From: a virus
Length of the DNA stretch: 64,000 nt
Direction: 5' to 3' (one strand)
Virus record (IMG/VR): IMGVR_UViG_3300045988_164636
Location: 1 to 64,000 of that record
Notes under the pieces: model-generated
Told to the model about the DNA's origin: nothing
Databases searched by the model: none
Seen by the model: only the letters and a program-made list of their open reading frames with translations
Part shown: positions 1 to 64,000 of the stretch, piece by piece
Numbering within the stretch: the stretch's first letter is position 1
How the letters are laid out: each line of letters opens with the position of its first letter
Translations under genes and position numbers: made by a program

Positions 1-111
1 CAGTACAAGTTATATATAACTAACTTTAGCAAGTTAAAGTGCTAAAGTAAGCCCTATATATAATACCTATTTAAAAGAAAAAAGGCACTTTAACACTTTA
101 AAGTGTTAAAA

Positions 112-180
112 AAAAATCCCAATGAAAAAATTTTTAAAAACCTATTGACAAACAAAAAAATCTGTGATAGAATATAGACA
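112..180 (+). repeat. 69-nt promoter cassette, copy 1 of a tandem duplication
   Basis: String AAAAATCCCAATGAAAAAATTTTTAAAAACCTATTGACAAACAAAAAAATCTGTGATAGAATATAGACA occurs identically at 112-180 and 199-267. Confidence 0.9.
145..173 (+). promoter_or_regulatory. early promoter TTGACA-17-TGaTAGAAT
   Basis: -35 at 145-150, TG at 165-166, -10 at 168-173, 17-nt spacer. Confidence 0.7.
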
Positions 181-198
181 GTCAATCAGGCGAACGGA

Positions 199-267
199 AA
201 AAATCCCAATGAAAAAATTTTTAAAAACCTATTGACAAACAAAAAAATCTGTGATAGAATATAGACA
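199..267 (+). repeat. 69-nt promoter cassette, copy 2
   Basis: Identical to 112-180; period 87 nt. Confidence 0.9.
232..260 (+). promoter_or_regulatory. early promoter (duplicate of 145-173)
   Basis: Same sequence inside repeat copy 2. Confidence 0.7.
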
Positions 268-330
268 AGCAAGAAAAACACGGTTAAGCCGAAACCACCG
301 AAAAGTGTTTCGGGGAAAAGGATATCTACA

Positions 331-672
331 ATGTATACGATAATCAATTCGTTAATCGCAAGCGTAAAGCCCATAACCGCTGAATACTCACCTGACGCTT
401 TAAGCCGTCTCGTAGACTTAGAAAAAATCGCTGACGATTATGCAAGCTATGACTATATCGACACACGCTATAGCGATATGTCGGAAATTGACGAAATAAT
501 GGATAGTCTTATAAGCGACCTTGAGAACGATTTTTACACCGATACCGGTATATATGACAAGTCAAACGCTGATAAAGTTATCAATACTGTATATGATATT
601 TTTACCGCATTTGCAAGTTGGACGGACGACATGTCAAGCAATAGCCATTCTGTAAGTTTTTGGAACGCATAA
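331..672 (+). CDS. hypothetical early protein, strongly acidic (D/E/Y-rich)
   Basis: 113-aa ORF directly downstream of the duplicated promoters; no recognisable family. Confidence 0.6.
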   Translation: MYTIINSLIASVKPITAEYSPDALSRLVDLEKIADDYASYDYIDTRYSDMSEIDEIMDSLISDLENDFYTDTGIYDKSNADKVINTVYDIFTAFASWTDDMSSNSHSVSFWNA

Positions 673-678
673 CGGTTA

Positions 679-783
679 ATAGGTTTTCTAAAGGGTTTTG
701 TACCTTAAACAAGCCCTATTCCATAGGCTTTATGCCTTATATCTAATAGCCGAAGGGCTTTGCACTGGAAGGACTTTACTATG
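679..783 (+). promoter_or_regulatory. structured 5' leader, copy 1 (three hairpins)
   Basis: About 105-nt leader repeated at 1079-1184; hairpins AGGGTT/AAGCCCT, AGGC/GCCT and AGCC-GAAG-GGCT, then RBS GGAAGGA. Confidence 0.55.
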
Positions 784-1065
784 ACAGTATACGAAAAAAT
801 GGACGTTATCGTCCGCACGCATGATGCTTATATCGATAGCGTCAACGAAAAAATCAACAGTCACGCTATCTTGACGGATGCCTTCCGTAAAGAAATTATC
901 AAGACTGTAAATGCCTTCGATAATGAGCTTAGACAGCAGGACAGGGAATTATCCCTGCTGGCTACAACGGAACAGGCGGAAAATATGGCTGACAGTTTTT
1001 CTTACAAGATTGTTGAGTATTACGCTGACAAGTACGAAAAATTCTTGAAATACCTTGACGATTAA
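781..1065 (+). CDS. hypothetical early protein (paralog of 1182-1472)
   Basis: Start moved to ATG 781 (MTVYEKM) after GGAAGGA; N-terminus aligns with MTIYEKM of the next gene. Confidence 0.65.
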   Translation: MTVYEKMDVIVRTHDAYIDSVNEKINSHAILTDAFRKEIIKTVNAFDNELRQQDRELSLLATTEQAENMADSFSYKIVEYYADKYEKFLKYLDD

Positions 1066-1078
1066 AATATAATATTCT

Positions 1079-1184
1079 ATAGGTTTTCTGAAGGTTTGTA
1101 CCTTAAAACAAGCCTATCCCATATGGGACTTATTCCCAAATATTTTATAGCCGAAGGGCTTTATACTGGAAGGACTTTACTATG
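1079..1184 (+). promoter_or_regulatory. structured 5' leader, copy 2
   Basis: Same architecture as 679-783; the second hairpin has a different sequence (TGGGA/TCCCA) but still pairs. Confidence 0.55.
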
Positions 1185-1472
1185 ACTATCTATGAGAAAA
1201 TGCATGCAATTGTTGCCTATTACAGCAATACGGTTTTACCGTATATCAATGAGCAGGTTGCAAAAGTAAGCACAATGACGGAACAGGATAAAGACGATAC
1301 TACAACGGATATAAATAATTTAATGTATCCCGTTGAGAACGCCTATAAAGATTTATTGCATTTATGCAATAATAACCGTGAAATCAATGTTGTTGACGCA
1401 TTCAAGGATGAAATGCTGTCATTACTGATTGATGATGCGTATGAGATAACAGAACGTTATTTCACGGAATGA
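1182..1472 (+). CDS. hypothetical early protein (paralog of 781-1065)
   Basis: 96-aa ORF with the same leader and RBS as its paralog. Confidence 0.65.
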   Translation: MTIYEKMHAIVAYYSNTVLPYINEQVAKVSTMTEQDKDDTTTDINNLMYPVENAYKDLLHLCNNNREINVVDAFKDEMLSLLIDDAYEITERYFTE

Positions 1473-1488
1473 CTTAAACGGTAAATAT

Positions 1489-1527
1489 ACCGCCCTTGAA
1501 ATAAAATACAAGGGCGGTTATTTTTTT
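1489..1527 (+). terminator. rho-independent terminator
   Basis: ACCGCCCTTG / CAAGGGCGGT stem followed by a T7 run. Confidence 0.85.
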
Positions 1528-1539
1528 GTAATACCATAT

Positions 1540-2060
1540 AAGACAGGATATTATACTAACTATAATACTATACAATCTAAGGTGCTATACTGATTATAAT
1601 ACTATACTGTCATAATATTATGATTAGTATAGTATTTTTTATTATTATATGGTCATATCAAATATTTAAAAATAGTTATATTATACATTGTATAATACTA
1701 TATCGAGTATATGTTATGCGGCGGGGTGTATACTATAGTATACCTAATATTCCTTTCCGCCGTCTTATATAAAGTTAATATATGTTTATATCACACCTTT
1801 TATGGTAAAAAGTCCTAAAACCCGATACTATATGAAATCAAATACTATATGAAATATATCATATATTAAAGTATGTAAAAATGCGTCGGCGCGAATACCT
1901 CTGATCAGCGCCGCTTTTTGCAATGCAATATTATACATAGCAAAATATTATATGGTTAAAGTTATAGGTTAAATATATATGAAAATCCTAGTACTTTGCT
2001 ATGTATAATATTACATTACAAAATATTATCATTTTAAAATATCTTACATGGTAATACATT
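1540..2060. repeat. AT-rich ORF-free region packed with AATACTATA boxes and dyad symmetries
   Basis: Boxes at 1564, 1598, 1625(rev), 1694, 1728-1743 (palindrome), 1824, 1841; inverted repeat AATATTATACATAGCAAA 1927-1944 / 1994-2011. Confidence 0.7.
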
Positions 2061-2234
2061 GCTCCAACCCGGTGCACTTCACCACGCTAAAGTGCTAAAG
2101 CATTTTTTGTGAAAAATTTAACAAAGTAAAAATCTCGCAAAAATCCCAAAACCATACTTTATTTTAAAAATATTGCGGAAGTAGGTTAGTGTAAACTAAT
2201 TTGGTTGACGTTTTGCAAGTTAGGGTAGGCTAAT

Positions 2235-2251
2235 CTTGCAAGCCTTGCAAG
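2235..2251. promoter_or_regulatory. two adjacent CTTGCAAG palindromes (operator-like)
   Basis: CTTGCAAG at 2235-2242 and 2244-2251, half-sites TTGCAAG at 2213 and CTTGCAA at 2266, just upstream of the -35 at 2282. Confidence 0.45.
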
Positions 2252-2281
2252 AAAATTTTTTAAAACTTGCAAAAAAAAAGC

Positions 2282-2310
2282 TTGACTTTTAAGCTCGGAT
2301 GTGTTATAAT
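2282..2310 (+). promoter_or_regulatory. early promoter TTGACT-17-TGtTATAAT
   Basis: -35 at 2282-2287, -10 at 2305-2310, TG at 2302-2303. Confidence 0.75.
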
Positions 2311-2368
2311 ATAATCAAGGAGTTAAGGCAACACCAAATTAACCGCCTTAACAAGAAAGGATTTAGTA

Positions 2369-2617
2369 ATGGATGAAAGAATTAAGGTTGAACAGAACTT
2401 ATTAAAGTATCTTGAATGGTATCACGATATAGATACAGAAAATGGTTATACTATATCAATCACACCTATAAGAGAATATTTGGATAAGGTTCTTTTTACA
2501 GGCTGGGAAGAAGTGGAAAAATTCATGGCAGCAATGACTGATTGCAATATGCCTTATGAAAATCAGGTTGAAATGATGAAAGCAATGGCAAAAGGTATTG
2601 AACTCTGGAATATCTAA
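2369..2617 (+). CDS. hypothetical early protein
   Basis: 82-aa ORF, RBS AAAGGA, behind promoter 2282. Confidence 0.6.
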   Translation: MDERIKVEQNLLKYLEWYHDIDTENGYTISITPIREYLDKVLFTGWEEVEKFMAAMTDCNMPYENQVEMMKAMAKGIELWNI

Positions 2618-2662
2618 GCAAAATGCACAAAAGCGGAATTGAATATTTAGTGAATATGACTA

Positions 2663-2691
2663 TTGACAATTCCGCTTGAATGTGCTATAAT
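2663..2691 (+). promoter_or_regulatory. early promoter TTGACA-17-TGcTATAAT
   Basis: -35 at 2663-2668, -10 at 2686-2691. Confidence 0.75.
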
Positions 2692-2723
2692 ATAGGTACA
2701 GTAAATGAAAGGAATTAATTCAT

Positions 2724-3032
2724 ATGATTAATGTAAGAACTTTAAAGAACCTTAAGGAAAATGACGGGCTGACACTTAAAAAAGGCAAGAGAATAACCTA
2801 TAAAACAGGTTGGCAGGTTGCCACAGAAGGAATTGAAACTACAGACCCATATGTAGCAATAAAAGCTGTAAAAGAATATGGCGGAGATTGTGGTATTTGG
2901 TTTTCAAATGGTATTTACTATATAGACAAGAGCCACAGAGAAAGTACAAAAACTAAAGCAATGGAAATTGGTAGGGCTTGTAAACAGATTTCAATTTTAA
3001 AGTGGGCGAATATGAGTTTGGCATATTGCTAA
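2724..3032 (+). CDS. hypothetical early protein
   Basis: 102-aa ORF, RBS AAAGGA. Confidence 0.6.
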   Translation: MINVRTLKNLKENDGLTLKKGKRITYKTGWQVATEGIETTDPYVAIKAVKEYGGDCGIWFSNGIYYIDKSHRESTKTKAMEIGRACKQISILKWANMSLAYC

Positions 3033-3039
3033 ACAGGCA

Positions 3040-3070
3040 GGGCGGTGAAAAATCCGCCCCCCCCTTTTTG
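3040..3070 (+). terminator. rho-independent terminator
   Basis: GGGCGG-TGAAAAAT-CCGCCC hairpin followed by a T run. Confidence 0.75.
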
Positions 3071-3227
3071 TCCGGACGTGCCGTTACCTCCAGCAATGGC
3101 ACGTTCAAGCCTTCCAATATATTGATAAGGCAAATATTTTATTTTAAAAGTATTATAGTCAAAATAGCAAAAAAATCCCGAAAAAGTCGAAAATTTTTGT
3201 GCAAAGTGACAAAAATGCTTAAACCTA

Positions 3228-3256
3228 TTGACTTTCACCTATAGATGTGATATAAT
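3228..3256 (+). promoter_or_regulatory. early promoter TTGACT-17-TGaTATAAT
   Basis: -35 at 3228-3233, -10 at 3251-3256; AAAAATCCCGAAAAA box at about 3172. Confidence 0.75.
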
Positions 3257-3292
3257 ATAAGAATAGTCAAGAGATACTACAGAGAGGAAAAT

Positions 3293-3574
3293 TTGAATAT
3301 GTTAAATTTTGATTTTAATGCTATTGTAGGTTATAACAGCTATGATAAGGAAAAGCTCGCAGTTGAACAGCTTGCCTGCTATATATTCTCTCTTGCGGAT
3401 GTTATTGTCAATGATACATATACAGAAGATGAATATTTAAAGATGAATGAATGGGAACGGAATTCCGCCGTTTGTCAAATTCGACAGGATATATTAGATA
3501 ATATCCTTGATGGAAAAGATGAAAACAAGATAACAGATAAAAAAACTTTTATGAAATTTTGGGAAAATGCTTGA
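3293..3574 (+). CDS. hypothetical early protein
   Basis: 93-aa ORF (TTG 3293 or ATG 3299), RBS AGAGGAAA; its stop codon lies inside the next -35 box. Confidence 0.55.
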   Translation: MNMLNFDFNAIVGYNSYDKEKLAVEQLACYIFSLADVIVNDTYTEDEYLKMNEWERNSAVCQIRQDILDNILDGKDENKITDKKTFMKFWENA

Positions 3575-3599
3575 CAAATTGAAAAAAATATGTTATAAT
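3571..3599 (+). promoter_or_regulatory. early promoter TTGACA-17-TGtTATAAT
   Basis: -35 at 3571-3576, -10 at 3594-3599. Confidence 0.75.
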
Positions 3600-3654
3600 A
3601 TAAATACAGTAAGAGAGATGGTAAACTCTTAAAAACATAGAAAAGGATTTATTT

Positions 3655-3843
3655 ATGGAACAGAGAATAATGACAGTAGTATTAACAAATGGTGAAAAGA
3701 GAACAAGCGTAGATACTAATATTATGGTTCTCATTAATAAGTATTTTGATATGTTATATTGTGAAAAGCATATTATCGGCTGCACAATTAAAACGCCTAC
3801 AGGATTTACACTTGCAGCATTTCGTGGTACACATAAGATATAA
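3655..3843 (+). CDS. hypothetical early protein
   Basis: 62-aa ORF, RBS AAAAGGA. Confidence 0.5.
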   Translation: MEQRIMTVVLTNGEKRTSVDTNIMVLINKYFDMLYCEKHIIGCTIKTPTGFTLAAFRGTHKI

Positions 3844-3856
3844 AGGGGGATTTAAA

Positions 3857-4015
3857 ATGAGAGAAACAATGCTTGATAACTTAATCAAAAGATATGGATT
3901 TGAAAATGATAAGGTAATAGAGTTTGCTCAGGTAATTGAGCGAACCCCACATAATTGGTTGTGGGATAAGATAGTATTAACTATCTATAAAGAATATATG
4001 AGTACATCGGAATAA
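3857..4015 (+). CDS. hypothetical early protein (52 aa)
   Basis: Start moved from 3746 to ATG 3857, which follows RBS AAAGGGGGA. Confidence 0.5.
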   Translation: MRETMLDNLIKRYGFENDKVIEFAQVIERTPHNWLWDKIVLTIYKEYMSTSE

Positions 4016-4029
4016 ATCCTTTCAGTAGG

Positions 4030-4058
4030 ACGGCGGAATAAAATCCGCCGTTCTTTTA
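4030..4058 (+). terminator. rho-independent terminator
   Basis: ACGGCGGA / TCCGCCGT stem followed by a T run. Confidence 0.75.
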
Positions 4059-4241
4059 TATTATCAATACTATACAAAGTCAATAATAGACAAACTTCTC
4101 GACGTGCGGATTTCTATTAAATCCGCACGTTTTCCTCTCCAAAATAATAGACGAGCCAATATTTTTATTTGAAAATATCTTAGGTTGCATAGTATGCAAA
4201 ATCCCAAAAAAGGCGACCGCATTTTTGTGCAATTTTTCTTC

Positions 4242-4270
4242 TTGACAATTTAAAATTTTTGTGGTATAAT
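4242..4270 (+). promoter_or_regulatory. early promoter TTGACA-17-TGgTATAAT (no ORF before the next promoter)
   Basis: -35 at 4242-4247, -10 at 4265-4270. Confidence 0.7.
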
Positions 4271-4339
4271 ATAGATACAGAAAAGGGAAAGAGAGAAAAA
4301 AGAAAAAATAAAAATCCCGAAAAAAATTCTCAAAATCCC

Positions 4340-4368
4340 TTGACAATATCACTTAAATGTGATATAAT
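4340..4368 (+). promoter_or_regulatory. early promoter TTGACA-17-TGaTATAAT
   Basis: -35 at 4340-4345, -10 at 4363-4368. Confidence 0.75.
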
Positions 4369-4438
4369 ATAAGAGTACCAAAAAGGTACAGAAAAATTTT
4401 AACCGCCTTTAAAGGCAGAAATGGAGTTGTTACACATT

Positions 4439-4798
4439 ATGGCAGAATTAAAGATTACTAAGAAGGATATGTTCGCAGAATTGAAGGCAATGGCTGAAAC
4501 TGCGGGTAGAGATGACCTTGTCAAGTTTATCAATCACGAACTGGAATTACTTGCCAAGAAGTCAAGCAAGAGAGTTAAGCCTGAGAATGAGGAAATGTAC
4601 AAGGAAGTAATTACTACACTTGCTACTTTTGATAAGCCTGTTACAGTAAGTGAAATCCTTGCAAGCGGAATGCTTGACATTGCAAAGTATTCAAATCAGC
4701 GTATTGCCGCATTATTAAAGAAGGGTATTGAAAATGACGAGGTAGTCAAGGTTACAGATAAGAAGAAGTCGCTGTTTTCTATCAAGAGCGAGGAATAA
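4439..4798 (+). CDS. winged-helix-like early protein, family copy 1
   Basis: Start at MAELK (GGAG 10 nt upstream); paralogs at 10182, 19678 and (C-terminal part) 62885; acidic tail. Confidence 0.65.
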   Translation: MAELKITKKDMFAELKAMAETAGRDDLVKFINHELELLAKKSSKRVKPENEEMYKEVITTLATFDKPVTVSEILASGMLDIAKYSNQRIAALLKKGIENDEVVKVTDKKKSLFSIKSEE

Positions 4799-4848
4799 TT
4801 CTCACAGGGTGGGCGAAATTCCCACCCCCTATTTAAAGGGGGTATTTA

Positions 4849-5307
4849 ATGATTAGTGCAGAAGAAAAAGAAAAATCAATTCTTAACTATATGCAAACTT
4901 TATCTTTAACAAGAGAAGAAGCAGAACAGTTATGGAATGATGATAATTCAGATGAACTTTTACCAGAACAACAAGAACTGGAAGAAAAAGCAAAAAAGAA
5001 TTTAAAGCGACAGTATGAAATCAATCCCGATAAAGTGCGGAAAAAGGTTGAAAAGGAAAGAAAAGTCAATCTCACCAAAAAAATGTTGCTTGAGAATTTT
5101 GCAGAAACCCTTGAATGTTTAAACATTACAGAGTATACAACATTTACTGAAACTGAAATTGATTTTAAGTATAATGATAAAATATATACTTTAAAATTAA
5201 CAGAACATAAAAAGGGGTGGAACAGAGAAGAAGTTTTAAAGAAACAGATGAAACTTGATAAGTCTAAATTTGCAAATGAAAATAAAGAAAGGAAAATAGA
5301 AATATGA
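4849..5307 (+). CDS. hypothetical protein (paralog of 10609-11010)
   Basis: Shared LTR[ED]EA-x3-W-x-DDN motif and the same position after the wHTH gene. Confidence 0.6.
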   Translation: MISAEEKEKSILNYMQTLSLTREEAEQLWNDDNSDELLPEQQELEEKAKKNLKRQYEINPDKVRKKVEKERKVNLTKKMLLENFAETLECLNITEYTTFTETEIDFKYNDKIYTLKLTEHKKGWNREEVLKKQMKLDKSKFANENKERKIEI

Positions 5308-5510
5308 CTGTTTGGGTATTATATGATGAAATAACTAATTCAGACGGTTTTTCCATAGAAGTTTTTTCAACAAAAGAAAAAGCCTACGCTCGTATAATAT
5401 CACGTTTAAATTATGAAGATTACCCCGAAACCTCAAAAGAAGAATTGATAAATTATATACTAGCTGATGATTTTGAAGGACTGGCTGTCCTTGAAAAGGA
5501 GATAATATGA
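5304..5510 (+). CDS. hypothetical small protein (paralog of 5507-5716)
   Basis: ATGA overlap; both paralogs end in EKEII. Confidence 0.55.
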   Translation: MTVWVLYDEITNSDGFSIEVFSTKEKAYARIISRLNYEDYPETSKEELINYILADDFEGLAVLEKEII

Positions 5511-5716
5511 AAATATATATAGTGGTAGATGACGAAGAAGAACTTGAAGATATGAAAGTATTTTCAAATAAAACTGAAGCAGAAGATTATATGGTAGATT
5601 ACATCTTCAAATGTTATGATACAGAAGTAATACCTTCAAGAGAAGATGTAAGAACATATATACGGGATTATGGATTTTTTGAGGCGATATATTTAATAGA
5701 AAAGGAGATAATATAA
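5507..5716 (+). CDS. hypothetical small protein
   Basis: 69-aa ORF translationally coupled to the previous gene. Confidence 0.55.
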   Translation: MKIYIVVDDEEELEDMKVFSNKTEAEDYMVDYIFKCYDTEVIPSREDVRTYIRDYGFFEAIYLIEKEII

Positions 5717-5717
5717 T

Positions 5718-5915
5718 ATGTATGCTTTAGTTATAGACGGTTGTGATAGTGTAGATATTGCGGAAGATATTGATACTTTACTTGCACAGTATACCGATAA
5801 AGAAGTAAAAGCAGTATTAAAATATGGTATATACTATGAAGTATATGCAAAAGATGAATATAGTGACAATTTTATTTCTACTGGAGATTATATACTTAAA
5901 GCAATAATGAGATAA
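5718..5915 (+). CDS. hypothetical small protein
   Basis: 65-aa ORF, RBS AAGGAGA. Confidence 0.55.
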   Translation: MYALVIDGCDSVDIAEDIDTLLAQYTDKEVKAVLKYGIYYEVYAKDEYSDNFISTGDYILKAIMR

Positions 5916-5922
5916 TACATAT

Positions 5923-5955
5923 AAGGCGGAAATACCTAATCCGCCTTTATATTTT
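5923..5955 (+). terminator. rho-independent terminator
   Basis: AAGGCGGA / TCCGCCTT stem followed by a T-rich tail. Confidence 0.75.
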
Positions 5956-6118
5956 ATTTTCAATACTATACAAAGTCAATGATTGCCCGGTCGCAGCATT
6001 TTCTACGGCAATGCTGCGTTTTCACGTCCGCAATCATTGACTCAACAAATATTTTATAAAAAAAGTATTATATAAAAAATAGTAAAAAATCCCGCAACAG
6101 ATTTGTGCAATTTGACTA

Positions 6119-6147
6119 TTGATTTCTTTTTCATCTTGTGATATAAT
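6119..6147 (+). promoter_or_regulatory. early promoter TTGATT-17-TGaTATAAT (no ORF before the next promoter)
   Basis: -35 at 6119-6124, -10 at 6142-6147. Confidence 0.65.
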
Positions 6148-6214
6148 ATAAGAGTAGTCAAGAGAGATAAGAATTAAAAGAACAAATAAAAGTTTGAAAA
6201 ATTCAAAAAACCTC

Positions 6215-6243
6215 TTGACAAATGATATAAAATGTGTTATAAT
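6215..6243 (+). promoter_or_regulatory. early promoter TTGACA-17-TGtTATAAT
   Basis: -35 at 6215-6220, -10 at 6238-6243. Confidence 0.75.
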
Positions 6244-6296
6244 ATAATCAAGATAAAGAGCTGATAAACTTTAAAAACAGAGAAAAGGATTTAAAT

Positions 6297-6401
6297 ATGA
6301 AAAAATTTTTTGATGAAGTTACTCTTGTTGATATAATCTATGCTACTGTACTATTAATAATAACAGGGGTAGTTTTCTATTTATATTTTATATCTTTTTA
6401 A
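6297..6401 (+). CDS. 34-aa single-TM peptide
   Basis: ATG after AAAAGGA; hydrophobic core IIYATVLLIITGVVFYLYF; too short for the ORF track. Confidence 0.45.
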   Translation: MKKFFDEVTLVDIIYATVLLIITGVVFYLYFISF

Positions 6402-6424
6402 TTAAAGTACAAGTAAATGAAATA

Positions 6425-6676
6425 ATGGGAGTTTTAATCATAATGAAGAATGAAAAATTTTGGGAATTTATTAATTACCTTTGTCTTGCTGGATTAATTA
6501 TAGGTCAAATCACCATTGGTTTTATGTTTTATGTAGGACAAATAATATACTTTATAACAGATATACTTATCTTAATAAGAGTATTTGCTTGTAAGTACCC
6601 TTTAAGTGAAAAAATTAAGAATATAGCACTTACCGCAATTTGTTTAGGTGTTTTAATAGTAAAAATATTTTATTAA
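6425..6676 (+). CDS. small membrane protein (2-3 TM)
   Basis: 83-aa hydrophobic ORF; alternative start ATG 6443 after GGGAG. Confidence 0.55.
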   Translation: MGVLIIMKNEKFWEFINYLCLAGLIIGQITIGFMFYVGQIIYFITDILILIRVFACKYPLSEKIKNIALTAICLGVLIVKIFY

Positions 6677-6691
6677 AAGGAGTTTGATTTT

Positions 6692-6796
6692 ATGATAAAA
6701 GTAAATGGTAGAGAAATGACAAAAGAACAGTTCCGTAATTATATTCTTGCGGAGATGAAGAAAATACGGGAAGAAAAAAAGGAGAAAAAAATATGA
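6692..6796 (+). CDS. 34-aa basic peptide
   Basis: RBS AAAGGAG; ATGA overlap with the next gene. Confidence 0.4.
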   Translation: MIKVNGREMTKEQFRNYILAEMKKIREEKKEKKI

Positions 6797-7026
6797 GAGA
6801 AATAAAAAAGTTTATATCTGTTGATAATAAAGAGTTCGATACTGAAAAGGAATGTGCAGATTATGAACAGAAAATGTTAGATTACATAAACAGTAATCTT
6901 GTATTTACCGAATGTTCGTCTTGTCAATATCATGCTCTTTGCAATTATTTATTTGAAAAGAAGATATGTTATGTAAGTCTTTGTGATTTTATAAAGGAAA
7001 AAACAATGGGGGAATTTAATAAATGA
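6793..7026 (+). CDS. hypothetical Cys-rich small protein
   Basis: 77-aa ORF, RBS AAGGAGA. Confidence 0.55.
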   Translation: MREIKKFISVDNKEFDTEKECADYEQKMLDYINSNLVFTECSSCQYHALCNYLFEKKICYVSLCDFIKEKTMGEFNK

Positions 7027-7247
7027 AAGAAATATATATTGTATTTGGCGAAGATGATTGTGCATTTTGTTGTTCAAATAGAGATACTTTATGGCAAAAA
7101 TTATCTGAATTATTTGGTGGAGCAAGAGTTAGGCTAAATCCGACCGCCATAGATGATTACATTGATTTTTTTGATGAATATACTCACGAGTGGTGTTCAT
7201 CAAATGTACATTATGAAGTAATACGTTGTTACGGGTGCGATGAATAG
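7023..7247 (+). CDS. hypothetical small protein
   Basis: 74-aa ORF, ATGA overlap. Confidence 0.55.
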   Translation: MKEIYIVFGEDDCAFCCSNRDTLWQKLSELFGGARVRLNPTAIDDYIDFFDEYTHEWCSSNVHYEVIRCYGCDE

Positions 7248-7409
7248 TCGCACTTTTATTTTTACTTTAACACTTTAACACTTTAGCGTGGTGAAGTTGC
7301 GGGCGGTTTAGATTAGTGTCCGCCCGATTTGTGCAATCTGCACAAAAACACGCACTTTTTTCACTGAAATTTTGGTCATTTTGACAACAAGCAAATTTCC
7401 TAAAACCTA

Positions 7410-7438
7410 TTGACAAATTTAATTTTTTGTGTTATAAT
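7410..7438 (+). promoter_or_regulatory. early promoter TTGACA-17-TGtTATAAT
   Basis: -35 at 7410-7415, -10 at 7433-7438. Confidence 0.75.
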
Positions 7439-7470
7439 ATAAGTACAGTAAAGGAAAGGAATAAAACGAA

Positions 7471-7626
7471 ATGGTTAAATGCAATTACTGTGGAAGTACC
7501 GCTCAGGTAAAATTTGTAAAAGAAGAAGAAAAAAAGGATTATATTGTAAAATATTACAAGTGCGGTTGCGGAAATAAAATTTCAATTACTTTTAAAAAAA
7601 CACTTGACAAATCCACAAAAGTATGA
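7471..7626 (+). CDS. 51-aa zinc-ribbon protein
   Basis: CxxC at the N-terminus and CGC near residue 31; RBS AAAGGAAAGGA; the next promoter lies inside its 3' end. Confidence 0.5.
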   Translation: MVKCNYCGSTAQVKFVKEEEKKDYIVKYYKCGCGNKISITFKKTLDKSTKV

Positions 7627-7632
7627 TATAAT
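7604..7632 (+). promoter_or_regulatory. early promoter TTGACA-17-TGaTATAAT
   Basis: -35 at 7604-7609, -10 at 7627-7632. Confidence 0.75.
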
Positions 7633-7686
7633 ATAATCAAGATAAGGGAGCTGATAAACCGACAGAACAGAGAAAAGGAACTAAAT

Positions 7687-7938
7687 ATGATGAAGAATAA
7701 GAATTTATGGGTAGTTTCTATAAGCCGTTGTCCGAAATATGTAACTACAACAAAAGAAAAGGCTCTTGAATTGTTAAAAAACTATCTTGAAGAACATATT
7801 GAAGAAATTGAAGAAAAATATTATGGTAAAGAAGATATAGAAATGATTATGACCGAAGTTGAAAAATATAATGACTTCATAGAAAATGTATGTCAAGATT
7901 ATTCTTGTGCAATAGACGAAGTTCTTTATGAAGATTAA
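7687..7938 (+). CDS. hypothetical acidic small protein
   Basis: 83-aa ORF behind the shared leader ATAAGGGAGCTGATAAACCGACA. Confidence 0.55.
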   Translation: MMKNKNLWVVSISRCPKYVTTTKEKALELLKNYLEEHIEEIEEKYYGKEDIEMIMTEVEKYNDFIENVCQDYSCAIDEVLYED

Positions 7939-7952
7939 GGAGGAATAATTAT

Positions 7953-8393
7953 ATGAATGCAATTTATTTAGATATGGACGGAACAATAGCTGATTTATAC
8001 GCAGTACCGAACTGGTTAAAAATGTTGAGGGCGGAAAACCCAGCCCCCTATATACAGGCTGAACCGCTTGTACGATTATCCGCATTAGCAAGACATTTAA
8101 ACAGACTTCAGCGGAAGGGATATATTATAGGTATTATATCGTGGGGAAGTAAACACGCTACCCCCGAATATGATGAAGCAGTAGCAAAGGCAAAAAACTT
8201 TTGGCTCAATAAACATTTACCGAGCGTAAAGTTTGATGAAATACACATTGTGCCCTATGGTACACCAAAAAGTACAGTAGCAAAAGAAAAGAATGGTTAT
8301 TTATTTGATGATGAAGAAAATAACCGTACAGAATGGGGCATAAATGCTTTTGATGTAATTAATATGCTTGATATACTCGGTGAACTTGAATAA
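7953..8393 (+). CDS. HAD-superfamily hydrolase (nucleotidase-like)
   Basis: N-terminal DMDGT (DxDxT) motif; RBS AAGGAGGA. Confidence 0.6.
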   Translation: MNAIYLDMDGTIADLYAVPNWLKMLRAENPAPYIQAEPLVRLSALARHLNRLQRKGYIIGIISWGSKHATPEYDEAVAKAKNFWLNKHLPSVKFDEIHIVPYGTPKSTVAKEKNGYLFDDEENNRTEWGINAFDVINMLDILGELE

Positions 8394-8411
8394 TTAAGGA
8401 GGAACATTTAT

Positions 8412-8609
8412 ATGACAGTAAAGGAATTTTATAATCTTTGTACAAATAATCATTGGGAAGATAAGGAATTAGTTATTGCAGCTCGGGGTGAAGAAATAGA
8501 TAATTATCAGGAATTAACATTTTCTAATGTGTTAATGATAAGTGATTTTTATAGTTGTACTAAAGATGACCATTTAGAGCCAAATACAAGAATAACTTTA
8601 GTAGTATAA
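8412..8609 (+). CDS. hypothetical small protein
   Basis: 65-aa ORF, RBS AAGGAGGA. Confidence 0.55.
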   Translation: MTVKEFYNLCTNNHWEDKELVIAARGEEIDNYQELTFSNVLMISDFYSCTKDDHLEPNTRITLVV

Positions 8610-8634
8610 TGTAAGATATAAAGGATAAATAATT

Positions 8635-8733
8635 ATGATTAACGAAATAATAGCTGATTTAATTTTTGGCGGAATAATACTGGTTTGTCCAGTATCCGCC
8701 TTAATAATGCAAAAGATAAAAGATAAAAAATAA
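8635..8733 (+). CDS. 32-aa single-TM peptide
   Basis: RBS AAAGGA; sequence MINEIIADLIFGGIILVCPVSALIMQKIKDKK. Confidence 0.4.
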   Translation: MINEIIADLIFGGIILVCPVSALIMQKIKDKK

Positions 8734-9045
8734 TAGGCAAGGCGGGCAACCGCCTTCCTTTTCTATCTTCAATACTATACATAATAATATATTGACAGTG
8801 CCAATATTTGCCGGCGGCGCGAATACCACTGAATAGCGCCGCAATTTTGTATAATATTGACAATGTATAGTATTTTATTTTGAAAATATATAAAAAATAA
8901 ATCATTACAAAAATCCCGAAAAATGCAAGGTTAGCCTTATCTAACTTGCAAAAATGGGGGCAATCATTTATTAGGCAAGGTATTCCAAAAAAGTATTGCT
9001 TTTGTTGAAATTTTTTGTGCAAAACGCCGAATTTACGAAAACCTA

Positions 9046-9074
9046 TTGACTTTCCGCCCCAGTTGTGATATAAT
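9046..9074 (+). promoter_or_regulatory. early promoter TTGACT-17-TGaTATAAT (1st of 3 in tandem)
   Basis: -35 at 9046-9051, -10 at 9069-9074. Confidence 0.7.
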
Positions 9075-9145
9075 ATAAGAGTAGTCAGGAGAGATAAGAA
9101 ATTAAAAGAAGCTGACCGCATTCGAAAAAAATTTCTTGAAACCTC

Positions 9146-9174
9146 TTGACAAACAACTGAAAATGTGCTATAAT
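9146..9174 (+). promoter_or_regulatory. early promoter TTGACA-17-TGcTATAAT (2nd of 3)
   Basis: -35 at 9146-9151, -10 at 9169-9174. Confidence 0.7.
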
Positions 9175-9239
9175 AATAGTACAGTCAAGAGAGAGCGGAA
9201 ACCGCTCAAAGAAAATTTTAAAAAAATTCAAAAAACCTC

Positions 9240-9268
9240 TTGACAAATGACACAAAATATGTTATAAT
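9240..9268 (+). promoter_or_regulatory. early promoter TTGACA-17-TGtTATAAT (3rd of 3)
   Basis: -35 at 9240-9245, -10 at 9263-9268. Confidence 0.75.
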
Positions 9269-9324
9269 AATAACAGAAATAAGGGAGCTGATAAACCGAC
9301 AAAACAGAAAAAGGAATTCACTTT

Positions 9325-10080
9325 ATGAATATTGTAGTATTTGACACAGAAACTATAGGTCTGAACAAGCCGTGGGCATATAACATAGGGTATGTTATAT
9401 ATGATACCGAAACTGGCGAAATTTTGGAACAAAAGGATTTTATTGTAGAGCAGATATGGCATAATATACCATTATTTGAAACTGCATACTATGCGGACAA
9501 AAGACCTTTATATGTTAGCCGTATGCGTGGAAAAAAGTGCGTAATGAAGAAATTCGGTCATATCACGCAGGAAATGTATAGAGATTTCAAGAAGTATAAT
9601 ATTGAACTTGCTTACGCTTATAATTCATCTTTTGATAATAGAGTATTTACCTTTAATTGTGAGAGGTTTATGTGTATAAACCCTTTTGATAATATCAATA
9701 TACTTGATATAAGAGGAAACGTTCATAACAAGATAGCTTTTACAGAAGATTTTCAGAATTTTTGCGAACTGAATAATCAGTTTACAGAGAGCGGAAACTA
9801 TTCCACAACAGCGGAAACTGTATATAGATATATAAGTAAAAATATGGAATATATAGAAGAACATACCGCATTAAGTGATAGTCTTGACGAATTAAGAATA
9901 CTTGAAGAAACAATTCATTTAGGCTGTGAATATGGTAAAGAATATAAGACTTATTCAAGCATACCGAGAAATGTAGAGCGAGACCTTGTAATAATAGATA
10001 ATAATTTAGGTGAGACTTGGAAATTCCCTTATACAAAGAGGAAAAATAAGGAAAAGGGAAATTACATTATCCTTAATTAA
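9325..10080 (+). CDS. DEDDh (DnaQ-like) 3'-5' exonuclease
   Basis: Exo I FDTET, Exo II NSSFD, Exo III HTALSD motifs in the canonical order. Confidence 0.8.
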   Translation: MNIVVFDTETIGLNKPWAYNIGYVIYDTETGEILEQKDFIVEQIWHNIPLFETAYYADKRPLYVSRMRGKKCVMKKFGHITQEMYRDFKKYNIELAYAYNSSFDNRVFTFNCERFMCINPFDNINILDIRGNVHNKIAFTEDFQNFCELNNQFTESGNYSTTAETVYRYISKNMEYIEEHTALSDSLDELRILEETIHLGCEYGKEYKTYSSIPRNVERDLVIIDNNLGETWKFPYTKRKNKEKGNYIILN

Positions 10081-10084
10081 TCAC

Positions 10085-10113
10085 TTGACAATAGCACAAA
10101 AATGTGTTATAAT
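10085..10113 (+). promoter_or_regulatory. early promoter TTGACA-17-TGtTATAAT
   Basis: -35 at 10085-10090, -10 at 10108-10113. Confidence 0.75.
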
Positions 10114-10181
10114 ATAAGAGTAGTCAAAAGACTACATAAACAAATTTATCGCCTTTAAGGCAGAAATGGAGTTGTCACGTT

Positions 10182-10553
10182 ATGGCAGAAAAGAAGATTA
10201 CAAAGAGAGAACAGTTTGAGAAGGTCATTGCTATCCTTACAGAGCAGGAGCAGACAGAACTTGTAACATTTATCCAGCACGAAATTGAACTGCTTGATAA
10301 GAAGAAGTCAAGCAAGAAGAAGTCAGATAATACAGAATTACTTGATGAGGTATATGGTTATCTTGTCGGCATGGATAAGCCTTGCAAGGTGAGCGAAATT
10401 ATTACAAGATATAACCTGCTTCCGCCTATGTCAAGTGCAAAGATTACTTCACTTTTAACCGAGCTTGTAAAGCAGGGCAGAGCTACAAAGGAACTTGTTA
10501 AGGGTACGAACTCTTACAAGGCGGTAGAAGAAACAGAAACAGAAGAAGCCTAA
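10182..10553 (+). CDS. winged-helix-like early protein, family copy 2
   Basis: MAEKKITKREQF aligns with MAELKITKKDMF of 4439; same leader and same gene order. Confidence 0.65.
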   Translation: MAEKKITKREQFEKVIAILTEQEQTELVTFIQHEIELLDKKKSSKKKSDNTELLDEVYGYLVGMDKPCKVSEIITRYNLLPPMSSAKITSLLTELVKQGRATKELVKGTNSYKAVEETETEEA

Positions 10554-10608
10554 ATAAAATGGGCAAGGTGAAATTCCTTGCCCCCTTCTTAAGGGGGAGT
10601 GGTAAATT

Positions 10609-11010
10609 TTGGTATATAATTTTAATGGTAAAAAGTTAAGAATAGATGAGAGCGAACTGGAAAAAATTTCCAAAGCCCTTGACTTAACAAGAGATGAAGC
10701 AATTGAAGTATGGCTTGATGATAACGGTTATACCGACAATGAAGAACAAATTGCCCTTGATAATAAAGCAAGTGCTGTAAAAATCAACCATTACGCCAAA
10801 GCAATAGATACCAAACCAAAAGAAAAGAAGCCCAGAAATTACAAGGAGGATTTTGAAAAAATTTCCATAATTAACAATATTTCCGCATTTTTAAGCGGAA
10901 AAGGTTATGAAAATGTAAATATTGAGAATAAAGCCAAGATAATTACATTCAAATGCGGAGCAGATACCTATAAAATAGACTTAATCCGCACAAGATTAAA
11001 TAAAAAATAA
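10609..11010 (+). CDS. hypothetical protein (paralog of 4849-5307)
   Basis: TTG start after GGGGGAG; LTRDEAIEVWLDDN motif. Confidence 0.55.
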   Translation: MVYNFNGKKLRIDESELEKISKALDLTRDEAIEVWLDDNGYTDNEEQIALDNKASAVKINHYAKAIDTKPKEKKPRNYKEDFEKISIINNISAFLSGKGYENVNIENKAKIITFKCGADTYKIDLIRTRLNKK

Positions 11011-11017
11011 TATTTTT

Positions 11018-11049
11018 AAGCAAGATTTGAATAAAATCTTGCTTTTTTT
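11018..11049 (+). terminator. rho-independent terminator
   Basis: AAGCAAGATTT / AAATCTTGCTT stem followed by a T7 run. Confidence 0.8.
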
Positions 11050-11771
11050 ATATATTTTCCGCCAAAAATATTGATATATACATAATATTTAGTCATTATT
11101 TGGCGGAAAATATTATTTTTTACTTACTGTTGTTAGCTATGATAAAATGATAATATTGCGGAACGAGTATATATTCGCACCAAAGTATTGTACTTAAAAA
11201 AATTAGCAAATTTTACTTAATGCCCTCAATACCTTGCCGCATAAATCATTGATAAGCTCCGGGCAGAGCGCGAGAGTCACGCTCTGTTATTCTCTTTTCC
11301 CTAGCCCTATATGCAAAATTTTGATGAAAAAAGTTAAGTCGAAATTAATCTTCGTCTTTCCCAAAACTTTATTTTATTTTCTTGAAATTTAAGGCTACAA
11401 TCTTAAATTAATCTTATAAACGAATATGAGTTCGTATCAAGATTTTCATTTTAAAAAAAGTAAGCAAATTCTTCTTGCGGCAGTTCTTAGGATTCTATAC
11501 AGCCGCACTCCACATTTTTAAAGAACAGCCCGCCAAAAATTCATAGATTTTCATCTTCTTTTGTGAGCAACAGCACAGCAAATAAATGGTTTGTGATTAT
11601 GAGTTTGTTTCGTAGAAAATAATATATAATTTTTTCTACAAATGATTAATATTCCTTATTCTTGCGGGCGGATTGCAAAGGTGTAAGCCCATAACCTCAC
11701 CAAAATTTTCCATATATGCAAATTTTTTATAAATAAAGTTATATCTGGAAAAAATGGAAAAATTCCCGCAA

Positions 11772-11800
11772 TTGACTTTGTTTAAAATTTATGTTATAAT
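11772..11800 (+). promoter_or_regulatory. promoter TTGACT-17-TGtTATAAT
   Basis: -35 at 11772-11777, -10 at 11795-11800. Confidence 0.65.
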
Positions 11801-11827
11801 ATTTAAAAAAGGATTCTTTAAATTCAC

Positions 11828-11856
11828 TTGACTTTTACTAAAAATTATGTTATAAT
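11828..11856 (+). promoter_or_regulatory. promoter TTGACT-17-TGtTATAAT
   Basis: -35 at 11828-11833, -10 at 11851-11856; near-identical copy at 12945-12973. Confidence 0.7.
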
Positions 11857-11890
11857 AAAAATGAGAAAATAAAAGAAAGGAGTGAAATAA

Positions 11891-12295
11891 ATGGAAGTAG
11901 CTTGTAACCAAAAGATAGTCATAGTTGATAAATCTCCCGCCGATAAAAATCATAAATATTCTACTATTAATTTAGAAGCTTGGAAAAATGCTATGAGCAA
12001 ACTTAATAATACTACCTATAAATTATGGGATTATATTATGTTTAATCAGAATAAATATAAATTTGCATTATCCGCAGTTGACTTTTGCAATGTAAGTGGA
12101 GCCAGTCGTTCTACTTATAAAAGAGCGGTAAATGAATTAATTGAAAAAGGCTTTCTAGTATTAACTAACGAAGCTCGCAATGAATATACATTCTATGACT
12201 ATCCTAATCGAGATACAATGCCCGCAACAGAAGATGATATTAATATATCAATAGCAAATGATAATTGCATTAATGCGGAAGGCTTTGTATTTTAA
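11891..12295 (+). CDS. wHTH DNA-binding protein (replication-organizer-like N-terminal fold), paralog A
   Basis: YKLWDYI...FALS..DFC..SGASRSTYKRAVNELIEKGFL aligns with 12573-12869; RBS AAAGGAG. Confidence 0.6.
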   Translation: MEVACNQKIVIVDKSPADKNHKYSTINLEAWKNAMSKLNNTTYKLWDYIMFNQNKYKFALSAVDFCNVSGASRSTYKRAVNELIEKGFLVLTNEARNEYTFYDYPNRDTMPATEDDINISIANDNCINAEGFVF

Positions 12296-12500
12296 ATAGA
12301 TGGCTCATTGATGAGCCATTTTCAATAATTTGAATCACGAATGGGCTAGCTGGCTCATTGATGAGCAATTTTTATCTTAACATGGCTCACTGATGATCAG
12401 AGTTAGCCCATTCGTGATCAATTTTTATCTTATTTTTAATCACGGATGGGCTACAAATATTACAAATAATACATATATTACAATTGTAATATTACAGGGG
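12296..12500. repeat. iteron/operator field
   Basis: TGGCTCATTGATGAGCCA-type dyads at 12301, 12351, 12383; AATCACGRATGGGCTA at 12333, 12404(rev), 12437; CAATTTTTATCTTA twice; ATTACAATTGTAAT palindrome at 12476. Confidence 0.8.
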
Positions 12501-12520
12501 AAATATTACCCGCAGTTGCA

Positions 12521-12549
12521 TTGACTTTTATAAAAATTTATGTTATAAT
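12521..12549 (+). promoter_or_regulatory. promoter TTGACT-17-TGtTATAAT
   Basis: -35 at 12521-12526, -10 at 12544-12549. Confidence 0.7.
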
Positions 12550-12572
12550 TAAAATAAAAAGGAGTAAAATAA

Positions 12573-12869
12573 ATGGAACAGAAGACAATTACTATTGACC
12601 GTACTTTAATTAAAGAAGAAATATCTATTGTATGTCTTTATGCTGCAATGAATAAACTTGATGATACAGTTTTTAAATTATGGACATATATTTTAATTCA
12701 AGAGGAAGCCCAATTTGCCCTATCTATAACCGACTTTTGTAAAATAAGCGGCGAATCTCAATCCACAGTTGAAAGAGCAGTTGTAGAATTAATAGAGAAG
12801 GGGTATCTCCGCTTAATTAATAAAGAAAAAAATACTTATATATTTGAACTTTATCCTTCAAATACATAA
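12573..12869 (+). CDS. wHTH DNA-binding protein, paralog B
   Basis: FKLWTYI...FALSITDFCKISGESQSTVERAVVELIEKGYL; RBS AAAGGAG. Confidence 0.6.
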   Translation: MEQKTITIDRTLIKEEISIVCLYAAMNKLDDTVFKLWTYILIQEEAQFALSITDFCKISGESQSTVERAVVELIEKGYLRLINKEKNTYIFELYPSNT

Positions 12870-12944
12870 TCTTAAGAAGTTATCCTAAACTTCTTTTACA
12901 TCTATATATTAAGTTGTAAAGAGTTTTAAGGATAACTACTTTAT

Positions 12945-12973
12945 TTGACTTTTATTAAAAATTATGTTATAAT
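12945..12973 (+). promoter_or_regulatory. plus-strand promoter firing antisense into minus-strand gene 12986-13723
   Basis: TTGACT 12945-12950, TATAAT 12968-12973; copy of promoter 11828 including the first transcribed bases AAAATGAGAA. Confidence 0.6.
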
Positions 12974-12985
12974 AAAAATGAGAAC

Positions 12986-13723
12986 TCAATTTTCATTCGC
13001 CCAATCTTTCTCATCTATTAATTGAGTTCTTTTCTTGGGATAATAGCCTAATTTATTAATTACTAAATCAACAAATAAATCATAAGAATCCGCAGTTTCT
13101 ATAGCACCAACAGCCGCATCTCTTTCTTCTTTTGTTAAAATACCATTTTTATAATCATCATCTATTGCGGCAATCAGAACATCTACGTTACCATAAGCAG
13201 TAGCCGCACATTCTTTTAATATTTTTAATTCTTCTTCATTAAGTGGGGCAGTTCCTCGTTCATTAGTCCAGATATATTCACTTCTACCTAAATCGCCACG
13301 GTCCGCCAGATGATTGTGTCCATAGTGTTTTACTTTTGAATTATTAGTATAAACTTTAGCAGTATTTAGAGATATTTGAGTATGAACTTCTTTTATATTT
13401 CTCCATATATCTTCTCCAACTCTTGCACAAGTATCTATTCTTTCTTTATATAATACTTCATTAATTTGTCCATTCTTATCTTTGATTTTGCCCCATCTCT
13501 TCGGCATTTCTTTATCAATAATTTCAAATGCTTTTGTATACTCAGGATAAAATACTCTATCAATGTATAATTTTTTACCCTCAAAATGATATTCTGCATA
13601 AGTTTTTAAAAGCTCAAATTTTTTAGCTCTTGTAGTAGATGAACTTCTGCTAATTGAATCTGGTTTTAATCCAAACCAAACCGATAATTCTCTTAAGGTT
13701 ATATAGCCTTCTTTTAATTCCAT
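12986..13723 (-). CDS. hypothetical protein with N-terminal HTH-like segment (paralog of 14274-14987)
   Basis: MELKEGYITLRELSVWFGLKPDSI vs MELQENKIYTSAELAEWFKITPKTF; RBS AAAGGAGA. Confidence 0.65.
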   Translation of the reverse strand: MELKEGYITLRELSVWFGLKPDSISRSSSTTRAKKFELLKTYAEYHFEGKKLYIDRVFYPEYTKAFEIIDKEMPKRWGKIKDKNGQINEVLYKERIDTCARVGEDIWRNIKEVHTQISLNTAKVYTNNSKVKHYGHNHLADRGDLGRSEYIWTNERGTAPLNEEELKILKECAATAYGNVDVLIAAIDDDYKNGILTKEERDAAVGAIETADSYDLFVDLVINKLGYYPKKRTQLIDEKDWANEN

Positions 13724-13770
13724 AATATTTGTCTCCTTTTAAAAAATTTTTATTCTTGATTTTTATTTTA

Positions 13771-13846
13771 GTAAGATAAAGTATCTATAATTTTTAAGCT
13801 ATATATATATTTCTATAGCTTAAAAATTATAGATACTTTATCTTAC
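13771..13846. repeat. perfect 33-bp inverted repeat with 10-nt spacer
   Basis: Arms 13771-13803 and 13814-13846 are exact reverse complements (GTAAGATAAAGTATCTATAATTTTTAAGCTATA). Confidence 0.95.
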
Positions 13847-14009
13847 CATAGATTATTGAAAAAAGATTTCAATAGTTTAATCTATAACGTCCAAAAAATC
13901 AAAGAATAATAATCTAAAATTTAAGATAGAAAGCCTACCAAAAGATAAAAGTTCTACAAAAATAAGATAAAATTAACATAACTAAAAAAATGTTGAACTT
14001 TATCTTAAG

Positions 14010-14038
14010 TTGACTTTTATAAAAAATTATGTTATTTA
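14010..14038 (+). promoter_or_regulatory. weaker plus-strand promoter TTGACT-17-TGtTATTTA, antisense to 14274-14987
   Basis: -35 at 14010-14015, -10 at 14033-14038. Confidence 0.4.
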
Positions 14039-14094
14039 AAACGGTAAACGAGGAAAGGGTAGAGTGATGATAGATGAGGTAGAATGGGCACATT

Positions 14095-14250
14095 CCACTC
14101 AGAGTAAACATCTTAAAATATAATATGAAATATAATATAAAATATAATATATAATATAAAAATAATAACCTCATTCAAGACAAGTATCTTATAATATAAA
14201 ATATATAATATAAAATATAAATAACCCCACTCAGAATAAACATCTTAAAA
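14095..14250. repeat. three roughly 65-nt direct repeat units with TAATATAAAAT microsatellite
   Basis: CCACTCAGAGTAAACATCTTA at 14095, CCTCATTCAAGACAAGTATCTTA at 14169, CCCACTCAGAATAAACATCTTA at 14225, each followed by (ATAATATAAAAT)n. Confidence 0.75.
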
Positions 14251-14273
14251 AAATTTAAAAAAGAAAGAGCAGA

Positions 14274-14987
14274 TTAAAAATCTACTCTCCAATCTTCTTC
14301 TCTCTTCTCAACCTGAACACCAAAACCTACAAAACTTTCAATATTATGAGCAACTTCCGCACAATATTCATCCCACTTATCTTTTTCATAATTTTCAGTA
14401 TAATCAGCCCATTCTTCTTGAGTAATTTCTCCTGATTGATAAGCTTCTCTAAACGCTTGATATTCTTCCGTTTCTTCTCCAAAATTATATTTTTTTCTTA
14501 TATCTTTAATAATCTTCATTTCTAAATTATTAAAATGCAGCATTTCTCCGGAAGGGGTTATTTTACAAAAAATAAAACGACAAGATCCATCTTTTCCACT
14601 TTCTTGCGGATGTTTTTTACTACTTATTTTACCATATCTTCTTTTTCTTTCTTGATTAACATAGTTTTTTAAAGTAGATAATTTAATGTCAAATTTTTCT
14701 TGTCTAAACATTTTTTCTGCAACTTTTGTACCTCTGTCAATATTCTCGCCTTGATACCCCCACATTTCATCAAATAATTGTTTTACTCTCGCAGAAGCTT
14801 TTCCTTTATATTCAAAAATATAAACATCTTTAATCAAGATACCTTTTCTTCCTAAATCTTCGAAAGAACAATAATCCTTTAATATTTCTAATCTTTTAAT
14901 TCTTGTATTAGAAAATGTTTTAGGGGTAATTTTAAACCATTCTGCTAATTCCGCAGATGTATAAATTTTATTTTCTTGTAATTCCAT
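14274..14987 (-). CDS. hypothetical protein with N-terminal HTH-like segment (paralog of 12986-13723)
   Basis: 237-aa ORF, RBS GGAGGAAAAAA. Confidence 0.65.
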   Translation of the reverse strand: MELQENKIYTSAELAEWFKITPKTFSNTRIKRLEILKDYCSFEDLGRKGILIKDVYIFEYKGKASARVKQLFDEMWGYQGENIDRGTKVAEKMFRQEKFDIKLSTLKNYVNQERKRRYGKISSKKHPQESGKDGSCRFIFCKITPSGEMLHFNNLEMKIIKDIRKKYNFGEETEEYQAFREAYQSGEITQEEWADYTENYEKDKWDEYCAEVAHNIESFVGFGVQVEKREEDWRVDF

Positions 14988-15023
14988 ATTTTTTCCTCCA
15001 TTATTCTTAAAGTATCGGCGACA

Positions 15024-15075
15024 ATTCCCGATTTTGTTTCGCTATAATAATATATAGCGAAACAAAATCGGGAAT
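15024..15075. repeat. perfect 23-bp inverted repeat with 6-nt spacer
   Basis: ATTCCCGATTTTGTTTCGCTATA 15024-15046 and its exact reverse complement at 15053-15075, in the leader/promoter region of 14274-14987. Confidence 0.95.
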
Positions 15076-15283
15076 AACTATTTAAATTACGGAATATATT
15101 GTTTTTATTCCATACATTATTAAAAAATAAAATTATCAAGTTATACAAAGTTGACCAAGAGATGCAGAGAATATAAATCTTCTTCTTCCTTAATATAATT
15201 ATCAAAACTTTCTTAAAAGTCCATCAATTATAAAAAGAGCAGATTTTCAATCTGCTCTTAAAAAACAAAAGGAGAAAAGAAAA

Positions 15284-15811
15284 ATGATTTATATAGGTTA
15301 TCCTTGTATAGGTAAAACAACTTTAGCAAAAGAAAAAAATAATTTTATTGATTTAGAATCTTCATATTTCAATTCTAATTCTAAACTTAATCCTTCTGTC
15401 TTAGTTATTACAGCGGATGCGGCATCTACAAATTATAATAAATACGAAAATTATTGTAATTTAGCAATAGACTTAAATAATCAGAATTTTAATGTATTTG
15501 TAAGTTCTCATAAACAAGTTACAGATTATTTAATAAATTATTATAAAAATATAGGACAAACAAGCAAACTCTGTATAATATATCCAGCGGAAGATTTATA
15601 TGCAGACTGGAGTAGAAGAGCTTTTGAAAGATATTTGAAAGATAAATCAGATAAAAACAAAAGAGCATTAGATAGAATATTGGAATATTATACGGAGGAT
15701 ATTAAATATTTAAAAAACTTATGTTTTACAAAAAATATTAATTCTATAGAAATTACGGAAATAGATTATAAATTAACTAATTATATAAATAATAATCCTT
15801 TCAACTCCTGA
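15284..15811 (+). CDS. P-loop NTPase/kinase-like protein
   Basis: Walker A GYPCIGKTT at residues 5-13; RBS AAGGAGAAAAG. Confidence 0.5.
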   Translation: MIYIGYPCIGKTTLAKEKNNFIDLESSYFNSNSKLNPSVLVITADAASTNYNKYENYCNLAIDLNNQNFNVFVSSHKQVTDYLINYYKNIGQTSKLCIIYPAEDLYADWSRRAFERYLKDKSDKNKRALDRILEYYTEDIKYLKNLCFTKNINSIEITEIDYKLTNYINNNPFNS

Positions 15812-15956
15812 GGGCGGATGCGACAAAAAGACTTCCAAGCAAGCAAGCTTGCTTTACAGCCATTTTGTCTTTCCTTGCCCTTAGCAATGCTCTTCCCCCA
15901 AGGGGGAAATTCGCATTGCTGTAAGTTATTGTTCATTTGTTTTTAAAAAAATTTTT

Positions 15957-15965
15957 TGTTATAAT
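15957..15965 (+). promoter_or_regulatory. class II promoter (A/T tract + TGTTATAAT)
   Basis: TTTTTAAAAAAATTTTTTGTTATAATAATTATAGTAAAAAAG. Confidence 0.6.
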
Positions 15966-15999
15966 AATTATAGTAAAAAAGAAAAAGGAGTTAATAATA

Positions 16000-16419
16000 A
16001 TGACAAAAGAAGAAATTTATATTGCGGCATTAGATAATTGTTCAAAGAAAGAAAACTGTTTCAATTGTCCTTATTTGGGGATAAATTGTTGGCAAAAATT
16101 AAGAAAAGACATAAAAAAGAATATAAACCCAGATAATTTTATTGCAGTAGGTTTAATTAAAAAGGGATACGTTAAGTCTGATTATTATCCAATGTGTGCG
16201 GCAATTAATTATAAAGATGTATATTTAAAACCTTTTGAAGATTATACTCAAGAAGTAGAATGGTTTGGAGATATTTATTTTGTAATCCCGCAAAAAGAAA
16301 TATCATATGATGTATACGATGAAAATAGTAATATAATATATAGTGCTTCTACTATTGAAGAAGCAAAAGAATATGTTAATAATTTAACTATCAAAAAGAC
16401 AGAAAAGGAGAAAATATGA
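16000..16419 (+). CDS. Cys-rich protein, tandem paralog 1 of 3
   Basis: Start at MTKEEIYIAALDNC after AAGGAG; C-x-CxxCPY-x-C then FIAVGLIKKGY. Confidence 0.65.
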   Translation: MTKEEIYIAALDNCSKKENCFNCPYLGINCWQKLRKDIKKNINPDNFIAVGLIKKGYVKSDYYPMCAAINYKDVYLKPFEDYTQEVEWFGDIYFVIPQKEISYDVYDENSNIIYSASTIEEAKEYVNNLTIKKTEKEKI

Positions 16420-16850
16420 CAAGAGAAGAAATTTATATTGCGGCATTAGATAACTGTTTAGGCAGAAAGAATGATAATTTAACGTGGGAGAATTGTCAAA
16501 AATGTCCTTACTTTGGAAGAGGCTATTGTCAAAATGAATTAAGAGAAGGTATTGCTTGTAATACTAATCCAGATGCTTTTATTGCGGTTGGGTTAATTAA
16601 AGAAGGATATATTAAGCCATATAAGAATTTCGTATCTGTTGCAATTCCCTATTCGGAAGTAAGTTTGAAGCCTACGAAAGAAAAAAATCAAAAAGTAAAA
16701 TGGCTTAATGATACATATTTTACAATTCCAGAAAAAGAAACAAAATATGATATATATGACAAATATAATAATATAGTATATAGCACTTCATTTATTGAAG
16801 AGGCGACAGATTATATTAAGAACTTAGTTATTAAAGTCGTTACTGATTGA
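16416..16850 (+). CDS. Cys-rich protein, tandem paralog 2 of 3
   Basis: MTREEIYIAALDNC..CQKCPYFGRGYC..FIAVGLIKEGY; ATGA overlap. Confidence 0.65.
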   Translation: MTREEIYIAALDNCLGRKNDNLTWENCQKCPYFGRGYCQNELREGIACNTNPDAFIAVGLIKEGYIKPYKNFVSVAIPYSEVSLKPTKEKNQKVKWLNDTYFTIPEKETKYDIYDKYNNIVYSTSFIEEATDYIKNLVIKVVTD

Positions 16851-16894
16851 AAAGCGGAAATTAAATACAGTTTTTGCGGAAAAGGGTGTTTTTA

Positions 16895-17422
16895 ATGACA
16901 AGAAAAGAAATATATACAGCCGCACTTGTGAATTGCTGCATGGGAGAAGGACTAAATTGCAGAAATTGTCCTTATGACGGCTACAAAAACTGCATATCTG
17001 ATCTTATGACGGATATACGGTATAACGAAATAGATCCAGAAGAATTTATTGCGACAGGTCTTATTAAAAAAGGATATGTATCAAAATCGAATAAAAACGA
17101 ACTTCATTACTATGAAGATGTAGCTATAGAACCTTCTGAAAAAAACAACATTGAAGTAACATGGTTTAAAAACGGATATTATGTAGAAGATAAAAATATT
17201 AAATCATTTCATTTTTTAAGAGATGTAAATGATAAAATTCTTTGTGCTTCCGTCAATTTTGAAAAAGTACGGTGGTATTTTTATCATATAGATATAAAAA
17301 AGAATAATGCGGAATATGAGGTAGTAGATGCATATGGTCAAGTTTTATTTACTTCTACTGATTATGATGCCGTATATAAATATTATCATAACCTATATTT
17401 AGACGAAATAACAAAAGACTAA
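16895..17422 (+). CDS. Cys-rich protein, tandem paralog 3 of 3
   Basis: Start at MTRKEIYTAALVNC; CRNCPY..C..FIATGLIKKGY. Confidence 0.6.
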   Translation: MTRKEIYTAALVNCCMGEGLNCRNCPYDGYKNCISDLMTDIRYNEIDPEEFIATGLIKKGYVSKSNKNELHYYEDVAIEPSEKNNIEVTWFKNGYYVEDKNIKSFHFLRDVNDKILCASVNFEKVRWYFYHIDIKKNNAEYEVVDAYGQVLFTSTDYDAVYKYYHNLYLDEITKD

Positions 17423-17514
17423 TAGTTTATTTGTTTTTATTAAAAAATTATTATATAATATATTTAAAGAAAGTGGAAAATGAATTTCCGCATATAATAG
17501 AGGAGAATAATATA

Positions 17515-17868
17515 ATGAAGAATGCAATGACAGATATGATTTATAACAGACTTAAGACAACCAATGAAAGATGTTTAAGAGAAGATTTTGAAAAGGCTGT
17601 TAATGAAGCTCTTGAACAGATTGCCGCAGAAAAGAAGGCGGAACAGGAGAAGAAGCGGGCAGAGGAGATTGCTGCAGCAAAGGCTAAGGCTGACGAGGAG
17701 AACAAGAGAAAGGCAATTGGCACTATTGCTAAGGCATGGCAGACTCTTGTACCTGAGGTAGACACTAATATAATTAAGAAGTATTTAGAGTATACTTATA
17801 TTATTAAAAAGAATGCTTTTGACCCAAATGAATACTTTACTATTTTTGATAAGTATTTTAACTGTTAA
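17515..17868 (+). CDS. hypothetical coiled-coil protein (A/E/K-rich)
   Basis: Start moved to ATG 17515 after AGAGGAGA; contains AAEKKAEQEKKRAEEIAAAKAKADEENKRKA. Confidence 0.55.
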   Translation: MKNAMTDMIYNRLKTTNERCLREDFEKAVNEALEQIAAEKKAEQEKKRAEEIAAAKAKADEENKRKAIGTIAKAWQTLVPEVDTNIIKKYLEYTYIIKKNAFDPNEYFTIFDKYFNC

Positions 17869-17879
17869 TAAGAAAGAAT

Positions 17880-17910
17880 AAGGCGGCGTGTAGTCCGCCT
17901 TTATTTTTTT
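17880..17910 (+). terminator. rho-independent terminator
   Basis: AAGGCGG-CGTGTAGT-CCGCCTT followed by a T run. Confidence 0.8.
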
Positions 17911-17970
17911 TAAAAATTTTGTTATAATTATTATAGAAAAAAGAGAAAAGAGAAAAAGGCGGTTTCTATA

Positions 17971-18579
17971 ATGGATATGATAACAGATTTTGATAAGAAT
18001 ATATTAAAGAAATGGGCATTAAATTACTTTCCGCAAAAGCAAAGAGAAAATAGTTATATGTCTATTGAAGATATATGGTATATGTGGGAAAATGATGCGG
18101 CGGATATTGATAATGTAAGATTTACTAATGGAGTATCAAGAGGTGTCTTTATATTTGATGATAGTGATTATGTTGTAAAATTTTCACTTATAGAAGAATA
18201 TGATTCGTTTATTAATGAACAAGAATTGTACATTGAAGCAGAAATGTGTGGCGTAGAGAAATTTTTTGCTCCAATTACATATTTATGTACTATTGGTGGA
18301 TTCAAATTTTATGCTCAAAAGAAAGTGAAAAGCGGTACCCGCATAGATACAGATGGAGAAAATCTATCAGAAGCATCTATATCACTTTTAAATGAGTGTA
18401 ATGATACCAGTTTTTGTCAGAATGATTTATTTGATGATTTTTATGACTGTTACGAAGAAAAAGAATTATGTAAACTTATAGATTTTATTAATGATTATAA
18501 CATCAATGACATACATTATAAAAATGTAGGGTTTTTAAATAATTTGCCTATTATTATTGACTATGCGGGTTGTTGCTAA
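17971..18579 (+). CDS. protein-kinase-like fold protein, paralog 1
   Basis: VVKF (Lys), catalytic-loop-like NDIHYKNVGF, IIIDYAG (DFG-like); aligns with 18690-19397. Confidence 0.45.
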   Translation: MDMITDFDKNILKKWALNYFPQKQRENSYMSIEDIWYMWENDAADIDNVRFTNGVSRGVFIFDDSDYVVKFSLIEEYDSFINEQELYIEAEMCGVEKFFAPITYLCTIGGFKFYAQKKVKSGTRIDTDGENLSEASISLLNECNDTSFCQNDLFDDFYDCYEEKELCKLIDFINDYNINDIHYKNVGFLNNLPIIIDYAGCC

Positions 18580-18689
18580 GCAAATTTAGCAAATTGTATT
18601 TACAAAAAAGCAGAAACGTGCATTCCCTTTCATTTTTTAAAAATTTTTGTTATAATTATTATAGTGAAAAGGAAAAGGAGCTAATAGTT

Positions 18690-19397
18690 ATGAATATTAA
18701 TTATACAACAGATGAAATACTGGCAGCAATTGATGAATTTCTGCCGCTTGAAAAAGGTATGCGTCTTACAGAGGATACTTTTGAAGATTTTATAAATGAC
18801 CACGATTCTGGAATAATAGAAGATTATGCTCATGGTGCTTCTAAATTGGTAGTATTTCTTAAAGATGCCAATTTTGTAGTAAAGATACCTTTTACGGGAT
18901 ATATGTTTGATGATGAATATTCAGAATACTGTGATAATTATTGTACTTTTGAGGGTGCGGAAGAAGATAGTTCTGGAGAGTGTTGGGATTATTGTAGAAC
19001 AGAAGTAACAATATATCATAAAGCACTTGCCGCAGGTGTTGAAAAATATCTCCTTGAAACTGAAAAAATAGGTGAAATTAATGGCTACCCCATCTATGTA
19101 CAGGAAAAATGTGTAAGTTTTTTTAGTTCATCTACTGTTATCCCAACTAATAATGAGAAACTTGTTTCAAGGAACGATTTTGAAGATAATAATATTTATA
19201 CGACGGTTCTTTCCTCAGTCTTTTGTTTTTATTGCTATCTTGATATTATCAATGGAGAAGATACTTATGAATCTTTTGGTAGATTTAATAATTTTGCAGA
19301 AGAATATTTGAGTGATATTCACAATGGTAATATAGGCTTCAACGTATGCGGAAAACCTGTTATCTTAGATTATAGTGGATACCATGAGTCTTGTTAA
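18690..19397 (+). CDS. protein-kinase-like fold protein, paralog 2
   Basis: Start at MNINYTT after AAGGAG; VVKIPF, SDIHNGNIGF, VILDYSG. Confidence 0.45.
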   Translation: MNINYTTDEILAAIDEFLPLEKGMRLTEDTFEDFINDHDSGIIEDYAHGASKLVVFLKDANFVVKIPFTGYMFDDEYSEYCDNYCTFEGAEEDSSGECWDYCRTEVTIYHKALAAGVEKYLLETEKIGEINGYPIYVQEKCVSFFSSSTVIPTNNEKLVSRNDFEDNNIYTTVLSSVFCFYCYLDIINGEDTYESFGRFNNFAEEYLSDIHNGNIGFNVCGKPVILDYSGYHESC

Positions 19398-19476
19398 AAG
19401 GTTGGTCAAAACAAGATAAACTAATTTATATATTTTTTATTATAAATATATAGCTTAAAAACAGGAGGGGATTAAA

Positions 19477-19608
19477 ATGCAGAAAATTAAGGAATTCATT
19501 TGCCGCCATTTTGGGCATAAGTATAAGATTTTAGCTATTGAAGATAATGGTACATTATATTTATGTAGTAGGTGCAATAAAACGCTATTTGTGAAGAATA
19601 AGCACTAA
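19477..19608 (+). CDS. 43-aa zinc-ribbon-like peptide
   Basis: RBS AGGAGGGG; C-x-H-x3-H ... CxxC. Confidence 0.45.
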   Translation: MQKIKEFICRHFGHKYKILAIEDNGTLYLCSRCNKTLFVKNKH

Positions 19609-19677
19609 TTTGTTTTTATAAAAAATTTTTGTTAAAATAATAATACAATAAAGAAAGAGTTCAAAGGAGAAAAAGAT

Positions 19678-20100
19678 ATGGCTGATAAGAAGTTTACAAA
19701 GATTGATATGTTCAACACAATTATTAATGTTATCAATGAGGTTGAGATTGCGGCAGATGAGAACACTCCCTCAACAGATGAAGTTATTGACTGGTGCAAG
19801 GGTCAAATTGAGGTAGTAGAAAAGAAGGCAAGCAAGGCAAGAGAAACTGCCGCAAAGAAGAAGGCAGAAAATGATGTATACAAGGAAAGAGTATATGATT
19901 TTATTACTAATTCAGAAGAGCCTGTAACTGCGGACGATATAGTTGCAAATATAGGTGAGGAAAGTTTTACGAAGGCTAAGGCAGTAGCAAGATGTACAGC
20001 TCTTGTTAAGGAAGGTCGTATCACTAAGGAAGAGATTAAAGTAAACAAGGTGCGTAAGATGACTTATCAGGTTGCTGAAACTGAGGAGGAAGAGGCGTAA
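19678..20100 (+). CDS. winged-helix-like protein, family copy 3
   Basis: MADKKFTKIDMF...; C-terminal EPVTADDIV...LVKEGRITKEE and acidic tail as in 4439 and 10182. Confidence 0.6.
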   Translation: MADKKFTKIDMFNTIINVINEVEIAADENTPSTDEVIDWCKGQIEVVEKKASKARETAAKKKAENDVYKERVYDFITNSEEPVTADDIVANIGEESFTKAKAVARCTALVKEGRITKEEIKVNKVRKMTYQVAETEEEEA

Positions 20101-20118
20101 GCCTCTTTTCTTTTTAAT

Positions 20119-20934
20119 ATGAAGAAATGTTTAGTATATTTCCGCAATAGTCAATATGATATGAGTGCGGAAGAATTAATTATTCAATTTAAAGAGTCAG
20201 ATAAATGGCAAGATTTTTTAAATTTACATTCAAATCAAAAGGTTATTGTGCCTGTTGATAACGCAAATAACTTTGAATATGTTTTAAAACAAGTTAATAA
20301 TCCATTTAATTTAGTATTTATGTTTAGTCCAGATATGGAATGTTTAAATGTAGTTACTAAGATATGTAAAGAAAGCGGCATCCCCTACTTTTATGATACC
20401 ATAGTCAAGGATTGGGAAACATTATATCAAATTATGAATGAAGGTGTATATAGTATTTACATAGGCGGAGATTTAGGATTTGATCTGCCGCTTATTAAGA
20501 AAATTTATTCATCTTTTGACACATCAATAAGAGTGATTGCAAATAGTAATATTAAAGACATTTATTCCTTTTTTATTAGACCAGAAGATTTAGAACTTTA
20601 TGCCCCTTATGTTGATATTGTTGAAATGCGGTTTCCGCATGATAAGCCTGAATTGCAAGATAACTTATTTAATGTATATTTTGAACAAAAGAAATGGAAT
20701 TATGATATTAGTTATCTTACTTTTGACGAAATTAAGTTTCCGAATCAATATATGGAAACAATATTTGGAATAAAAAGGTTGCATTGTCATCATAGATGTA
20801 TGAGGGGTAAACAGTGTGATTTGTGTGGGGCATTGGTAAATTTTTCCAATACGCTTAATGAACATAAGGAGGAATTATTAAATGGCAGCAAGAGGACAGA
20901 AGATAAAGACTCAGATAATGCAGAAGATACTTGA
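20119..20934 (+). CDS. hypothetical protein with C-terminal Cys/His cluster
   Basis: 271-aa ORF; HCHHRC-x5-C-x2-C near the C-terminus. Confidence 0.55.
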   Translation: MKKCLVYFRNSQYDMSAEELIIQFKESDKWQDFLNLHSNQKVIVPVDNANNFEYVLKQVNNPFNLVFMFSPDMECLNVVTKICKESGIPYFYDTIVKDWETLYQIMNEGVYSIYIGGDLGFDLPLIKKIYSSFDTSIRVIANSNIKDIYSFFIRPEDLELYAPYVDIVEMRFPHDKPELQDNLFNVYFEQKKWNYDISYLTFDEIKFPNQYMETIFGIKRLHCHHRCMRGKQCDLCGALVNFSNTLNEHKEELLNGSKRTEDKDSDNAEDT

Positions 20935-21169
20935 TACTTTTGAAGGTAGTTTTATAAATGATAAAGAAATACGAATATGCGGAGAAGAAGATGGGTATCC
21001 TATACAGATTAAGGTAGCATTAACTGCGGCAAAGGAAAATATTGACAATCCAAATGAGATAGGATATGAGCCGCCACAAGCCGCAGACTCCGCAGATACA
21101 GTAGAGGTAAGTATTACATCAGAAGAAAAGAAGACAGTAGCTCAGCTATTGGCAGGTTTAGGCTTATGA
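20882..21169 (+). CDS. hypothetical protein
   Basis: 95-aa ORF with strong RBS AAGGAGGA; overlaps the end of 20119-20934 in another frame. Confidence 0.55.
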   Translation: MAARGQKIKTQIMQKILDTFEGSFINDKEIRICGEEDGYPIQIKVALTAAKENIDNPNEIGYEPPQAADSADTVEVSITSEEKKTVAQLLAGLGL

Positions 21170-21852
21170 TGATTTCAAAGAATAAAATGGCTATTTTAAT
21201 AGCCACTTTTTCTTTTATCATTTTAATGTTTTCTTCTAAAAAAGAATATGTACCTTCTACTTTTGTATTAAATGCTCCAGAACCAGTTATTATGACAATA
21301 GACTTTAATTATCCGTGGCGGCAATATACTCCTTCAATTATTGAAGAAAAACCAGATATAATAAATATGGCTGTATATTTTGATCCTTTTGATATAACAC
21401 AACCTTCTAATCTCACATATGAACAATTGCATAAATATCTTGCCGCATATTGCAAGAACTGGGTTGGATTAGAAGATTATTTATTGTCAAAAGATAAAGA
21501 GATTAATCTTATATTTTTATTAAGTGTGGCTAAAACTGAAACAGGTGCAGGTATTATTACTCATGGTTGGTATAATTGTTTCAATATCCGCCAAGAAAAT
21601 AGCTATGCTTTTGTTAATTACAATAGTTATGAAGAAAGTATTGATGATTTTATTCATCTTATATTGAATGGATATGTTGCGGAAGATGGAATATGGTACG
21701 AAGAACCTTGGATAGATTATAATGGAGTAGAACATACAAGTAAGTCTGTTCATACTATTGGTTTGCATTATGCGAGTGAAATATGGGCGCCTTATATTGA
21801 AAATATCTGTTGGGAAATAAAATCATTTAGTGAAAAGATTGAGGAGTCTTAA
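21166..21852 (+). CDS. membrane-anchored glucosaminidase-domain protein (FlgJ/LytD-like)
   Basis: N-terminal TM; AKTETGAG...NCFNIR...NYNSYEESIDDFIHLI resembles the glucosaminidase motif pattern. Confidence 0.5.
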   Translation: MMISKNKMAILIATFSFIILMFSSKKEYVPSTFVLNAPEPVIMTIDFNYPWRQYTPSIIEEKPDIINMAVYFDPFDITQPSNLTYEQLHKYLAAYCKNWVGLEDYLLSKDKEINLIFLLSVAKTETGAGIITHGWYNCFNIRQENSYAFVNYNSYEESIDDFIHLILNGYVAEDGIWYEEPWIDYNGVEHTSKSVHTIGLHYASEIWAPYIENICWEIKSFSEKIEES

Positions 21853-21870
21853 GACTCCTCTTTATTTTTT
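21841..21870 (+). terminator. rho-independent terminator
   Basis: GAGGAGTCTTAAGACTCCTC followed by a T run; class II promoter follows (-10 at 21884-21889). Confidence 0.85.
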
Positions 21871-21923
21871 AAAAAATTTTTGTTATAATTATTATAGTAA
21901 AAAAGAGAAAAGGAGCTAATAAA

Positions 21924-22112
21924 ATGTTTGGTGATATGACTTATATGTTTATGGATTACGAAGAAAGAATTGAAAAGGCAAAAGAAGAAGTTGATAATGC
22001 GGTTGAATGCGGAGAATCTGTAGATATTCATCAAATTCTTGATGCTTATGATTTAAATCGGGCTTCCGCAAGTGATATAAGATATATTATGAGAAATGTG
22101 AGGAATTATTAA
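21924..22112 (+). CDS. hypothetical small protein
   Basis: 62-aa ORF, RBS AAAGGAG. Confidence 0.55.
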   Translation: MFGDMTYMFMDYEERIEKAKEEVDNAVECGESVDIHQILDAYDLNRASASDIRYIMRNVRNY

Positions 22113-22402
22113 TGAAGAAGAATAAATTTCAAAAGTTAGTTGAGCAAAATATTAAAAAGAATGTAAAAGAATTGGTAGAATCATTAAAGCCCGAACTTAA
22201 AGATTGTTCTAAAAACTATTTAATAATAAAATATCAAAATGTAGATTATGATTTTGTATATCAGAGCAATTGTCAACTCAAGAGATACCTCCCGAATAAG
22301 AAAATAATTTTTATTCCTGCAGAATTTGAAATAAACTCTTGGGGCAATAAAGAATTTTCTGAGTATATTGAGAATTTAATTAAAGCAAGAAAAGGTGAAT
22401 AA
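22112..22402 (+). CDS. hypothetical small protein
   Basis: 96-aa ORF, TAATG overlap. Confidence 0.55.
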   Translation: MKKNKFQKLVEQNIKKNVKELVESLKPELKDCSKNYLIIKYQNVDYDFVYQSNCQLKRYLPNKKIIFIPAEFEINSWGNKEFSEYIENLIKARKGE

Positions 22403-22403
22403 A

Positions 22404-22571
22404 ATGATAGAATGTAGTTTTGAAGGAAGAGATGGCTTTTGTCATTGTCCATATTGTCCCGCTGCAGAAGATCCTTGTCCAGTGTTTGAATACCAAAGTA
22501 TGTGTAAGTTTTATACTGTTGAGATACCAGAAGAAATGTTTACTGAGGAGGAGACAGAGGAAATTGATTAA
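22404..22571 (+). CDS. 55-aa Cys-rich protein (family with 22947 and 23290)
   Basis: MIECSFEGRDGFCHCPYCPAAEDPCPVFEYQSMCKFY...; RBS AAAAGGTGA; too short for the ORF track. Confidence 0.5.
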   Translation: MIECSFEGRDGFCHCPYCPAAEDPCPVFEYQSMCKFYTVEIPEEMFTEEETEEID

Positions 22572-22782
22572 AGAAATAGAAGTATGTGAATGCGATGTAT
22601 GCGGACGATTAATGAAGCCAGATATATTACACATAGATGGTAATATTTGTAATGATAGAAAATTTTTACCTACTGGTTGGATTAAAATTGGTGGTGATAC
22701 TGGGATGTTATTATGCAATATTTGTAATAAAGCATTTAAAGAATTACGAAAGAAATATCAAAAAGAGGAAGAAAATGTTTAA
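22564..22782 (+). CDS. zinc-ribbon protein (paralog of 22775-22960)
   Basis: Probable TTG start after GAGGAGGAGACAGAGG; CECDVCG ... CNICN. Confidence 0.45.
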   Translation: MIKEIEVCECDVCGRLMKPDILHIDGNICNDRKFLPTGWIKIGGDTGMLLCNICNKAFKELRKKYQKEEENV

Positions 22783-22960
22783 GTCAATGAATATATATGA
22801 GTGTGACATATGCGGAGCAATTAGCAAACCCAAAATTATCTTTACTCATATGAATGAAATAATTGAAGAACTACCCGATAATTGGGAACGAAGAGGAAGT
22901 ATAGTCATTTGTAAAAATTGTGCTGATAGATTAAAGGAGAACAATAATGGTAAAATGTGA
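22775..22960 (+). CDS. zinc-ribbon protein
   Basis: ATG 22775 after AGAGGAAGAAA; YECDICG ... CKNC. Confidence 0.5.
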   Translation: MFKSMNIYECDICGAISKPKIIFTHMNEIIEELPDNWERRGSIVICKNCADRLKENNNGKM

Positions 22961-23183
22961 TTGGGAAATTGAAGAAATATGTACTAATAGTATTTGCCCA
23001 AAGGCGGCAGATTATTGTCCAGTAATAGATTGTCCGCATATATGCAAATTTTATCTTCCTAAATATGAACAGGACTGGGAACAAGTAGCAGGAGGATATA
23101 AATGCACTAAGTGTGGCAGAATTTATAGCGAAGTTGAAACAGGAGATATATGTGCTTGTTGGTATGAGGAAGAGGAGGACTAA
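22947..23183 (+). CDS. Cys-rich small protein
   Basis: 78 aa, 9 Cys; RBS AAGGAGA. Confidence 0.55.
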   Translation: MVKCDWEIEEICTNSICPKAADYCPVIDCPHICKFYLPKYEQDWEQVAGGYKCTKCGRIYSEVETGDICACWYEEEED

Positions 23184-23200
23184 ACCCTCCTCTTTATTTT
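23172..23200 (+). terminator. rho-independent terminator
   Basis: GAGGAGG-ACTAAAC-CCTCCTC followed by a T run. Confidence 0.8.
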
Positions 23201-23289
23201 TACAAAAAATTTTTATATAATATAGATAAAGAAATAAAGATTATTTCTTAATAATAATAACAATAATAAGAGAGAATAAAGAAAAAAGA

Positions 23290-23538
23290 ATGAAAGTTAA
23301 GCAATGTAAGTGGAGTACAGATAATATTTGCACAAGAGTACCAGAGTATTTAGGCTGTACTTGCCCGCTTACAAAGAATCAAGAATTATGTAAAGAATAT
23401 CAACAGACAGAATTAGTTTATGTAAATTACGATAGGTTAATAGATGCTTTTGATAAAATCAAGGAAATGTCTACTGCAGCAGGCGTTGATATGATAGACC
23501 AGCTTGAATTTTATTTAAATAAATTAGCTGAGAGATAA
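23290..23538 (+). CDS. Cys-rich small protein
   Basis: 82 aa; CKWSTDNICT...CTCP...C pattern as in 22947. Confidence 0.55.
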   Translation: MKVKQCKWSTDNICTRVPEYLGCTCPLTKNQELCKEYQQTELVYVNYDRLIDAFDKIKEMSTAAGVDMIDQLEFYLNKLAER

Positions 23539-23628
23539 AGAAGCTTTTTAGCTTCTTTATTTTTTTAAAAAATTTTGTTATAATTATTATAGCAAGTAAG
23601 AAAGAAATAAAAATCAAAAGGAGTAGCT

Positions 23629-23820
23629 ATGAGAGATATTAACAGAATTGATGGTATATGTGATTCATTAAAACAGATATGGAAGACACTTCCTGACTGG
23701 CGGCTAATGCAGTTAATTGTAAATTTTCAAGATTATATAAGTAATGATGGATATTATCTTGAAGACAAAGATTTTATTAAGGTGCTTGCGGAGATGACAG
23801 GAGTAGATTTATATGAATGA
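23629..23820 (+). CDS. hypothetical small protein
   Basis: 63-aa ORF, RBS AAAGGAG. Confidence 0.55.
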   Translation: MRDINRIDGICDSLKQIWKTLPDWRLMQLIVNFQDYISNDGYYLEDKDFIKVLAEMTGVDLYE

Positions 23821-24073
23821 AGAATATCTTGAACGTGGGGCAGTTCTTAAAGAAATAAATAAATCATTATCTTTTATAGATTGTCCTCCTATTATAAGTA
23901 GCATAGTTAATTCAATTGTGCTTAATATGCCCGCAGAAAATGTCGAGTATAAAAAACAAGGATATTGGGAATTCTCTGATAATCCTAATTGTCAATATCA
24001 ATGTTCTGCTTGTGGTAAAGAAACAAATATGACATCTCATTATTGTCCTCGTTGTGGAGCTTGTTTAATTTAA
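23813..24073 (+). CDS. protein with C-terminal zinc ribbon
   Basis: CSACGK-x10-CPRCG at the C-terminus. Confidence 0.55.
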   Translation: MNEEYLERGAVLKEINKSLSFIDCPPIISSIVNSIVLNMPAENVEYKKQGYWEFSDNPNCQYQCSACGKETNMTSHYCPRCGACLI

Positions 24074-24087
24074 GGAGATGAATTTAT

Positions 24088-24579
24088 ATGACAGATAATT
24101 TTATAAAAAAGTCCAGTCTTTTTAGAGGTAAAAGAGTAGATAATGGTGAATGGGTTATAGGATATTATTGTGTAATTGAAGGTATAAGTTACCGCATATA
24201 CACAGGTTATGCAAAAACAGTTCATGGAGAATTTTGTCCAGATTGGTATGAAGTTATTCCTGAAACTGTAAGTCAATATACCGGATGGACAGATAAATAC
24301 AGAATAAAGATTTTTGAAGGAGATATAATTAATATAACTCCTAATCAAACTAATAGACTTATGGAAGTAAGATGGAATGATGAAACAGTTTCTTGGGAAC
24401 TGACAGATATAGGTACTCCAACATGGGAAGTAAATCATCTTATTAATACTATTAGTCTTGGAGAACTTGAACTTGAAGCTTGTTATGGTGAACCAATTTC
24501 TTTTATTGTTGGAAATATTTATGATAACCCAGAATTAATGGAGGATTTAAATGATAGACGAACGTATAAAATATGCTAA
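24088..24579 (+). CDS. YopX-family protein
   Basis: FRGKRVDNGEWVIGYY ... ETVSQYTGWTDKYRIKIFEGDII, the typical YopX pattern. Confidence 0.7.
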   Translation: MTDNFIKKSSLFRGKRVDNGEWVIGYYCVIEGISYRIYTGYAKTVHGEFCPDWYEVIPETVSQYTGWTDKYRIKIFEGDIINITPNQTNRLMEVRWNDETVSWELTDIGTPTWEVNHLINTISLGELELEACYGEPISFIVGNIYDNPELMEDLNDRRTYKIC

Positions 24580-24832
24580 TATGTTAGAAACTTTAGAAGA
24601 TATAGCTAGAGATGAAACTTGCCCTATGAATATTGCGGCAGATATTTATCAATGGATAGATGAATTATCTTATTTAGATGTAATGCCTATAAGACATGGG
24701 TATTGGGAAATAGGATATTTTCATGATAGGGTATGTAGTCGCTGTTTACATCCAGACAATGATCTCGATGATTATCCGCACACCTATTGTCCAAACTGTG
24801 GAGCAAAAATGGATAAAGAAAAGCCTTATTGA
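24551..24832 (+). CDS. protein with C-terminal zinc ribbon
   Basis: CSRC-x16-CPNCG. Confidence 0.55.
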   Translation: MIDERIKYANMLETLEDIARDETCPMNIAADIYQWIDELSYLDVMPIRHGYWEIGYFHDRVCSRCLHPDNDLDDYPHTYCPNCGAKMDKEKPY

Positions 24833-24859
24833 GAATAAAAATAGGAGAGTATAATATAA

Positions 24860-25207
24860 ATGCGAAAAATCATAAAGTTATTTTTACCTGTTTTAATTTT
24901 ATGCCTTTTAGCAGGGTGTTCGAAACTCATTAGTACTGAATATAAGGACGTTGAAGTTAAAATTATAGATTGTTATCATGAAGATAGTTATACTACATAT
25001 GTTCCTTATAATAAAAGTTTTATACCAGTAGTATATTTTGAAGTAAATAAAGTAACAGTTAGTTACAATAATAATCAATATGTAATTAAAGGAGAAGAAG
25101 TATATTATAAATATAAGGATAAGATTGGTGAAACAGTAACAGGAACATTAGAAATTGAAAATTATGAAGATGGAACTAAAAAATTCAATATTGTAAGTTT
25201 AAGTTAA
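24860..25207 (+). CDS. lipoprotein
   Basis: Signal peptide with lipobox LLAGC. Confidence 0.65.
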   Translation: MRKIIKLFLPVLILCLLAGCSKLISTEYKDVEVKIIDCYHEDSYTTYVPYNKSFIPVVYFEVNKVTVSYNNNQYVIKGEEVYYKYKDKIGETVTGTLEIENYEDGTKKFNIVSLS

Positions 25208-25217
25208 GGTATAAGAA

Positions 25218-25496
25218 ATGAAACTATTAATTAAAAATAAAAATACAGGAGAAACTATACATTCTTTAGATGTGAATCCTTGTTTAGACTGGTCTTCTGA
25301 GAATACTTATTGCTACACTAATAAAGGTTGTAAAATATTATCAGTACCTCGATTGTATTTAAAAGTACAAGGTAATAATATAGATTACAACTTTATTGTA
25401 AAAGAAGTTATTAGAAGAGGAAATATTATAATTATAATAGGTGAAAAGGAAAATGTAGAATATAAACTATCTTTTAAAATGGAGGAATATAATTGA
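25218..25496 (+). CDS. hypothetical protein
   Basis: 92-aa ORF. Confidence 0.5.
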   Translation: MKLLIKNKNTGETIHSLDVNPCLDWSSENTYCYTNKGCKILSVPRLYLKVQGNNIDYNFIVKEVIRRGNIIIIIGEKENVEYKLSFKMEEYN

Positions 25497-25702
25497 AGTT
25501 TTTAAATTTAATTACCATATCTTCTACACAGTATAAAGAAATATTAGATAGATTATATTTTCTTAGGAGAGTATTACTTAAATTATCTGACGATAACCCA
25601 GAAATAAATTCAACGCGTAAGACTGTTGAAGAAATAGGGTATATTTTTACATATAATAATTCTGAGGAGAAATTCAAAAATGAATATAAAGAAAAGGAAT
25701 AA
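25493..25702 (+). CDS. hypothetical protein
   Basis: 69-aa ORF, TTG start after GGAGGAA. Confidence 0.45.
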   Translation: MKFLNLITISSTQYKEILDRLYFLRRVLLKLSDDNPEINSTRKTVEEIGYIFTYNNSEEKFKNEYKEKE

Positions 25703-25814
25703 AATATTAGGAATAATTGGAGTTATTTCTCTTTGTATTATAGGAATAACTTGTTTAGCAATGTTTTGTTTTGAAATTTATTTAACTTTTTTAATGGTTA
25801 GGAGTGTCTTATAA
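25680..25814 (+). CDS. 44-aa single-TM peptide
   Basis: MNIKKRNKILGIIGVISLCIIGITCLAMFCF...; RBS GAGGAGA; TAATG junction with the next gene. Confidence 0.4.
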   Translation: MNIKKRNKILGIIGVISLCIIGITCLAMFCFEIYLTFLMVRSVL

Positions 25815-26032
25815 TGATTACTTATAGATGCGATTTCTGCGGAGAAGAAGGAGCCATTCATGGAATTATTCTGCCTAATAAGGATACTTCTGATGAATTT
25901 AGATTGTATGAATATGATCTATGTGAAAATTGTATAAGAGAACTTTGTCAACATACAAGAGAGGAATTGATGAAATATGAAGGTTCAAGTAAAGAAACAA
26001 GGGGAAGATTTGCAGGAGTATTTAAATTTTAA
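25814..26032 (+). CDS. zinc-ribbon protein
   Basis: CDFCG ... CENC; same family as 22564 and 22775. Confidence 0.55.
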   Translation: MITYRCDFCGEEGAIHGIILPNKDTSDEFRLYEYDLCENCIRELCQHTREELMKYEGSSKETRGRFAGVFKF

Positions 26033-26188
26033 GCGGAAGCATCATACTACCAAAATAAAGAAAGGTAGGGGCAGTTATGATAGAAAGAATTATAAAAAAA
26101 TTTCCGCAGAAGATTTTTAATCTTATTTCATTTTTCTAAAAATTTTTGTTATAATATATATACAGTAAAGAAAGAAAGGAAAAAAGAA

Positions 26189-26464
26189 ATGGCTAAAACT
26201 TCACCTGAGATGATTGAAAAAATCAATGAATTATATTATATGATAGGAGTAAAAAGTCAAGTCGCAAGACAGCTTGGAATATCTCCCGCCACAGTAGCTA
26301 AGTATATTGATTCAAACTATATACCTAAGCAGGTGAAGTTTGAAGATATACCGCTTCCAGAAGATTTATCTATTGAAATATTTCAGCAAGAGTGGGTAGA
26401 TATACTAAAAATAAGCGAAGCTGAAATGGCGGCAATTAATGAGTTCAGAAAGGAGTTAAACTAA
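26189..26464 (+). CDS. HTH DNA-binding protein
   Basis: SQVARQLGISPATVAKYI helix-turn-helix; RBS AAAGGAAAAAAG. Confidence 0.55.
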   Translation: MAKTSPEMIEKINELYYMIGVKSQVARQLGISPATVAKYIDSNYIPKQVKFEDIPLPEDLSIEIFQQEWVDILKISEAEMAAINEFRKELN

Positions 26465-26781
26465 TGAAGGCTTTTGAAAATGCTGAGAGTTTAATGAGTG
26501 CAAATTTAAGAAGAGTAGGAATTACATTTGCCGCATGGGAAAAGCAGCCAGATTTAAAGTGTAATAGTAATTATCATATTTTATGTGCAAGATTATTTAA
26601 TCTTGATTATATATCATATCTTAAATACATTACTAATAAATATGGAGCAATTATTGTAGATAGCCCTGTTCCTTACGCTTTATTTCCAGATAGTAAGAAA
26701 TGTGATGCTCTTGTAGATGAACTTAATAAGAGATGGGAAATTGTATGTAAATTTAGAGAGGAGAATAATATCAATGTTTGA
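26464..26781 (+). CDS. hypothetical protein
   Basis: 105-aa ORF, TAATG coupling. Confidence 0.5.
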   Translation: MKAFENAESLMSANLRRVGITFAAWEKQPDLKCNSNYHILCARLFNLDYISYLKYITNKYGAIIVDSPVPYALFPDSKKCDALVDELNKRWEIVCKFREENNINV

Positions 26782-26828
26782 TTCTTTTTTAACAGATACA
26801 CAGGTGGAAGATTTTATGGAGGAAGAGT

Positions 26829-27050
26829 ATGAAGAAGAATGATTTTGTTTTACTATGCATATGGATTATGTTATTAATAATTCAGGTTACAATTATCATT
26901 TATGGCATTGTTCAAAATCAACAGGAAAGAGTATATTTATATGGAAAACAGCAGATAGACATATCTTTTAATAATCAGAAGATAGATAATTATGAAATAG
27001 TAGAAAAAGAAAATGGAAATGACCTTATAATCCATTTTGAAAAAATATAA
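26829..27050 (+). CDS. small membrane protein
   Basis: N-terminal TM FVLLCIWIMLLIIQVTIIIYGIV. Confidence 0.5.
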   Translation: MKKNDFVLLCIWIMLLIIQVTIIIYGIVQNQQERVYLYGKQQIDISFNNQKIDNYEIVEKENGNDLIIHFEKI

Positions 27051-27097
27051 AATTTTTGTTATAATATATATACAGTAAGAAAAGGAGAAACAAAAAA

Positions 27098-27214
27098 ATG
27101 GGCAGAACAGGAGAAAGCATTGAGAATAGAATTCATATATTAACACAAAGAGATGCTATGCGGAATGCGGCAATTATTAAGAAGTTAAATAGGCAGCTCC
27201 GCAAGATGAAGTAA
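27098..27214 (+). CDS. 38-aa basic peptide
   Basis: RBS AAAGGAGA behind class II promoter (-10 at 27060-27065). Confidence 0.4.
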   Translation: MGRTGESIENRIHILTQRDAMRNAAIIKKLNRQLRKMK

Positions 27215-27240
27215 CTTTTGATTTTTATAAAAATTTTTGT

Positions 27241-27246
27241 TATAAT
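27241..27246 (+). promoter_or_regulatory. class II promoter -10 driving tRNA island A
   Basis: TTTTTATAAAAATTTTTGTTATAATATATATG, 30 nt upstream of the first tRNA. Confidence 0.6.
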
Positions 27247-27275
27247 ATATATGTGAGTTAATTCTCACATAATAT

Positions 27276-27349
27276 GTGGATGTCGGTTAATGGTAAGCCT
27301 CCAGATCTGGGTTCTGGGTACGAAGGTTCGATTCCTTTCATCCGCACCA
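27276..27349 (+). tRNA. tRNA-Pro (UGG) with C33
   Basis: Acceptor GTGGATG/CATCCGC, D GGTT/AGCC, anticodon stem CCAGA/TCTGG with loop UCUGGGU, T GAAGG-TTCGATT-CCTTT, A73, CCA. Confidence 0.75.
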
Positions 27350-27673
27350 GCCGCAGTTGGTTATTACGAATCTGCGATGAAAACAAAATTTGTAATAAAT
27401 ATAAGAATGGTAGTTTAATAAAAATTCTGTCATATGCGGAGATGCAGGTAAAGAATCCTGAACGTTCTTATTTTAAATGTAATTACATTTTTGTCTTTTG
27501 GGTTTATTTAGACAATAAAGAAAATAAAACAGCATAAGCTACGCTATAGGAGCTGTACTGTGAGTTCAGGTAAAAACTTCGACTTTATTAACTAAGACGT
27601 GAGGGAGTTAATCGGCTTATGAAATTTCGATGACGGGAAATTTTAGGGTTGCAACCTTGATAGCAGTATATAC
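27350..27673 (+). ncRNA. ORF-free 324-nt spacer, candidate structured RNA
   Basis: No credible ORF; starts with GCCGCAGTT as does the spacer at 33677; local hairpins. Confidence 0.3.
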
Positions 27674-27750
27674 AGGGGAGTATCCGAATTGGCATAGGAG
27701 TTAGTTTCAAACACTAAATTATAAGGGTTCAAATCCCTTCTTCCCTACCA
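27674..27750 (+). tRNA. class I tRNA with anticodon CAA (Leu codon UUG), short variable loop
   Basis: Acceptor AGGGGAG/CTTCCCT, anticodon stem TTAGT/ACTAA, loop UUCAAAC, variable ATTAT, T AAGGG-TTCAAAT-CCCTT, A73, CCA. Confidence 0.7.
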
Positions 27751-27755
27751 TTAGA

Positions 27756-27986
27756 AGAGCTGGTTAGTTTAATGGCTAAAACGAAATCGAGTCGTTAAAT
27801 GATAAATTCAAGTATTCTTTTGAAATTTAGTTCATTTCAACTGAATAAACTAAATTTATTGATTTAAATGTCAAACGGATCCAATTGAGGTGCACCAATT
27901 TTTTACTGACGGATTTAGAAGTTAGAACTAAGAACTTCATTGACACAACAAGATTTAATGCGGGTTCGATTCCCGTACTGGCTCTT
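27756..27986 (+). ncRNA. tRNA-like element with about 160-nt insertion
   Basis: 5' AGAGCTG + D-like TTAG/CTAA + hairpin AACGA-AATCGAG-TCGTT; 3' GCGGG-TTCGATT-CCCGT + TGGCTCT pairing with the 5' end (2 G-U pairs). Confidence 0.3.
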
Positions 27987-27991
27987 AATAT

Positions 27992-28116
27992 GTGGAGGTA
28001 GCCCAACGGCAGAGGCAATGGACTTGTGGAGTGATCGGTATCATTAATTGGTTCAACTCCAATACTTCGCACCAAAAATCCATTCAGTGTGGGTTCGAAT
28101 CCCATTCTCCGCACCA
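27992..28116 (+). tRNA. tRNA interrupted in the anticodon loop by a 49-nt tRNA-like minihelix (28026-28074)
   Basis: Outer acceptor GTGGAGG/TCTCCGC, anticodon stem ATGGA 28018-28022 / TCCAT 28079-28083, T GTGGG-TTCGAAT-CCCAT, A73, CCA. Insert has its own acceptor GTGGAGT/ACTTCGC, T arm ATTGG-TTCAACT-CCAAT and A-CCA. Confidence 0.6.
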
Positions 28117-28147
28117 AAAGAAAAAGAAAAAAGAAAAGGAGAAAAAT

Positions 28148-28966
28148 ATGAGTTCTTATTATAGAGTATCTATTGATGATAATGAAGAAGTAGAAAAATA
28201 TTCAAATTTAATTGATTTAATTAGTGATCATGGATTTGTGAATAGTAAAGGAACAAATAAATTTTGTAGAATATCAGATGATAATTTAAAAGAAACTGAT
28301 TTTTTTACTATAAATAAAATTAAAAATCTTGCATTTGATGAAATCCTCTTAAAAAGAAAAAGTATGCAAGAAACAGATTTTAATGTAGATAATATAGTTT
28401 CCAATTCTCATATTTATAATTTAATGGAAAATAGAAATTCTTGTAGAACTATATTTGCTGATTTTGGTAATGAAAAATCTATTATTAAAAATGATTTCGG
28501 AGAAAATTCAATTAATGCTTCTACGAGTTCTAATACAATTATTCAGAATGAAAAGGCGGCATATAATATAACTGCTTCTACTGGTTTAGCCTCTATTGAT
28601 ATAGATATTAATAGTTCTAATTCTATTATAGCTAATACTGGAGATAATAGTTTAATTTCTATTGATAGTTCCAATTCAATTGCAGCAAATACTGGAGATG
28701 GCAGCTTAGTATGTGCAAAAGGAATTGGAACTGCCGCAATTTCATCTGGTGATTATTCTATTGTAAGTGCTGAAGGTAAAGACAGTTTTGCTATAGGCAT
28801 AGGTCATAATTGTATTGCTAAAGGTAAATTAAATAGTTATCTTATTCTTGCAGATTGGAAAGATAATAAATTAATTGATTTAAAAATGCACATAGTCGAT
28901 AATATAAAAATAAAAGAAGACGTTTATTATACGTTAAAAGATGGAGAATTTGTTGAGGTTAATTAA
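28148..28966 (+). CDS. beta-solenoid-like repeat protein (N[TI]G-x2-S repeats), paralog of 29232-30218
   Basis: Start moved to ATG 28148 after AAAAGGAGAAAAA (upstream part overlaps tRNAs); shared C-terminus AEGK[DN]SFAI...IKEDVYYTLKDGEFVEVN. Confidence 0.65.
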   Translation: MSSYYRVSIDDNEEVEKYSNLIDLISDHGFVNSKGTNKFCRISDDNLKETDFFTINKIKNLAFDEILLKRKSMQETDFNVDNIVSNSHIYNLMENRNSCRTIFADFGNEKSIIKNDFGENSINASTSSNTIIQNEKAAYNITASTGLASIDIDINSSNSIIANTGDNSLISIDSSNSIAANTGDGSLVCAKGIGTAAISSGDYSIVSAEGKDSFAIGIGHNCIAKGKLNSYLILADWKDNKLIDLKMHIVDNIKIKEDVYYTLKDGEFVEVN

Positions 28967-29028
28967 ATGGGAGTCAATGATTGTTTTTGTTTAAGAGTTT
29001 TATTGATTGAGAAGGAGTAAAATATTGC

Positions 29029-29235
29029 ATGATTATTAAAAACCAAGTATATGTACTCTCAAATTATGCAACAAGTGAATTACAAAAGATTTTAGACTGC
29101 CACGCAAAAGCTGGATATAAATTAGTTTCAACAGAAATGGCGAAAAACAGATACGATGTCGATGTGATGTATCTTTTCTTTGCGGGTGAATTTGATGAGA
29201 ATAAAAAGTTAAGTTTGACAGGAGAAAATAAGTGA
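29029..29235 (+). CDS. hypothetical small protein (DUF4177-like?)
   Basis: 68-aa ORF; segment AGYKLVSTEM...VMYLFF. Confidence 0.4.
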   Translation: MIIKNQVYVLSNYATSELQKILDCHAKAGYKLVSTEMAKNRYDVDVMYLFFAGEFDENKKLSLTGENK

Positions 29236-30218
29236 AAGGTTTAAAAGGTTTTAAAGGCTTTAATAAGGATTTTACTTGTCAAGGAAAACAGTATGCTGAA
29301 AATACTATTTTTAAAGAAAAAGATGCTGAAATTAATAAAAGTGGTATACATTTCTGTGTAAATCCATTCGATGTATTAGAATATTATGGATTTGTTAATG
29401 AAAATGCTGAATTAAATGAATTCGCAGAGGTAGAAGCATTACATGACTGCAAGACAGACGATGACAAGGAATATGTCACAAAAAAATTGAAAATTGGTAC
29501 AAAAATAGGCATCGAAGGATTAATAAAAGCATTTGTTGATTTTACGTTAGCAAAAACAGAAAGTATAGTAACGAACATAAATTCTCGATCAATATCAACA
29601 AACACAGATCTTGAGTCAGTGACAATGAATACAGGTTTTTGTTCAGGAGCAATAAATACAGGACGTGATTCAATAGCAATGAACAAGAGTAGTTATTCAG
29701 TAGCAATGAACACAGGTAATCGTTCTGTATCAACGAGTATAGGTCTTCAATCAGCGGCAATGAATACTGGTATCTATTCTGCGGCAATGAATACAGGACT
29801 TAATTCAGCTTCTATTAATACTGGCAATTTTTCCGTATCCATGAATACAAGTTATCGTTCAGGAACATTGAACACAGGGGACAATTCAGCTTCTATAAAT
29901 ACTGGTGATTTTTCAGTTTCCACGAATACTGGTAATTGTTCGGTAGCGATGGGTAGTGGTGATTATTCGGTAGCAATAAACATCGGTGATTGTTCGATAG
30001 CAAACGCTGAAGGAAAAAATAGTTTTGCAATTGCGACAGGAATTAATAGCAAAGCAAAAGGAAAATTTGGATGTTATATTGCTATTGCAGAATGGAAGCA
30101 AAAAAATATCGGAGAATATGAATTCATTGATTTCAAATCACATAAAGTTGATGGAAAAATTATAAAAGAAGATGTTTATTATACATTAAAAGATGGAAAA
30201 TTTGTTGAGGTTAATTAA
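29232..30218 (+). CDS. repeat protein: KGFxKDFTCxGxQY N-terminal domain + about 15 NTG-x2-S-x-[AS] repeats
   Basis: GTG start after AGGAGAAAA; repeats SVAMNTGNRSVSTSIGLQSAAMNTGIYSAAMNTGLNSASINTG...; C-terminus matches 28148-28966. Confidence 0.7.
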   Translation: MKGLKGFKGFNKDFTCQGKQYAENTIFKEKDAEINKSGIHFCVNPFDVLEYYGFVNENAELNEFAEVEALHDCKTDDDKEYVTKKLKIGTKIGIEGLIKAFVDFTLAKTESIVTNINSRSISTNTDLESVTMNTGFCSGAINTGRDSIAMNKSSYSVAMNTGNRSVSTSIGLQSAAMNTGIYSAAMNTGLNSASINTGNFSVSMNTSYRSGTLNTGDNSASINTGDFSVSTNTGNCSVAMGSGDYSVAINIGDCSIANAEGKNSFAIATGINSKAKGKFGCYIAIAEWKQKNIGEYEFIDFKSHKVDGKIIKEDVYYTLKDGKFVEVN

Positions 30219-30433
30219 ATGGAAATAGAAAAAGCAGAAAAAATAGCAGAAAAAATAGACCGATTAAAAAAATGGAAAAAATTGAGCGGTGCTTATGTGA
30301 TTTAGGAGCAATAAAAGTAGATAACATAATTATTTCTTTTTATTTAGAGCCTGATTTAGGAAAAATAATAAAAAAATATTATGAAGAAAAAATATCCTCT
30401 TTAAAAAAAGAAATAGAGAGTTTTGAATAAAAA

Positions 30434-30606
30434 TCAACAGTGGCGAAATAGGTAGACGCTAGTATGGCTGTTGTAATGACAGCAATAAGTTTACTTGCAG
30501 AAACGGCATGAGATACAGAGCGAGATAATTCAAACCTATAGTAAATAGGCATTAAAAATAATGGGAACGAGATTATTATGTATGGTGCAAATCCATACCT
30601 GTTGAT
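30434..30606 (+). ncRNA. tRNA-Leu-like element with about 90 extra nt and no CCA
   Basis: Acceptor TCAACAG/CTGTTGA, classic Leu-type D arm TGGCGAAATAGGTAGACGC, T arm GTATGG-TGCAAAT-CCATAC; internal hairpin GCTGT-TGTAATG-ACAGC. Confidence 0.4.
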
Positions 30607-30705
30607 TATTAAGTCGAGTCTTCCGACTTTAAATGGAGTAGGTTATTAGGTTTGTATGTTTTTCGCCCGTAACTGCAATCACAACAGAAAAACATACTTT
30701 AATAT

Positions 30706-30782
30706 ACGAGTGTGGTGCAATTGGTAGACACAGAGGCTTCAAGTACCTCCATTTCTGGGTTCGAATCCCAGCACTTGTACCA
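30706..30782 (+). tRNA. class I tRNA with anticodon CAA and Leu-type D arm
   Basis: Acceptor ACGAGTG/CACTTGT, D GTG-CAATTGGTAGA-CAC, loop UUCAAGU, variable CATTT, T CTGGG-TTCGAAT-CCCAG, A73, CCA. Confidence 0.7.
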
Positions 30783-30787
30783 AATAT

Positions 30788-30864
30788 GCGGAGATGGCTT
30801 AGCTGGTTAAAGCATCTGACTGATATTCAGAAGATCTTGAGTTCGAATCTCAATCTCCGTACCA
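30788..30864 (+). tRNA. tRNA-Ile (GAU)
   Basis: Acceptor GCGGAGA/TCTCCGT, anticodon stem TCTGA/TCAGA with loop CUGAUAU, T TTGAG-TTCGAAT-CTCAA, CCA. Confidence 0.85.
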
Positions 30865-30869
30865 TATAT

Positions 30870-30964
30870 GGAGGCGTAACCCTAATTGGTAAGGGATCGG
30901 TTTGCTAAACCGAGAGTAATCAGTTTATACTGGTGTGATGGTTCAAATCCATCCGCCTCCGCCA
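30870..30964 (+). tRNA. tRNA-Ser (GCU), class II
   Basis: Acceptor GGAGGCG/CGCCTCC, loop UUGCUAA, long variable arm, T GATGG-TTCAAAT-CCATC, G73, CCA. Confidence 0.85.
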
Positions 30965-31230
30965 ATAATATTAAGAGCTGTGAATATAGGCGGGAAAGAG
31001 AGATTTTTAACAACATATCTCGTTAGTTGTGGACATGGAAACTGCTCCTATGGCTGAAGGTTTCTTCTTAATATTTTCAATAGAAAAAGGCTGATGACCT
31101 GCGGAAGATTGAAATGATATATATCTCCGCCGTGCTAAAACGTATTAGATGACTATTGAGAGGTTACTTATTATTCTGGATTGCTCGCATTGCGGAATAA
31201 GTAATCAAAAGACAATCCAGTTTTATATAT
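30965..31230 (+). ncRNA. ORF-free 266-nt spacer with group-I-intron-like core motifs
   Basis: GGCGGGAAAG 30989-30998 and CTCCGCCGTGCTAAAA 31125-31140 resemble the P4 pairing (ACGGGGAAACC / AATCCCGTGG) of the true intron at 56458/56489. Confidence 0.3.
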
Positions 31231-31320
31231 GCCGACCAAATCTGTACGGCTACAGAGCTCGTCTTGAAAACGATGCGTGGGTTAATAGCCCATGGGGATC
31301 GACACCTCTGGTCGGCGCCA
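31231..31320 (+). tRNA. tRNA-Ser (UGA), class II, atypical T loop
   Basis: Acceptor GCCGACC/GGTCGGC, D TCTG/CAGA, loop CUUGAAA, long variable arm, T loop AUCGACA (A54), G73, CCA. Confidence 0.6.
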
Positions 31321-31455
31321 AGTACGTCAATTCATATAATTAATTCCTTTTCTGTGATGAGGAGAGTCTATTTTAGACTCTCCTTTATCCTTTTTGGTTA
31401 AAGTTGTTCAATATTATTTCTTAACTTTTGATTAAATAAAAAGGAGTGAAGTTTT

Positions 31456-31659
31456 ATGGATATGGTATTATATGCTCTTTTAAACAAGAGAATAAAAACA
31501 ATGTCATCTTCAATAAAAACAATTACAATAGATGAAAACAATCATTTAATTGTTATTTTATCTAATGATACAAGAATAGATGCGGGAGCTTTGCCTACTG
31601 GTGACCAGACCGCCGCAATAACAAATGAAGCGATTGATAAAATTTTTTCAGAAATTTAA
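31456..31659 (+). CDS. 67-aa paralog of the tail-fibre N-terminus
   Basis: MDMVLYALLNKRIK...NNHLIVILSNDTRIDAG matches MDMTLYALLNKKIK...ANHLICTMSDNTIIDAG of 37372-39072; RBS AAAGGAG. Confidence 0.6.
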   Translation: MDMVLYALLNKRIKTMSSSIKTITIDENNHLIVILSNDTRIDAGALPTGDQTAAITNEAIDKIFSEI

Positions 31660-31738
31660 TATTCCTATTTCATTTTTCTAAAAAATTTTGTTATAATTAT
31701 TATAGTAAAAAAGAGGAGATTATAAATCTTCCTCTAAA

Positions 31739-31927
31739 ATGAGAAAGGAAATTAAAAATATGAAGAAAAATTATGAGTATAAAATAGATAAAAAAGAAAG
31801 AATATTAGCAATAGTTAAGAAAATAAAAATTGCCGCAGATTGTGGATTATTAATTCTGAATGCTATACTCTTGATAAATAAAATCTCAATATTATATATA
31901 AATTTTTTGAAGAAAAGAAAAACTTGA
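31739..31927 (+). CDS. small membrane protein
   Basis: 62-aa ORF (or ATG 31758) with C-terminal TM. Confidence 0.45.
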   Translation: MRKEIKNMKKNYEYKIDKKERILAIVKKIKIAADCGLLILNAILLINKISILYINFLKKRKT

Positions 31928-32021
31928 CAGCAAATTATCAAAGAAGATTAATTATTCAATTTCATTTTTTTAAAAATTTTTGTTATAATTATTATAGTAA
32001 AAGAGAAAGGAAATTAAAAAT

Positions 32022-32444
32022 ATGAGGTTATGGCATACGGATTTAATATCTGTTCTTCCAAAGGAACAGCTTGTAGGTCAATGGAGAGAACTTTCCGCAA
32101 TAGCAGGTTCAATTAAGCAGAAAGGTACTCCCAACCATCTTCTTGTTAATTTTGTAATGGATTATGATTTAGACCATTTTATTAATTATGCTCGTATGAT
32201 AAGAGCGGAAATGACAAAAAGAGGATACAGAACTGCTAATTCTGTTTGGGAAAAGATAGCTTCTCTAAAAGAAGATTATACTCTTATAAAAGACAAAGAA
32301 GTTTATCCTGATATTATGAATAGTCAATATCTTTCAATTTGTTATGAAAATCTTCTGGAAAAATTCATTAGAGGTGGCATATCAGAAGAGGATATGAACA
32401 ATATAGAAGAAGTTTTTAAAGAAGCATTTGAAGTAAATATGTAA
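32022..32444 (+). CDS. pyrimidine-dimer DNA glycosylase (T4 endonuclease V-like)
   Basis: MRLWHTDLISVLPKEQLVGQWRELSAI follows the endo V N-terminal pattern (L..L....L..E.REL). Confidence 0.6.
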   Translation: MRLWHTDLISVLPKEQLVGQWRELSAIAGSIKQKGTPNHLLVNFVMDYDLDHFINYARMIRAEMTKRGYRTANSVWEKIASLKEDYTLIKDKEVYPDIMNSQYLSICYENLLEKFIRGGISEEDMNNIEEVFKEAFEVNM

Positions 32445-32512
32445 AAAAAATCATTTGAAAAAATAAAAAATTTTTGTTATAATATATATACAATAAAGAA
32501 AGGAAATAAAAA

Positions 32513-32746
32513 ATGCAGACGATTTATAAGATGAAGTTAAATACAATTAATGATGTTAAGTCTTTTGTCGATGCGGCAAATGAATATAAGGGAAGAATTA
32601 CTGTCCGCAATATGCACTACGCTGTAGACGGAAAGTCAATCATGGGAATTTTTTCAATTGATTTGTCGGGTATTCTTGATGTAGAATTTGATAATGAACC
32701 CAGTAATGAAATACTTGATTTATTTAAGAGTTGGAGAGTTAAGTGA
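32513..32746 (+). CDS. HPr-like domain protein lacking the His15 site
   Basis: AVDGKSIMGIFSIDL resembles the HPr Ser46 region (KSIMG..SL); no HARPA motif. Confidence 0.45.
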   Translation: MQTIYKMKLNTINDVKSFVDAANEYKGRITVRNMHYAVDGKSIMGIFSIDLSGILDVEFDNEPSNEILDLFKSWRVK

Positions 32747-33198
32747 AGGAAGTTCATATTTTAATAGGAATCCCCGCAAGTGGTAAATCTACTTTTGCTA
32801 AAAATTTTGTTTTCTCTCATAAAGGGTACAAAATTGTATCAACAGATGATATAAGATGGAAGTTATTTGGAGATGCAAGTATACAGGGAAATCCTAAGAT
32901 GATTTTTGCTATTGCTCACAAAGAAATTATGTCTTATTTAGATAAAGGATATAATGTTATATTTGACGCAACAAATATATCAAGAAAAAATCGAGTAAAT
33001 CTTATTAATTTTTTAAAAGAATGTGAAGTAGAAAATGTTGTGGCGGATTATTTTCCTGTTACAATAGATGTTGCTCTTGAGAGAAATCAGCAAAGAAAAA
33101 GACACGTTCCAGAAAAAGTTATTCATAAGATGTTTGGCAAAATTGAGAAGCCTAAATATGAGGAAGGATTTTCAGAAATAAATTGCCACAACGATTAA
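32743..33198 (+). CDS. P-loop kinase (polynucleotide-kinase / AAA_33-like)
   Basis: GIPASGKST Walker A, STDDIR, FDATN. Confidence 0.6.
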   Translation: MKEVHILIGIPASGKSTFAKNFVFSHKGYKIVSTDDIRWKLFGDASIQGNPKMIFAIAHKEIMSYLDKGYNVIFDATNISRKNRVNLINFLKECEVENVVADYFPVTIDVALERNQQRKRHVPEKVIHKMFGKIEKPKYEEGFSEINCHND

Positions 33199-33222
33199 TT
33201 TGAAAAAATAAAAAATTTTTGT

Positions 33223-33228
33223 TATAAT
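33223..33228 (+). promoter_or_regulatory. class II promoter -10 driving tRNA island C
   Basis: AAAAATAAAAAATTTTTGTTATAATATATATACAG. Confidence 0.6.
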
Positions 33229-33281
33229 ATATATACAGTTTGAGAAAGAAATAAAAATTAAAAAATCTCAAACTTAGATAT

Positions 33282-33357
33282 TGCGGGATGATGCAGAGGT
33301 AACATGTTAGCTTAGTAAAACTAATTACAGAGGGTTCAAGTCCTTCTCCCGCCACCA
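33282..33357 (+). tRNA. tRNA-like gene with expanded (8-10 nt) anticodon loop and U1-C72 mismatch
   Basis: Acceptor TGCGGGA/TCCCGCC, D ATGC/ACAT, anticodon stem TTAG(C)/(A)CTAA with loop UUAGUAAA, T GAGGG-TTCAAGT-CCTTC, A73, CCA. Confidence 0.5.
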
Positions 33358-33597
33358 GTGGATTTTCATATTCCGCTTTCTACGAGCGATAGCTTGCATG
33401 AGAAGTAGACGGGACCGGTCATCAATGATTGCAAGGTTGAGAACTTCCGCTTCAATTCCTTTAAATAGTTATATCTCCTGCGGGAATATGACAGCCTTGA
33501 AATTGCGATAGAGAGGTAGGTTTTATGGGAAGATAGCATAAAAAATGCACTTGATTGCAATGAGGGATATTGGTTGAAATCCAATTCTTCTCACCAA
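33358..33597 (+). ncRNA. ORF-free spacer ending in a tRNA-like T arm + acceptor + CCA
   Basis: 3' end ATTGG-TTGAAAT-CCAAT TCTTCTC A CCA; candidate 5' partners GAGAAGT (33400) or GAGAGGT (33511), but no canonical D or anticodon arms. Confidence 0.3.
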
Positions 33598-33600
33598 TAT

Positions 33601-33676
33601 GGAGATGTAGCTCAGATGGTAGAGCAACGGGCTTTTAATCCGTGAGCCAAGGGTTCGAACCCCTTCATCTTCACCA
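33601..33676 (+). tRNA. tRNA-Lys (UUU)
   Basis: Acceptor GGAGATG/CATCTTC, D GCTC/GAGC, loop CUUUUAA, T AAGGG-TTCGAAC-CCCTT, A73, CCA. Confidence 0.9.
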
Positions 33677-34102
33677 GCCGCAGTTTCTTATATAATTAAT
33701 CTGAGGGACTAAATTAAAATTGATTATATAGAGAGAATAAACATGGATTTAGTAGATAAACTACCACCGATTGATTAATTCAAGTATGTGGCTCGTGGCT
33801 TAAACTCTCTACAAAAAATAAGGCAAAGTAATCTACAATATGGTATTATCTGTACCAAGGTCTTAACCTCGAGACCTTATAAATAAAGAAGGAGATAATT
33901 GCTCTACTCGTAGTCTCATTAGCTTTAAAAGCAACAGAACGAGGACTAACTAAGTGATTCATGAGTCACTGGTTAGGTTCAGTAGTAGATTTAGCCTGTA
34001 TCGGCTTGGTGTACGAGAAATTGCGTCATAGACGTGGTTTCTGAGGCACGCTGGAGAATTTAGACATCCAGAGGAAGTAGATCCTACTACTGAATTAAAT
34101 AT
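33677..34102 (+). ncRNA. 426-nt ORF-free, highly structured RNA candidate
   Basis: Helices TTCAGTAGTAG/CTACTACTGAA (11 bp, enclosing about 95 nt), AAGGTCT/AGACCTT, CTGGA/TCCAG, CGTG/CACG, TATATAAT/ATTATATA; contains TAAGGCAAAG...CAATATGG. Confidence 0.4.
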
Positions 34103-34179
34103 GGCACCATCTTCTAATAAGGTCAGGAAACCGGTCTTTCACATCGGTAATATGGGTTCAAATCCCGTTGGTGTCACCA
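34103..34179 (+). tRNA. tRNA-Glu (UUC)
   Basis: Acceptor GGCACCA/TGGTGTC, anticodon stem CCGGT/ATCGG, loop CUUUCAC, T ATGGG-TTCAAAT-CCCGT, A73, CCA. Confidence 0.8.
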
Positions 34180-34184
34180 AATTT

Positions 34185-34263
34185 ACGTCATTAGCTCAGC
34201 TGGATTAGTAGCAACCGCCTTCTAAGCGGTAGGTCATAGGTTCGAATCCTATATGGCGTGCCA
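34185..34263 (+). tRNA. tRNA-Arg (UCU)
   Basis: Acceptor ACGTCAT/ATGGCGT, anticodon stem ACCGC/GCGGT, loop CUUCUAA, T ATAGG-TTCGAAT-CCTAT, G73, CCA. Confidence 0.85.
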
Positions 34264-34303
34264 ATCAAAAGAATTTTAATAATTATGGTTATTGATTCTG
34301 TTT

Positions 34304-34379
34304 ACCGGTATAGCTTAGTCGGTAAAGCGTCGGACTGTTAATCCGTAGACCGTAGGTTCAAGTCCTACTACCGGTGCCA
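34304..34379 (+). tRNA. tRNA-Asn (GUU)
   Basis: Acceptor ACCGGTA/TACCGGT, loop CUGUUAA, T GTAGG-TTCAAGT-CCTAC, G73, CCA. Confidence 0.85.
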
Positions 34380-34560
34380 ATGTCGTAGTTTGTATGTTTA
34401 CAGCGACTTTAAATAAATTGATTAGACATTCTATCAGGCTCATGTTGTTAGCACCTTTTGTGAAATTAGCTAATCTAAGTTAGCCGCCATCCTGATAAAA
34501 ATAAAAACTTTGCGAACAAAAGAGTGTAAGCGGATAATGCTTAGACATTTCCGTGTATTA
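34380..34560 (+). ncRNA. ORF-free 181-nt spacer with nested hairpins
   Basis: ATCAGG...CCTGAT stem (34431/34489) enclosing GCTAA/TTAGC; no tRNA cloverleaf. Confidence 0.25.
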
Positions 34561-34636
34561 GCTGGAATAGCATAATTGGTGATGCAACGCTCTTGTAAAG
34601 CGGAGACTGTAGGTTCGAGTCCCACTTCCAGCACCA
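34561..34636 (+). tRNA. tRNA-Thr (UGU)
   Basis: Acceptor GCTGGAA/TTCCAGC, D GCAT/ATGC, loop CUUGUAA, T GTAGG-TTCGAGT-CCCAC, A73, CCA. Confidence 0.85.
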
Positions 34637-34641
34637 TTTAT

Positions 34642-34715
34642 GTGGATATAGTTCAATGGTAGAATGCTAGCCTTCCAAGCTAGATATGCGAGCTCAATTC
34701 TCGTTATCCACTCCA
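34642..34715 (+). tRNA. tRNA-Gly (UCC)
   Basis: Acceptor GTGGATA/TATCCAC, anticodon stem CTAGC/GCTAG, loop CUUCCAA, T GCGAG-CTCAATT-CTCGT, U73, CCA. Confidence 0.8.
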
Positions 34716-34918
34716 TCAAGAACACCTCTTTCACTCTAAAAAGTTAAATTCTTGGAATTAATGATCAAACAACATAAAATCCGATGTTTTGTATTGGTAG
34801 TTGAAAAATAAAAAGGAATAATATTAGCAACAATATTATTATACTTATATTTTTTGAGTGCCATAGTTTTAGGTTAATAGAGTGGAGAATAAAAGGTTGC
34901 TATTTTATTCTCCGATAT

Positions 34919-34992
34919 TGCACAGTCGCCAAGTGGCAAAAGGCAGTAGACCTTGACTCTACCATTCGCTAGTTCGAATCTAGCCTGTGCAG
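34919..34992 (+). tRNA. tRNA-Gln (UUG) with C33, no encoded CCA
   Basis: Acceptor TGCACAG/CTGTGCA (U1-A72), Gln-type D arm TCGCCAAGTGGCAAAAGGC, anticodon stem GTAGA/TCTAC with loop CCUUGAC, T GCTAG-TTCGAAT-CTAGC, G73. Confidence 0.75.
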
Positions 34993-35287
34993 GACCAACG
35001 TCTTTAGTAACCTCCCCGTGGTGTTGGTTGGGTAATTCTAATACTAAAGTTTCGATAGAGGACACTTCCTCATAAAGCGGCTACAGCAAATATTCTTATA
35101 AATTGGATTATGAAAAATTTTTTCCGCTTTGTTAATTTATTTAAGACGGACAAACAGCAACTTCAAATGATAAATTATTTTTATGTTAAGCCTCCTTCCA
35201 TCCGTCTTGAAAATAGAAAGAGCCTTACAGCAAATATTCTTATAATACTTTTTATTATATTAATTAGGCTCTTGTATTTACAAAAAA

Positions 35288-35327
35288 TGCGGAATGATAA
35301 TATAAAAATCATTCCGCATTTTTTAAT
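35288..35327. terminator. bidirectional terminator hairpin
   Basis: AAAAAATGCGGAATGAT-loop-ATCATTCCGCATTTTTT. Confidence 0.75.
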
Positions 35328-35344
35328 ATAGAAAGGAATTAACT

Positions 35345-35623
35345 ATGGTATCATTTGAATTAAAAGAAAATCAAACTGGATATGAAGTCATAGAAGATTA
35401 TTTTGTAAAAAAATTTAATTTTCGTTTAGGAATTTATGAACAATATCTTGTTGCTTTGGAAATATCATATGATAATGTTTATTGGACAAGAGTTACAGAT
35501 ATATTACAAACAGATTCAATGTATTTTGAATGGGGTATAGATTGGTATGAAGGTGAAAAATATATTCATCTTTTAGGTGTTAAAAATATAGAAGATATTG
35601 ACATTATTGGAGAAGGAGTTTAA
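35345..35623 (+). CDS. hypothetical protein
   Basis: 92-aa ORF, RBS AAAGGAA. Confidence 0.55.
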   Translation: MVSFELKENQTGYEVIEDYFVKKFNFRLGIYEQYLVALEISYDNVYWTRVTDILQTDSMYFEWGIDWYEGEKYIHLLGVKNIEDIDIIGEGV

Positions 35624-35624
35624 A

Positions 35625-37073
35625 ATGACAATTACTGAACAACTTACAGATATGTTATCAGAAAAAAGAACTGAAAATGGAGCAATCTCATGGAGTACAA
35701 CACAGTCTAGAATTATAGATATGTTTGCTTCAATAGGCGGCAAAAGAAATGCTTCAACAGAAGAAATAGAAAATATATATCTTGCCGCACGAACAGAAAA
35801 TGCGGATTTAGCTGACAAGATGATTTTCTATTGTAGAGATATTCTTGGGGGACTGGGAGAAAGACGTATTGGAAGAATATTGCTTCATAAATTAGCTTGT
35901 ATTGACCCTGATAAAATGAAAAGAAATTTTAACTTAATTGCAAAGTATGGTAGATGGGATGACTTTTATTGTTTAGAATATACTCCCTGTGAAATGGATA
36001 TGTGGGAATATTTATATGGACAACTTATATTCGATCATATGGAATATACGTTACGCACTGGAAATGTTTCATTACTTGCTAAATGGCTTAAGAGTGAAAA
36101 TGCTTCTTCTGCGGAAGCTAAAAGACTTGCCCGCAAGTTTTGTCAGATAAATAATATCTCTTATAAAAAGTATAGAAAGATACTTTCAGAATTAAGAAAA
36201 TATATAAATGTAATTGAAACTAAAATATCTAAAAATGAATGGAATACAATTGAATATTCAACTATTCCTTCAATAGCTCATCATAAATATTCAAGTGCTT
36301 TTGCAAAACATGATAGAGAAAGATATACAGAATATCTTGAAAAATTAAAATCAAATAGTCCAGAAGTAAAGATAAATGCAAAGACGATAACTCCCGCAAC
36401 AATTATTTCAAATATATCTAATCCAGCGGCAGAAGCTCAGTGGAATGCCTTACCTAACTATTTTACTGGTAACAAGAATATCATTTGTTGTGCAGATGTT
36501 AGTGGTTCAATGAGGTATAGTGGCTGTTGTTCGGGAACTCAACCAATAGATAATTCAATAGGATTAGCAATGTATTGTGCAATGCACAATAATGGAATTT
36601 ATAAAAATAAATATTTGACTTTTACTGATAAACCTACATTAATTGAATATGATTCAAAAAGAGATTTAGCATATAACGTTGGACGAGCAAAAACTCATAT
36701 AGGATATAACACTAATCTCGATGGAATGTTTGAAGCAATTTATGAGGCGGCATCCGCAGCACACAGGTCACCAGAAGGTCTTGTAATTGTTTCAGATATG
36801 GAAATAGATAGCTTTTTAGCAGAAAATAAAACAGATGGCATAGTTGATAAGTGGTCAAAAAAGTTCCATGCTGCTGAGCTTGCATTTTTCCCCGTTGTAT
36901 TTTGGAATGTTGATGCTCGTAATGACTTTACTATATTAAATAAAATTAAAAATCCTTATGTTAAATATGCAAGTGGCAATTCTCCTACAATATTTAGCAA
37001 TCTTGAAACAATTATGGATAAATCTCAGTATGATGCAATAGTAGAAATATTAAATAAGTATGAAGTGGTTTAA
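35625..37073 (+). CDS. DUF2828/Ro60(TROVE)-like helical domain + vWA domain protein
   Basis: Start at MTITEQL after GGAGAAGGAG; N-terminal TENGAISWSTT...RDILGGLGERR...YGRWDDF pattern; MIDAS motif DVSGSM. Confidence 0.5.
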   Translation: MTITEQLTDMLSEKRTENGAISWSTTQSRIIDMFASIGGKRNASTEEIENIYLAARTENADLADKMIFYCRDILGGLGERRIGRILLHKLACIDPDKMKRNFNLIAKYGRWDDFYCLEYTPCEMDMWEYLYGQLIFDHMEYTLRTGNVSLLAKWLKSENASSAEAKRLARKFCQINNISYKKYRKILSELRKYINVIETKISKNEWNTIEYSTIPSIAHHKYSSAFAKHDRERYTEYLEKLKSNSPEVKINAKTITPATIISNISNPAAEAQWNALPNYFTGNKNIICCADVSGSMRYSGCCSGTQPIDNSIGLAMYCAMHNNGIYKNKYLTFTDKPTLIEYDSKRDLAYNVGRAKTHIGYNTNLDGMFEAIYEAASAAHRSPEGLVIVSDMEIDSFLAENKTDGIVDKWSKKFHAAELAFFPVVFWNVDARNDFTILNKIKNPYVKYASGNSPTIFSNLETIMDKSQYDAIVEILNKYEVV

Positions 37074-37171
37074 TACCACTTCATTTTTTTATATGTATGG
37101 GTAAAATAAAAACATCTAATTGCTGTATTTTTTAATTATTATTGTAATATAAAGAAAGGAGCTAATGTCTT

Positions 37172-37333
37172 ATGATTAATATAATCGGACAAGGAGATAA
37201 AACAACAACTTATTTAATGTCTTATGTTGCTGATACAGAAGCAGATATTACTGCGGAAGAACCTTCTGATAATATAGCAATTGGTAGCACTTGCTTAGTT
37301 ATAGAAACTTCTAATGTATATATTGCTTGGTAG
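37172..37333 (+). CDS. 53-aa hypothetical protein upstream of the fibre gene
   Basis: RBS AAAGGAG; too short for the ORF track. Confidence 0.4.
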   Translation: MINIIGQGDKTTTYLMSYVADTEADITAEEPSDNIAIGSTCLVIETSNVYIAW

Positions 37334-37371
37334 TGATAGACAATGGCATTTATTATAAGGGGGTAATTTAA

Positions 37372-39072
37372 ATGGATATGACTTTATATGCCCTTTTAAA
37401 CAAAAAAATAAAAGGCGTTATTTCTGGAGTAGATTCTGTTCAAGTAAAAAATCAAAATTTAGTTTTTAATTTTACAGATGGGTCTACTCAAACAATGATA
37501 TTCCCTACTCCCGCAGATGGAAAAAATGGTACTAGCATTATAGATATAGATGTAGATGCGGCTAACCATTTAATTTGTACAATGTCAGATAACACTATTA
37601 TTGATGCAGGTATAGTCAATACTGTGCAAGGTGAGAGAGGTCCCGCAGGAAAAAATGGAAAAGATGGCAAAAATGGTATCAATGGACAAGATGGTATAGA
37701 TGGTATTTCGCCTACTGTTACAATAACTGAATCAACAGGCAGACATACTATATCTATTACAGATAAAGAAGGAGTAAAATCTTTTGTTGTTAAAGATGGT
37801 TCTGCTCTTGATGTAGAAGACTATTATACAAAAGATGAAGTTAATGCAGAATTAGATAAAAAAGCTAATGCGGCAGATTTACCTACTATACCTACCAATT
37901 TATCTGAATTTAATAATGATGAAAACTTCATCAAAAATACTGTTGATAATCTTATTCATTACTATAATAAAGCAGATACATATACACAGACAGAAGTTAA
38001 TAACTTAATTGCAAATATACAAAAATTAACTTCTCAAATTGTTACAGAATTACCCACTGAAAATATTGATACAAGTGTTATATATTTAATAAAGCAAGAA
38101 GAATCTAATTCTTATATGCAATATATGTATATCAATAATGCTTGGGCGGAATTAGGTACAACACAAGTAGATTTATCTAATTATTATAATAAAAGTGAAA
38201 TAGATAATAAACTTGCGGAAAAGGCTGATAAAACAGAATTACCTACAGTTCCAACTATGGTTTCCGCATTTATTAATGATGCAAAGTATATAAGTGATTA
38301 TACTGAAACAGACCCAACTGTTCCTACATGGGCTAAAGCTAAAACTAAACCTACATATACAGCTGCAGAAGTTGGAGCATTACCTGATGATACTGAGGTA
38401 CCTATTTTTACTAATAAGCAAGTGCTTGATAGCATTACTTCTGAAAAAGTTAATGGCTGGGATGAAGCTGCCGCAAATAAGCATACTCATGAAAATAAAA
38501 TTGTGATTGATAAATTCTCTGAAAATGATGAGGGGAAAGTTGTATATGATAACAAACCTTTAGCAAGTGATAATCTTTGGCATGGTACGCAGGCAGATTA
38601 TGATGCTCTTGGTGAATATGACGAGAATAAGACTTATGTTATTACTGACGGCGGCGAAGATGTTGATTTAAGCGAGGTCGTAATTGACGATAGTTCTACT
38701 ACATCTGAAAAAAAGTCTTGGTCTGTGAAGAAGATAAATGATACTATTGTTTTGAAAAATACTAGAATATTATATAAAAACGCTCCGACATCTTCAGGAA
38801 TGACAACCTTTACATTAAATATATCCTCTTTAGGATTGACCCATGGCATATATCATTTTAAATGTTATATAGTAGGTAATGGCAATGTCGCTCATTGTGC
38901 TGAAGGCAGTATTGGACAATATAATGGTAGTTATTACATATCTATTGATTATAAATCATCTCACATTTCCAGTATCGTTGTAAACGGAACAACAATTACA
39001 GTCACAACTTCTGCAGCTCATTATAATCTTAGTTTTTCTATTCAATCAATATATGATTGGGCAGAATCATAA
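37372..39072 (+). CDS. tail fibre with collagen-like triplets
   Basis: GERGPAGKNGKDGKNGINGQDGIDG G-X-Y run; duplicated YY[TN]K[DS]E[VI]...LPT[IV]PT..S.F.ND fibre repeats. Confidence 0.8.
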   Translation: MDMTLYALLNKKIKGVISGVDSVQVKNQNLVFNFTDGSTQTMIFPTPADGKNGTSIIDIDVDAANHLICTMSDNTIIDAGIVNTVQGERGPAGKNGKDGKNGINGQDGIDGISPTVTITESTGRHTISITDKEGVKSFVVKDGSALDVEDYYTKDEVNAELDKKANAADLPTIPTNLSEFNNDENFIKNTVDNLIHYYNKADTYTQTEVNNLIANIQKLTSQIVTELPTENIDTSVIYLIKQEESNSYMQYMYINNAWAELGTTQVDLSNYYNKSEIDNKLAEKADKTELPTVPTMVSAFINDAKYISDYTETDPTVPTWAKAKTKPTYTAAEVGALPDDTEVPIFTNKQVLDSITSEKVNGWDEAAANKHTHENKIVIDKFSENDEGKVVYDNKPLASDNLWHGTQADYDALGEYDENKTYVITDGGEDVDLSEVVIDDSSTTSEKKSWSVKKINDTIVLKNTRILYKNAPTSSGMTTFTLNISSLGLTHGIYHFKCYIVGNGNVAHCAEGSIGQYNGSYYISIDYKSSHISSIVVNGTTITVTTSAAHYNLSFSIQSIYDWAES

Positions 39073-39091
39073 AAAAGGAGAGTGAAACAAT

Positions 39092-39976
39092 ATGCCTATT
39101 ATGCAAGGTAACAAGCAAGTTGCAAATGTTTATAATATAAATAACAATTTTTATTCTATGCCTATTGGTTGCATCATTCCTTTTAGCAGTAATACAATTC
39201 CTGCAGGTTTTTTACTTTGTGATGGTTCAGAGGTATCAAAGGCGGATTATGCAGATTTGTTTGCTATTATTGGAAATATTTATGGAGCAGCAATAGATAC
39301 AAGTAAATTCAAGTTACCTGATTTAAGGGATGAATTTGTACAAGGTGCTAATAATAATTTGGGCACGGGTAAAGATGCTGGACTTCCGAATATCACCGGT
39401 ACGTTTTATCATGATACAAATGCAAAAGCTGGACTATCAGGTGCGTTTACATATAAAGGTACAGGTCGACAAAATTTAGCAAATGACACGCCAACAAATT
39501 CTGGTCTAGTAACATTTGACGCTTCAAAATCAAACTCAATATATGGTAACTCAAACACAGTCCAGCCGCCGGCGGTTTGTCTTAATTATATTATTAAGGC
39601 TACAAATGTATCTGATATACCCATAGATACGACAAATATTATTGATGATACAACAACTACCGCAACAGATAAAACTTATTCTGCTAATAAGATAAATAAT
39701 ATGATGGCTATATTCCCTTTTAAATGGGAATTAATAGGAACCTCTTCTTCAGAAGAAGTTACAACTTTTAAGCAAACAATGTCAAGCGGAAGTCCTTTCT
39801 GTGTATATCACAGTTCTGGAATATTCTGTTTCGGTAATGGCATTCCCGCCAATAGAGGAAAACTCTACGGAATGACTACTGGAGCAGTTGCTTCTGTTGA
39901 ATATACTACTGCAGGTTTACTTACAGTACAAGTAACTGCCGGAACAGCTTATATTTATGAAATGAAAACAATATAA
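39092..39976 (+). CDS. tail fibre protein with phage tail-collar domain
   Basis: PIGCIIPFSSNTIPAGFLLCDGSEVSKADYADLFAIIGNIYG...FKLPDLRDEF is the collar-domain signature. Confidence 0.8.
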   Translation: MPIMQGNKQVANVYNINNNFYSMPIGCIIPFSSNTIPAGFLLCDGSEVSKADYADLFAIIGNIYGAAIDTSKFKLPDLRDEFVQGANNNLGTGKDAGLPNITGTFYHDTNAKAGLSGAFTYKGTGRQNLANDTPTNSGLVTFDASKSNSIYGNSNTVQPPAVCLNYIIKATNVSDIPIDTTNIIDDTTTTATDKTYSANKINNMMAIFPFKWELIGTSSSEEVTTFKQTMSSGSPFCVYHSSGIFCFGNGIPANRGKLYGMTTGAVASVEYTTAGLLTVQVTAGTAYIYEMKTI

Positions 39977-39980
39977 CTAT

Positions 39981-40009
39981 TTGCAATTCCATAAAATTTT
40001 TGATATAAT
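39981..40009 (+). promoter_or_regulatory. promoter TTGCAA-17-TGaTATAAT with no downstream ORF
   Basis: -35 at 39981-39986, -10 at 40004-40009. Confidence 0.5.
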
Positions 40010-40015
40010 ATAAAT

Positions 40016-40100
40016 AGAAGATGAATTTAATATTCATTTTCTATCCCCTTTCTATTTACTCAGCAGTTAGATATGGAAATTATCTAGCTGCTGTTTTTTT
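40016..40100 (+). ncRNA. candidate 85-nt sRNA
   Basis: Lies between promoter 39981-40009 and the terminator; 13-bp stem 40061-40073/40081-40093 followed by a T7 run; extra hairpin ATGAAT/ATTCAT. Confidence 0.4.
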
Positions 40101-40102
40101 AT

Positions 40103-40137
40103 GCAAAAAAATAAAAGGGTACGATTGCTCGTACCCT
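40103..40137 (-). terminator. terminator of the minus-strand lysis operon
   Basis: AGGGTACG/CGTACCCT stem with a T run on the minus strand. Confidence 0.75.
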
Positions 40138-40180
40138 ACACAATAGTAAATCCAAAACCAAAAATATGGTTTAAGATTTT

Positions 40181-41425
40181 TTATTTCAAAATTAGGTTTT
40201 TCACATTTACTGCGGCAGTTACTTGATTATTAAGTCCAATTACCGCTCTATCTCCAACTAATTCAAGAACTGTAAATTTGGTACTATATACCCAAGAAGA
40301 TAATGTGCCACCATAATAATCTTTGGCATTTTTCTTTACCATTACAATTGAACCTTTATTTATTTTCGTTGACTTGTTTGTCTTTTTATTTGCTAAGTAC
40401 AGCTTTGAATCTAATAATATTGCAGTAACTTTTCCTTTTAATCCGATAGTAATATTTTTGCCATTTACCGCTAATACATCAAATACAGTATGATAAACCC
40501 AAAAAGCTAATTTAGCTCCATTGATAGCTGTTGCATTTTTTACAACTCTAACTTTATTACCCTTCTTAAATTTAGAAGTAGTAGTGGTGGTAGTAGTAGG
40601 TTTCTTTACTGTGGAAGTTTTTACAACAATCAGATCTTTTGAATTAACTGCGGCCGTTACCGCTCCATCAATCCCGATTACGACTCTATTTCCAGACACT
40701 TCCATTACATCAAAGACTGCATCATAAACCCAAGAGGCAAGATTTCCGCCGTCGTAAATTTTTGCTCCAGATTTAACTCTTACTTTATCGCCTTTTTTAA
40801 TGGTATTAGTTGTTGGTTTATTGTCGTTGGTTGACTTATATTCTTTATAACATAAATTAGAATCAACATCTTTGCCGCCAATTTTTTCAATACCCCATTG
40901 CCACATAACTTGATTATAATTATATTTACTTGGTATTTTTGGATCATATGTCCAGTTAGCTAACCAAATATCATATTTATTTACTAATCTTGCTTTATCA
41001 AAATAATTTTCAAGCCAAGAGGGATTGGCATAGATACCATAAGGAATACCAATCTCTTTCATTGTATTACAGAAAGTTACCGCCATATCTGTTCTTTGTT
41101 TGGTTGTAAGCATTTCAATTTGCTTTTGTTCTTCCATATCAAAGAAACAAGGATAAGTAGGATTTTGACCTTTTACAACAGAAACGCAAGCATTTAATTC
41201 TTTTTCAAAAGTCTTACCATCTGTTGCTTCAAAGTACCAGTAAAATCCATAAGGAATACCATATTTTCTGCAAGCGGCAAGATTTTTATCAAAATAGCTA
41301 TCCTTATCAGTTCTAATTCCAGCTCTAATGATGATGAATTTTACCCCTGCTTTTTTTGCAGCTTCAAAATCAAAGTTTTCTTGCGCCCTGCTTATATCAA
41401 TGCCTTTAATCTGCATTTGAATCAT
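40181..41425 (-). CDS. endolysin: GH25 muramidase + three SH3b-like repeats
   Basis: KGIDISRAQENFDFEAAKKAGVKFIIIRAG GH25 N-terminus; three repeats of about 90 aa, K[KG]x[KI]V[RM]VK...WVY...F.V...G....IG. Confidence 0.9.
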   Translation of the reverse strand: MIQMQIKGIDISRAQENFDFEAAKKAGVKFIIIRAGIRTDKDSYFDKNLAACRKYGIPYGFYWYFEATDGKTFEKELNACVSVVKGQNPTYPCFFDMEEQKQIEMLTTKQRTDMAVTFCNTMKEIGIPYGIYANPSWLENYFDKARLVNKYDIWLANWTYDPKIPSKYNYNQVMWQWGIEKIGGKDVDSNLCYKEYKSTNDNKPTTNTIKKGDKVRVKSGAKIYDGGNLASWVYDAVFDVMEVSGNRVVIGIDGAVTAAVNSKDLIVVKTSTVKKPTTTTTTTSKFKKGNKVRVVKNATAINGAKLAFWVYHTVFDVLAVNGKNITIGLKGKVTAILLDSKLYLANKKTNKSTKINKGSIVMVKKNAKDYYGGTLSSWVYSTKFTVLELVGDRAVIGLNNQVTAAVNVKNLILK

Positions 41426-41699
41426 CCTTTCCTTTTGTGAAAAGTTCTTTTATATTGCCTACTAATTCGTATGAACCAGTTGAAGCAAGTCCGCTTGCAA
41501 GTCCGCCTAAAAGTATTTCAGGTGTAAATCCCCAATTATTTACCCAGCAATTAAGAACTACACCGAGAACACCCATAATAAGAGGAATAAACTTATTTAT
41601 TTTATCAGAAGGAATTACATTTTTAATGATAAATCCTATAATAAGACAAATACCTACTACAACAAGTACAATGTAATCTTTTAAAAAGCTAATATCCAT
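41406..41699 (-). CDS. holin
   Basis: 97 aa, 2-3 TM, charged C-terminus, immediately upstream of and overlapping the endolysin. Confidence 0.75.
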   Translation of the reverse strand: MDISFLKDYIVLVVVGICLIIGFIIKNVIPSDKINKFIPLIMGVLGVVLNCWVNNWGFTPEILLGGLASGLASTGSYELVGNIKELFTKGKDDSNAD

Positions 41700-41715
41700 T
41701 TAAAACACTCCTTTA

Positions 41716-42141
41716 TTAAAAAATTTTATATTTAGGTAAAGGTTCTTTAAAAATTAAATACCTTAAACCATCATCAACAAAAATTGCTACAACAGATAAG
41801 CCTAACCATGCAAAACAAAATGGTAAACATATCTGTCCTAAAATATTAAGCGGAAGTCCGCTATAATCCCAAACATTCCAACCTAAGATAATATTAATTA
41901 CTACTCCAGATATAAATTCAAAAGTAGTAATAATTATCATTCCTAGGACTGCTTGAGTTAATAAATTTGGGCGGAAACGGGGATACTCATTGAGTAAGCC
42001 TATCCCCGTAAAGCAAAGCCCGCCGACAATTAGCATAGTCCAATGAGTATTACCTCTAAAAGCAATTTCTATCATTCCATAGATAATTCCGCCTATAATA
42101 AATAGAAAAAACTGCTTAAGAAATTGTTTCATTTTGCCCAC
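41716..42141 (-). CDS. 4-TM membrane protein (PF06541-like, WDYS motif)
   Basis: IEIAFRGNTHWTM ... GWNVWDYSGLP. Confidence 0.55.
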   Translation of the reverse strand: MGKMKQFLKQFFLFIIGGIIYGMIEIAFRGNTHWTMLIVGGLCFTGIGLLNEYPRFRPNLLTQAVLGMIIITTFEFISGVVINIILGWNVWDYSGLPLNILGQICLPFCFAWLGLSVVAIFVDDGLRYLIFKEPLPKYKIF

Positions 42142-42715
42142 CTAAAATAGTATTCATTATTTCTTGATATTTTTCATTTAATTTTGTAACTCCATAAACT
42201 ACAACTTTAACTTCTTCTGAATTGGTCATTTCATCTACTTGTTGTTTTAGTAAATTACAATAAGTAAGATTATAAGTCTTAAAAGAAGTAATTGCCGCAA
42301 CTAAACTTAGGAACTCTTCAGAAGTATATGTTCTACAAGGGTTACCAGAAGAATGATAAGGAACTGAATTTCCTTGTTGAGCTACTGAAGACCAAGCTAA
42401 CATATTAATTTGATCTTCATCAGATAAATCATAATGTTCTCCATTATAATCATATCCGGAATAAATTAATGACGAACAAGCTTGATTTATCTCTTGCTTT
42501 TTATTTTCTTTTAATTCTTCTATTGGATAGTATTCTTCTATAGAAAGAATTTTTCCAGTTTCATCTGTTTTTGTGATTTTAAAATGTCCATTTGAATTTA
42601 TTATAAAATTTGCAATTTTAGAATTATCTTCAACCCAGTATGGTGCATTGTCATCATATTTAGAACAAGGAAAATCAGGAACCATTGTCCACGATTTATT
42701 TTTAAAAACAACCAT
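42116..42715 (-). CDS. hypothetical structural-module protein
   Basis: Start moved to MVVFKNK after AAAGGAGGAAG. Confidence 0.55.
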   Translation of the reverse strand: MVVFKNKSWTMVPDFPCSKYDDNAPYWVEDNSKIANFIINSNGHFKITKTDETGKILSIEEYYPIEELKENKKQEINQACSSLIYSGYDYNGEHYDLSDEDQINMLAWSSVAQQGNSVPYHSSGNPCRTYTSEEFLSLVAAITSFKTYNLTYCNLLKQQVDEMTNSEEVKVVVYGVTKLNEKYQEIMNTILGGQNETIS

Positions 42716-42728
42716 CTTTCTTCCTCCT

Positions 42729-43379
42729 TTAAATATTGTACCAAAGTAAAGATACTCGGCCTGGAATTGTTTCGCATCCAATTCTTATTTTTTGATTTTC
42801 ATCAAAAGAATAAGTTACTACATTATTATTAAAAGACATAATATTTCCAGATGTATTTATTTGAGGAACGTCTAAGCTTATATACCCCATATAACTATTT
42901 CCTTCAATTGTAATCATTGTTAATATAATTACTCTATTTTTATTTCCATCTGCTGGATAAGGAAATTCTACATATTTTGGGTCTTCAGTTGTTGTCCATA
43001 TTCCATTATAATTTAGAGTATTTAATCCTAATGTTCCATTTATTTTTGGTAGAGTTAAAGTAACTGGTTGAGTTAAATCATTTGGACTACCAAACTGAAC
43101 ATAATTTGTATTATTTCCATATATACGGAAAATACCTTTTCTATGTTCATTTCCAGATAAGCTATTTCCTATTGCTAAATAATTTATTGAAGGGCTAGAA
43201 ATATTATAAGCTAAACCTTTGTGTATATAACGGTTATCTTTTTCTTTATCACTTATTATTGGATACACCCATCCACCATTATCACTAAATTGATCAATTG
43301 ATAAAATTTTTGTTTTATCATCAACATATTTTTTATTAACAATATCTTCATCTTTTTCAATAGGAGCAATTAATTTCAT
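42729..43379 (-). CDS. tail-fibre-like protein
   Basis: N-terminal ...DIVNKKYVDDK motif common in fibre proteins; RBS AAGGAGGAA. Confidence 0.5.
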   Translation of the reverse strand: MKLIAPIEKDEDIVNKKYVDDKTKILSIDQFSDNGGWVYPIISDKEKDNRYIHKGLAYNISSPSINYLAIGNSLSGNEHRKGIFRIYGNNTNYVQFGSPNDLTQPVTLTLPKINGTLGLNTLNYNGIWTTTEDPKYVEFPYPADGNKNRVIILTMITIEGNSYMGYISLDVPQINTSGNIMSFNNNVVTYSFDENQKIRIGCETIPGRVSLLWYNI

Positions 43380-43394
43380 TAGAATTCCTCCTTA

Positions 43395-44237
43395 TTAAGC
43401 TATATATCTTACTTCATACGTATTTTCCGCAAGAGTTCCTGTACCTACAATAGTAATAGTAATCACATTACCTGAAATTGATATATTAGGATAAACTTGT
43501 TCTCCAGTATCCACCTCAAAAACAGCGACTCCATTAATTGTCGCGGCAGCCGGACCTTCTGAAGTAACAGTCCATTTATAAGAGCCTCCTGAAGCTATAA
43601 TTGCACTATTTTTCTTTGTGTAGATCAATGTTTCTTTTTCATCACCTGAAGGAATATAGTCCCATGTAGGTGTTACTGCACTAGCAATAAACACATCTCC
43701 TACTTTTGCAGCTTGACCTGCATATGTACCAGCCTCTGCAACTTTATATGTATCTCCTACCTTAACATCCGTACTAGGTAATCCCGCAGTACTGGTAACT
43801 GTTCCCTTATAAGTCATTCCTTGAACTGTACTTATTTTAGTGTCTACATAATCATAAACTTCTTGTAAATCTGTAGTTAAAATATCTTTATCAAAAACGA
43901 CTGTGTTAACTGTTTCGCCAGTTTTTTCACCTAAATTATAAATATCTTTATGTTGTGTAATTTTTAAATGGAAGCCTCTTTTAGTTGTTGATTTGACTAA
44001 ATCAGTTTTTTCAAAAGTGTAAGTAAATTGTGTATCAGTATCTGTATCTGTGGATTCTCCGCCAAAAGCAATCCAATCCGTTCCATTATACACTTTTGGT
44101 TTATTATCTACAGTATCATAATACATCTGTCCTGCTTTTCCATTGTCTGGATGCGCCGCAAGATTTTGTAATATAACATTTCTTAATTCATTTCCATTTA
44201 AATTTAAATGTACTAAAATTTTATTTTCTGCTGACAT
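43395..44237 (-). CDS. tail-fibre-like protein
   Basis: N-terminal LNLNGNELRNVILQNLAAHPDNGKAGQMYYDT...YNGTDW fibre motif. Confidence 0.55.
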   Translation of the reverse strand: MSAENKILVHLNLNGNELRNVILQNLAAHPDNGKAGQMYYDTVDNKPKVYNGTDWIAFGGESTDTDTDTQFTYTFEKTDLVKSTTKRGFHLKITQHKDIYNLGEKTGETVNTVVFDKDILTTDLQEVYDYVDTKISTVQGMTYKGTVTSTAGLPSTDVKVGDTYKVAEAGTYAGQAAKVGDVFIASAVTPTWDYIPSGDEKETLIYTKKNSAIIASGGSYKWTVTSEGPAAATINGVAVFEVDTGEQVYPNISISGNVITITIVGTGTLAENTYEVRYIA

Positions 44238-44251
44238 TGTTCATTTCCTCC

Positions 44252-44518
44252 TTAATTTAAATAAGCTTTTCCGCCAAAAGCTCCATTGAAAGTTATTCTT
44301 AAATTATTATTATCTATATATTCAACTGCGCCCATTACTTCATTATTAGCACTATCTATAATGGTAACAGATGGATATTTTTTCATATTATGCTGAATCT
44401 CCCAAACACTTGCGGCAATTGCTTGCTCATATATAAAAGTATCTGTTAGTATTTTTATCTTTTGAAAGACGTGTTTTACGCCTTCTTCATCTAAATAATT
44501 TTTTGTACTATCTGCCAA
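44252..44518 (-). CDS. hypothetical structural-module protein
   Basis: 88-aa ORF, RBS AAGGGGGAA. Confidence 0.5.
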   Translation of the reverse strand: MADSTKNYLDEEGVKHVFQKIKILTDTFIYEQAIAASVWEIQHNMKKYPSVTIIDSANNEVMGAVEYIDNNNLRITFNGAFGGKAYLN

Positions 44519-44530
44519 GTTAATTCCCCC

Positions 44531-47272
44531 TTAAACAAAAACTTCATTCCAAATATTATCTAAAGCCTCATTTGATATTGATGAACCTAATAACACTCCA
44601 TCGCCATTGATGATGTTACCGGCTATAGTTAAATTACCTTGATAATCTAATTCAAGAGCATTAGATCTTTTTTCATCAGATATACCATTTCCCGCAATAA
44701 ACAAATGATATGACTCTTCATATAAGGTTTCATCAATAGTATCTCCTGTAAAAATTATTCTATCACCATCTTGATTATAATATTTTTTACCTTTAACCCA
44801 TTCTGTATCAGATGTTTTAACATATTCTCCAGATGAATTTAATTCATAATAATCTTTTGGAGAGCTTGGTTTATAAAACTCTATAATAATTTTATTCTTA
44901 CCTTTGGAATCAAAATAATATATTTTATCACTTTGAATAGTATTATCTGATGTTAAGAAAAAAGTTTTTGTATCTTGATTAAATTCACCTATGATAGTTG
45001 CAGATTTTTTAGATTGATTATGAATAAGATAATTACCTAAAAGATTTTGTAGACTACCTTTTATATTATTACCATTGCCTATTACAAAATTATTCGCTCC
45101 TTCAATACTGTTTAAACTATTAAAAGCAGTATTACAAGAGCCAGTTATCTTTTGCCCCGTGCCCGCAACAATATTATAATTTCCACTAATATTTGAATTT
45201 CCACCGCCAATTAAATTGTAGCTTCCAGAGCAATCTTGATCTCCACCCATTAATAAATTATAATCGCCAGAAAAAGAAGAAGTGCTGATAGTACTGGCTA
45301 TATTACCTATCCCAGAAGACATTTGCAATCCATTTGATAAAATTAAATTATAACGTCCAACTATTTCATTATCTTGACCAGATATAATTTGCCCACCACC
45401 ATCAACATCATTTCGTTCTCCACAAATGATATTTTCGTAAGAGCCACTATTAAATCCTACTCTATTTCTCATTCCAGAGATGATAGAACGATTATCATTT
45501 TGAATAGTATTTTCTAATCCAGATATAATACTATGAGAGCTACTACTTATTTCATTCGATTGTCCACTTACAAAAATATTATTAGAATTATTAATTTTAT
45601 TATAATAACCACTGGAATGACAAGCATTTCCACCAATAATTTCATTACCTTGATTTTCCACATGATGATAATGACCGCCTATAATTTTAGTATAAAAACC
45701 TTCTGCATGGCTAGTTTGTGCATTATCAATAGTTGCACCATGTCCTTCTACATGGCTCCCCATTCCTCCATTAAGCAAGGTATTAGAAAAACCTTCTGCG
45801 TGTCCAGAATTTGTATTTTCTAATCTATTTCCATGTCCTTCAACATGAGCCGCAGTATTTTTTAAATTACTATTATTAAAACCTTCCGTATGAGTAAATT
45901 CACCTTTAGCTTGGTTATTATATCCTTCAATATGGTTATATGCGTAACGTTCATTTCCTATTTTTTCATTAGAATTTTTTTTAACCCACTTTTGATTATC
46001 GCCTTGAAAAATATAAGATTCAATTCCTGCAGCATGATTTTTTTTATAGAATTCAGATTGAGTTAATATATTATTATCACTGATATATTCTTTATTTAAA
46101 TATATTGTAAATGAATCCCCATTTTCCGCATTTGCAATAGTAATACCATATTTAGATAAATCTACTTCATTATCATCTAAGTACCATTTTTGAGAAATAA
46201 TTGTACCTGTATTATTAATTTCTTCCACATAAGTAAAAAACATCTCATTTTTTGAATAATCAACAGTAGCATTAATTAATATTAAAGAATTAAATTCTAC
46301 AGTTAAAGATTCTGATTTAATTAATTCTATAGTATAATTATTTAAATATTCCCAATTTAAATTAGATTGATTATTATATTCTGCTATATTAGTAATATCA
46401 GTTCCATAAACTACGTTTTCTTTTGTTGCGGCAGACGGATGTGATAAATAAATTTTATTTATTAATTGGAAAGAACCGTCTTGATTTGTTAAATTTTCAA
46501 TAGTTAAAACATTTGCCGCATCATAGTGTATACAAAATAAATTATTTCCTATTTCTTCATCTTTTGTAAAACTATATCCAAAATTATTTTCATTATTTAA
46601 ATATATTGTAGTAATATAATTATTATCTTGTGCTTCAAGAGTATTGATTGATAATAATAAATTTACACTATCAATAGAAAGAGGAAATGTCTTAGCTAAA
46701 TAATATCCAGTATTATTATATATTGTTAAATTGTCTGGATTTTCTGGAATATTTGCGGAAGTGTATAATTTAATAGAATTGACATCTTCTTGAAAAATAT
46801 TTGTAAGCATTAAATTAATATCTTGATATAATGTTAAATCAATTTCATCTCTTACTATGGTATACCAGTTATTATTCTTTTGAATATAATTATAATTGAA
46901 AATATCTATATTAACTGAATAACTTTCAACTATAAAAGATTGCGGCAGATTAATATCTTGTAAACTAAAAATTAATTCTTCATTATTAATATGATAGTTA
47001 TTACTATTTTCAACTAAATTAATTAATTTAATATTAGAAGAAATATTTAAGATAGGATTACCTGCATAGGCGTAATATTTGTCAGTAGTATCTGCAATTA
47101 TATTCTTTCCGCCTTCAATGTGATTATAAGGTCCAAGAGCAAGATTACTCTCATAGTCATTAAATATCTCACTCGTATAATATCCTTCTTGATATTCACC
47201 AACATCTTTTTGTCTAAGCCAAGATGTAACTTGATATAATCCTTCTCCATCTAAATATCCATTCTCCGCCAT
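44531..47272 (-). CDS. large tail fibre / receptor-binding protein with SHAEG / G-x-x-N solenoid repeats
   Basis: 913 aa; repeats HVEGHGN..NTNSGHAEGFSN..., ISGQSNEISSSSHSIISGLEN..., YadA-head-like periodicity. Confidence 0.7.
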   Translation of the reverse strand: MAENGYLDGEGLYQVTSWLRQKDVGEYQEGYYTSEIFNDYESNLALGPYNHIEGGKNIIADTTDKYYAYAGNPILNISSNIKLINLVENSNNYHINNEELIFSLQDINLPQSFIVESYSVNIDIFNYNYIQKNNNWYTIVRDEIDLTLYQDINLMLTNIFQEDVNSIKLYTSANIPENPDNLTIYNNTGYYLAKTFPLSIDSVNLLLSINTLEAQDNNYITTIYLNNENNFGYSFTKDEEIGNNLFCIHYDAANVLTIENLTNQDGSFQLINKIYLSHPSAATKENVVYGTDITNIAEYNNQSNLNWEYLNNYTIELIKSESLTVEFNSLILINATVDYSKNEMFFTYVEEINNTGTIISQKWYLDDNEVDLSKYGITIANAENGDSFTIYLNKEYISDNNILTQSEFYKKNHAAGIESYIFQGDNQKWVKKNSNEKIGNERYAYNHIEGYNNQAKGEFTHTEGFNNSNLKNTAAHVEGHGNRLENTNSGHAEGFSNTLLNGGMGSHVEGHGATIDNAQTSHAEGFYTKIIGGHYHHVENQGNEIIGGNACHSSGYYNKINNSNNIFVSGQSNEISSSSHSIISGLENTIQNDNRSIISGMRNRVGFNSGSYENIICGERNDVDGGGQIISGQDNEIVGRYNLILSNGLQMSSGIGNIASTISTSSFSGDYNLLMGGDQDCSGSYNLIGGGNSNISGNYNIVAGTGQKITGSCNTAFNSLNSIEGANNFVIGNGNNIKGSLQNLLGNYLIHNQSKKSATIIGEFNQDTKTFFLTSDNTIQSDKIYYFDSKGKNKIIIEFYKPSSPKDYYELNSSGEYVKTSDTEWVKGKKYYNQDGDRIIFTGDTIDETLYEESYHLFIAGNGISDEKRSNALELDYQGNLTIAGNIINGDGVLLGSSISNEALDNIWNEVFV

Positions 47273-47300
47273 ATTTTTCCTCCTTTCTATCTTATTTTAT

Positions 47301-48056
47301 TTAATCATCAGCAACTTCCATTGCTAAAAAAACTACCGTACTATTTCCACGATCTGTAGTAAGACCTGTAAATTTAACTACATAAGAATATAATAATCTA
47401 TAATATTTTCCTTTTGAATTAATAACTTCATTTTTATTAAAAATTCTATTAGTAGCACAACTAGAAACTTCATATAAACTATTAAAATTTCCTTGTATTA
47501 CAAATAACGGTAATTGATTTAAAGTTATCGAAGGAAGTTCTGTTGATAACCATCTTGATGAAAAATTATAATTATATATTTGTTCTTTATAAATATTATT
47601 GTTTTGTATAAAAAGATGAGCCTTCGGATCTATATTGGATTGATAATGTAAATTGCCTAACCAAAATTCAAAATAGCCAATTTCTTTTTGATAACCTATC
47701 CCAAAGTCTAGAATTCCTTCAGTAAAACTGAAACTTATTATATCTTTATTTGCACTTATATTATAATATATTTTCTTACAATCATTTATCAAGTCATTAG
47801 TCCTGCTGCTGGTTAAATAATTGTAAATATATTGGTTATTATTTATTAGATATTTGATAGATAATAGAACTGAATTTACCTGAAATCCTATTCCATTCTT
47901 TTTTTCTAAATCGAAATATATCATTGAATTATCATTGTCAATAGAACTATTTAAAAATATTGATGTTATAATAGGATATATAGCTTCTATGATACAAGCA
48001 GATAAAACACTTGCAGATGAAGCATTTATGTTGATTGATTTATCTATTAAACTCAT
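47301..48056 (-). CDS. hypothetical structural-module protein
   Basis: 251-aa ORF in the fibre/baseplate operon. Confidence 0.5.
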   Translation of the reverse strand: MSLIDKSININASSASVLSACIIEAIYPIITSIFLNSSIDNDNSMIYFDLEKKNGIGFQVNSVLLSIKYLINNNQYIYNYLTSSRTNDLINDCKKIYYNISANKDIISFSFTEGILDFGIGYQKEIGYFEFWLGNLHYQSNIDPKAHLFIQNNNIYKEQIYNYNFSSRWLSTELPSITLNQLPLFVIQGNFNSLYEVSSCATNRIFNKNEVINSKGKYYRLLYSYVVKFTGLTTDRGNSTVVFLAMEVADD

Positions 48057-48058
48057 TG

Positions 48059-48256
48059 TTATTCCTCCTCAATATAAATACTTAAAGGAGTATTAACTAT
48101 ACCCAGAATACCTTGTTCAAAAGGATAACTGATAACTCTATCTTCATAGATTATCTTTTCAGTTTCTTTTTCTATAATTTGCATTCCGCTAATAGAAAGT
48201 CCTTTCATGGCTAAACCTAAAGCTAAACCTTTTTCAAATCCACTTTTTTCTGCCAT
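48059..48256 (-). CDS. hypothetical small structural-module protein
   Basis: Start moved to MAEKSG after GGGGTGA. Confidence 0.45.
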   Translation of the reverse strand: MAEKSGFEKGLALGLAMKGLSISGMQIIEKETEKIIYEDRVISYPFEQGILGIVNTPLSIYIEEE

Positions 48257-48260
48257 ATTA

Positions 48261-48680
48261 TCACCCCACTGAATTAAGTATATCATAAATTTCTTCTGAA
48301 GTCAAAGGGCGGCAACTATCATCGCTTATATCTAAGCCGCTTATATCTATATTTTCCCTAGTAGATTGATTAAATATACCAGTAATATATCCTTCTTCAT
48401 TTTTATTTATAATAAAATTATTTAGGATCGATTTATTATTTAACAAATAAGTTAAATCAAATCCTTCTTCATTAAAGTCAATAGCAGTAGTTTTGGGAAA
48501 AATATTTTCATCTTCCATATTAGTAACAAATAATATTCTTTTTAGTTCATTATCAATAGTACAATCTAAATAAATTTCTTGCGTATCTAAAACAAAAAAT
48601 AATTGTCCAGATATTAAAGGATAATTATCTAATTTATTAGATTTTAGTCTAATTGGTATAAATAAAGAATTTTTCTTCAT
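48261..48680 (-). CDS. hypothetical structural-module protein (first gene of the minus-strand operon in this window)
   Basis: 139-aa ORF, RBS AAAGGAG; divergent promoter region 48681-48831. Confidence 0.5.
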   Translation of the reverse strand: MKKNSLFIPIRLKSNKLDNYPLISGQLFFVLDTQEIYLDCTIDNELKRILFVTNMEDENIFPKTTAIDFNEEGFDLTYLLNNKSILNNFIINKNEEGYITGIFNQSTRENIDISGLDISDDSCRPLTSEEIYDILNSVG

Positions 48681-48769
48681 TTTATATCATACTCCTTTTA
48701 TCTCAATTCTATATTATAATAAAAAAATTTTTAATATAATCAATTTAAACTGCCCATTTGCTGCATTAG

Positions 48770-48798
48770 TTGACTTTTTTAAAAATTTTTGTTATAAT
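48770..48798 (+). promoter_or_regulatory. promoter TTGACT-17-TGtTATAAT
   Basis: -35 at 48770-48775, -10 at 48793-48798; a class II-type promoter on the opposite strand lies at about 48700-48735. Confidence 0.65.
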
Positions 48799-48831
48799 TA
48801 TTACAGTAAAAAGAAAGGAAATGATAAAAAG

Positions 48832-50022
48832 ATGTTAAACCCCAAAACTCAAGAAAGAGAACTTTGTTATGTAGTTGAAATTAATGATATTCAGCCTATT
48901 CCTAATTATGATAGAGTTGAATTAGCAACGGTAAATGGTTGGCATATCATCGTTCAGAAGAATCAGTTTAAGGTCGGAGATAAGGCTGTTTATTTTGAAG
49001 TAGATTCAAGAGCACCTGAAAGTGCGGAATTTGATTTTCTTGCCAAGAGAAAGTATAAAATTAAGACTTTAAAAATGTGCGGCTGCATTTCTCAAGGATT
49101 ACTTATGTCTTTTGCAGATTTTGGTTTTGCAGAAGATGAATATAATATAGGAGATTTTTTAACTAAGAAATTAAATGTTACTTATGCTGATGATGAAGAT
49201 AATGCAAGAAAGGCACCTTCCGCAGATAAGTATAAAAAGATGGAAATGCGTCATAAAAAACTTTTTAAAAATTCTTTTGTAAAGAAAGTTATGCAGTATG
49301 AAGTTGGACGTAAGATAATGTTTGTTTTCTTTGGTAAGAAGAAAGATAAGAAGTCAAGTTTCCCTAACTGGGTTGTGAAAACTGATGAAGAAAGAGCCGA
49401 AAACCTACCCTATCTATTTAATAGCAAGAATAGAGAATCTATGCATTGGATGGTTACAGAAAAGATTGATGGAACTTCTGCAACATTCACTTTGAAGAAG
49501 ATAGGTAAGCATAAGTACGATTATCGAGTATGTTCAAGAAATGTATGTTTTGATAAGCCTGATAAGAAATGCTTCTATGAAACAAATGTGTATACTGAAA
49601 TTGCAGAAAGATATAATATGGAGCAGAAACTTAAGCAGCTATTTGAAATAAGTGAAGATATAGTTTTTGTTACAATTCAAGGCGAAATATACGGGAAAAA
49701 AATCCAAAAGAGAGATTATAATATGGAAGGAACAGATCTTGCTATTTTTAATGTTATTTTTGGTTATAAAGATGGTTCAACAGAAAGGTTAAATCCTCGT
49801 GAAATGGAAGTCATTATGAAGATATATAATCTTCCTACTGTTCCAGTCCTTGATTATAACTTTACTTTACCTGTAACTTGTGATGAAATGTTAGAATATG
49901 CGGCAAGTGAAAAATCAAAAATAGACGGCGGTATGCGTGAAGGTGTTGTATTAAGAAGTTTTGATGGTAAGCAATCTTTTAAGGCTGTATCAAGAGATTT
50001 CTTACTCAAATATCATAGTTAA
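48832..50022 (+). CDS. ATP-dependent RNA ligase, Rnl5 (DraRnl/NgrRnl)-type
   Basis: N-terminal OB-like ...VVEINDIQPIPNYDRVELATVNGWHIIVQK; motif I KIDGTS; IQGEIYG; EGVVLR...FKAVS. Confidence 0.8.
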   Translation: MLNPKTQERELCYVVEINDIQPIPNYDRVELATVNGWHIIVQKNQFKVGDKAVYFEVDSRAPESAEFDFLAKRKYKIKTLKMCGCISQGLLMSFADFGFAEDEYNIGDFLTKKLNVTYADDEDNARKAPSADKYKKMEMRHKKLFKNSFVKKVMQYEVGRKIMFVFFGKKKDKKSSFPNWVVKTDEERAENLPYLFNSKNRESMHWMVTEKIDGTSATFTLKKIGKHKYDYRVCSRNVCFDKPDKKCFYETNVYTEIAERYNMEQKLKQLFEISEDIVFVTIQGEIYGKKIQKRDYNMEGTDLAIFNVIFGYKDGSTERLNPREMEVIMKIYNLPTVPVLDYNFTLPVTCDEMLEYAASEKSKIDGGMREGVVLRSFDGKQSFKAVSRDFLLKYHS

Positions 50023-50036
50023 TAGGAGTAACAATA

Positions 50037-50792
50037 ATGTCAATCTATATAACAGGAGATACTCATGGAGATTTCCGCAGATTTTCTGCGGATAATTTCC
50101 CTGAAGGTAAAACACTTACAAAAAAAGATTATGTTATTATATGCGGTGATTTTGGTGGAATATGGGATGTCAAAGAATCTTCTCCGCAAGAAAAATATTG
50201 GTTAGACTGGTTAAATGGAAAACCTTGGACTACATTGTTTGTTGATGGAAATCATGAGAATTTTGATAGACTAAACTCTTTACCTGTTGAATATTGGCAT
50301 GAAGGTTACGTTCATATTGTAAGACCAAGTATTTTACATCTTATGCGTGGTGAAAGATTTATTATTGATAATTGTCGTATACTTGCTTATGGCGGAGCAC
50401 CTAGCCATGATGTATATGATGGTATTCTTGATAGAGAAAATTATCAAACTGATGCAATATTCAAATTCAATGTTAAACGGTATCAAAAGCAACATAAAGC
50501 TTTTCGTATTAATCATATTTCTTGGTGGAAAGAAGAAGTTCCTAGCATACAAGAGTATGAGTATGCTTTAGATAATTTATGCTATCGGAGGACTAATAAT
50601 TTTTTAATTACACATGAAGCTCCCGCCCCAATTTTATCTACTTTTGGCTACCCTTATAATCAGACTTCTTTCGAAATATTTGACTTTTTGCAATATGGTT
50701 ATTTTGATAAACATTATTTTGGACATCATCATATTAATCAAGATTTTGGCAAAAGTGAATGTATATATAATATAATAAAGAAAATATGGTAA
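50037..50792 (+). CDS. calcineurin-like metallophosphoesterase
   Basis: GDTHGD, GDFGG, GNHEN motifs in order. Confidence 0.75.
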   Translation: MSIYITGDTHGDFRRFSADNFPEGKTLTKKDYVIICGDFGGIWDVKESSPQEKYWLDWLNGKPWTTLFVDGNHENFDRLNSLPVEYWHEGYVHIVRPSILHLMRGERFIIDNCRILAYGGAPSHDVYDGILDRENYQTDAIFKFNVKRYQKQHKAFRINHISWWKEEVPSIQEYEYALDNLCYRRTNNFLITHEAPAPILSTFGYPYNQTSFEIFDFLQYGYFDKHYFGHHHINQDFGKSECIYNIIKKIW

Positions 50793-50874
50793 AGTGGAGG
50801 TTTTTCTTCCACTTTATTTTTTAAAGAATTTTTGTTAAAATATTATTAGATTAAAAAGAAAGAGTTGATGAAAT

Positions 50875-51204
50875 ATGATAAGTAGATTTTTTTGTTGTGA
50901 ATGTGGTCAGGAAGGAATACCAATCTTCCGCAAACCAAGCTGTAAAAGAGAAAGAGGTCATTTAAAAAATTTATTTTGTGTACATTGTGGACGAGAAACT
51001 AATCATGTCGAGATAAAAGAAAATGACTTTGAATATACCTATGAAGATTTTGAAAAAGAATTTAAATTAGGTAGATTTATTAATGGAAAACGCATTCCAG
51101 TTAATGAATTGCAATACTGTAGCAATATTAATTGTAGTAGATATGTAAATGGCAAATGTTGGGATGCCGCAAATATTTCAAACTGTAAATATAAGGAGGG
51201 ATAA
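50875..51204 (+). CDS. zinc-ribbon protein
   Basis: CCECG ... CVHCG plus C-terminal Cys cluster. Confidence 0.55.
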   Translation: MISRFFCCECGQEGIPIFRKPSCKRERGHLKNLFCVHCGRETNHVEIKENDFEYTYEDFEKEFKLGRFINGKRIPVNELQYCSNINCSRYVNGKCWDAANISNCKYKEG

Positions 51205-51205
51205 A

Positions 51206-51760
51206 ATGTCTATCTTAATAACATCAGATCTTCACTTGAATCATGATAAAGATTTTATTTATGGCTCAAGAGGATATTCTACTGTAAAAGAAATGAATGA
51301 AGATATAGTAACGAAGTGGAACATGACTATTGATAATAAAGATACAATTTATGTTCTCGGTGACATTATGATGGGTAAGGACATAGAAACTGCCGCACAC
51401 TATTGGAATAAATTAAAGGGCGATAAAAAAATAATCTTAGGTAATCATGATTCTAAGAAAAAAATTGAATTGTATCAAACCTGCCCTAACACAGAAGTAA
51501 TTGGATATGGCGGAATTATTAAATATAAAGGGTATAGATTTTATTTATCTCATTATCCTGCTCTTTGCGGAAATGCAGATGATAGAGATTTAAAATCTTG
51601 TACAATTAATTTATGTGGACATAAACATACTAAAAATGCTTTTGAAGATTGGAATTTAGGAAAAATTTATCATATTGAATTAGATACTAATTTTATGTAT
51701 CCTTGTGACTTGGACTTAATTTTATTTAATATAAAGGAGAAAATGAGAAATGACTTTTAA
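51206..51760 (+). CDS. metallophosphoesterase (second copy, different family member)
   Basis: Start at MSILITSDLHLNHD after AAGGAGGGA; GDIMMG, GNHD, GHKH. Confidence 0.7.
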   Translation: MSILITSDLHLNHDKDFIYGSRGYSTVKEMNEDIVTKWNMTIDNKDTIYVLGDIMMGKDIETAAHYWNKLKGDKKIILGNHDSKKKIELYQTCPNTEVIGYGGIIKYKGYRFYLSHYPALCGNADDRDLKSCTINLCGHKHTKNAFEDWNLGKIYHIELDTNFMYPCDLDLILFNIKEKMRNDF

Positions 51761-52241
51761 ATTATATGCAGAATATTATAATGAAGAAATGGGTATGACT
51801 TTAGTTTTTAAAACAGATCGAGGATTCTTTACGGGTCATGCCAAACTTCACGAAGGAGAAGAAAGAGTTAGTAAGTTCATTGCAGGTGAGATTGCCGAAA
51901 TGAAGGCAAGACGAGATTATTACAATGATAAAAGGAAAGAATATAATGTTCAGAAGAAAACATATGAATATCTTATTAATGCTATTGAAAGTAAATCAAC
52001 TTTTTATCCTGATGATGTTGAATATAAGACTATTTTAAAAAACTATTATAATCTTTTATCTTTAATATGTACGAATGATAAAGAGATACAAAGATTAACT
52101 AGATGTATTAAAAATAGAGCTTCTGATGAAGAATATGCTATTAATTTAAATGAATTCTTAGAAAAACAGAAAACAAAAAGAGCAAAATCAAAGAAAGAAT
52201 TTGAAGAACTTTTAAAGAAGCAGAATAAACTTAAGGAGTGA
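51750..52241 (+). CDS. hypothetical protein
   Basis: 163-aa ORF, RBS AAGGAGAAAA. Confidence 0.5.
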   Translation: MTFKLYAEYYNEEMGMTLVFKTDRGFFTGHAKLHEGEERVSKFIAGEIAEMKARRDYYNDKRKEYNVQKKTYEYLINAIESKSTFYPDDVEYKTILKNYYNLLSLICTNDKEIQRLTRCIKNRASDEEYAINLNEFLEKQKTKRAKSKKEFEELLKKQNKLKE

Positions 52242-52489
52242 ATAGATTGGGACAAGAAAATACTCCAACAGTAACAGGTAGAATTGTTAATGAAACAAAT
52301 GATACTAAAGGAACCGGTATAGTAGCAAAATTCGTTGTTATTGAAAATGCAGAGTGGTCTGAAAATATGAAATGTGTAGAAGATGAATGCGGAGATTTTT
52401 ATTTTGGATATAGATGTTCAAATTGTAAGGCTATTATGAATAGAACAAAATTTTGCGGCAATTGCGGAGCAAGAATGATTAATTATTAA
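52238..52489 (+). CDS. protein with C-terminal zinc ribbon
   Basis: CSNC-x9-CGNCG; GTG start after AAGGAG. Confidence 0.5.
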   Translation: MNRLGQENTPTVTGRIVNETNDTKGTGIVAKFVVIENAEWSENMKCVEDECGDFYFGYRCSNCKAIMNRTKFCGNCGARMINY

Positions 52490-52565
52490 ATGGGTAATTT
52501 TAATTTATTTCTTTAAGATTACTTTTATATATAATTGTGAAATAAATTAAAAAAGGAGCTTTCCT

Positions 52566-53753
52566 ATGAAAAAATTTTATGATACCTGTAGTCTTTTAGA
52601 TCTACAGGAAAAGGCTTTTGAGGAAGATTTTTATATTAGTATTATTACTTTAAGAGAATTAGAAAATATAAAAACCTCTGCAAATAAAGATGCGGAAACC
52701 AAATACAAAGCCAGAAAATTGTCTAAACTTTTACAAAAATATGCAGATAAATATGAAGTAATTTTAGACCAAACTAATGATATAATTACCGCAGATGATA
52801 GAATAATATCTGCCGCACAGTCAGTGGAATGTCAATTTGTAACCAAAGATATGTGTTGTTGGAATTTAGCAAAAGCCAAACATTTAAATATGGATTTTAT
52901 AATTGATAACACTATTGATGGTTATACTGGTTTCAAAGAAATATTTGTTCCAACAGAAGAAAATTTAGCTTATTTTTATGAGCATATGAATGAAAACATT
53001 TTTGATTTATTACGGAATGAATATTTAATCATAAAAACTGCGGAAGATGGTAAGATTGGTCCATATATTTGGACAGGAACAGAATATCAAGAAATTGGGT
53101 ATCCTAATTTTTGTTCAGAACAGTTTGGAAAAATAAAACCAAAAGATGAATATCAACTTGCTGCGATGGATTGTCTTAGCCGCAATCAAATAAGTATGGT
53201 AAGAGGCGGCGCCGGAACAGGCAAATCATTTCTATCTTTAGCTTATTTATTTCATCTTTTAGAGGAAGGTCAAATAGATAAAATCATTGTCTTTTGTAAT
53301 ACTATAGCTACAATTGGATCCGCTAAGCTTGGATATTACCCCGGAAGCAAGGATGAGAAGCTTTTAGACTCTCAAATTGGTAATATCTTGACCAGTAAAT
53401 TAGGTGATAGTTTTGCTGTTGAACAAATGATTGAATCTGGAAAATTACTTTTATTACCATTTTCTGATTTAAGAGGTTTTGATACAACAGGTATGAGAGC
53501 AGGAGTTTATATAACAGAAGCTCAGAATCTTGATATTAATCTTATGAAGCTGGCATTACAAAGAATTGGTGATGATTGTATTTGTATTTTAGATGGTGAT
53601 TCAGATACTCAGGTTGATGATTCTAATTATGCAGGTATTAATAATGGTATGAGAAGAACTTCTGAAATTTTCAGAGGTCATGATATATATGGAGAAGTTA
53701 CACTTCAAAGAGTTTATCGAAGCAAAATTGCGGAAATAGCTGAGCAAATGTAG
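52566..53753 (+). CDS. phoH: PIN-domain + PhoH-like ATPase
   Basis: N-terminal PIN-like domain; Walker A GGAGTGKS; PhoH C-terminal pattern. Confidence 0.8.
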   Translation: MKKFYDTCSLLDLQEKAFEEDFYISIITLRELENIKTSANKDAETKYKARKLSKLLQKYADKYEVILDQTNDIITADDRIISAAQSVECQFVTKDMCCWNLAKAKHLNMDFIIDNTIDGYTGFKEIFVPTEENLAYFYEHMNENIFDLLRNEYLIIKTAEDGKIGPYIWTGTEYQEIGYPNFCSEQFGKIKPKDEYQLAAMDCLSRNQISMVRGGAGTGKSFLSLAYLFHLLEEGQIDKIIVFCNTIATIGSAKLGYYPGSKDEKLLDSQIGNILTSKLGDSFAVEQMIESGKLLLLPFSDLRGFDTTGMRAGVYITEAQNLDINLMKLALQRIGDDCICILDGDSDTQVDDSNYAGINNGMRRTSEIFRGHDIYGEVTLQRVYRSKIAEIAEQM

Positions 53754-53764
53754 GAAAGGAAAAA

Positions 53765-54241
53765 ATGTTAAAACCAGCAATTTTATATAAAAAAGAAATT
53801 GAACAGAATATCTTAAATTTAGCTTATAGTGATGAAATGTTTCTATTTACTGGAACTTTAAAATATATTATCCCCGATTTTGAAGATAATAATGGATCTT
53901 TATATCAATATGCAATTCTTGATAAAGATAAAATTATAGGATATTTTACTTATTATATTGACTGGTATATTTCAAGTGTTAGTAATTTTGGACTAATTGC
54001 TTTTGAAAAAGATAACTCGAATATAGGTATAAATATTTATAGAGAAATCAAGAGGATAATTAATGAATATCATATTCATCGGATAGAATGGCGTATGGTA
54101 GGAAATAATCCAGTTGAAAAACATTATAATAAATTTTGTAAAAAATACAATGGAAATAAATATATTTTGAAAGATGCGTTAAGAGATAAACAAGGGCTTT
54201 ATCATGATGATGTAATTTATGAAATAGTTTTTAATAATTAA
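53765..54241 (+). CDS. GNAT-like acetyltransferase
   Basis: 158 aa; ...IGINIYREIKRIINEYHIHRIEWRMVGNNPVEKHYNKF... fits the GNAT core pattern. Confidence 0.45.
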   Translation: MLKPAILYKKEIEQNILNLAYSDEMFLFTGTLKYIIPDFEDNNGSLYQYAILDKDKIIGYFTYYIDWYISSVSNFGLIAFEKDNSNIGINIYREIKRIINEYHIHRIEWRMVGNNPVEKHYNKFCKKYNGNKYILKDALRDKQGLYHDDVIYEIVFNN

Positions 54242-54311
54242 AGGGAGAATTAAATTCTCCCTTTATTTTTTTTGAATTTTATTATATAATAAAATAAAAA
54301 AGGAGAAAAAT

Positions 54312-54776
54312 ATGATAGAAATTTATACAGATGGTAGTTCAGCAAAAATTGGAAGTGGCTATGGCACAATAGTTATGTTAGATAGTCCTTATATTATATC
54401 AGAATATTTTGAAGAGGGAACTAATAATCAGATGGAACTAAAGGCAATAATTGCCGCACTAGAGTTTGCAAAAGAACATAAAGAAGATAAATTTATTATC
54501 TATTCGGATTCAGCTTATTGCGTAAATATGTGTAATGACTGGATTTTTAATTGGGCTGCGGCAGGCTGGAGGAGAGGAAAAAATAAGGAAATTTTAAATT
54601 TAGATTTAGTAAAAAAAATATATTCTTTATTAGATACCACTTTTAACCGTAATTATACTATTGAAAAGGTTGATGGACATAGCGGTAATATTGGTAATGA
54701 GATAGCTGATGCTGTTGCTACAAGAAATAAAGTAAAATTGAACAAATTTTTAGAAAAGTATGAGAGAGAAGTTTGA
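54312..54776 (+). CDS. rnhA: ribonuclease HI
   Basis: IYTDGS, ELKAII, YSDSAY, GHSGNIGNEIAD catalytic pattern. Confidence 0.85.
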   Translation: MIEIYTDGSSAKIGSGYGTIVMLDSPYIISEYFEEGTNNQMELKAIIAALEFAKEHKEDKFIIYSDSAYCVNMCNDWIFNWAAAGWRRGKNKEILNLDLVKKIYSLLDTTFNRNYTIEKVDGHSGNIGNEIADAVATRNKVKLNKFLEKYEREV

Positions 54777-54830
54777 AATTTATAAAAAAATTTGCTATAA
54801 TAATAAAAGATAAAAAGAAAGGAGAAAAAG

Positions 54831-56342
54831 ATGAAAAATAATATTAATTATTCTGCTGATTCAGTCCAGACGTTGATTGGACTGGAGCCTTTTAGAAAAT
54901 CTCCCGGTATGTATATTGGTGATACTGGAGAATATGGACTTCATCATATAGTTAAAGAGATTATTAATAATTCGGTAGATGAAGCTTTAAATGCCAATTG
55001 TACACATATTAATATAACATTGTTAAAAGATGGCGGAGTTCAGATTGAAGATGATGGACGAGGTTTCCCGCATGGAATGTTAGACGATACATTTTCTATT
55101 TTAGGAGGATGTTTCGGAAAGGAACATACCGGAGGAAAGTTTAACAATAATGGTGAATCAGGATATAATACTTCTGGTGGTATGCATGGTATAGGATGTA
55201 AATGTGCTGCAGCTCTTGGTATTAAAACTATAGCTATTTCGCATAGAGATGGTATTGAAGAAATAGTTGAATTTTCAAGAGGTAAAATGATTAAGCAGAT
55301 AACTGATAATAAATGTGATTCTAATTTGCATGGAACTTTAGTTATTTGGTATCCAGATCCAGAAATATTTAAGACAACAATTACATTCAATAGAGAAAAG
55401 ATTGAAAAAGAATTCTGTCAAGAATACAGTTTTTTAAATAGCGGATTATATTTTACCATTAAAGATGAGAGAACAAATTATTATAAAGAATATTATTCAA
55501 AAAATGGTATTGAAGATTACTTAAATTATTTAAATAAAGATAAGACTTATATTTTACATCCAGTGTGTTTTTCTGCGGAAGAAGGAAATTATAGTATTGA
55601 ACTTGGAATTGCTTATAATACGGAATATTCTAATTCAATAAGATTATATACTAATAGTATCCCTCAAACAAAAGGAACTCACTTAACTGGATTTAAAACA
55701 GCTTGGACTTCCGCAATTAATAAGTTTGCAAAAGAAAATAAATGGTTAAAAGCAAATGATAGTAATTTATCTGGTGATGATTTATTAGAAGGTCAGCTTT
55801 TGATAATAAACTTTAAAATGGTTGACCCTATTTTTGAAGGACAGACAAAAGAAAATTTAACCTCGGCGGAAGGTAGAACTTATACTCAGAAATTGATTTC
55901 TTCTTCTTTTGAAGAAATATTCAATAGCCGCAAAAACGAAATTAAAACAGTAGTTGATAAGGCAACAAGTGCAAGAAAAGCAAGAGATGCCGCAAAAAAG
56001 GCAAGAGAAAGAATAAGAGAAGGAAATAAAAAAGGATTAAAGGCAAAAATGGCAATCAGTAAAAAATTTGTTGATTGCATATCTAAAAATCCTGCGGAAA
56101 GAAATCTTCTCTTGGTTGAAGGAAATAGTGCGGCAAGTAGTGCAATTGAAGCAAGAAACGCAAAGACTGATTGTATTTATATGTTAAGAGGTAAAGTTGT
56201 AAGTCCGCTAAAAACTCCAATTGATAAACTTTTAGCTAATCAAGAAATTTCAGATATAGTTAAGGTAATTGGAGCTGGATTTGGTAACGACTTCGATGTG
56301 AATAAGATGAACTTTGATAAAATCGTTATAACCTCGGATGCT
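54831..56342 (+). CDS. gyrB: type II topoisomerase B subunit (GyrB/ParE-like), exon 1
   Basis: GLHHIVKEIINNSVDEA ATPase motif; Toprim EGNSAASSA; ends ...KIVITSDA just before the DxD motif. Confidence 0.85.
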
Positions 56343-57394
56343 AAGAGAATGAAATTGGCTGTGTAATACCTTTCAAGTTTACCACTTGGGTAACTTTATA
56401 TAAACCATCTTAGTCATTTTTGAATGAGATATAGATGGAATTAATATAAAGTTGCTAACGGGGAAACCTGACCAGATAGTGCTGAAGGTAATCCCGTGGC
56501 AAACATTATTTAATTCCTTATTATTATTAAAAGGAGAAAACATATAATGATAGGAATTTATAAAATCACTAACAAAAATACAGGTAAAGTTTATATCGGG
56601 CAATCTGATAATATTGAAAGAAGATTAAACGAACACAAACAAAAAAGAACTCAAACAATAGATAATTATATCAATGTTTTGGGTGTAGAAAATTTTGATT
56701 TTGAAATTTTGGAAGAATGTAAGAAAGAAGATTTAGATTTAAAAGAAAAGGAATATATTAAAAAATATAATTCTCAAATTAAAGGATATAATATTCAACA
56801 AGGTGGGTATAATAATTCTCAAGGTGAAGGTAATGGAAGAGCTCTTTTAACGGAGGCAGATGTTATCTTTATCAGAACAGCTTATCAAAATCATGAATCG
56901 CCAAAAGAAATTTTTGAAAAATATTTTTCAGACAAAATAACAAAAAATAATTTTCAAAGTGTTTGGCAAGGAAGAACTTGGATAAATATTATGCCAGAAG
57001 TTTATACTGAAGAAAATAAGAAATATTATATTTCTGGACAACAAAAAGCAAAATCTTCTCTTTCAAAAGAAGAAGTTCTCTTATATAGACAATATTATGT
57101 TGATCATACAAGAGAAGAAGTTTATCAAAAGATGTTATCTGATAAAGGCGATATTTTAAAAAAAGCTACTTTTTTTAAAATATTAATAGGTGATGTCAGA
57201 GATAATAGTATTTATAAAGAAATTCCAATTTATAAAAAATCAAAAAAGTGTTGGGAATTAAATAATGAGGCTGTATCGACTATCCCCGAATCGGGGGAGT
57301 AGAGCTATTATTGGTACATAGTTCGAAATGGTATCCTTAGTTTTATAGACTAAGTAAGAGATAGTCAGGGCTTATAGAAATATAAGAATAACCG
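56343..57394 (+). mobile_element. group I intron carrying a GIY-YIG homing endonuclease
   Basis: Follows exon T 56342 and ends in G 57394; P4-like ACGGGGAAACC / AATCCCGTGG; AAGAGATAGTCAGGG S-like element; joining the exons restores ITSDA-DSDG-LDIELLLVTFFFTYMRPL. Confidence 0.8.
56547..57302 (+). CDS. GIY-YIG homing endonuclease (intron-encoded)
   Basis: GIYKITNKNTGKVYIGQSDNIERRLNEH. Confidence 0.85.
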   Translation: MIGIYKITNKNTGKVYIGQSDNIERRLNEHKQKRTQTIDNYINVLGVENFDFEILEECKKEDLDLKEKEYIKKYNSQIKGYNIQQGGYNNSQGEGNGRALLTEADVIFIRTAYQNHESPKEIFEKYFSDKITKNNFQSVWQGRTWINIMPEVYTEENKKYYISGQQKAKSSLSKEEVLLYRQYYVDHTREEVYQKMLSDKGDILKKATFFKILIGDVRDNSIYKEIPIYKKSKKCWELNNEAVSTIPESGE

Positions 57395-57793
57395 GATTCA
57401 GATGGGCTAGATATTGAACTTCTTCTAGTTACATTCTTCTTTACCTACATGAGACCACTTGTAGAAGCTGGTAAATTATATAGAGCGGTAACCCCTCTTT
57501 ATATAATCAAAAATGGTAAAGAAAAAGTATATATATATTCAGAAGATGAGTTTACAGATTGGAAGACCAGACATGGTAACCCTACCGAGATATTACGAGC
57601 GAAGGGTCTAGGAGAGTTAGACGCAACCGTACTTCACGAGGTATGTTTCGAGAACCAAAGATTTAGGCGAATTACGATTTCAGATGTAGACCAAGCGGCC
57701 GCACTTCTTGATACATTACAGGGTAAAGCAGTTGAACCTCGTAAAAAGTATATTTATGAAAATGCGGAACATTTAGGATTTAATTTTGATTAA
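57395..57793 (+). CDS. gyrB: type II topoisomerase B subunit, exon 2
   Basis: In-frame DSDGLDIELLLVTFFFTYMRPLVEAGKLYRAVTPLY..., the GyrB C-terminal Toprim/tail pattern. Confidence 0.8.
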   Translation, partial: DSDGLDIELLLVTFFFTYMRPLVEAGKLYRAVTPLYIIKNGKEKVYIYSEDEFTDWKTRHGNPTEILRAKGLGELDATVLHEVCFENQRFRRITISDVDQAAALLDTLQGKAVEPRKKYIYENAEHLGFNFD

Positions 57794-57806
57794 TGGAGGC
57801 GTATAA

Positions 57807-60176
57807 ATGAGTTTAATTACAGAAAATGATATATTAAATGAAGCAAAAGATTGTTTCTTAGGATACGCTTCAGAAGTTTTAACAGATAGAGCAATTCCTG
57901 CGGCGGAAGATGGATTACTTTCCGCACAAAGGAAAATTATATGGACTCTTGAAGATTATCTTAAAATGAATAGTAAGAGTAAGACAAAGAAGTGTCAAGC
58001 TATTGTTGGGTCAACTCTAGCTACATCATATTATCACGGTGATGCCGCTTGTTATGGAGTTTTATGCAAAATGTCTCAACCTTACCTTATGAGGTACCCC
58101 CTCATTGATGGACAAGGTTCATTAGGTACACAGGAGGATAATGACCTCGTTGCTTCTTCAAGATATACGGAGGCTAGACCCTCTAAATATTCTGACCTAA
58201 TGATGAAAGATTTTAAGAAAAAAGTTGTTCCATTAAAAGAAACATATAATGGAGAATTTATGGAGCCTGTAGTTCTTCCATCTTTATTTCCTAATGCTAT
58301 ATGTAATGGTAGACAGGCTATCGGCATCTCAATGTCTCATACATCGGCTCCACACAATCTCGGAGAAGTATGCGATGCTATCATAACTTATCTTAAACAA
58401 AATAAGTCTATAACTTTAGATGAACTGTTAGATATAATGCCCGGACCAGATTTCCCACTTCCTAATACTATTATAAATAAGAAGGACATTCGTACAGCTT
58501 ATGCAACAGGGCATTCCGCAGTTTCTCTTAAAATAAGAGGTCATTATGAAATTAAAGGTCAGAATTTAATTTTTACAACTATTCCATATAGAACTTATAG
58601 AAATAAGATAAAAGAACAAATTGAAAAGAATGTTGATGAATTAGATAAATATATTGATGATTTTGATGATGAATCTGCTCTTGGAGAAAATAAATTAGTA
58701 TTTAGATGTAAGAAGAATGTTGACCCAGAAGCAGTTGCACAAAAATTATTTGCATTAACAGATTTACAAACAACTTTATCTTACAATATGAACTTTATTG
58801 TAGATGGAACACCTAAAATGTGTTCAATGATAGATTTAATTAAATCTTATGTAAAGCATCAAGAAAATATTATAATTAAGATTGCGGAAGATGATAAAAG
58901 TAAAGCAGAATTAAAAAAGCATACTACAGAAGGGCTTATTATAATTTTAAATGATATTGACAATGCTATTCAGATAATAAAAAATTCAGAAAATAGGAAC
59001 ACCGCAAAAATTTCTTTAATGAATCATTATAAATTAACAGATGTTCAGGCGGATGCTGTTCTTGATATGAAGTTAGTAAAACTTACTAAATTAGATAAAG
59101 ATGAATTATTAAATTTATTAAAAGAATTAGAAGTTATAATTGCGGAATGTAATAAACTTATTTCTGATGAAGAATACAGAGCAAATCATTTAATTGAAAA
59201 AGTGCGGGAAATGAAAAGTAAATATGCAGACCCCCGCAGAACTATACTTACACAAATTGATGTATCAAAAGAAGAAAAAGAAGTTGCAGAAATTATACCT
59301 GAAGATTGTGTAGTTATTATTACAAGAAATGGTATGATAAAGAGGATTCCTTCACAATCATTTAAAGTACAAAAGAAAAATGGTAAGGGAGTAAAAAATG
59401 CGGAAGATACTTTATTAACTACTATATCAACTAATACTATTGATACTTTAATGCTTTTTACTGATAAAGGAAAGATGTATAGAGTTTCAATTAATGAGAT
59501 CCCAGAAGGAACAAACACTGGAAAAGGTAGTTTAATTAGTTCTATTGTATCAACAGAACAAGATGAAAAGGTTATTGCCGCAACATCCTTATACCATAAA
59601 AGTAAAGCTAAGTATGTTATCTTTATAACAAAAAATGGTATGATAAAGAAAACCGCCTTAAGTGAATATGAAGGTGGAAAAAAGAAAACTGGTATAGTGG
59701 CAATTAAATTTAAAGATAATGATACTCTTGCTAATGTTACTTTTGCGGAAGAAGAAGATTTTATTGTTATTACTAAAAATGGCATGGGCATAAGAATAGA
59801 AAGTAAGAGTATTTCTCCAATAGGTAGAGTATCTATGGGAGTGAAGGCAATTAAGCTCAATGATAATGATGAAGTTTTATGCGGACTTCCTATTCATAAA
59901 AATAGTGATAAATTAGCTCTTTTTACTATTGACGGATTAGGCAAAAAAATAGCCTTAAATGAACTTTATACACAAGGTAGAGGCGGAAAAGGTATCATCC
60001 TTTCGAAGGAACATCTTGCTGGAGCATTATTAATTGATAATAAAGATATTATATTAATTAATGGTAAGCCTAATTTAATATGTATAGCGGCAGAAGATAT
60101 ACCTGAATGTTCACGAATTGCCGCAGGCAATAAGATTATTAAAGGTAGTATAATTGAGTCTGTTGTTAAATTATAA
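57807..60176 (+). CDS. gyrA: type II topoisomerase A subunit (GyrA/ParC-like)
   Basis: AIPAAEDGLLSAQRKIIW; active site SSRYTEAR; beta-pinwheel C-terminal repeats; QGRGGKG GyrA-box-like motif. Confidence 0.85.
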   Translation: MSLITENDILNEAKDCFLGYASEVLTDRAIPAAEDGLLSAQRKIIWTLEDYLKMNSKSKTKKCQAIVGSTLATSYYHGDAACYGVLCKMSQPYLMRYPLIDGQGSLGTQEDNDLVASSRYTEARPSKYSDLMMKDFKKKVVPLKETYNGEFMEPVVLPSLFPNAICNGRQAIGISMSHTSAPHNLGEVCDAIITYLKQNKSITLDELLDIMPGPDFPLPNTIINKKDIRTAYATGHSAVSLKIRGHYEIKGQNLIFTTIPYRTYRNKIKEQIEKNVDELDKYIDDFDDESALGENKLVFRCKKNVDPEAVAQKLFALTDLQTTLSYNMNFIVDGTPKMCSMIDLIKSYVKHQENIIIKIAEDDKSKAELKKHTTEGLIIILNDIDNAIQIIKNSENRNTAKISLMNHYKLTDVQADAVLDMKLVKLTKLDKDELLNLLKELEVIIAECNKLISDEEYRANHLIEKVREMKSKYADPRRTILTQIDVSKEEKEVAEIIPEDCVVIITRNGMIKRIPSQSFKVQKKNGKGVKNAEDTLLTTISTNTIDTLMLFTDKGKMYRVSINEIPEGTNTGKGSLISSIVSTEQDEKVIAATSLYHKSKAKYVIFITKNGMIKKTALSEYEGGKKKTGIVAIKFKDNDTLANVTFAEEEDFIVITKNGMGIRIESKSISPIGRVSMGVKAIKLNDNDEVLCGLPIHKNSDKLALFTIDGLGKKIALNELYTQGRGGKGIILSKEHLAGALLIDNKDIILINGKPNLICIAAEDIPECSRIAAGNKIIKGSIIESVVKL

Positions 60177-60259
60177 GAGATAAAGGAGAGTTGATCTCTT
60201 CTTTATTTTTATATAAATTTTTGTTATAATATAATTACAGTAAAAAAGGAGAAATAAAT

Positions 60260-60616
60260 ATGAGAATTGATTTTAAATATAATGTGAGAAAGATAAAATG
60301 GTTTTTTCAGAAATATAAAAGAGGATATTCTGATAGAGATTTATGGAATTTAGATAACTGGATATTAGATATGCTTGAAAAAGTAATAAATGATTTTAAA
60401 ATTCAAAATAATCATAGTTATCCCGCCACTTTTGATTCAATGGACGATTGGACGGCTGAATTAGAATACGCTCATTCACTGTTGAAACATCTCAATGAAA
60501 TTAAGGAAAATGATAGTGGATATTCTTCTTATGAAGAATATTATGAAGATTTAAATTATACAAAAGATAAGCTCTTTGATTGGCTAAAAGAATATTTGTT
60601 TAATTTATGGGACTAA
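60260..60616 (+). CDS. hypothetical protein
   Basis: 118-aa ORF behind class II promoter (-10 at 60225-60230). Confidence 0.5.
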   Translation: MRIDFKYNVRKIKWFFQKYKRGYSDRDLWNLDNWILDMLEKVINDFKIQNNHSYPATFDSMDDWTAELEYAHSLLKHLNEIKENDSGYSSYEEYYEDLNYTKDKLFDWLKEYLFNLWD

Positions 60617-60674
60617 TTGATTTTCTTAAAAATTTATTATAAAATAATTATAGTAAAAAGAAAGAGGAAAAAAT

Positions 60675-62621
60675 ATGAGTAGATTAGAATCATTAATCGA
60701 AGAATTAAATACTGCATCATATAATTATTATAATGGGTTGCCACTTTTAATGTCAGATGAAGAATATGATAAGAAGTATGATGAATTAAAAGAAATTGAA
60801 AAGTCAACTGGACTTATATTATCTAATTCTCCGACCCAAAAAATTGGAGCTTCAATTCTTCCTAATTTGAACAAAATTACTATTACTGATAGACCAATGT
60901 TATCATTAGATAAATGTCACACAATAGAAGAATTAGAAAAATTTTCTAAAAATCAGCTTATGTGTGCAACTTGTAAATGTGATGGTTTATCTGTAAGAAT
61001 TATCTATGAAAACGGAAAAATTGTTTCCGCAAATACAAGAGGAAATGGATTTGAAGGACAGGACATAACTGAGCATATTAAGCATTTTCTTAATGTTCCT
61101 CTCGTAATTCCGACAAGAGATAGGGTAATTGTTGATGGTGAAGCAATAATCTTCATTAAAGATTTTGAAGAAATAAATATAAACAAGGAATTTAAAAATC
61201 CTCGTAATCTTGCGGCAGGTACTTTAGCTAGTCTTGATACTTCACTATGCACTTCTCGAAGAATGAGATTCATAGCTTGGGATTTAATTCAATATGGAAA
61301 TATACAATTTGAAGAATATAATGAAAAATTTGATATTTTATATGATTTAGGTTTTGAATTTGTTATAGGTAATCTAGCTATGGCAGAAGAGTTTGATTAT
61401 ATGAATGATTTATTAAAAGCACAAGCTGCACGATATGCAAGAAAAGGATTACCAATTGATGGTATTGTTTGGCGATTTAATGATGAAAATTTCGATACAA
61501 CTCGTACAGCTAAATTCTTTAATAATGCTATAGCATTTAAGTTTAAAGATGAGGAAGCAGTAAGTACATTATTGGATATAGAGTGGAGCATGGGTAAAAC
61601 TGGAGTTCTTACCCCCGTAGCAATTTTTGAACCCGTAGAACTAGAAGGAACAGAAGTATCTAGGTCTAGTATTCATAATGTAAATATTATGAATGATTTA
61701 GCTCCTAATGGGTGGTATAAGGGATCAAGAGTAACAATTGTTAAATCTAATCAAATAATTCCGCAAATTATAAAAGTAGAACCTCCGAAATTTATTGATA
61801 GTGATGAAATACTTGAACCACCTTTAATGTGTCCGATTTGCGGAAAACCCACATTGATAGAAGATACTGGAAACAGTTTGGTTCTCGTATGCAAAAATCC
61901 AGATTGTGAAGGACAATTATTAAATAGAATTGACCATTTTGTTGGAAAAAAAGGACTAGATATAAAAGGATTATCAAAAGCAACTATTTCTAAATTAATT
62001 TCTTGGAATTGGTTAAATAATATTGATGATGTATTTAATTTGAAAGAATACCGGCAGGAATGGATAAAAAAATCTGGTTTTGGAACTGCTTCTGTTGATA
62101 AAATTTTAAATAAAATAGAAGAAAGAAGAAATGATTGTGAATTATGGCAATTTATTTCTGGGTTAAGTATACCTTTAATTGGTTCAACTTATGCAAAACA
62201 ACTTGCCGCATATTTTAAAACTTGGGATAATTTTTTAAATGCAATAAATCATCATTTTGATTTTTCTTCTCTTGAAGGATTTGGTGATGAGATGCATCGT
62301 TCATTGACAACTTATAATTATACAATAGCATCAAAAATTGCTTCCTTGTTAATTTTTAAAGAAAAGAAAGAAGAATTATCAGATGAATGCAAAGGTTCTA
62401 CTTTCTGTATTACAGGTAAATTATCTCATTTTAAAAATAGAGATGAACTTAAAACTTTGATTGAAAAATGCGGCGGCAAGGTTACTGGAAGTGTAACAGC
62501 TAAAACATCTTTTTTAATTAATAATGATGTTAATAGCAATTCAGCAAAAAATGTTGCCGCACAAAGATTGAATATTCCAATTCTTACAGAAGAAGAATTT
62601 TTAAATATGGTGGGCAAATGA
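60675..62621 (+). CDS. ligA: NAD-dependent DNA ligase
   Basis: Ia domain YYN...MSDEEYD; KCDGLS; TRGNG; Zn finger CPICG...CKNPDC; HhH region; C-terminal BRCT. Confidence 0.95.
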   Translation: MSRLESLIEELNTASYNYYNGLPLLMSDEEYDKKYDELKEIEKSTGLILSNSPTQKIGASILPNLNKITITDRPMLSLDKCHTIEELEKFSKNQLMCATCKCDGLSVRIIYENGKIVSANTRGNGFEGQDITEHIKHFLNVPLVIPTRDRVIVDGEAIIFIKDFEEININKEFKNPRNLAAGTLASLDTSLCTSRRMRFIAWDLIQYGNIQFEEYNEKFDILYDLGFEFVIGNLAMAEEFDYMNDLLKAQAARYARKGLPIDGIVWRFNDENFDTTRTAKFFNNAIAFKFKDEEAVSTLLDIEWSMGKTGVLTPVAIFEPVELEGTEVSRSSIHNVNIMNDLAPNGWYKGSRVTIVKSNQIIPQIIKVEPPKFIDSDEILEPPLMCPICGKPTLIEDTGNSLVLVCKNPDCEGQLLNRIDHFVGKKGLDIKGLSKATISKLISWNWLNNIDDVFNLKEYRQEWIKKSGFGTASVDKILNKIEERRNDCELWQFISGLSIPLIGSTYAKQLAAYFKTWDNFLNAINHHFDFSSLEGFGDEMHRSLTTYNYTIASKIASLLIFKEKKEELSDECKGSTFCITGKLSHFKNRDELKTLIEKCGGKVTGSVTAKTSFLINNDVNSNSAKNVAAQRLNIPILTEEEFLNMVGK

Positions 62622-62806
62622 GAAAAAACCAATTAAAGAATTTATCAAATAAAATTGCAGCACTTGAAAATGAAATAAGATTAGGTAATAATATAGAAAA
62701 AAATGAAAAAGAAATTACTATATTGATGTCAAGACTATCTTTTCAAGAGCTGATACAACTTGAGGAATATTTATCAAATATTTTTGACAATAGCGAAAAT
62801 TTTTGA
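62618..62806 (+). CDS. hypothetical coiled-coil small protein
   Basis: 62-aa ORF, ATGA overlap with ligA. Confidence 0.45.
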   Translation: MRKNQLKNLSNKIAALENEIRLGNNIEKNEKEITILMSRLSFQELIQLEEYLSNIFDNSENF

Positions 62807-62812
62807 TATAAT
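62784..62812 (+). promoter_or_regulatory. early-type promoter TTGACA-17-TGaTATAAT
   Basis: -35 at 62784-62789, -10 at 62807-62812; AAAAATCCCAAAAA box downstream at 62836. Confidence 0.7.
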
Positions 62813-62884
62813 ATATAAGTAATAAGGGAAAAGAAAAATCCCAAAAACAAAAATATTTTTTAGATTTAAAGGAGAAAAAAGGTT

Positions 62885-63163
62885 ATGACAGATAACGCTA
62901 TTAAGGTATTTAACTACATCAAGGAAAACGAAGATAAGAACATTACAGCAGCAGATATTGCTGAAGCAACTGGACTTAATAAGAAGTCAGTAGATGGTAC
63001 AATTACAATGTCGCTTTACAGACATAAGGATGCAGATAAGAATGAAATTCCCCTTGCAGTTCGTGTAGAAGGCGGAGTTGAAGTTGTAAATGGTAAGCCC
63101 AAGGTAATTAAGTATATTAAGCTTACAGATGCAGGTAGAGAATTCGTTCCTACAGAAGACTAA
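62885..63163 (+). CDS. small winged-helix protein (family copy 4)
   Basis: ITAADIAEATGLNKKSVDGTI...; resembles the C-terminal domains of 4439, 10182 and 19678. Confidence 0.55.
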   Translation: MTDNAIKVFNYIKENEDKNITAADIAEATGLNKKSVDGTITMSLYRHKDADKNEIPLAVRVEGGVEVVNGKPKVIKYIKLTDAGREFVPTED

Positions 63164-63227
63164 TTCTATAAATAAAATAAGGAGAAGTAATTTTTGCTTC
63201 TCCTTTTTCTTATTATAAGGAGAAATA

Positions 63228-64000
63228 ATGATCTGGATAATTTTATGTGTTATAATATGCGGCGGCATCATAGTGGCAGCCGCAATTATAAGTAGTAAAT
63301 TAATAAAGAAGATAAAAAAACAATATAATGAACATTTTGAATTATCTAAAGATTTAGAAAAGTTAAAAAATGAAATCTCAAAATGGGATAAAGAAAGAGA
63401 ACAACTTTTCATTTCTAAATTTAAATTGATAACAGAAGTAAATAATTTAAATGAAAAAAGAAACAATTATGTAAATGATATTATAAAAGTAAAAGACGAA
63501 ATCCTTGCGGGCTATCAATCTTATGAAGATAATTTAAATAAGCAATATTTATCTATTGAAGATGATTTTGATAAAAAAATAAGTAATTTACAAGAACGAT
63601 ATGAAAATACTTGTAGTCAGTATTTCTGTGAATTAGAAAAAGCAAAGTTGGAATTAGACAATATAAAAGAAAAAAGAAAAAGAACAGTAGAAGTTTTAAA
63701 TAGAGAACAAACAGAATTAGAAGATGAAGAAAATCATCGTTTAAAAATTACAGCGGCAGATATTGCAGATATAAATACATTAGAAAAAATCCGTCCACAA
63801 CTTTCTAAACCAAGAGTATTAAGTATGTTAATATGGAGTACTTGGTTCCAAAAACCTATGACAGAACTATGCAATAAATTAATTGGTACTTCTGTAAAAA
63901 GTGGGGTTTATAAGATTACTAATATTTTGACTAATGAATGTTATATAGGTCAGGCGACCGATCTAGCTAAAAGACTAAAGGAACACGCTAAATGCGGCTT
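63228..64000 (+). CDS. TM + coiled-coil (DUF4041-like) protein with C-terminal GIY-YIG/T5orf172-type motif; 3' end outside the window
   Basis: Open frame from ATG 63228 (RBS AAGGAGAAA) to the window end; N-terminal TM IWIILCVIICGGIIVAAAII; ...SGVYKITNILTNECYIGQATDLAKRLKEH. Confidence 0.6.
   Translation, partial: MIWIILCVIICGGIIVAAAIISSKLIKKIKKQYNEHFELSKDLEKLKNEISKWDKEREQLFISKFKLITEVNNLNEKRNNYVNDIIKVKDEILAGYQSYEDNLNKQYLSIEDDFDKKISNLQERYENTCSQYFCELEKAKLELDNIKEKRKRTVEVLNREQTELEDEENHRLKITAADIADINTLEKIRPQLSKPRVLSMLIWSTWFQKPMTELCNKLIGTSVKSGVYKITNILTNECYIGQATDLAKRLKEHAKCG

Follow-up and report, generated by a model that had tools for sequence, protein, structure and literature searches.

Introduction

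Theta ribozymes have been described in a tRNA-adjacent context, and an RNA ligase family is enriched in the phages that carry them (PMC10879173). ROOL and GOLLD are further known RNAs against which a tRNA-linked phage RNA can be set. The phage region analysed herein bears on these systems because its inter-tRNA gaps hold a member of a folded RNA family, a possible new kind of intron and a predicted self-cleaving ribozyme, all adjoining a Ro60-like gene.

Two tRNA operons and a cassette mosaic

The window is a 64,000-nt stretch (positions 1 to 64,000 of IMG/VR record IMGVR_UViG_3300045988_164636) from a large, AT-rich, uncultivated phage; among its named relatives, a contig from a Bacilli MAG bin is the closest. 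Two tRNA arrays span 27.2-35.3 kb, where ARAGORN placed 12 canonical tRNAs, all on the + strand and with the borders given in the initial annotation. About 2 kb of noncoding DNA separates them; the spacers listed earlier as ORF-free total ~2.1 kb and hold only mechanical ORFs shorter than 90 aa, several of which overlap tRNAs. Both arrays are flanked by strong promoter-like sites and terminators, with their whole content on the + strand:

27218 to 27246, + strand, promoter-like site at the start of operon 1, 5' of tRNA-Pro (TTGATT-17-TATAAT, TG upstream)
31361 to 31383, + strand, intrinsic terminator at the end of operon 1 (terminator scan, scan coordinates 31359-31385)
33200 to 33228, + strand, promoter-like site at the start of operon 2 (TTGAAA-17-TATAAT with TG)
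35289 to 35317, + strand, terminator hairpin at the end of operon 2, within the 35057 to 35344 stretch

The TTTTTGTTATAATATATAT box of the first promoter-like site is also present in relatives, and an equivalent of the first terminator, with compensated changes, occurs in the related phages L003 and L004. The region is organized as two long promoter-to-terminator tRNA operons (27218 to 31361 and 33200 to 35289), the contents of which would be co-transcribed. Indels relative to L001, L002, L003, L004 and L037 coincide with tRNA borders. In the sister phage L037, a ROOL RNA (257.6 bits) fills the slot between tRNA-Tyr and tRNA-Asn, and skipping-rope and RAGATH-18 RNAs are present in the tRNA islands of other relatives. 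In distant relatives, the conservation of several spacers exceeds that of coding DNA, and covariation is abundant in one of them.

On balance, we lean toward reading the inter-tRNA sequence as a mosaic of separate RNA modules that are co-transcribed with the tRNAs and released by tRNA processing. The modules are of four kinds, namely the E6 family, insert-bearing tRNAs, aberrant or decaying tRNAs, and conserved elements together with weakly supported filler. Release would most likely proceed through the events that mature the tRNAs, with RNase P acting at the 5' end of the tRNA that follows and 3' processing acting on the preceding one, while one module would be freed by a built-in theta/HDV-like ribozyme. 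The suggestion in the initial annotation that these spacers are not junk holds: structured RNAs derived from or linked to tRNAs account for several of them.

A widespread phage RNA family

The strongest features of the region are the E6 family, the minihelix insert of a tRNA-Leu gene and the theta ribozyme. The first lies at the end of operon 1, next to an unusual tRNA-like gene:

30979 to 31230, + strand, E6, short form of a complex-folded phage RNA family (covariation; 19-mer search)
31231 to 31320, + strand, non-canonical tRNA-Ser(UGA)-like gene (ARAGORN at lowered threshold only)

E6 belongs to a family of folded RNAs that is widespread in phages but has no entry in Rfam 15, a search of which gave no match at E<=10. 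An invariant 19-mer (CTGCTCCTATGGCTGAAGG, 31042-31060) has 28 exact matches in IMG/VR and 12 in GTDB, 3 of them coding chance hits, which gives ~35 copies from a search that recovers only those family members keeping exactly that word. Across four sequences, none of the 84 predicted pairs is broken and 21 carry compensatory changes; a 9-bp pseudoknot (31164-31172 with 31196-31204) is retained in four different sequence versions. Among 34 distinct sequences, 92.7% of the cells are paired, against 78.5% when shuffled and at most 54% with partners slid, and both sides changed in 21 of 31 pairs, counts that rest on an alignment fitted to the model. Covariation in alignments with related phages, which the initial annotation had named as a check, is abundant for E6. 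A tRNA end lies 13-49 nt upstream in all seven contexts examined, and the family shares the niche of ROOL and GOLLD. E6, the best supported of the spacer RNAs, does not regularly accompany DUF2828 genes, having been found at 2 of 79 DUF2828 loci (3 counting one weak match).

The tRNA-Ser(UGA)-like gene that follows has a 5-bp hairpin in place of the D arm, the anticodon loop CUUGAAA and a long variable arm, ends in GCCA, and covaries with L003 and L004 in every helix.

tRNA genes with tRNA-like inserts

Three genes combine a tRNA scaffold with additional sequence:

27992 to 28116, + strand, E3, tRNA-Leu(UAA) with a short variable loop and an interrupted anticodon loop (Rfam tRNA; ARAGORN intron mode)
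28026 to 28074, + strand, 49-nt tRNA-minihelix insert of E3, flanked by CTT and AAAA in the anticodon loop
27756 to 27985, + strand, E2, free-standing tRNA-like gene with acceptor AGAGCTG/CTGGCTCT, D arm and T arm, no CCA
30434 to 30606, + strand, E4, tRNA-like scaffold with acceptor TCAACAG/CTGTTGA, Leu-type D arm and TGCAAAT T loop

E3, just beyond the spacers listed earlier, matches the Rfam tRNA model over 27992-28113 (40 bits) with a 52-nt insert, and ARAGORN in intron mode resolves 27992-28116 as a tRNA with a 49-nt insert. The latter carries a 7-bp acceptor (GTGGAGT/ACTTCGC), a discriminator A followed by CCA, and a T-arm-like ATTGG-TTCAACT-CCAAT. E3 is 100% identical to its counterpart in L001 and 95% identical to that in L004, where the minihelix stem is retained via compensatory changes (GCGAAAT/ATTTCGC), and insert-free alleles of this tRNA occur in L003 (5600-5675) and L007 (532-607).

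A nested-insert scan identified minihelix inserts of 45-51 nt in 11 unique relatives, with 3-5 pair types at each of the seven acceptor-stem positions among the 11 inserts; the strict scan gave 36 matches, compared with 0-1 in shuffles. Inserts follow nt 32, 34 or 35, and whenever the "acceptor ... N-CCA" unit is removed, a canonical loop of 7 nt remains, with U33 and R37, a regularity that is partly built in because the scan demands an intact outer stem and loop and is blind to decayed examples. A larger version containing an HNH homing endonuclease gene follows the same boundary rule inside the tRNA-Glu of L001 and L004, of which the tRNA-Glu in the window is the uninterrupted allele. A C.A mismatch and C33 are already present in the L004 exon pair, as the decay of some interrupted genes would predict.

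ARAGORN in intron mode reads E2 (27757-27985; MFE z-score -2.4) as a tRNA with a 156-nt insert, in agreement with the layout first described for 27756-27986 (acceptor, D arm, hairpin, ~160-nt insertion, T arm). No full-length homolog was found in the comparison with relatives; the collinear blocks TAGTTTAA, AATCGAGT and TTTAGTTCATTT shared with L001 7830-7935 tie E2, free-standing and without an ORF, to the tRNA-like insert that carries the HNH gene in L001 and L004. E4 has both the Leu-type D arm and the T arm originally noted, plus an acceptor stem, and is expanded by ~40 and ~38 nt at the anticodon-loop and variable-arm positions; this long form is also present in L007 (90%), and a short form without the expansions in L001 and L004.

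The tRNA-like inserts of these genes resemble introns of a new kind. The earlier idea of intron-containing tRNA-derived RNAs fits E3 well and E2 and E4 more loosely, while permuted tRNA-derived RNAs, proposed alongside, were not found among the spacers. The minihelix would be an intervening sequence excised at its own tRNA-like ends, the 5' cut being made by RNase P and the 3' cut falling after CCA, with the tRNA-Leu halves held by the tRNA fold. Such inserts are probably excised in this way, after which the phage RNA ligase would reseal the tRNA, although no bacterial enzyme is known to cut precisely behind an internal CCA, and in Bacillus-type hosts CCA inhibits RNase Z.

Aberrant and decaying tRNAs

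Two further genes in operon 2 retain a recognizable tRNA form:

33282 to 33357, + strand, aberrant tRNA with an 8-nt anticodon loop, TTAGTAAA (Rfam; ARAGORN at low threshold)
33527 to 33596, + strand, E9, degenerate tRNA-like gene; acceptor, T arm and CCA present, D and anticodon arms poor

Both reach the Rfam tRNA gathering score (33282-33354, 34.3 bits; 33527-33593, 37.5 bits), and E9 is also called by ARAGORN at low threshold. By alignment, the positional counterpart of the former in L003 and L004 is tRNA-Met(CAU), and the mosaic map places E9 outside L001 and L002, from which it is missing. We classify the two as aberrant or decaying tRNAs. The stretch 33569-33596, initially taken for an isolated module, is the 3' part of the complete degenerate gene E9. 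More generally, three of the listed spacer pieces are tRNA-like genes in their own right, and the tRNA parts noted in the spacers exist but belong to tRNA-like genes that are complete, though interrupted or aberrant, rather than standing alone.

A theta ribozyme after tRNA-Gln

34993 to 35049, + strand, predicted theta-type minimal HDV-like self-cleaving ribozyme (sub-threshold Rfam matches; covariation)

The tRNA-Gln gene lacks an encoded CCA, and G1 of the ribozyme lies immediately 3' of its discriminator base. Sub-threshold Rfam matches to drz-agam-1 (30.6 bits, E 0.005) and HDV-F-prausnitzii fall exactly at this tRNA 3' end. The helices are P1 (34993-34999/35023-35029), P2 (35002-35009/35042-35049) and P3/L3 (35010-35022), with C35038 in J4/2, and P1 and P2 show full covariation with L004. 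On this sequence evidence, 34993-35049 is a theta ribozyme for which self-cleavage is predicted. Its tRNA context agrees with that of published theta ribozymes, and the ligase type reported as enriched in their phages is likewise present, at 48832-50022 (PMC10879173).

The initial annotation missed all three of the strongest features named above, this ribozyme included, which lie at or just beyond its spacer borders.

Conserved elements and filler

The remaining noncoding sequence comprises the following:

27350 to 27673, + strand, E1, beginning with a GCCGCAG hairpin directly 3' of the tRNA-Pro CCA
30607 to 30705, + strand, E5, spacer between E4 and tRNA-Leu(CAA), by itself 88% identical to L004
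33358 to 33526, + strand, E8, 79-88% identity in L001, L002, L037, L007 and L008 (z-score ~0)
33677 to 33851, + strand, E10, ~175-nt almost invariant element from the upstream tRNA's CCA to the first base of tRNA-Glu
33852 to 34102, + strand, E11, strongly folding element with a 12-bp long-range stem (z-score -4.1)
34380 to 34560, + strand, E12, spacer between tRNA-Asn and tRNA-Thr, 96-97% identity in L001, L002 and L037 (z-score ~0)
34716 to 34917, + strand, E13, hairpin-rich spacer between tRNA-Gly and tRNA-Gln (z-score -3.5; one hairpin loop AGCAAC)
35057 to 35344, + strand, hairpin-rich stretch with a repeated ACAGCAAATATTCTTATAA loop motif and a terminator hairpin at its end (z-score -6.3)

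The window contains four copies of GCCGCAGTT, compared with an expectation of 0.06; two copies, at 27350 and 33677, are those recorded earlier as directly 3' of a tRNA CCA, and two lie on the - strand in a coding-like context. The 33677 copy opens E10, which begins with the GCCGCAG hairpin and also contains a predicted 17-bp helix. Nine copies of E10 are 90-96% identical, with 93-96% identity even in phages whose genes are only ~70% identical. E5 lies inside a 429-nt block (30566-30994) that is 95% identical to L004, compared with ~70% for coding DNA.

This above-coding identity of E10, E3 and 30566-30994 could reflect recent lateral cassette exchange and not purifying selection. Related phages would swap modules as cassettes, with tRNA borders as the break points, a pattern with which the indel positions are consistent; the changes within E10 are wobble-compatible on the + strand only. 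E10, E11 and E13 are conserved elements under the mosaic reading. In the window, E11 is flanked by a decayed 5' tRNA-Glu fragment and the intact tRNA-Glu; its homologs in L006-L008 (85-89%) have another tRNA context and show no compensatory changes. E13 is indel-free inside a block that shares 79.5% identity with the distant phage L004, with three compensatory pairs. The 35057-35344 stretch is conserved in L001, L002 and L037, and the 73-aa ORF called in it is doubtful.

E1, E8 and E12, seen in close relatives only, gave no structural signal in the MFE z-score test and are tentatively regarded as filler. E1 is conserved solely in the close relative L001 (90.5%; z-score -0.4) and had no match in Rfam.

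A Ro60-like protein and RNA-repair genes

35625 to 37073, + strand, DUF2828+DUF7788 protein with a Ro60/TROVE+vWA fold (Pfam; AlphaFold; Foldseek)
32743 to 33198, + strand, AAA_33/KTI12-type P-loop kinase between the two operons (Pfam E 2.5e-22)
48832 to 50022, + strand, RNA ligase, PHA02142 OB fold plus PF09414 (Pfam)

The Ro60/DUF2828-like assignment of the first protein was borne out both by Pfam and by the predicted structure (pLDDT 86.8), for which the top 13 Foldseek matches in the PDB are all Ro60 (E 1.8e-8 to 2.5e-5). In 50 of 79 phage loci the homologs have a tRNA island alongside, a link between the DUF2828 gene family and the tRNA islands of phages. The accompanying proposal of Y-RNA-like spacers found no such backing: none matches the Rfam YrlA or Y RNA models, the best score of 14.9 bits lying below the gathering score of 69, and membership in the Y RNA family is unsupported. 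The Ro60-fold protein probably acts on the tRNA-like RNAs of such islands, with no one spacer singled out.

The phage also carries RNA-repair-type genes, comprising the AAA_33 kinase, the RNA ligase and a phosphoesterase. The ligase is a candidate for the enzyme that seals tRNA halves, and the kinase, the synteny of which is conserved in L002-L004, is a candidate RNA 5'-kinase.

Phage relatives and mosaicism of the tRNA region

The genome is phage-like, with a G+C content of 25-30% and tail, lysis, topoisomerase and ligase genes, and it appears to have no close or cultured relative among GenBank phages, since blastn against 50,697 records returned distant matches to tRNAs only, or nothing. We compared the window with metagenome-derived phage loci, specifically L001 from IMG/VR (~90% nucleotide identity), the Logan relatives L002 and L037, and L003 (ENA) and L004, the coding DNA of which is just ~70% identical to that of the window. 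The L004 contig was binned with a 'Bacilli bacterium' MAG. Pairwise maps revealed that insertions, deletions and replacements among these phages fall at tRNA borders, and that the identity of some non-coding blocks greatly exceeds that of the neighboring genes. Specifically, 33665-33843 shares 96% identity with L003 and 93% with L004, and identity to L004 reaches 95% over both 27986-28123 and 30566-30994, 79.5% over 34708-35045 and 77% over 31013-31320.

Organization of the tRNA arrays

The observation that tRNA genes are interleaved here with long spacers free of genes held throughout, and the region proved richer than first described. ARAGORN called 12 canonical tRNAs from 27276 to 34993, all on the + strand and with the same borders as in the initial annotation, and the spacers total ~2.1 kb, containing only short mechanical ORFs, several of which overlap tRNAs. 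Two strong promoter-like sites and two terminators bracket the tRNAs and spacers, which therefore constitute two long + strand operons:

27218-27246, + strand, promoter-like site with an extended -10 box
31361-31383, + strand, terminator
33200-33228, + strand, promoter-like site with an extended -10 box
35289-35317, + strand, terminator

We consider it likely that the spacers are co-transcribed, cassette-like RNA modules that would be set free by tRNA processing, and the best explanation of their content is that they include a new, ornate RNA family, intervening sequences that mimic tRNAs, and a theta ribozyme.

At gathering score, tRNA was the sole type of Rfam match in the window. Beyond the canonical genes, such matches covered 27992-28113 (40 bits), 33282-33354 (34.3 bits) and 33527-33593 (37.5 bits), and the intron mode of ARAGORN read 27757-27985 as a tRNA with a 156-nt insert and 27992-28116 as one with a 49-nt insert. 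The modules at 27756-27985, 30434-30606 and 31231-31320 had no Rfam tRNA match and were recognised only through the intron or low-threshold modes of ARAGORN or through covariation. The initial annotation had seen isolated tRNA parts in several spacers; its descriptions of 30434-30606 and 27756-27986 were accurate, and the label of intron-containing tRNA-derived RNAs is apt. The T arm, acceptor and CCA that it placed at 33569-33596 are likewise present, yet they form the 3' part of a whole degenerate tRNA-like gene (33527-33596), which is missing from L001 and L002, rather than an isolated piece. The spacer start GCCGCAGTT, noted as shared by two spacers, occurs four times in the window, versus 0.06 expected; two copies directly follow a tRNA CCA, and the other two lie on the opposite strand in a coding-like context. 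The Rfam scans that had been suggested at that stage returned no Y RNA, group I intron, RNase P or tmRNA in the window, in either gathering-score or E-value mode, and 6S, SRP, ROOL and GOLLD RNAs were absent in the same modes. ARAGORN's tmRNA mode also found none, and the corresponding Rfam match was just a 15-nt T-arm fragment.

A complex-folded RNA family in phage tRNA islands

Comparative evidence indicates that the module E6 (30979-31230, + strand) is a member of a new, widespread and complex-folded RNA family missing from Rfam, of which the structure is predicted from covariation. In an alignment of the window, L001, L003 and L004, helix after helix is retained through compensatory changes, and RNAalifold yielded 84 pairs, with 21 changed on both sides and 0 broken. 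A 9-bp pseudoknot (31164-31172 with 31196-31204) is held in four sequence versions, those of the window, L003, L047 and L066. Further, we built a covariance model of the E6 5' core and used it for realigning 34 distinct sequences; in this alignment, which is fitted to the model, 92.7% of cells pair, versus 78.5% in shuffles and ≤54% with slid partners. Double-sided changes appear in 21 of 31 pairs, and 0 of 500 shuffles reached any observed measure.

The invariant 19-mer CTGCTCCTATGGCTGAAGG has 28 exact matches in IMG/VR plus 12 more in GTDB genomes, and three of these look like coding chance matches; the flanks of the real matches have in common the conserved blocks GAATATAGGCGGGG, TCGTTAG, GGTGAAATGATATATC and GTGCTRATACGTATYAGA. 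The copies take three forms:

Short forms, ~250-300 nt: the window clade, L047 and L066
Long forms, ~470-560 nt: L040, L041, L048, L051 and L058
Very short forms, embedded in a tRNA-Leu-like scaffold: L043, L044, L053, L056 and L063

In all seven contexts examined, a tRNA ends 13-49 nt upstream of the E6 copy. In the window, E6 is followed on its 3' side by a further tRNA-like gene and then by the operon terminator:

31231-31320, non-canonical tRNA-Ser(UGA)-like gene, all helices covarying

E6 had no Rfam 15 match even at E ≤ 10 (461-nt search), and neither had a long form of the family. E6 also had no copy among the 50,697 GenBank phage records at blastn sensitivity, and no description in a literature search that covered few subscription journals. 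Thousands of candidate viral RNAs without names have been catalogued (PMC10690425), and pieces of the family may be among them.

The niche of E6 is that of ROOL and GOLLD, RNAs of unknown function that are "often near tRNA islands" of phages (PMC5737381, PMC12286853). Like them, E6 occupies tRNA islands in phages sampled from gut and rumen and has a complex multi-helix fold with a pseudoknot. GOLLD can also carry tRNAs inside, and L037, a sister phage of the window, has a full ROOL RNA in the same array (794-1382, 257.6 bits), between tRNA-Tyr and tRNA-Asn. In contrast to these RNAs, the E6 copy of the window is short, at ~250 nt. We rejected the idea that E6 is a diverged or truncated ROOL or GOLLD: L041 contains a ROOL (5852-6477, - strand, 323 bits) together with a separate E6 copy, the sequences are unlike by eye, and neither the window (at gathering score and E ≤ 10) nor a long-form E6 relative matched ROOL (RF03087) or GOLLD, in a covariance-model test that the ROOL detections in L037 and L041 show to work. 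Hence, the phage tRNA-island niche appears richer than ROOL and GOLLD alone, and E6 offers a fresh target for structural and functional work.

Other known RNAs share these arrays. A skipping-rope RNA in L039 and a RAGATH-18 RNA in L007 (3595-3664) lie within tRNA arrays, and known Rfam RNAs in the tRNA islands of related or E6-bearing phages (L039 8964-9046 and 6371-6455, L041 187-276 on the - strand, L052 3464-3788) comprise skipping-rope, a c-di-GMP-I riboswitch, a partial OLE-like match (52.9 bits) and tmRNA.

Proposed intervening sequences that mimic tRNAs

In the gene at 27992-28116 (+ strand), the acceptor stem, both the D and the T arm and the anticodon stem (ATGGA/TCCAT) are normal, and the anticodon loop is 56 nt long. 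The same tRNA occurs without the extra 49 nt in L003 (5600-5675) and L007 (532-607), and the loop there, CTTAAAA, identifies it as tRNA-Leu(UAA). The insert (28026-28074) falls exactly between CTT and AAAA and is itself a predicted tRNA minihelix: an acceptor stem of 7 bp (GTGGAGT/ACTTCGC) is joined by a short linker to a 5-bp stem capped by a T-like loop of 7 nt, and a discriminator A and CCA follow. L004 retains the acceptor stem of the insert by compensatory changes (GCGAAAT/ATTTCGC).

We scanned 2.3 Mb of phage loci for the same design, an acceptor, T arm, N and CCA nested inside a 5-bp stem, with the criterion that removal must leave a 7-nt loop with U33 and R37. An earlier, looser scan had given 113 matches versus 42 in shuffles, and only the stricter version, which requires the T arm, was used; it returned 36 matches (27 unique) versus 0-1 in shuffled controls. 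Eleven unique inserts measure 45-51 nt. Eight of them interrupt tRNA-Leu(UAA), which in L089 and L150 is a bona fide class II Leu tRNA; one is in tRNA-Gln(UUG) and two are in CUA suppressor tRNAs. Insertion occurs after nt 32, 34 or 35, and the restored loop is canonical every time, in a scan that could find intact examples only. Each acceptor-stem position of these inserts shows 3-5 pair types.

Nested elements of greater size exist as well, ranging from 63-71-nt reduced tRNAs up to complete tRNAs. Complete or nearly complete tRNAs appear to be nested in the anticodon loop of another tRNA-like stem at L004 7546-7620, L123 19695-19770 and L038 7163-7233, with outer loops of CTTTTAA, CTTCTAA or CTTTCAC after removal, and some of these nested-tRNA matches may be due to chance. 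In L001 (7830-8703) and L004 (8303-9172), an 870-nt element splits tRNA-Glu(UUC) at CTTT|CAC. This element has tRNA-like ends (acceptor GGTAGAA/TTTTACC+G+CAA in L001, GATGGAA/TTTTATC+A+CCA in L004) and carries a 246-aa HNH endonuclease ORF with 82% identity between the two phages, and the uninterrupted tRNA-Glu is present in the window (34103-34179), L002, L003 and L037. The outer tRNA-Glu of L004 has a stem mismatch and C33 and is called by neither ARAGORN nor Rfam, and its exons look impaired. Within the window, the free-standing module at 27756-27985 has collinear blocks in common with the 5' part of the HNH-bearing element and looks like a putative ORF-less relative of it. In the module at 30434-30606, two expansions enlarge a tRNA scaffold; L007 has the long form as well, and L001 and L004 have an expansion-free form.

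We read the inserts as mobile intervening sequences. Their tRNA-like ends point to excision through two cuts, a 5' one by RNase P and a 3' one after CCA. The anticodon loop would then be left with 3'-OH and 5'-phosphate ends, a substrate for RNA ligase, and could be resealed by the phage RNA ligase. The window encodes candidates for a set of repair enzymes:

32743-33198, candidate P-loop kinase
48832-50022, candidate RNA ligase (OB fold and PF09414)
51149-51760, candidate phosphoesterase

Judged from these features of the sequence, the tRNA-mimic inserts are probably removed with the help of phage RNA repair enzymes. The fuller proposal is offered tentatively, as a possibility that we would not yet call likely: that they belong to a previously undescribed class of intervening sequences, tRNA mimics that would be excised by tRNA end-processing enzymes and the phage ligase, with the DUF2828 protein maybe acting as an RNP partner. 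As jointly proposed, the class would range from the 45-51-nt acceptor/T-arm minihelix ending in N-CCA, through reduced tRNAs, to HNH-bearing versions, and removal would proceed neither by self-splicing nor by a splicing endonuclease. Archaeal and eukaryal tRNA introns that proteins splice are marked by a bulge-helix-bulge where exon and intron meet and depend on a splicing endonuclease; no EndA-like gene was found among the 29 window ORFs scanned with Pfam. A literature search that covered few subscription journals found no description of tRNA-like or nested introns of this sort.

The closest known parallel is the group I intron of bacterial tRNA-Leu(UAA), which in cyanobacteria is inserted between U34 and A35. 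The host tRNA is the same, the site U34/A35 is the same in the window and L150, the inserts are likewise present in some alleles and absent from others, and a larger insert relative has a homing endonuclease gene. The differences lie in the inserts themselves, which at 45-51 nt are far below the size of a group I core, fold as tRNA minihelices ending in N-CCA, and vary in site (nt 32, 34 or 35) with boundaries that track the tRNA-like ends. The two window inserts are 49 nt and ~156 nt, versus a group I catalytic core of at least 200 nt (P3-P9 and a G-binding site), and Rfam gave no Intron_gpI match at E ≤ 5 over 27000-35400. Insert splicing, if it occurs, must depend on proteins or on RNase P. 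The tRNA regions of phages T4 and T5 offer a second comparison. The T4 cluster contains the stable RNAs 'species 1 and 2' (rnaC, rnaD), which are co-transcribed with tRNAs and released by tRNA processing, and HNH endonuclease genes are interspersed in the T5 region. In blastn against the 50,697 GenBank phage records, which gave tRNA matches or nothing, the modules here show no sequence relation to either; in contrast to them, they are larger, more numerous and partly nested inside tRNAs.

One alternative, which we regard as rather unlikely, is that the inserts are purely selfish mobile DNA, spread by HNH homing or recombination, that lands in anticodon loops, inactivates accessory tRNA genes without splicing and leaves these genes to decay, with 27756-27985, 33527-33596 and a tRNA-Glu fragment at ~33845-33880 as the debris. 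The variation between alleles would fit this, as would the highly mosaic arrays, the HNH ORF inside the larger element, at the same site and 82% identical in distant phages, the impaired outer tRNA-Glu of L004, and the decayed tRNA-Glu 5' fragment that sits beside an intact gene in the window. What speaks against it is the condition of the interrupted genes: outer loop halves and anticodon stems are intact in 11 distinct lineages and the stems covary, with the bias that the scan recovers intact cases. Further, the insert boundaries coincide with the tRNA-like ends at whichever loop position they occupy, for which simple disruption gives no reason, and the ORF-less 45-51-nt inserts hold an exact 7+5-bp minihelix geometry via compensatory changes. 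Two of the hosts are also CUA suppressor tRNAs, which a recoded phage would need.

If the excision proposal is true, it would constitute a new route of tRNA splicing in the bacterial world, one that reuses RNase P and RNA-repair enzymes and possibly times the supply of tRNA-Leu(UAA) or of suppressor tRNAs. It would also give a concrete role to the RNA ligase, kinase and phosphoesterase sets of many large phages, and define a new type of mobile element aimed at anticodon loops, including those of the suppressor tRNAs used for code switching.

A predicted theta ribozyme adjoining tRNA-Gln

Theta ribozymes are minimal HDV-like ribozymes that abut the 3' ends of phage tRNAs (Kienbeck et al. 2024, PMC10879173). 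The segment 34993-35049 (+ strand) matches the published examples and is predicted to be self-cleaving. G34993 directly follows the discriminator G34992 of tRNA-Gln, which has no encoded CCA, and the predicted fold comprises P1 (GACCAAC/GTTGGTT), P2 (CTTTAGTA/TACTAAAG), P3 (ACC/GGT) with L3 TCCCCGT, a GGG for P1.1, and C35038 in J4/2. It thus combines nested P1, P1.1, P2 and P3 with the J4/2 C, a G at +1, and a site abutting the 3' end of a phage tRNA. The L004 copy is fully compensated (P1 GGTTTGC/GCAAACT, P2 AAGAGTA/TACTCTT). Rfam gave sub-threshold matches to HDV-family models, drz-agam-1 at 30.6 bits versus a gathering score of 37 (E 0.005) and HDV-F-prausnitzii at 20.3 versus 44; a model dedicated to theta ribozymes may be absent from Rfam. 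No further convincing ribozyme copy came out of a generic scan of the window, and the two spacers starting with GCCGCAG were rejected as further HDV-like ribozymes, as they are without P3/L3 and without P1.1.

The resemblance extends to the nested P1/P1.1/P2/P3 design without P4, to a host-range context of Bacillota, and to the position of G1 right after the discriminator of a tRNA without encoded CCA. An RNA ligase carrying an OB module at its N-terminus, of the 'DRB0094 family', is enriched among phages bearing theta ribozymes (PMC10879173), and we take the window ligase, which has such a module, to be of this 'DRB0094-type'. The partner tRNA differs from the published cases in being an ordinary tRNA-Gln(UUG) rather than a suppressor, and L001 and L002 depart from them in having CCAA between tRNA-Gln and the ribozyme. 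The window is without these four bases (~9346-9350 in L001), so that the predicted ribozyme would release a CCA-less tRNA here, and in the relatives the tRNA would end in CCAA.

A Ro60-fold protein linked to tRNA islands

The product of 35625-37073 consists of DUF2828 and DUF7788 in Pfam. Searches of the PDB with the single sequence and with a profile returned nothing, and it is not detectable as TROVE by sequence. Its AlphaFold model (pLDDT 86.8, pTM 0.81) matches Ro60 over the full length: each of the top 13 PDB matches is a Ro60 structure, 12 of them with TM-scores of 0.5-0.6, and the structural matches include the Ro60 of Thermus phage phiLo (9kop, 9l5y). Because the sequence and profile searches were empty, the relation between DUF2828 and Ro60 is visible only by fold comparison.

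We assembled 79 IMG/VR loci (L079-L157) with DUF2828 homologs 34-46% identical. A tRNA lies ≤3 kb upstream of the DUF2828 gene in 50 of the 79, ≤3 kb downstream in 26, and anywhere within ±10 kb in 66, with up to 25 tRNAs in that interval. By comparison, of 24 control loci picked through an unrelated kinase gene, just 2 have any tRNA. The DUF2828 family is therefore systematically linked to tRNA islands. Closer to the window, the order tRNA-Gln, ribozyme, DUF2828 is kept in L001, L002, L004 and L037. We rejected E6 as a general partner of DUF2828: among the 79 loci, its model recovered the window, one other locus and one weak match (2, or 3 with the weak match). Six E6 loci, several in unrelated phages, have a DUF2828 gene nearby. 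DUF2828 homologs number >6,000 at E ≤ 1e-20, and the tRNA-island linkage together with the Ro60 fold makes the function of this large family directly testable.

The initial annotation had proposed that the spacers include Y-RNA-like transcripts. This proposal is only partly borne out. The Ro60-like fold and the linkage to tRNA islands are real; Y RNA membership fails the only available test, and no RNA partner can be assigned. Specifically, YrlA (Rfam RF02553) had no match at gathering score in the whole window and none at E ≤ 5 over 27000-35400, and the best score was 14.9 bits, at 27933-28036, versus a gathering score of 69 (391-nt search). The spacers do lie beside a Ro60-fold gene, which is 0.6-8 kb downstream of them, and, as in the YrlA-Ro60/Rsr and phiLo Ro60-Yrl systems, that gene accompanies tRNA-like non-coding RNAs in a genome with RNA repair genes. 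The differences are that the window has no YrlA match, that no module co-varies in presence with the protein, and that the protein is a DUF2828 protein in which TROVE is not detectable by sequence. As one part of the joint proposal on the inserts, the Ro60-fold DUF2828 protein may be the RNP partner of one tRNA-like RNA.

Hairpins with (C)AGCAA loops recur just upstream of the Ro60-like gene, at 35057-35344, 34800-34830 and, in L004, ~9800-9860; ACAGCAAATATTCTTATAA occurs twice, AGCAAC is present in the spacer module E13 (34716-34917), and TTCAGCAATTA is found in L004. These loops could be a candidate protein-binding site. A doubtful 73-aa ORF (35110-35331) overlaps the terminator.

The remaining spacers

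Structural signal in the other spacer modules is uneven. E10 (33677-33851) is nearly invariant in nine copies and has a predicted 17-bp helix, in which the few substitutions are compatible with wobble pairing only when read on the + strand. Strong folding (z -4.1) is predicted for E11 (33852-34102), which recurs in L006-L008 in another tRNA context, with no compensatory changes. A decayed copy of the tRNA-Glu 5' part (GGTATTATCTGTACCAAGGTC...) follows E10 at 33845-33880, ~250 nt upstream of the intact tRNA-Glu, which suggests an origin of E11 through insertion or recombination at this gene. E13 has no indels versus L004 and shows three compensatory pairs. E1 (27350-27673), E8 (33358-33526) and E12 (34380-34560) have MFE z-scores near 0 and no structural signal, and their homologs are found only in relatives ~80-97% identical. 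These z-scores are a poor guide, since E6 and the tRNAs themselves score near -1, and we therefore do not take the weak values of E1, E8, E10 and E12 as proof of no structure.

Two further readings of the spacers have to be set against that of cassette-like RNA modules. That one or more of them are Y-RNA-like partners of the DUF2828 protein, bound as in Rsr-YrlA or Thermus phage Ro60-Yrl1/Yrl2 for exonuclease recruitment or gating or for quality control of tRNA-like RNAs, strikes us as unlikely. There is precedent for phage Ro60 proteins binding Y-like RNAs from genes immediately upstream (PMC12135203), and the full-length structural match, the position of tRNAs upstream of DUF2828, the synteny with tRNA-Gln and the ribozyme, and the E6 loci with DUF2828 nearby would all suit such a role. 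Against it stand the YrlA scores, the lack of a Y-type terminal stem, in which the 5' and 3' ends pair, with a conserved Ro-binding bulged helix when the spacers were viewed by eye, and the phylogenetic distribution, in which no module travels with DUF2828 across phages, E6 being so scarce among its loci and the other modules confined to close relatives. The linkage itself may simply reflect a protein that acts on the tRNAs themselves. Less probable again, to the point of being improbable, is that most of the spacer sequence is filler made up of leaders, trailers, promoter and terminator signals and recombination scars, with its conservation due to recent ancestry or cassette exchange. Promoter-like and terminator-like motifs do occur inside the region, and E1, E8 and E12, along with the near lack of compensatory changes in E10 and E11, could be accommodated on these terms. 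Filler would not account for the extensive covariation of E6 and its spread across unrelated phages, for E10 being 96% identical where the flanking genes are ~70% with wobble-compatible changes on one strand only, or for E13 being kept indel-free in L004. The ribozyme and the insert-bearing tRNAs are, moreover, specific designs, and the sister phage has a bona fide ROOL in the equivalent slot.

Unusual tRNAs and neighboring genes

Bacterial tRNA-Leu has a long variable arm as a rule. At 27674-27750 and 30706-30782 of the window, L003 5342-5418 and L004 5561-5637, tRNA genes combine a Leu anticodon (CAA, UAG or UAA) and a Leu-type D loop with only a short variable loop and, at 75-77 nt, a class-I shape. 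Behind its promoter, operon 2 begins with a tRNA gene (33282-33357) whose anticodon loop has 8 nt, reading TTAGTAAA in the window and TTCGTAAA in L037. This gene also occurs in L002 and L037, and its position is occupied by a CAU (Met-type) tRNA in L001, L003 and L004. It could serve in quadruplet or frameshift decoding, or be dead.

Two protein-coding features complete the picture. Two paralogous genes within tRNA operon 1 (28148-28966 and 29232-30218) encode products with Ser/Asn/Thr-rich repeats and a common C-terminal region, the second having a DUF7666 domain. Farther along, a GIY-YIG endonuclease gene (56547-57302) lies between gyrase B-like (54831-56366) and gyrase A-like (57807-60176) genes, a typical spot for a free-standing homing endonuclease.

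Follow-up and report, generated by a model that had tools for sequence, protein, structure and literature searches.

The DNA analysed here is a 64,000-nt stretch (positions 1–64,000 of IMGVR_UViG_3300045988_164636, hereafter the window) of a phage of ~127 kb and 30% GC. Gyrase, an NAD-dependent DNA ligase and many tRNAs are among its genes, as are a PIN-PhoH protein and an RNA-binding protein of TROVE-like type. One of the tRNA genes, at 27992–28116, has its anticodon loop occupied by a 49-nt sequence that is itself shaped like a tRNA.

Anatomy and boundaries of the interrupted tRNA(UAA) gene

The gene comprises the following features.

27992–28116, + strand: whole interrupted tRNA gene (Rfam tRNA model, ARAGORN intron mode, uninterrupted orthologues)
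27992–28025, + strand: 5′ exon, tRNA positions 1–34 (same sequence as L041, an empty allele, over the matching 5′ segment)
28026–28074, + strand: tRNA-shaped intervening element, 49 nt (five variants, three lineages, compensatory pairs)
28075–28116, + strand: 3′ exon, tRNA positions 35–76 (the exact 42-mer recurs in relatives)

The outer sequence is a tRNA with anticodon UAA, a short variable arm, A73 and an encoded CCA. Its 5′ exon consists of the acceptor strand GTGGAGG (27992–98), the D arm GCCC-AACGGCAG-AGGC (28001–16), the anticodon-stem strand ATGGA (28018–22) and C32, U33 and U34 (CTT, 28023–25). The 3′ exon continues with A35–A38 (AAAA, 28075–78), the opposing anticodon-stem strand TCCAT (28079–83), the variable loop TCAGT (28084–88), the T arm GTGGG-TTCGAAT-CCCAT (28089–28105), the acceptor strand TCTCCGC (28106–12), A73 (28113) and CCA (28114–16). 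The anticodon-stem strands lie 56 nt apart, and a continuous 7-nt loop is formed only once 28026–28074 is removed.

The insert reads, in order, GTGGAGT / GATCGGTATC / ATTA / ATTGG-TTCAACT-CCAAT / ACTTCGC / A / CCA. These segments correspond to the 5′ strand of an acceptor stem (28026–32), a mini D-arm hairpin GAU-CGGU-AUC (28033–42), a linker (28043–46), a T arm (28047–63, with the loop UUCAACU at 28052–58), the 3′ acceptor strand (28064–70), A73 (28071) and CCA (28072–74). A preliminary description of the locus, made from the sequence alone, had recognized the outer cloverleaf and the inner acceptor, T arm, A and CCA, and every one of these elements was found where it had been placed; the 3-bp/4-nt hairpin at 28033–42 is absent from that description. 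The insert is a tRNA that lacks only the anticodon arm. Its first base is the tRNA +1 base and its last base ends the CCA, with no additional nucleotide at either end.

The preliminary description had proposed running ARAGORN in intron mode and scoring the gene against a tRNA covariance model with and without the insert. ARAGORN missed the gene at 27992–28116 in default mode and found it in intron mode, with a 49-nt intron. The Rfam tRNA model (RF00005) covered 27992–28113, insert included, at 40 bits (gathering score 29), compared with 56 bits for the uninterrupted allele on L041, whose sequence is the same as that of the joined exons. In Rfam scans at gathering and permissive thresholds, the tRNA model was the only known ribozyme or RNA family to match in the insert or around 27992–28116, and a search of a phage GenBank collection gave no DNA match to the locus. 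The minimum-free-energy fold of the gene retained both the outer cloverleaf and the inner helices. The folding energy was not significantly different from that of shuffled sequences (z = −1.0), and since energy alone does no better than shuffles, the case rests on comparison with relatives.

Relatives were collected by two routes. Searching viral contigs with a 19-nt pattern from the 5′ half of tRNA(UAA) returned 22 loci, 19 of which hold an uninterrupted tRNA with the loop CTTAAAA, anticodon UAA, a short variable arm, a D arm like that of tRNA-Leu, and A73. Further relatives, L041 included, were found via the downstream 272-aa protein (77–80% identical). When 28026–28074 is left out, the joined flanks equal positions 27–102 of L041, a natural uninterrupted allele in a sister phage, at 76/76 bases. 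Because of this match, the insert is exactly 28026–28074, with U34 before it and A35 after it, and the anticodon reads UAA. The preliminary view that a tRNA-like sequence intervenes in the anticodon loop, and that its removal restores CUUAAAA, is borne out; the suggestion that sliding the boundary might yield UGA or UGU is excluded by the uninterrupted allele. L024, which carries the insert, and the empty L041 share the same 5′ flank, and a target-site duplication is absent.

Alleles at the 34/35 site and conservation of the insert

Comparison with related phages, also proposed in the preliminary description, revealed three states of the site. The exact 42-mer of the 3′ exon is preceded by CTT in empty alleles (L028 and L041), by CCA in minihelix alleles (the window, L005, L024, L034 and L040) and by GTAGTAAG in long-intron alleles (L025 and L029). 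The L025 intron contains an HNH-type ORF. The same arrangement occurs in other lineages, with an HNH match in L003 (Pfam E = 2e-5) and with a 268-nt intron lacking an ORF in L020. In the long introns at 34/35 the exon ends in U and the intron ends in G. These ends, the site, the HNH ORF in some copies, GNRA-capped hairpins with compensatory changes and a resemblance of motifs make the long introns appear group I-like. The U34/A35 site of the phage tRNA(UAA) is the classical site at which tRNA-Leu(UAA) carries its group I intron. The Rfam Intron_gpI model was never called on the long introns, the L020 intron, when aligned with that of Azoarcus, scored no higher than shuffles, and the phage GenBank collection held no DNA match to the L020 intron. 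As of a 2014 review, no phage introns in tRNA genes were known (PMC3984707). Two Logan contigs (L026 and L027) start exactly at A35, which is the expected behaviour of de Bruijn assembly when multiple alleles coexist in a sample. An assembly artefact as the origin of the nested arrangement is effectively excluded.

Beyond the window sequence itself, the insert was recovered in the following forms.

L005/L023, 49 nt: sister phage with differing flanks and a neighbouring protein 79% identical; 49/49 identical to the window
L024, 50 nt: ENA metagenome contig; two stem changes, G.U to G-C and to A-U
L034, 50 nt: 124.7-kb contig from a Bacilli MAG bin; the L024 changes plus a G-C to A-U double change
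L033, 49 nt: separate phage lineage; GTCTGAT GTT-CGGT-AAC CTAG ACTGG-GTCAGCA-CCAGT ATCAGGC A CCA
L042, 50 nt: separate phage lineage; CGTAAAT TTC-CAGT-GAA CTTGA TTAAG-GGCAGCA-CTTAT ATTTACG A CCA

The L024 insert has two additional changes relative to the window, in the linker and in the T loop. In L033 and L042 the outer acceptor stems differ from that of the window and the insert sequences are widely divergent, and the inserts still lie between CTT and AAAA. Five variants from three phage lineages thus share one architecture: a 7-bp acceptor stem starting at the first inserted base, a 3-bp/4-nt mini D arm, a T arm, A73 and a terminal CCA. When the five sequences are aligned, 98.7% of the cells for the 15 proposed pairs hold a standard pair, and both sides have changed, in compensatory fashion, at 12 of the 15. 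Sliding the registers by 1–3 columns reduced pairing to 33–51%, and none of 500 shuffles reached the observed values. By this comparative measure, the structure of the insert is under selection. Outside the helices, the invariant positions are A73, the CCA, bases 3 and 4 of the hairpin loop (G and U) and C56/A57 of the T loop. The invariant hairpin-loop G and T-loop C could form the counterpart of the G19–C56 pair of the tRNA elbow. The T loops of L033 (GUCAGCA) and L042 (GGCAGCA) are non-canonical.

The exons have evolved differently from the insert. Among the window, L024 and L034, the 76 exon bases show a single substitution, while the 49 insert bases show five substitutions and one indel, four of the substitutions falling in stems where they keep pairing. 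In the divergent lineages L033 and L042 the outer tRNAs are intact, with compensated acceptor stems. The slower evolution of the exons and the intact outer tRNAs argue, at the level of sequence, for continued use of the outer tRNA; the identity of the exons across alleles could have arisen through recent gene conversion and not through selection.

The preliminary description had listed a recombination scar among its alternatives. In one version of this account, DNA captured during repair of an HNH break at the intron homing site would be a non-functional scar or a selfish filler that persists by destroying the target, and the tRNA would be a pseudogene. Sister genomes demonstrate that introns and homing endonucleases use this site, and the inner acceptor strand of the window (GTGGAGT) resembles the outer one (GTGGAGG), hinting at a tRNA-derived origin. 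That resemblance is missing in L033 and L042, however, and the identity of the window and L005 inserts holds despite the divergence of the neighbouring protein. A scar is also contradicted by compensatory evolution in three lineages and by the invariance of the CCA, A73 and candidate elbow bases. Uninterrupted relatives together with disabling substitutions had been proposed as the mark of a pseudogene; such relatives exist, but the exons show no decay. Owing to the covariation, we consider a scar or pseudogene largely refuted and give it very little credence.

A covariance model of the element (R1) detected one copy per genome. Applied to 291 kb of sequence, made up of the window and 31 loci, it returned only the known copies, the weak matches being ordinary tRNAs. 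Pattern scans gave additional candidates that were rejected: metagenome matches L030–32 are chance matches inside coding genes, the viral scan likewise gave a chance match, L043, and none of the inspected matches among 94 from a broad genome scan lies in a tRNA context save L034.

Each predicted tRNA was excised from the loci in hand and the joined flanks were rescanned. This returned two whole-tRNA nestings.

L042, 13658–13733: nested 76-nt tRNA-Lys(UUU) inside a tRNA-Gln; joined loop CUU/UGAC
L034, c364–438: nested 75-nt AT-rich tRNA inside a tRNA-Lys; joined loop CUU/UUAA

L034 thus carries a whole nested tRNA and a minihelix on one contig. A scan with the 5′ half of the outer tRNA-Gln of L042 returned 52 loci, consisting of L042, 49 uninterrupted copies of the tRNA-Gln family (mostly with the loop CUUUGAC) and two loci, L147 and L170, whose 34/35 point likewise holds an insert, in their case a long one that contains an ORF. 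In all nested cases the insert follows C32-U33-U34 directly and spans +1 to CCA.

Other RNAs in these phages also resemble the insert. Free-standing tRNA-like genes with a reduced or absent anticodon arm occur in the window (33527–33596) and in the related phages L006 and L007, and given these genes, mini tRNA-like RNAs may have a function of their own. Apparent ARAGORN introns of 77–105 nt in L006, L007, L016, L021 and L022 are artefacts that fuse tRNA-Lys to a downstream armless tRNA-like RNA. The neighbouring interrupted “tRNA” at 27757–27985 (156-nt insert), suspected from GUGCACCA to hold a second CCA-ended minihelix, is a different RNA, since in an alignment with L028 the motif falls within the loop of a hairpin and the loop residues do not resemble those of a tRNA.

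The free-standing genes bear on a rival reading, in which the unit is a nested gene that makes the 49-nt mini-tRNA without splicing. The tRNA promoter and RNase P would be used to produce, for example, a stable tRNA-like decoy or sponge for processing enzymes or for host defences that target tRNAs, and the outer tRNA would be sacrificed, existing as halves only. The inner element has the acceptor, putative elbow and CCA needed for release and stability, RNAs of similar shape are encoded on their own in the window and in related phages, and the insert is dispensable, as the empty alleles show. Expression alone, however, would not need an insert that is always at the single loop position 34/35, and the insert boundaries are the exon junctions to the base. 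The outer exons are perfectly tRNA-like and slower than the insert, with compensated acceptor changes in L034 as well as in L033 and L042, and in the full-tRNA nestings the outer T loops are canonical, whereas the inner ones often are not. We regard the nested gene as unlikely, although it is a serious contender.

A possible splicing route and the genes that could serve it

The reading that we prefer, with a confidence that comes close to even but stays short of it, is that the insert is a tRNA-shaped intron spliced from a functional phage tRNA(UAA) gene. Splicing itself and every enzymatic step described below are what we infer. Splicing is favoured over mere disruption because the exon junctions are tRNA maturation boundaries to the base, and because the exons evolve more slowly than the insert and the outer tRNAs are intact in divergent lineages.

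The precursor would fold as the outer cloverleaf with the inner mini-tRNA carried on the anticodon loop. RNase P would recognize the inner module of acceptor, T arm, predicted elbow and CCA and cut between U34 and G28026, leaving U34 with a 3′-OH. The features of an RNase P substrate are present: a 7-bp acceptor stem stacked on a 5-bp T stem, both with compensatory changes, and a 3′ NCCA. The first pair of the insert is G1-C72 in four of the five variants and C1-G72 in L042. The ends also resemble those of the other tRNA genes, since an encoded CCA is found in 14, and a U at −1 in 13, of the window's 15 tRNA-like genes. From the U at −1, the predominance of G1-C72, the conserved A73, CCA and putative elbow, and the match of the ends to the other tRNA genes of the phage, cleavage at the 5′ junction by RNase P can be strongly inferred. 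The module appears to have every known RNase P determinant, and as such a substrate it would hardly escape the enzyme.

A second endonucleolytic cut directly after the inner CCA (A28074) would then free A35. It might be made by an RNase Z-like enzyme that cuts after CCA and leaves a 5′-phosphate, or by a transesterifying nuclease whose products would be healed by the phage kinase and phosphoesterases. To our knowledge, no bacterial enzyme is established for a cut precisely 3′ of an encoded CCA (the host is likely of Bacillota type). RNase Z of B. subtilis is inhibited by CCA, and precursors bearing CCA are normally trimmed by exonucleases; such trimming at the 3′ junction would destroy the 3′ exon. 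We know of no enzyme that makes the 3′ cut and spares the 3′ exon, a point in favour of the nested gene. In Thermotoga, RNase Z reportedly cuts after CCA. After the second cut the exons would be held together by the four outer helices (acceptor, D, anticodon and T), and an RNA ligase would seal them into the 76-nt tRNA. The genes in the window that could act on such ends are as follows.

48832–50022, + strand: ATP-dependent RNA ligase of Rnl5 (NgrRnl/DraRnl) type (PF21189 and PF09414; PDB 5cot, E = 5.5e-25)
32743–33198, + strand: polynucleotide kinase-like P-loop protein (PF13671; phrog_505 polynucleotide kinase)
50037–50792, + strand: metallophosphoesterase gene adjoining the ligase
51149–51760, + strand: second metallophosphoesterase gene adjoining the ligase

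The protein at 48832–50022, called an RNA ligase in the preliminary description, is confirmed as one by both Pfam domains and the PDB match, and its type is Rnl5. Its best solved relative is Naegleria NgrRnl (Rnl5), PF21189 being the N-terminal OB domain; the Rnl1 fold with a tRNA-specific C-terminal domain that defines Rnl1 was not found in it. The enzyme is a candidate for sealing the exons, and its type fits the 3′-OH/5′-phosphate chemistry. Homologues are present in both of the other insert-bearing contigs checked, L005 (90% identity) and L034 (67%). Ligases of the Rnl5 family have been characterized as sealing nicks in duplexes, not in anticodon loops. Kienbeck et al. (2024; PMC10879173) report a 140-fold enrichment of ligases of the DRB0094 family in those gut phages of Bacteroidota and Bacillota that have theta ribozymes, and because of this general enrichment the ligase is not specific to the insert. 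The same ligase is probably encoded by sister phages whose allele is empty or holds the long intron, so its presence does not discriminate. The kinase-like protein is a possible end-healing enzyme, and the metallophosphoesterases may heal 2′,3′-phosphates. The sole CCA-less tRNA of the window, a tRNA-Gln, has a candidate HDV-like, theta-type ribozyme directly downstream (34993–35050), which gives the repair genes another possible purpose. No EndA-like domain was found among the window ORFs scanned.

The end-healing genes also fit an intron spliced by other chemistry, in which a metal-independent nuclease or an unrecognized ribozyme would act at one junction or at both and leave 2′,3′-cyclic phosphate and 5′-OH ends. 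The phage kinase and phosphoesterases would heal these ends, and the phage ligase or the host RtcB would seal them. A full heal-and-seal gene set (polynucleotide kinase, two metallophosphoesterases and ligase) is present, and the phage may already use a self-cleaving ribozyme for tRNA 3′ ends, if the candidate above is one (PMC10879173). Against this, no Rfam ribozyme matched in or around 27992–28116 even at permissive thresholds, the features that are conserved mark an RNase P substrate and not any known small ribozyme, and it seems that in vivo the 5′ junction could hardly escape RNase P. We consider this chemistry improbable.

If the tRNA-shaped intron is spliced by the RNase P route, it would probably benefit its carrier. 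A filler at 34/35 would destroy the DNA target of the HNH intron and leave the mature tRNA unchanged, so that the insert allele would be immune to invasion by the HNH intron at one fifth of the cost. A second small RNA may also be produced from the insert.

Comparison with known systems and significance

Several known systems share part of this arrangement. The group I intron of tRNA-Leu(UAA) in cyanobacteria and plastids (class IC3, as in Azoarcus tRNA-Ile) occupies the same U34/A35 point and has a 5′ exon ending in U. The insert differs from it in length, at 49–50 nt, and has no catalytic core (P3–P9, roughly 200 nt or more); it ends in CCA in all five variants rather than in G, and its shape is that of a tRNA rather than P1–P9. 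The earlier conclusion that the insert is not a group I intron stands, given its 49 nt, its fold of acceptor, hairpin and T arm, and the lack of any Rfam intron match.

In the short tRNA introns of archaea and eukaryotes (EndA/TSEN with RtcB or Trl1, including split and permuted tRNAs), an anticodon-loop intron is likewise removed while the tRNA body holds the exons and a ligase joins them. Those introns lie at position 37/38, compared with 34/35 here, and here the intron would mimic a tRNA in a phage of a bacterial host. Their bulge-helix-bulge (BHB) motif has two 3-nt bulges and a 4-bp helix, whereas in the insert the 5′ site follows the 3-nt CUU and the 3′ site lies in the opposing 8-nt strand ACCA/AAAA. 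The junctions are thus opposed across a 3 × 8 internal loop, and the absence of BHB context noted earlier is upheld.

Where RNase P and RNase Z release tRNA-like elements from longer transcripts (MALAT1 mascRNA and mitochondrial tRNA punctuation), a tRNA-shaped module likewise marks the cleavage points, with boundaries at +1 and the 3′ end. These systems are eukaryotic or organellar, the flanks stay unjoined and CCA is a later addition; in the phage gene the surrounding RNA is a tRNA that would be cut inside its anticodon, so that ligation would be needed. In the repair of anticodon loops by T4 (Pnkp and Rnl1 versus PrrC), a phage kinase/phosphatase and ligase can likewise reseal a break in the anticodon loop. 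That damage is inflicted by the host on an uninterrupted tRNA and is sealed by Rnl1, whereas the ligase here is of Rnl5 type. Theta (HDV-like) ribozymes at the 3′ ends of gut-phage tRNAs occur in the same class of phages, with the same enriched DRB0094/Rnl5 ligase and an unconventional tRNA maturation (PMC10879173). The theta ribozyme differs in that it trims the 3′ trailer and leaves the tRNA uninterrupted, and introns are unmentioned in that paper. In concept, the proposed processing of the insert most resembles the release of tRNA-like modules by RNase P and RNase Z together with a tRNA splicing that depends on a ligase. We know of no other example of this combination.

The full-text literature searched contained no account of a tRNA-shaped insert in the anticodon loop of a tRNA. 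It is possible, although we are doubtful, that these inserts constitute a fourth class of tRNA introns. Such “tRNA-shaped introns” would include the 49-nt armless mini-tRNA at one extreme and a complete tRNA of 76 nt at the other; their removal at 34/35 would fall to the ordinary enzymes of end maturation, RNase P at +1 and an endonuclease after the CCA, with rejoining by Rnl5, and they would compete with homing-endonuclease group I introns as a cheap immunity allele.

Default tRNA finders miss genes of this kind, and consequently phage tRNA repertoires, and inferences of codon reassignment drawn from them, are incomplete. Even without splicing, the conserved armless mini-tRNA and the whole tRNAs in anticodon loops would represent a new arrangement and a new class of small RNA. 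If the insert is spliced, tRNA maturation enzymes can serve as a splicing endonuclease. A function would then be assigned to RNA ligases whose enrichment in gut phages is striking and whose role there is so far unexplained, and the contest with homing endonucleases would have a new outcome, in which a gene shields its target site by a minimal spliceable filler.

Whole tRNAs and a longer insert within tRNA-like RNAs

In two related loci that carry the minihelix insert, L042 and L034, a whole tRNA is nested within another at 34|35, the point between nucleotides 34 and 35.

L042 13625-13775, tRNA-Lys within tRNA-Gln
L034 323-471, minus strand, AT-rich tRNA within tRNA-Lys

Both inner tRNAs are complete (75–76 nt), with ends falling exactly at +1 and CCA. 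A neighboring RNA in the window is also interrupted.

Window 27757-27985, 229-nt RNA whose acceptor, D and T arms are tRNA-like

Its 156-nt insert occupies the expected place of the anticodon loop. The RNA is kept in L028, one of the loci with an empty allele, with compensatory changes (UGUCAA/UUGACA to UACCAA/UUGGUA). It is not a CCA-ended minihelix, and the loop residues are not tRNA-like.

Long introns and a split gyrB

Phage tRNA(UAA) and tRNA-Gln(UUG) genes are interrupted at 34|35 by long group I-like introns, several of which contain HNH or other ORFs. The Rfam Intron_gpI model did not detect the introns in these tRNA genes. In a 2014 review, no introns were known in phage tRNA genes (PMC3984707).

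L003 1300-2198, long group I-like intron
L020 769-1036, minus strand, long group I-like intron
L025 1-280, long group I-like intron
L029 1-89, long group I-like intron
L147 and L170, a long group I-like intron in each
Window 54831-57793, split gyrB (N-terminal 511-aa ORF and C-terminal 114-aa ORF)

The segment splitting gyrB encodes a GIY-YIG endonuclease (window 56547-57302); it probably represents either an intron or the insertion of a homing endonuclease.

Reduced tRNAs and adjacent non-coding elements

The window and related loci contain free-standing tRNA-like genes in which the anticodon arm is either missing or vestigial (3-bp/4-nt).

Window 33527-33596, reduced tRNA-like gene
L007 about 6667-6728, reduced tRNA-like gene, with equivalents in L006, L016, L021 and L022
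Window 27674-27750, 30706-30782 and 27992-28116, tRNAs with Leu anticodons
L024 5649-5725 and L028 22-98, tRNAs with Leu anticodons

A long variable arm is normal for bacterial tRNA-Leu; the Leu-anticodon tRNAs of this phage group (CAA, UAA, UAG) are instead all 76–77 nt long, with a short variable arm.

Further elements lie 3' of tRNAs.

Window 27350-27673 and 33677-34102, long non-coding stretches starting directly after a tRNA CCA
Window 33358-33450, element following the tRNA at 33282-33357
Window 34993-35050, candidate HDV-like (theta-type) self-cleaving ribozyme directly 3' of tRNA-Gln(UUG)

The two long stretches share the motif GCCGCAGUU at their starts, and the 33358-33450 element recurs after tRNA(UAA) in L004-type phages; all three are probably unannotated structured RNAs. 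The ribozyme candidate reached 30.6 bits with drz-agam-1, short of the gathering score (37), and follows the sole window tRNA that lacks an encoded CCA. In L033, another minihelix carrier, structured non-coding sequence flanked by tRNAs is densely packed over 300-1500. This region contains a tRNA with a non-canonical T loop (946-1017), as well as pieces resembling tRNA halves that are arranged in an unusual order.

RNA-handling genes

Window 35598-37073, TROVE/Ro-like DUF2828 RNA-binding protein
Window 52566-53753, PIN-PhoH protein
Window 54312-54776, RNase H

Together with the ligase, kinase and phosphoesterases, these constitute an unusually rich RNA-handling gene set.
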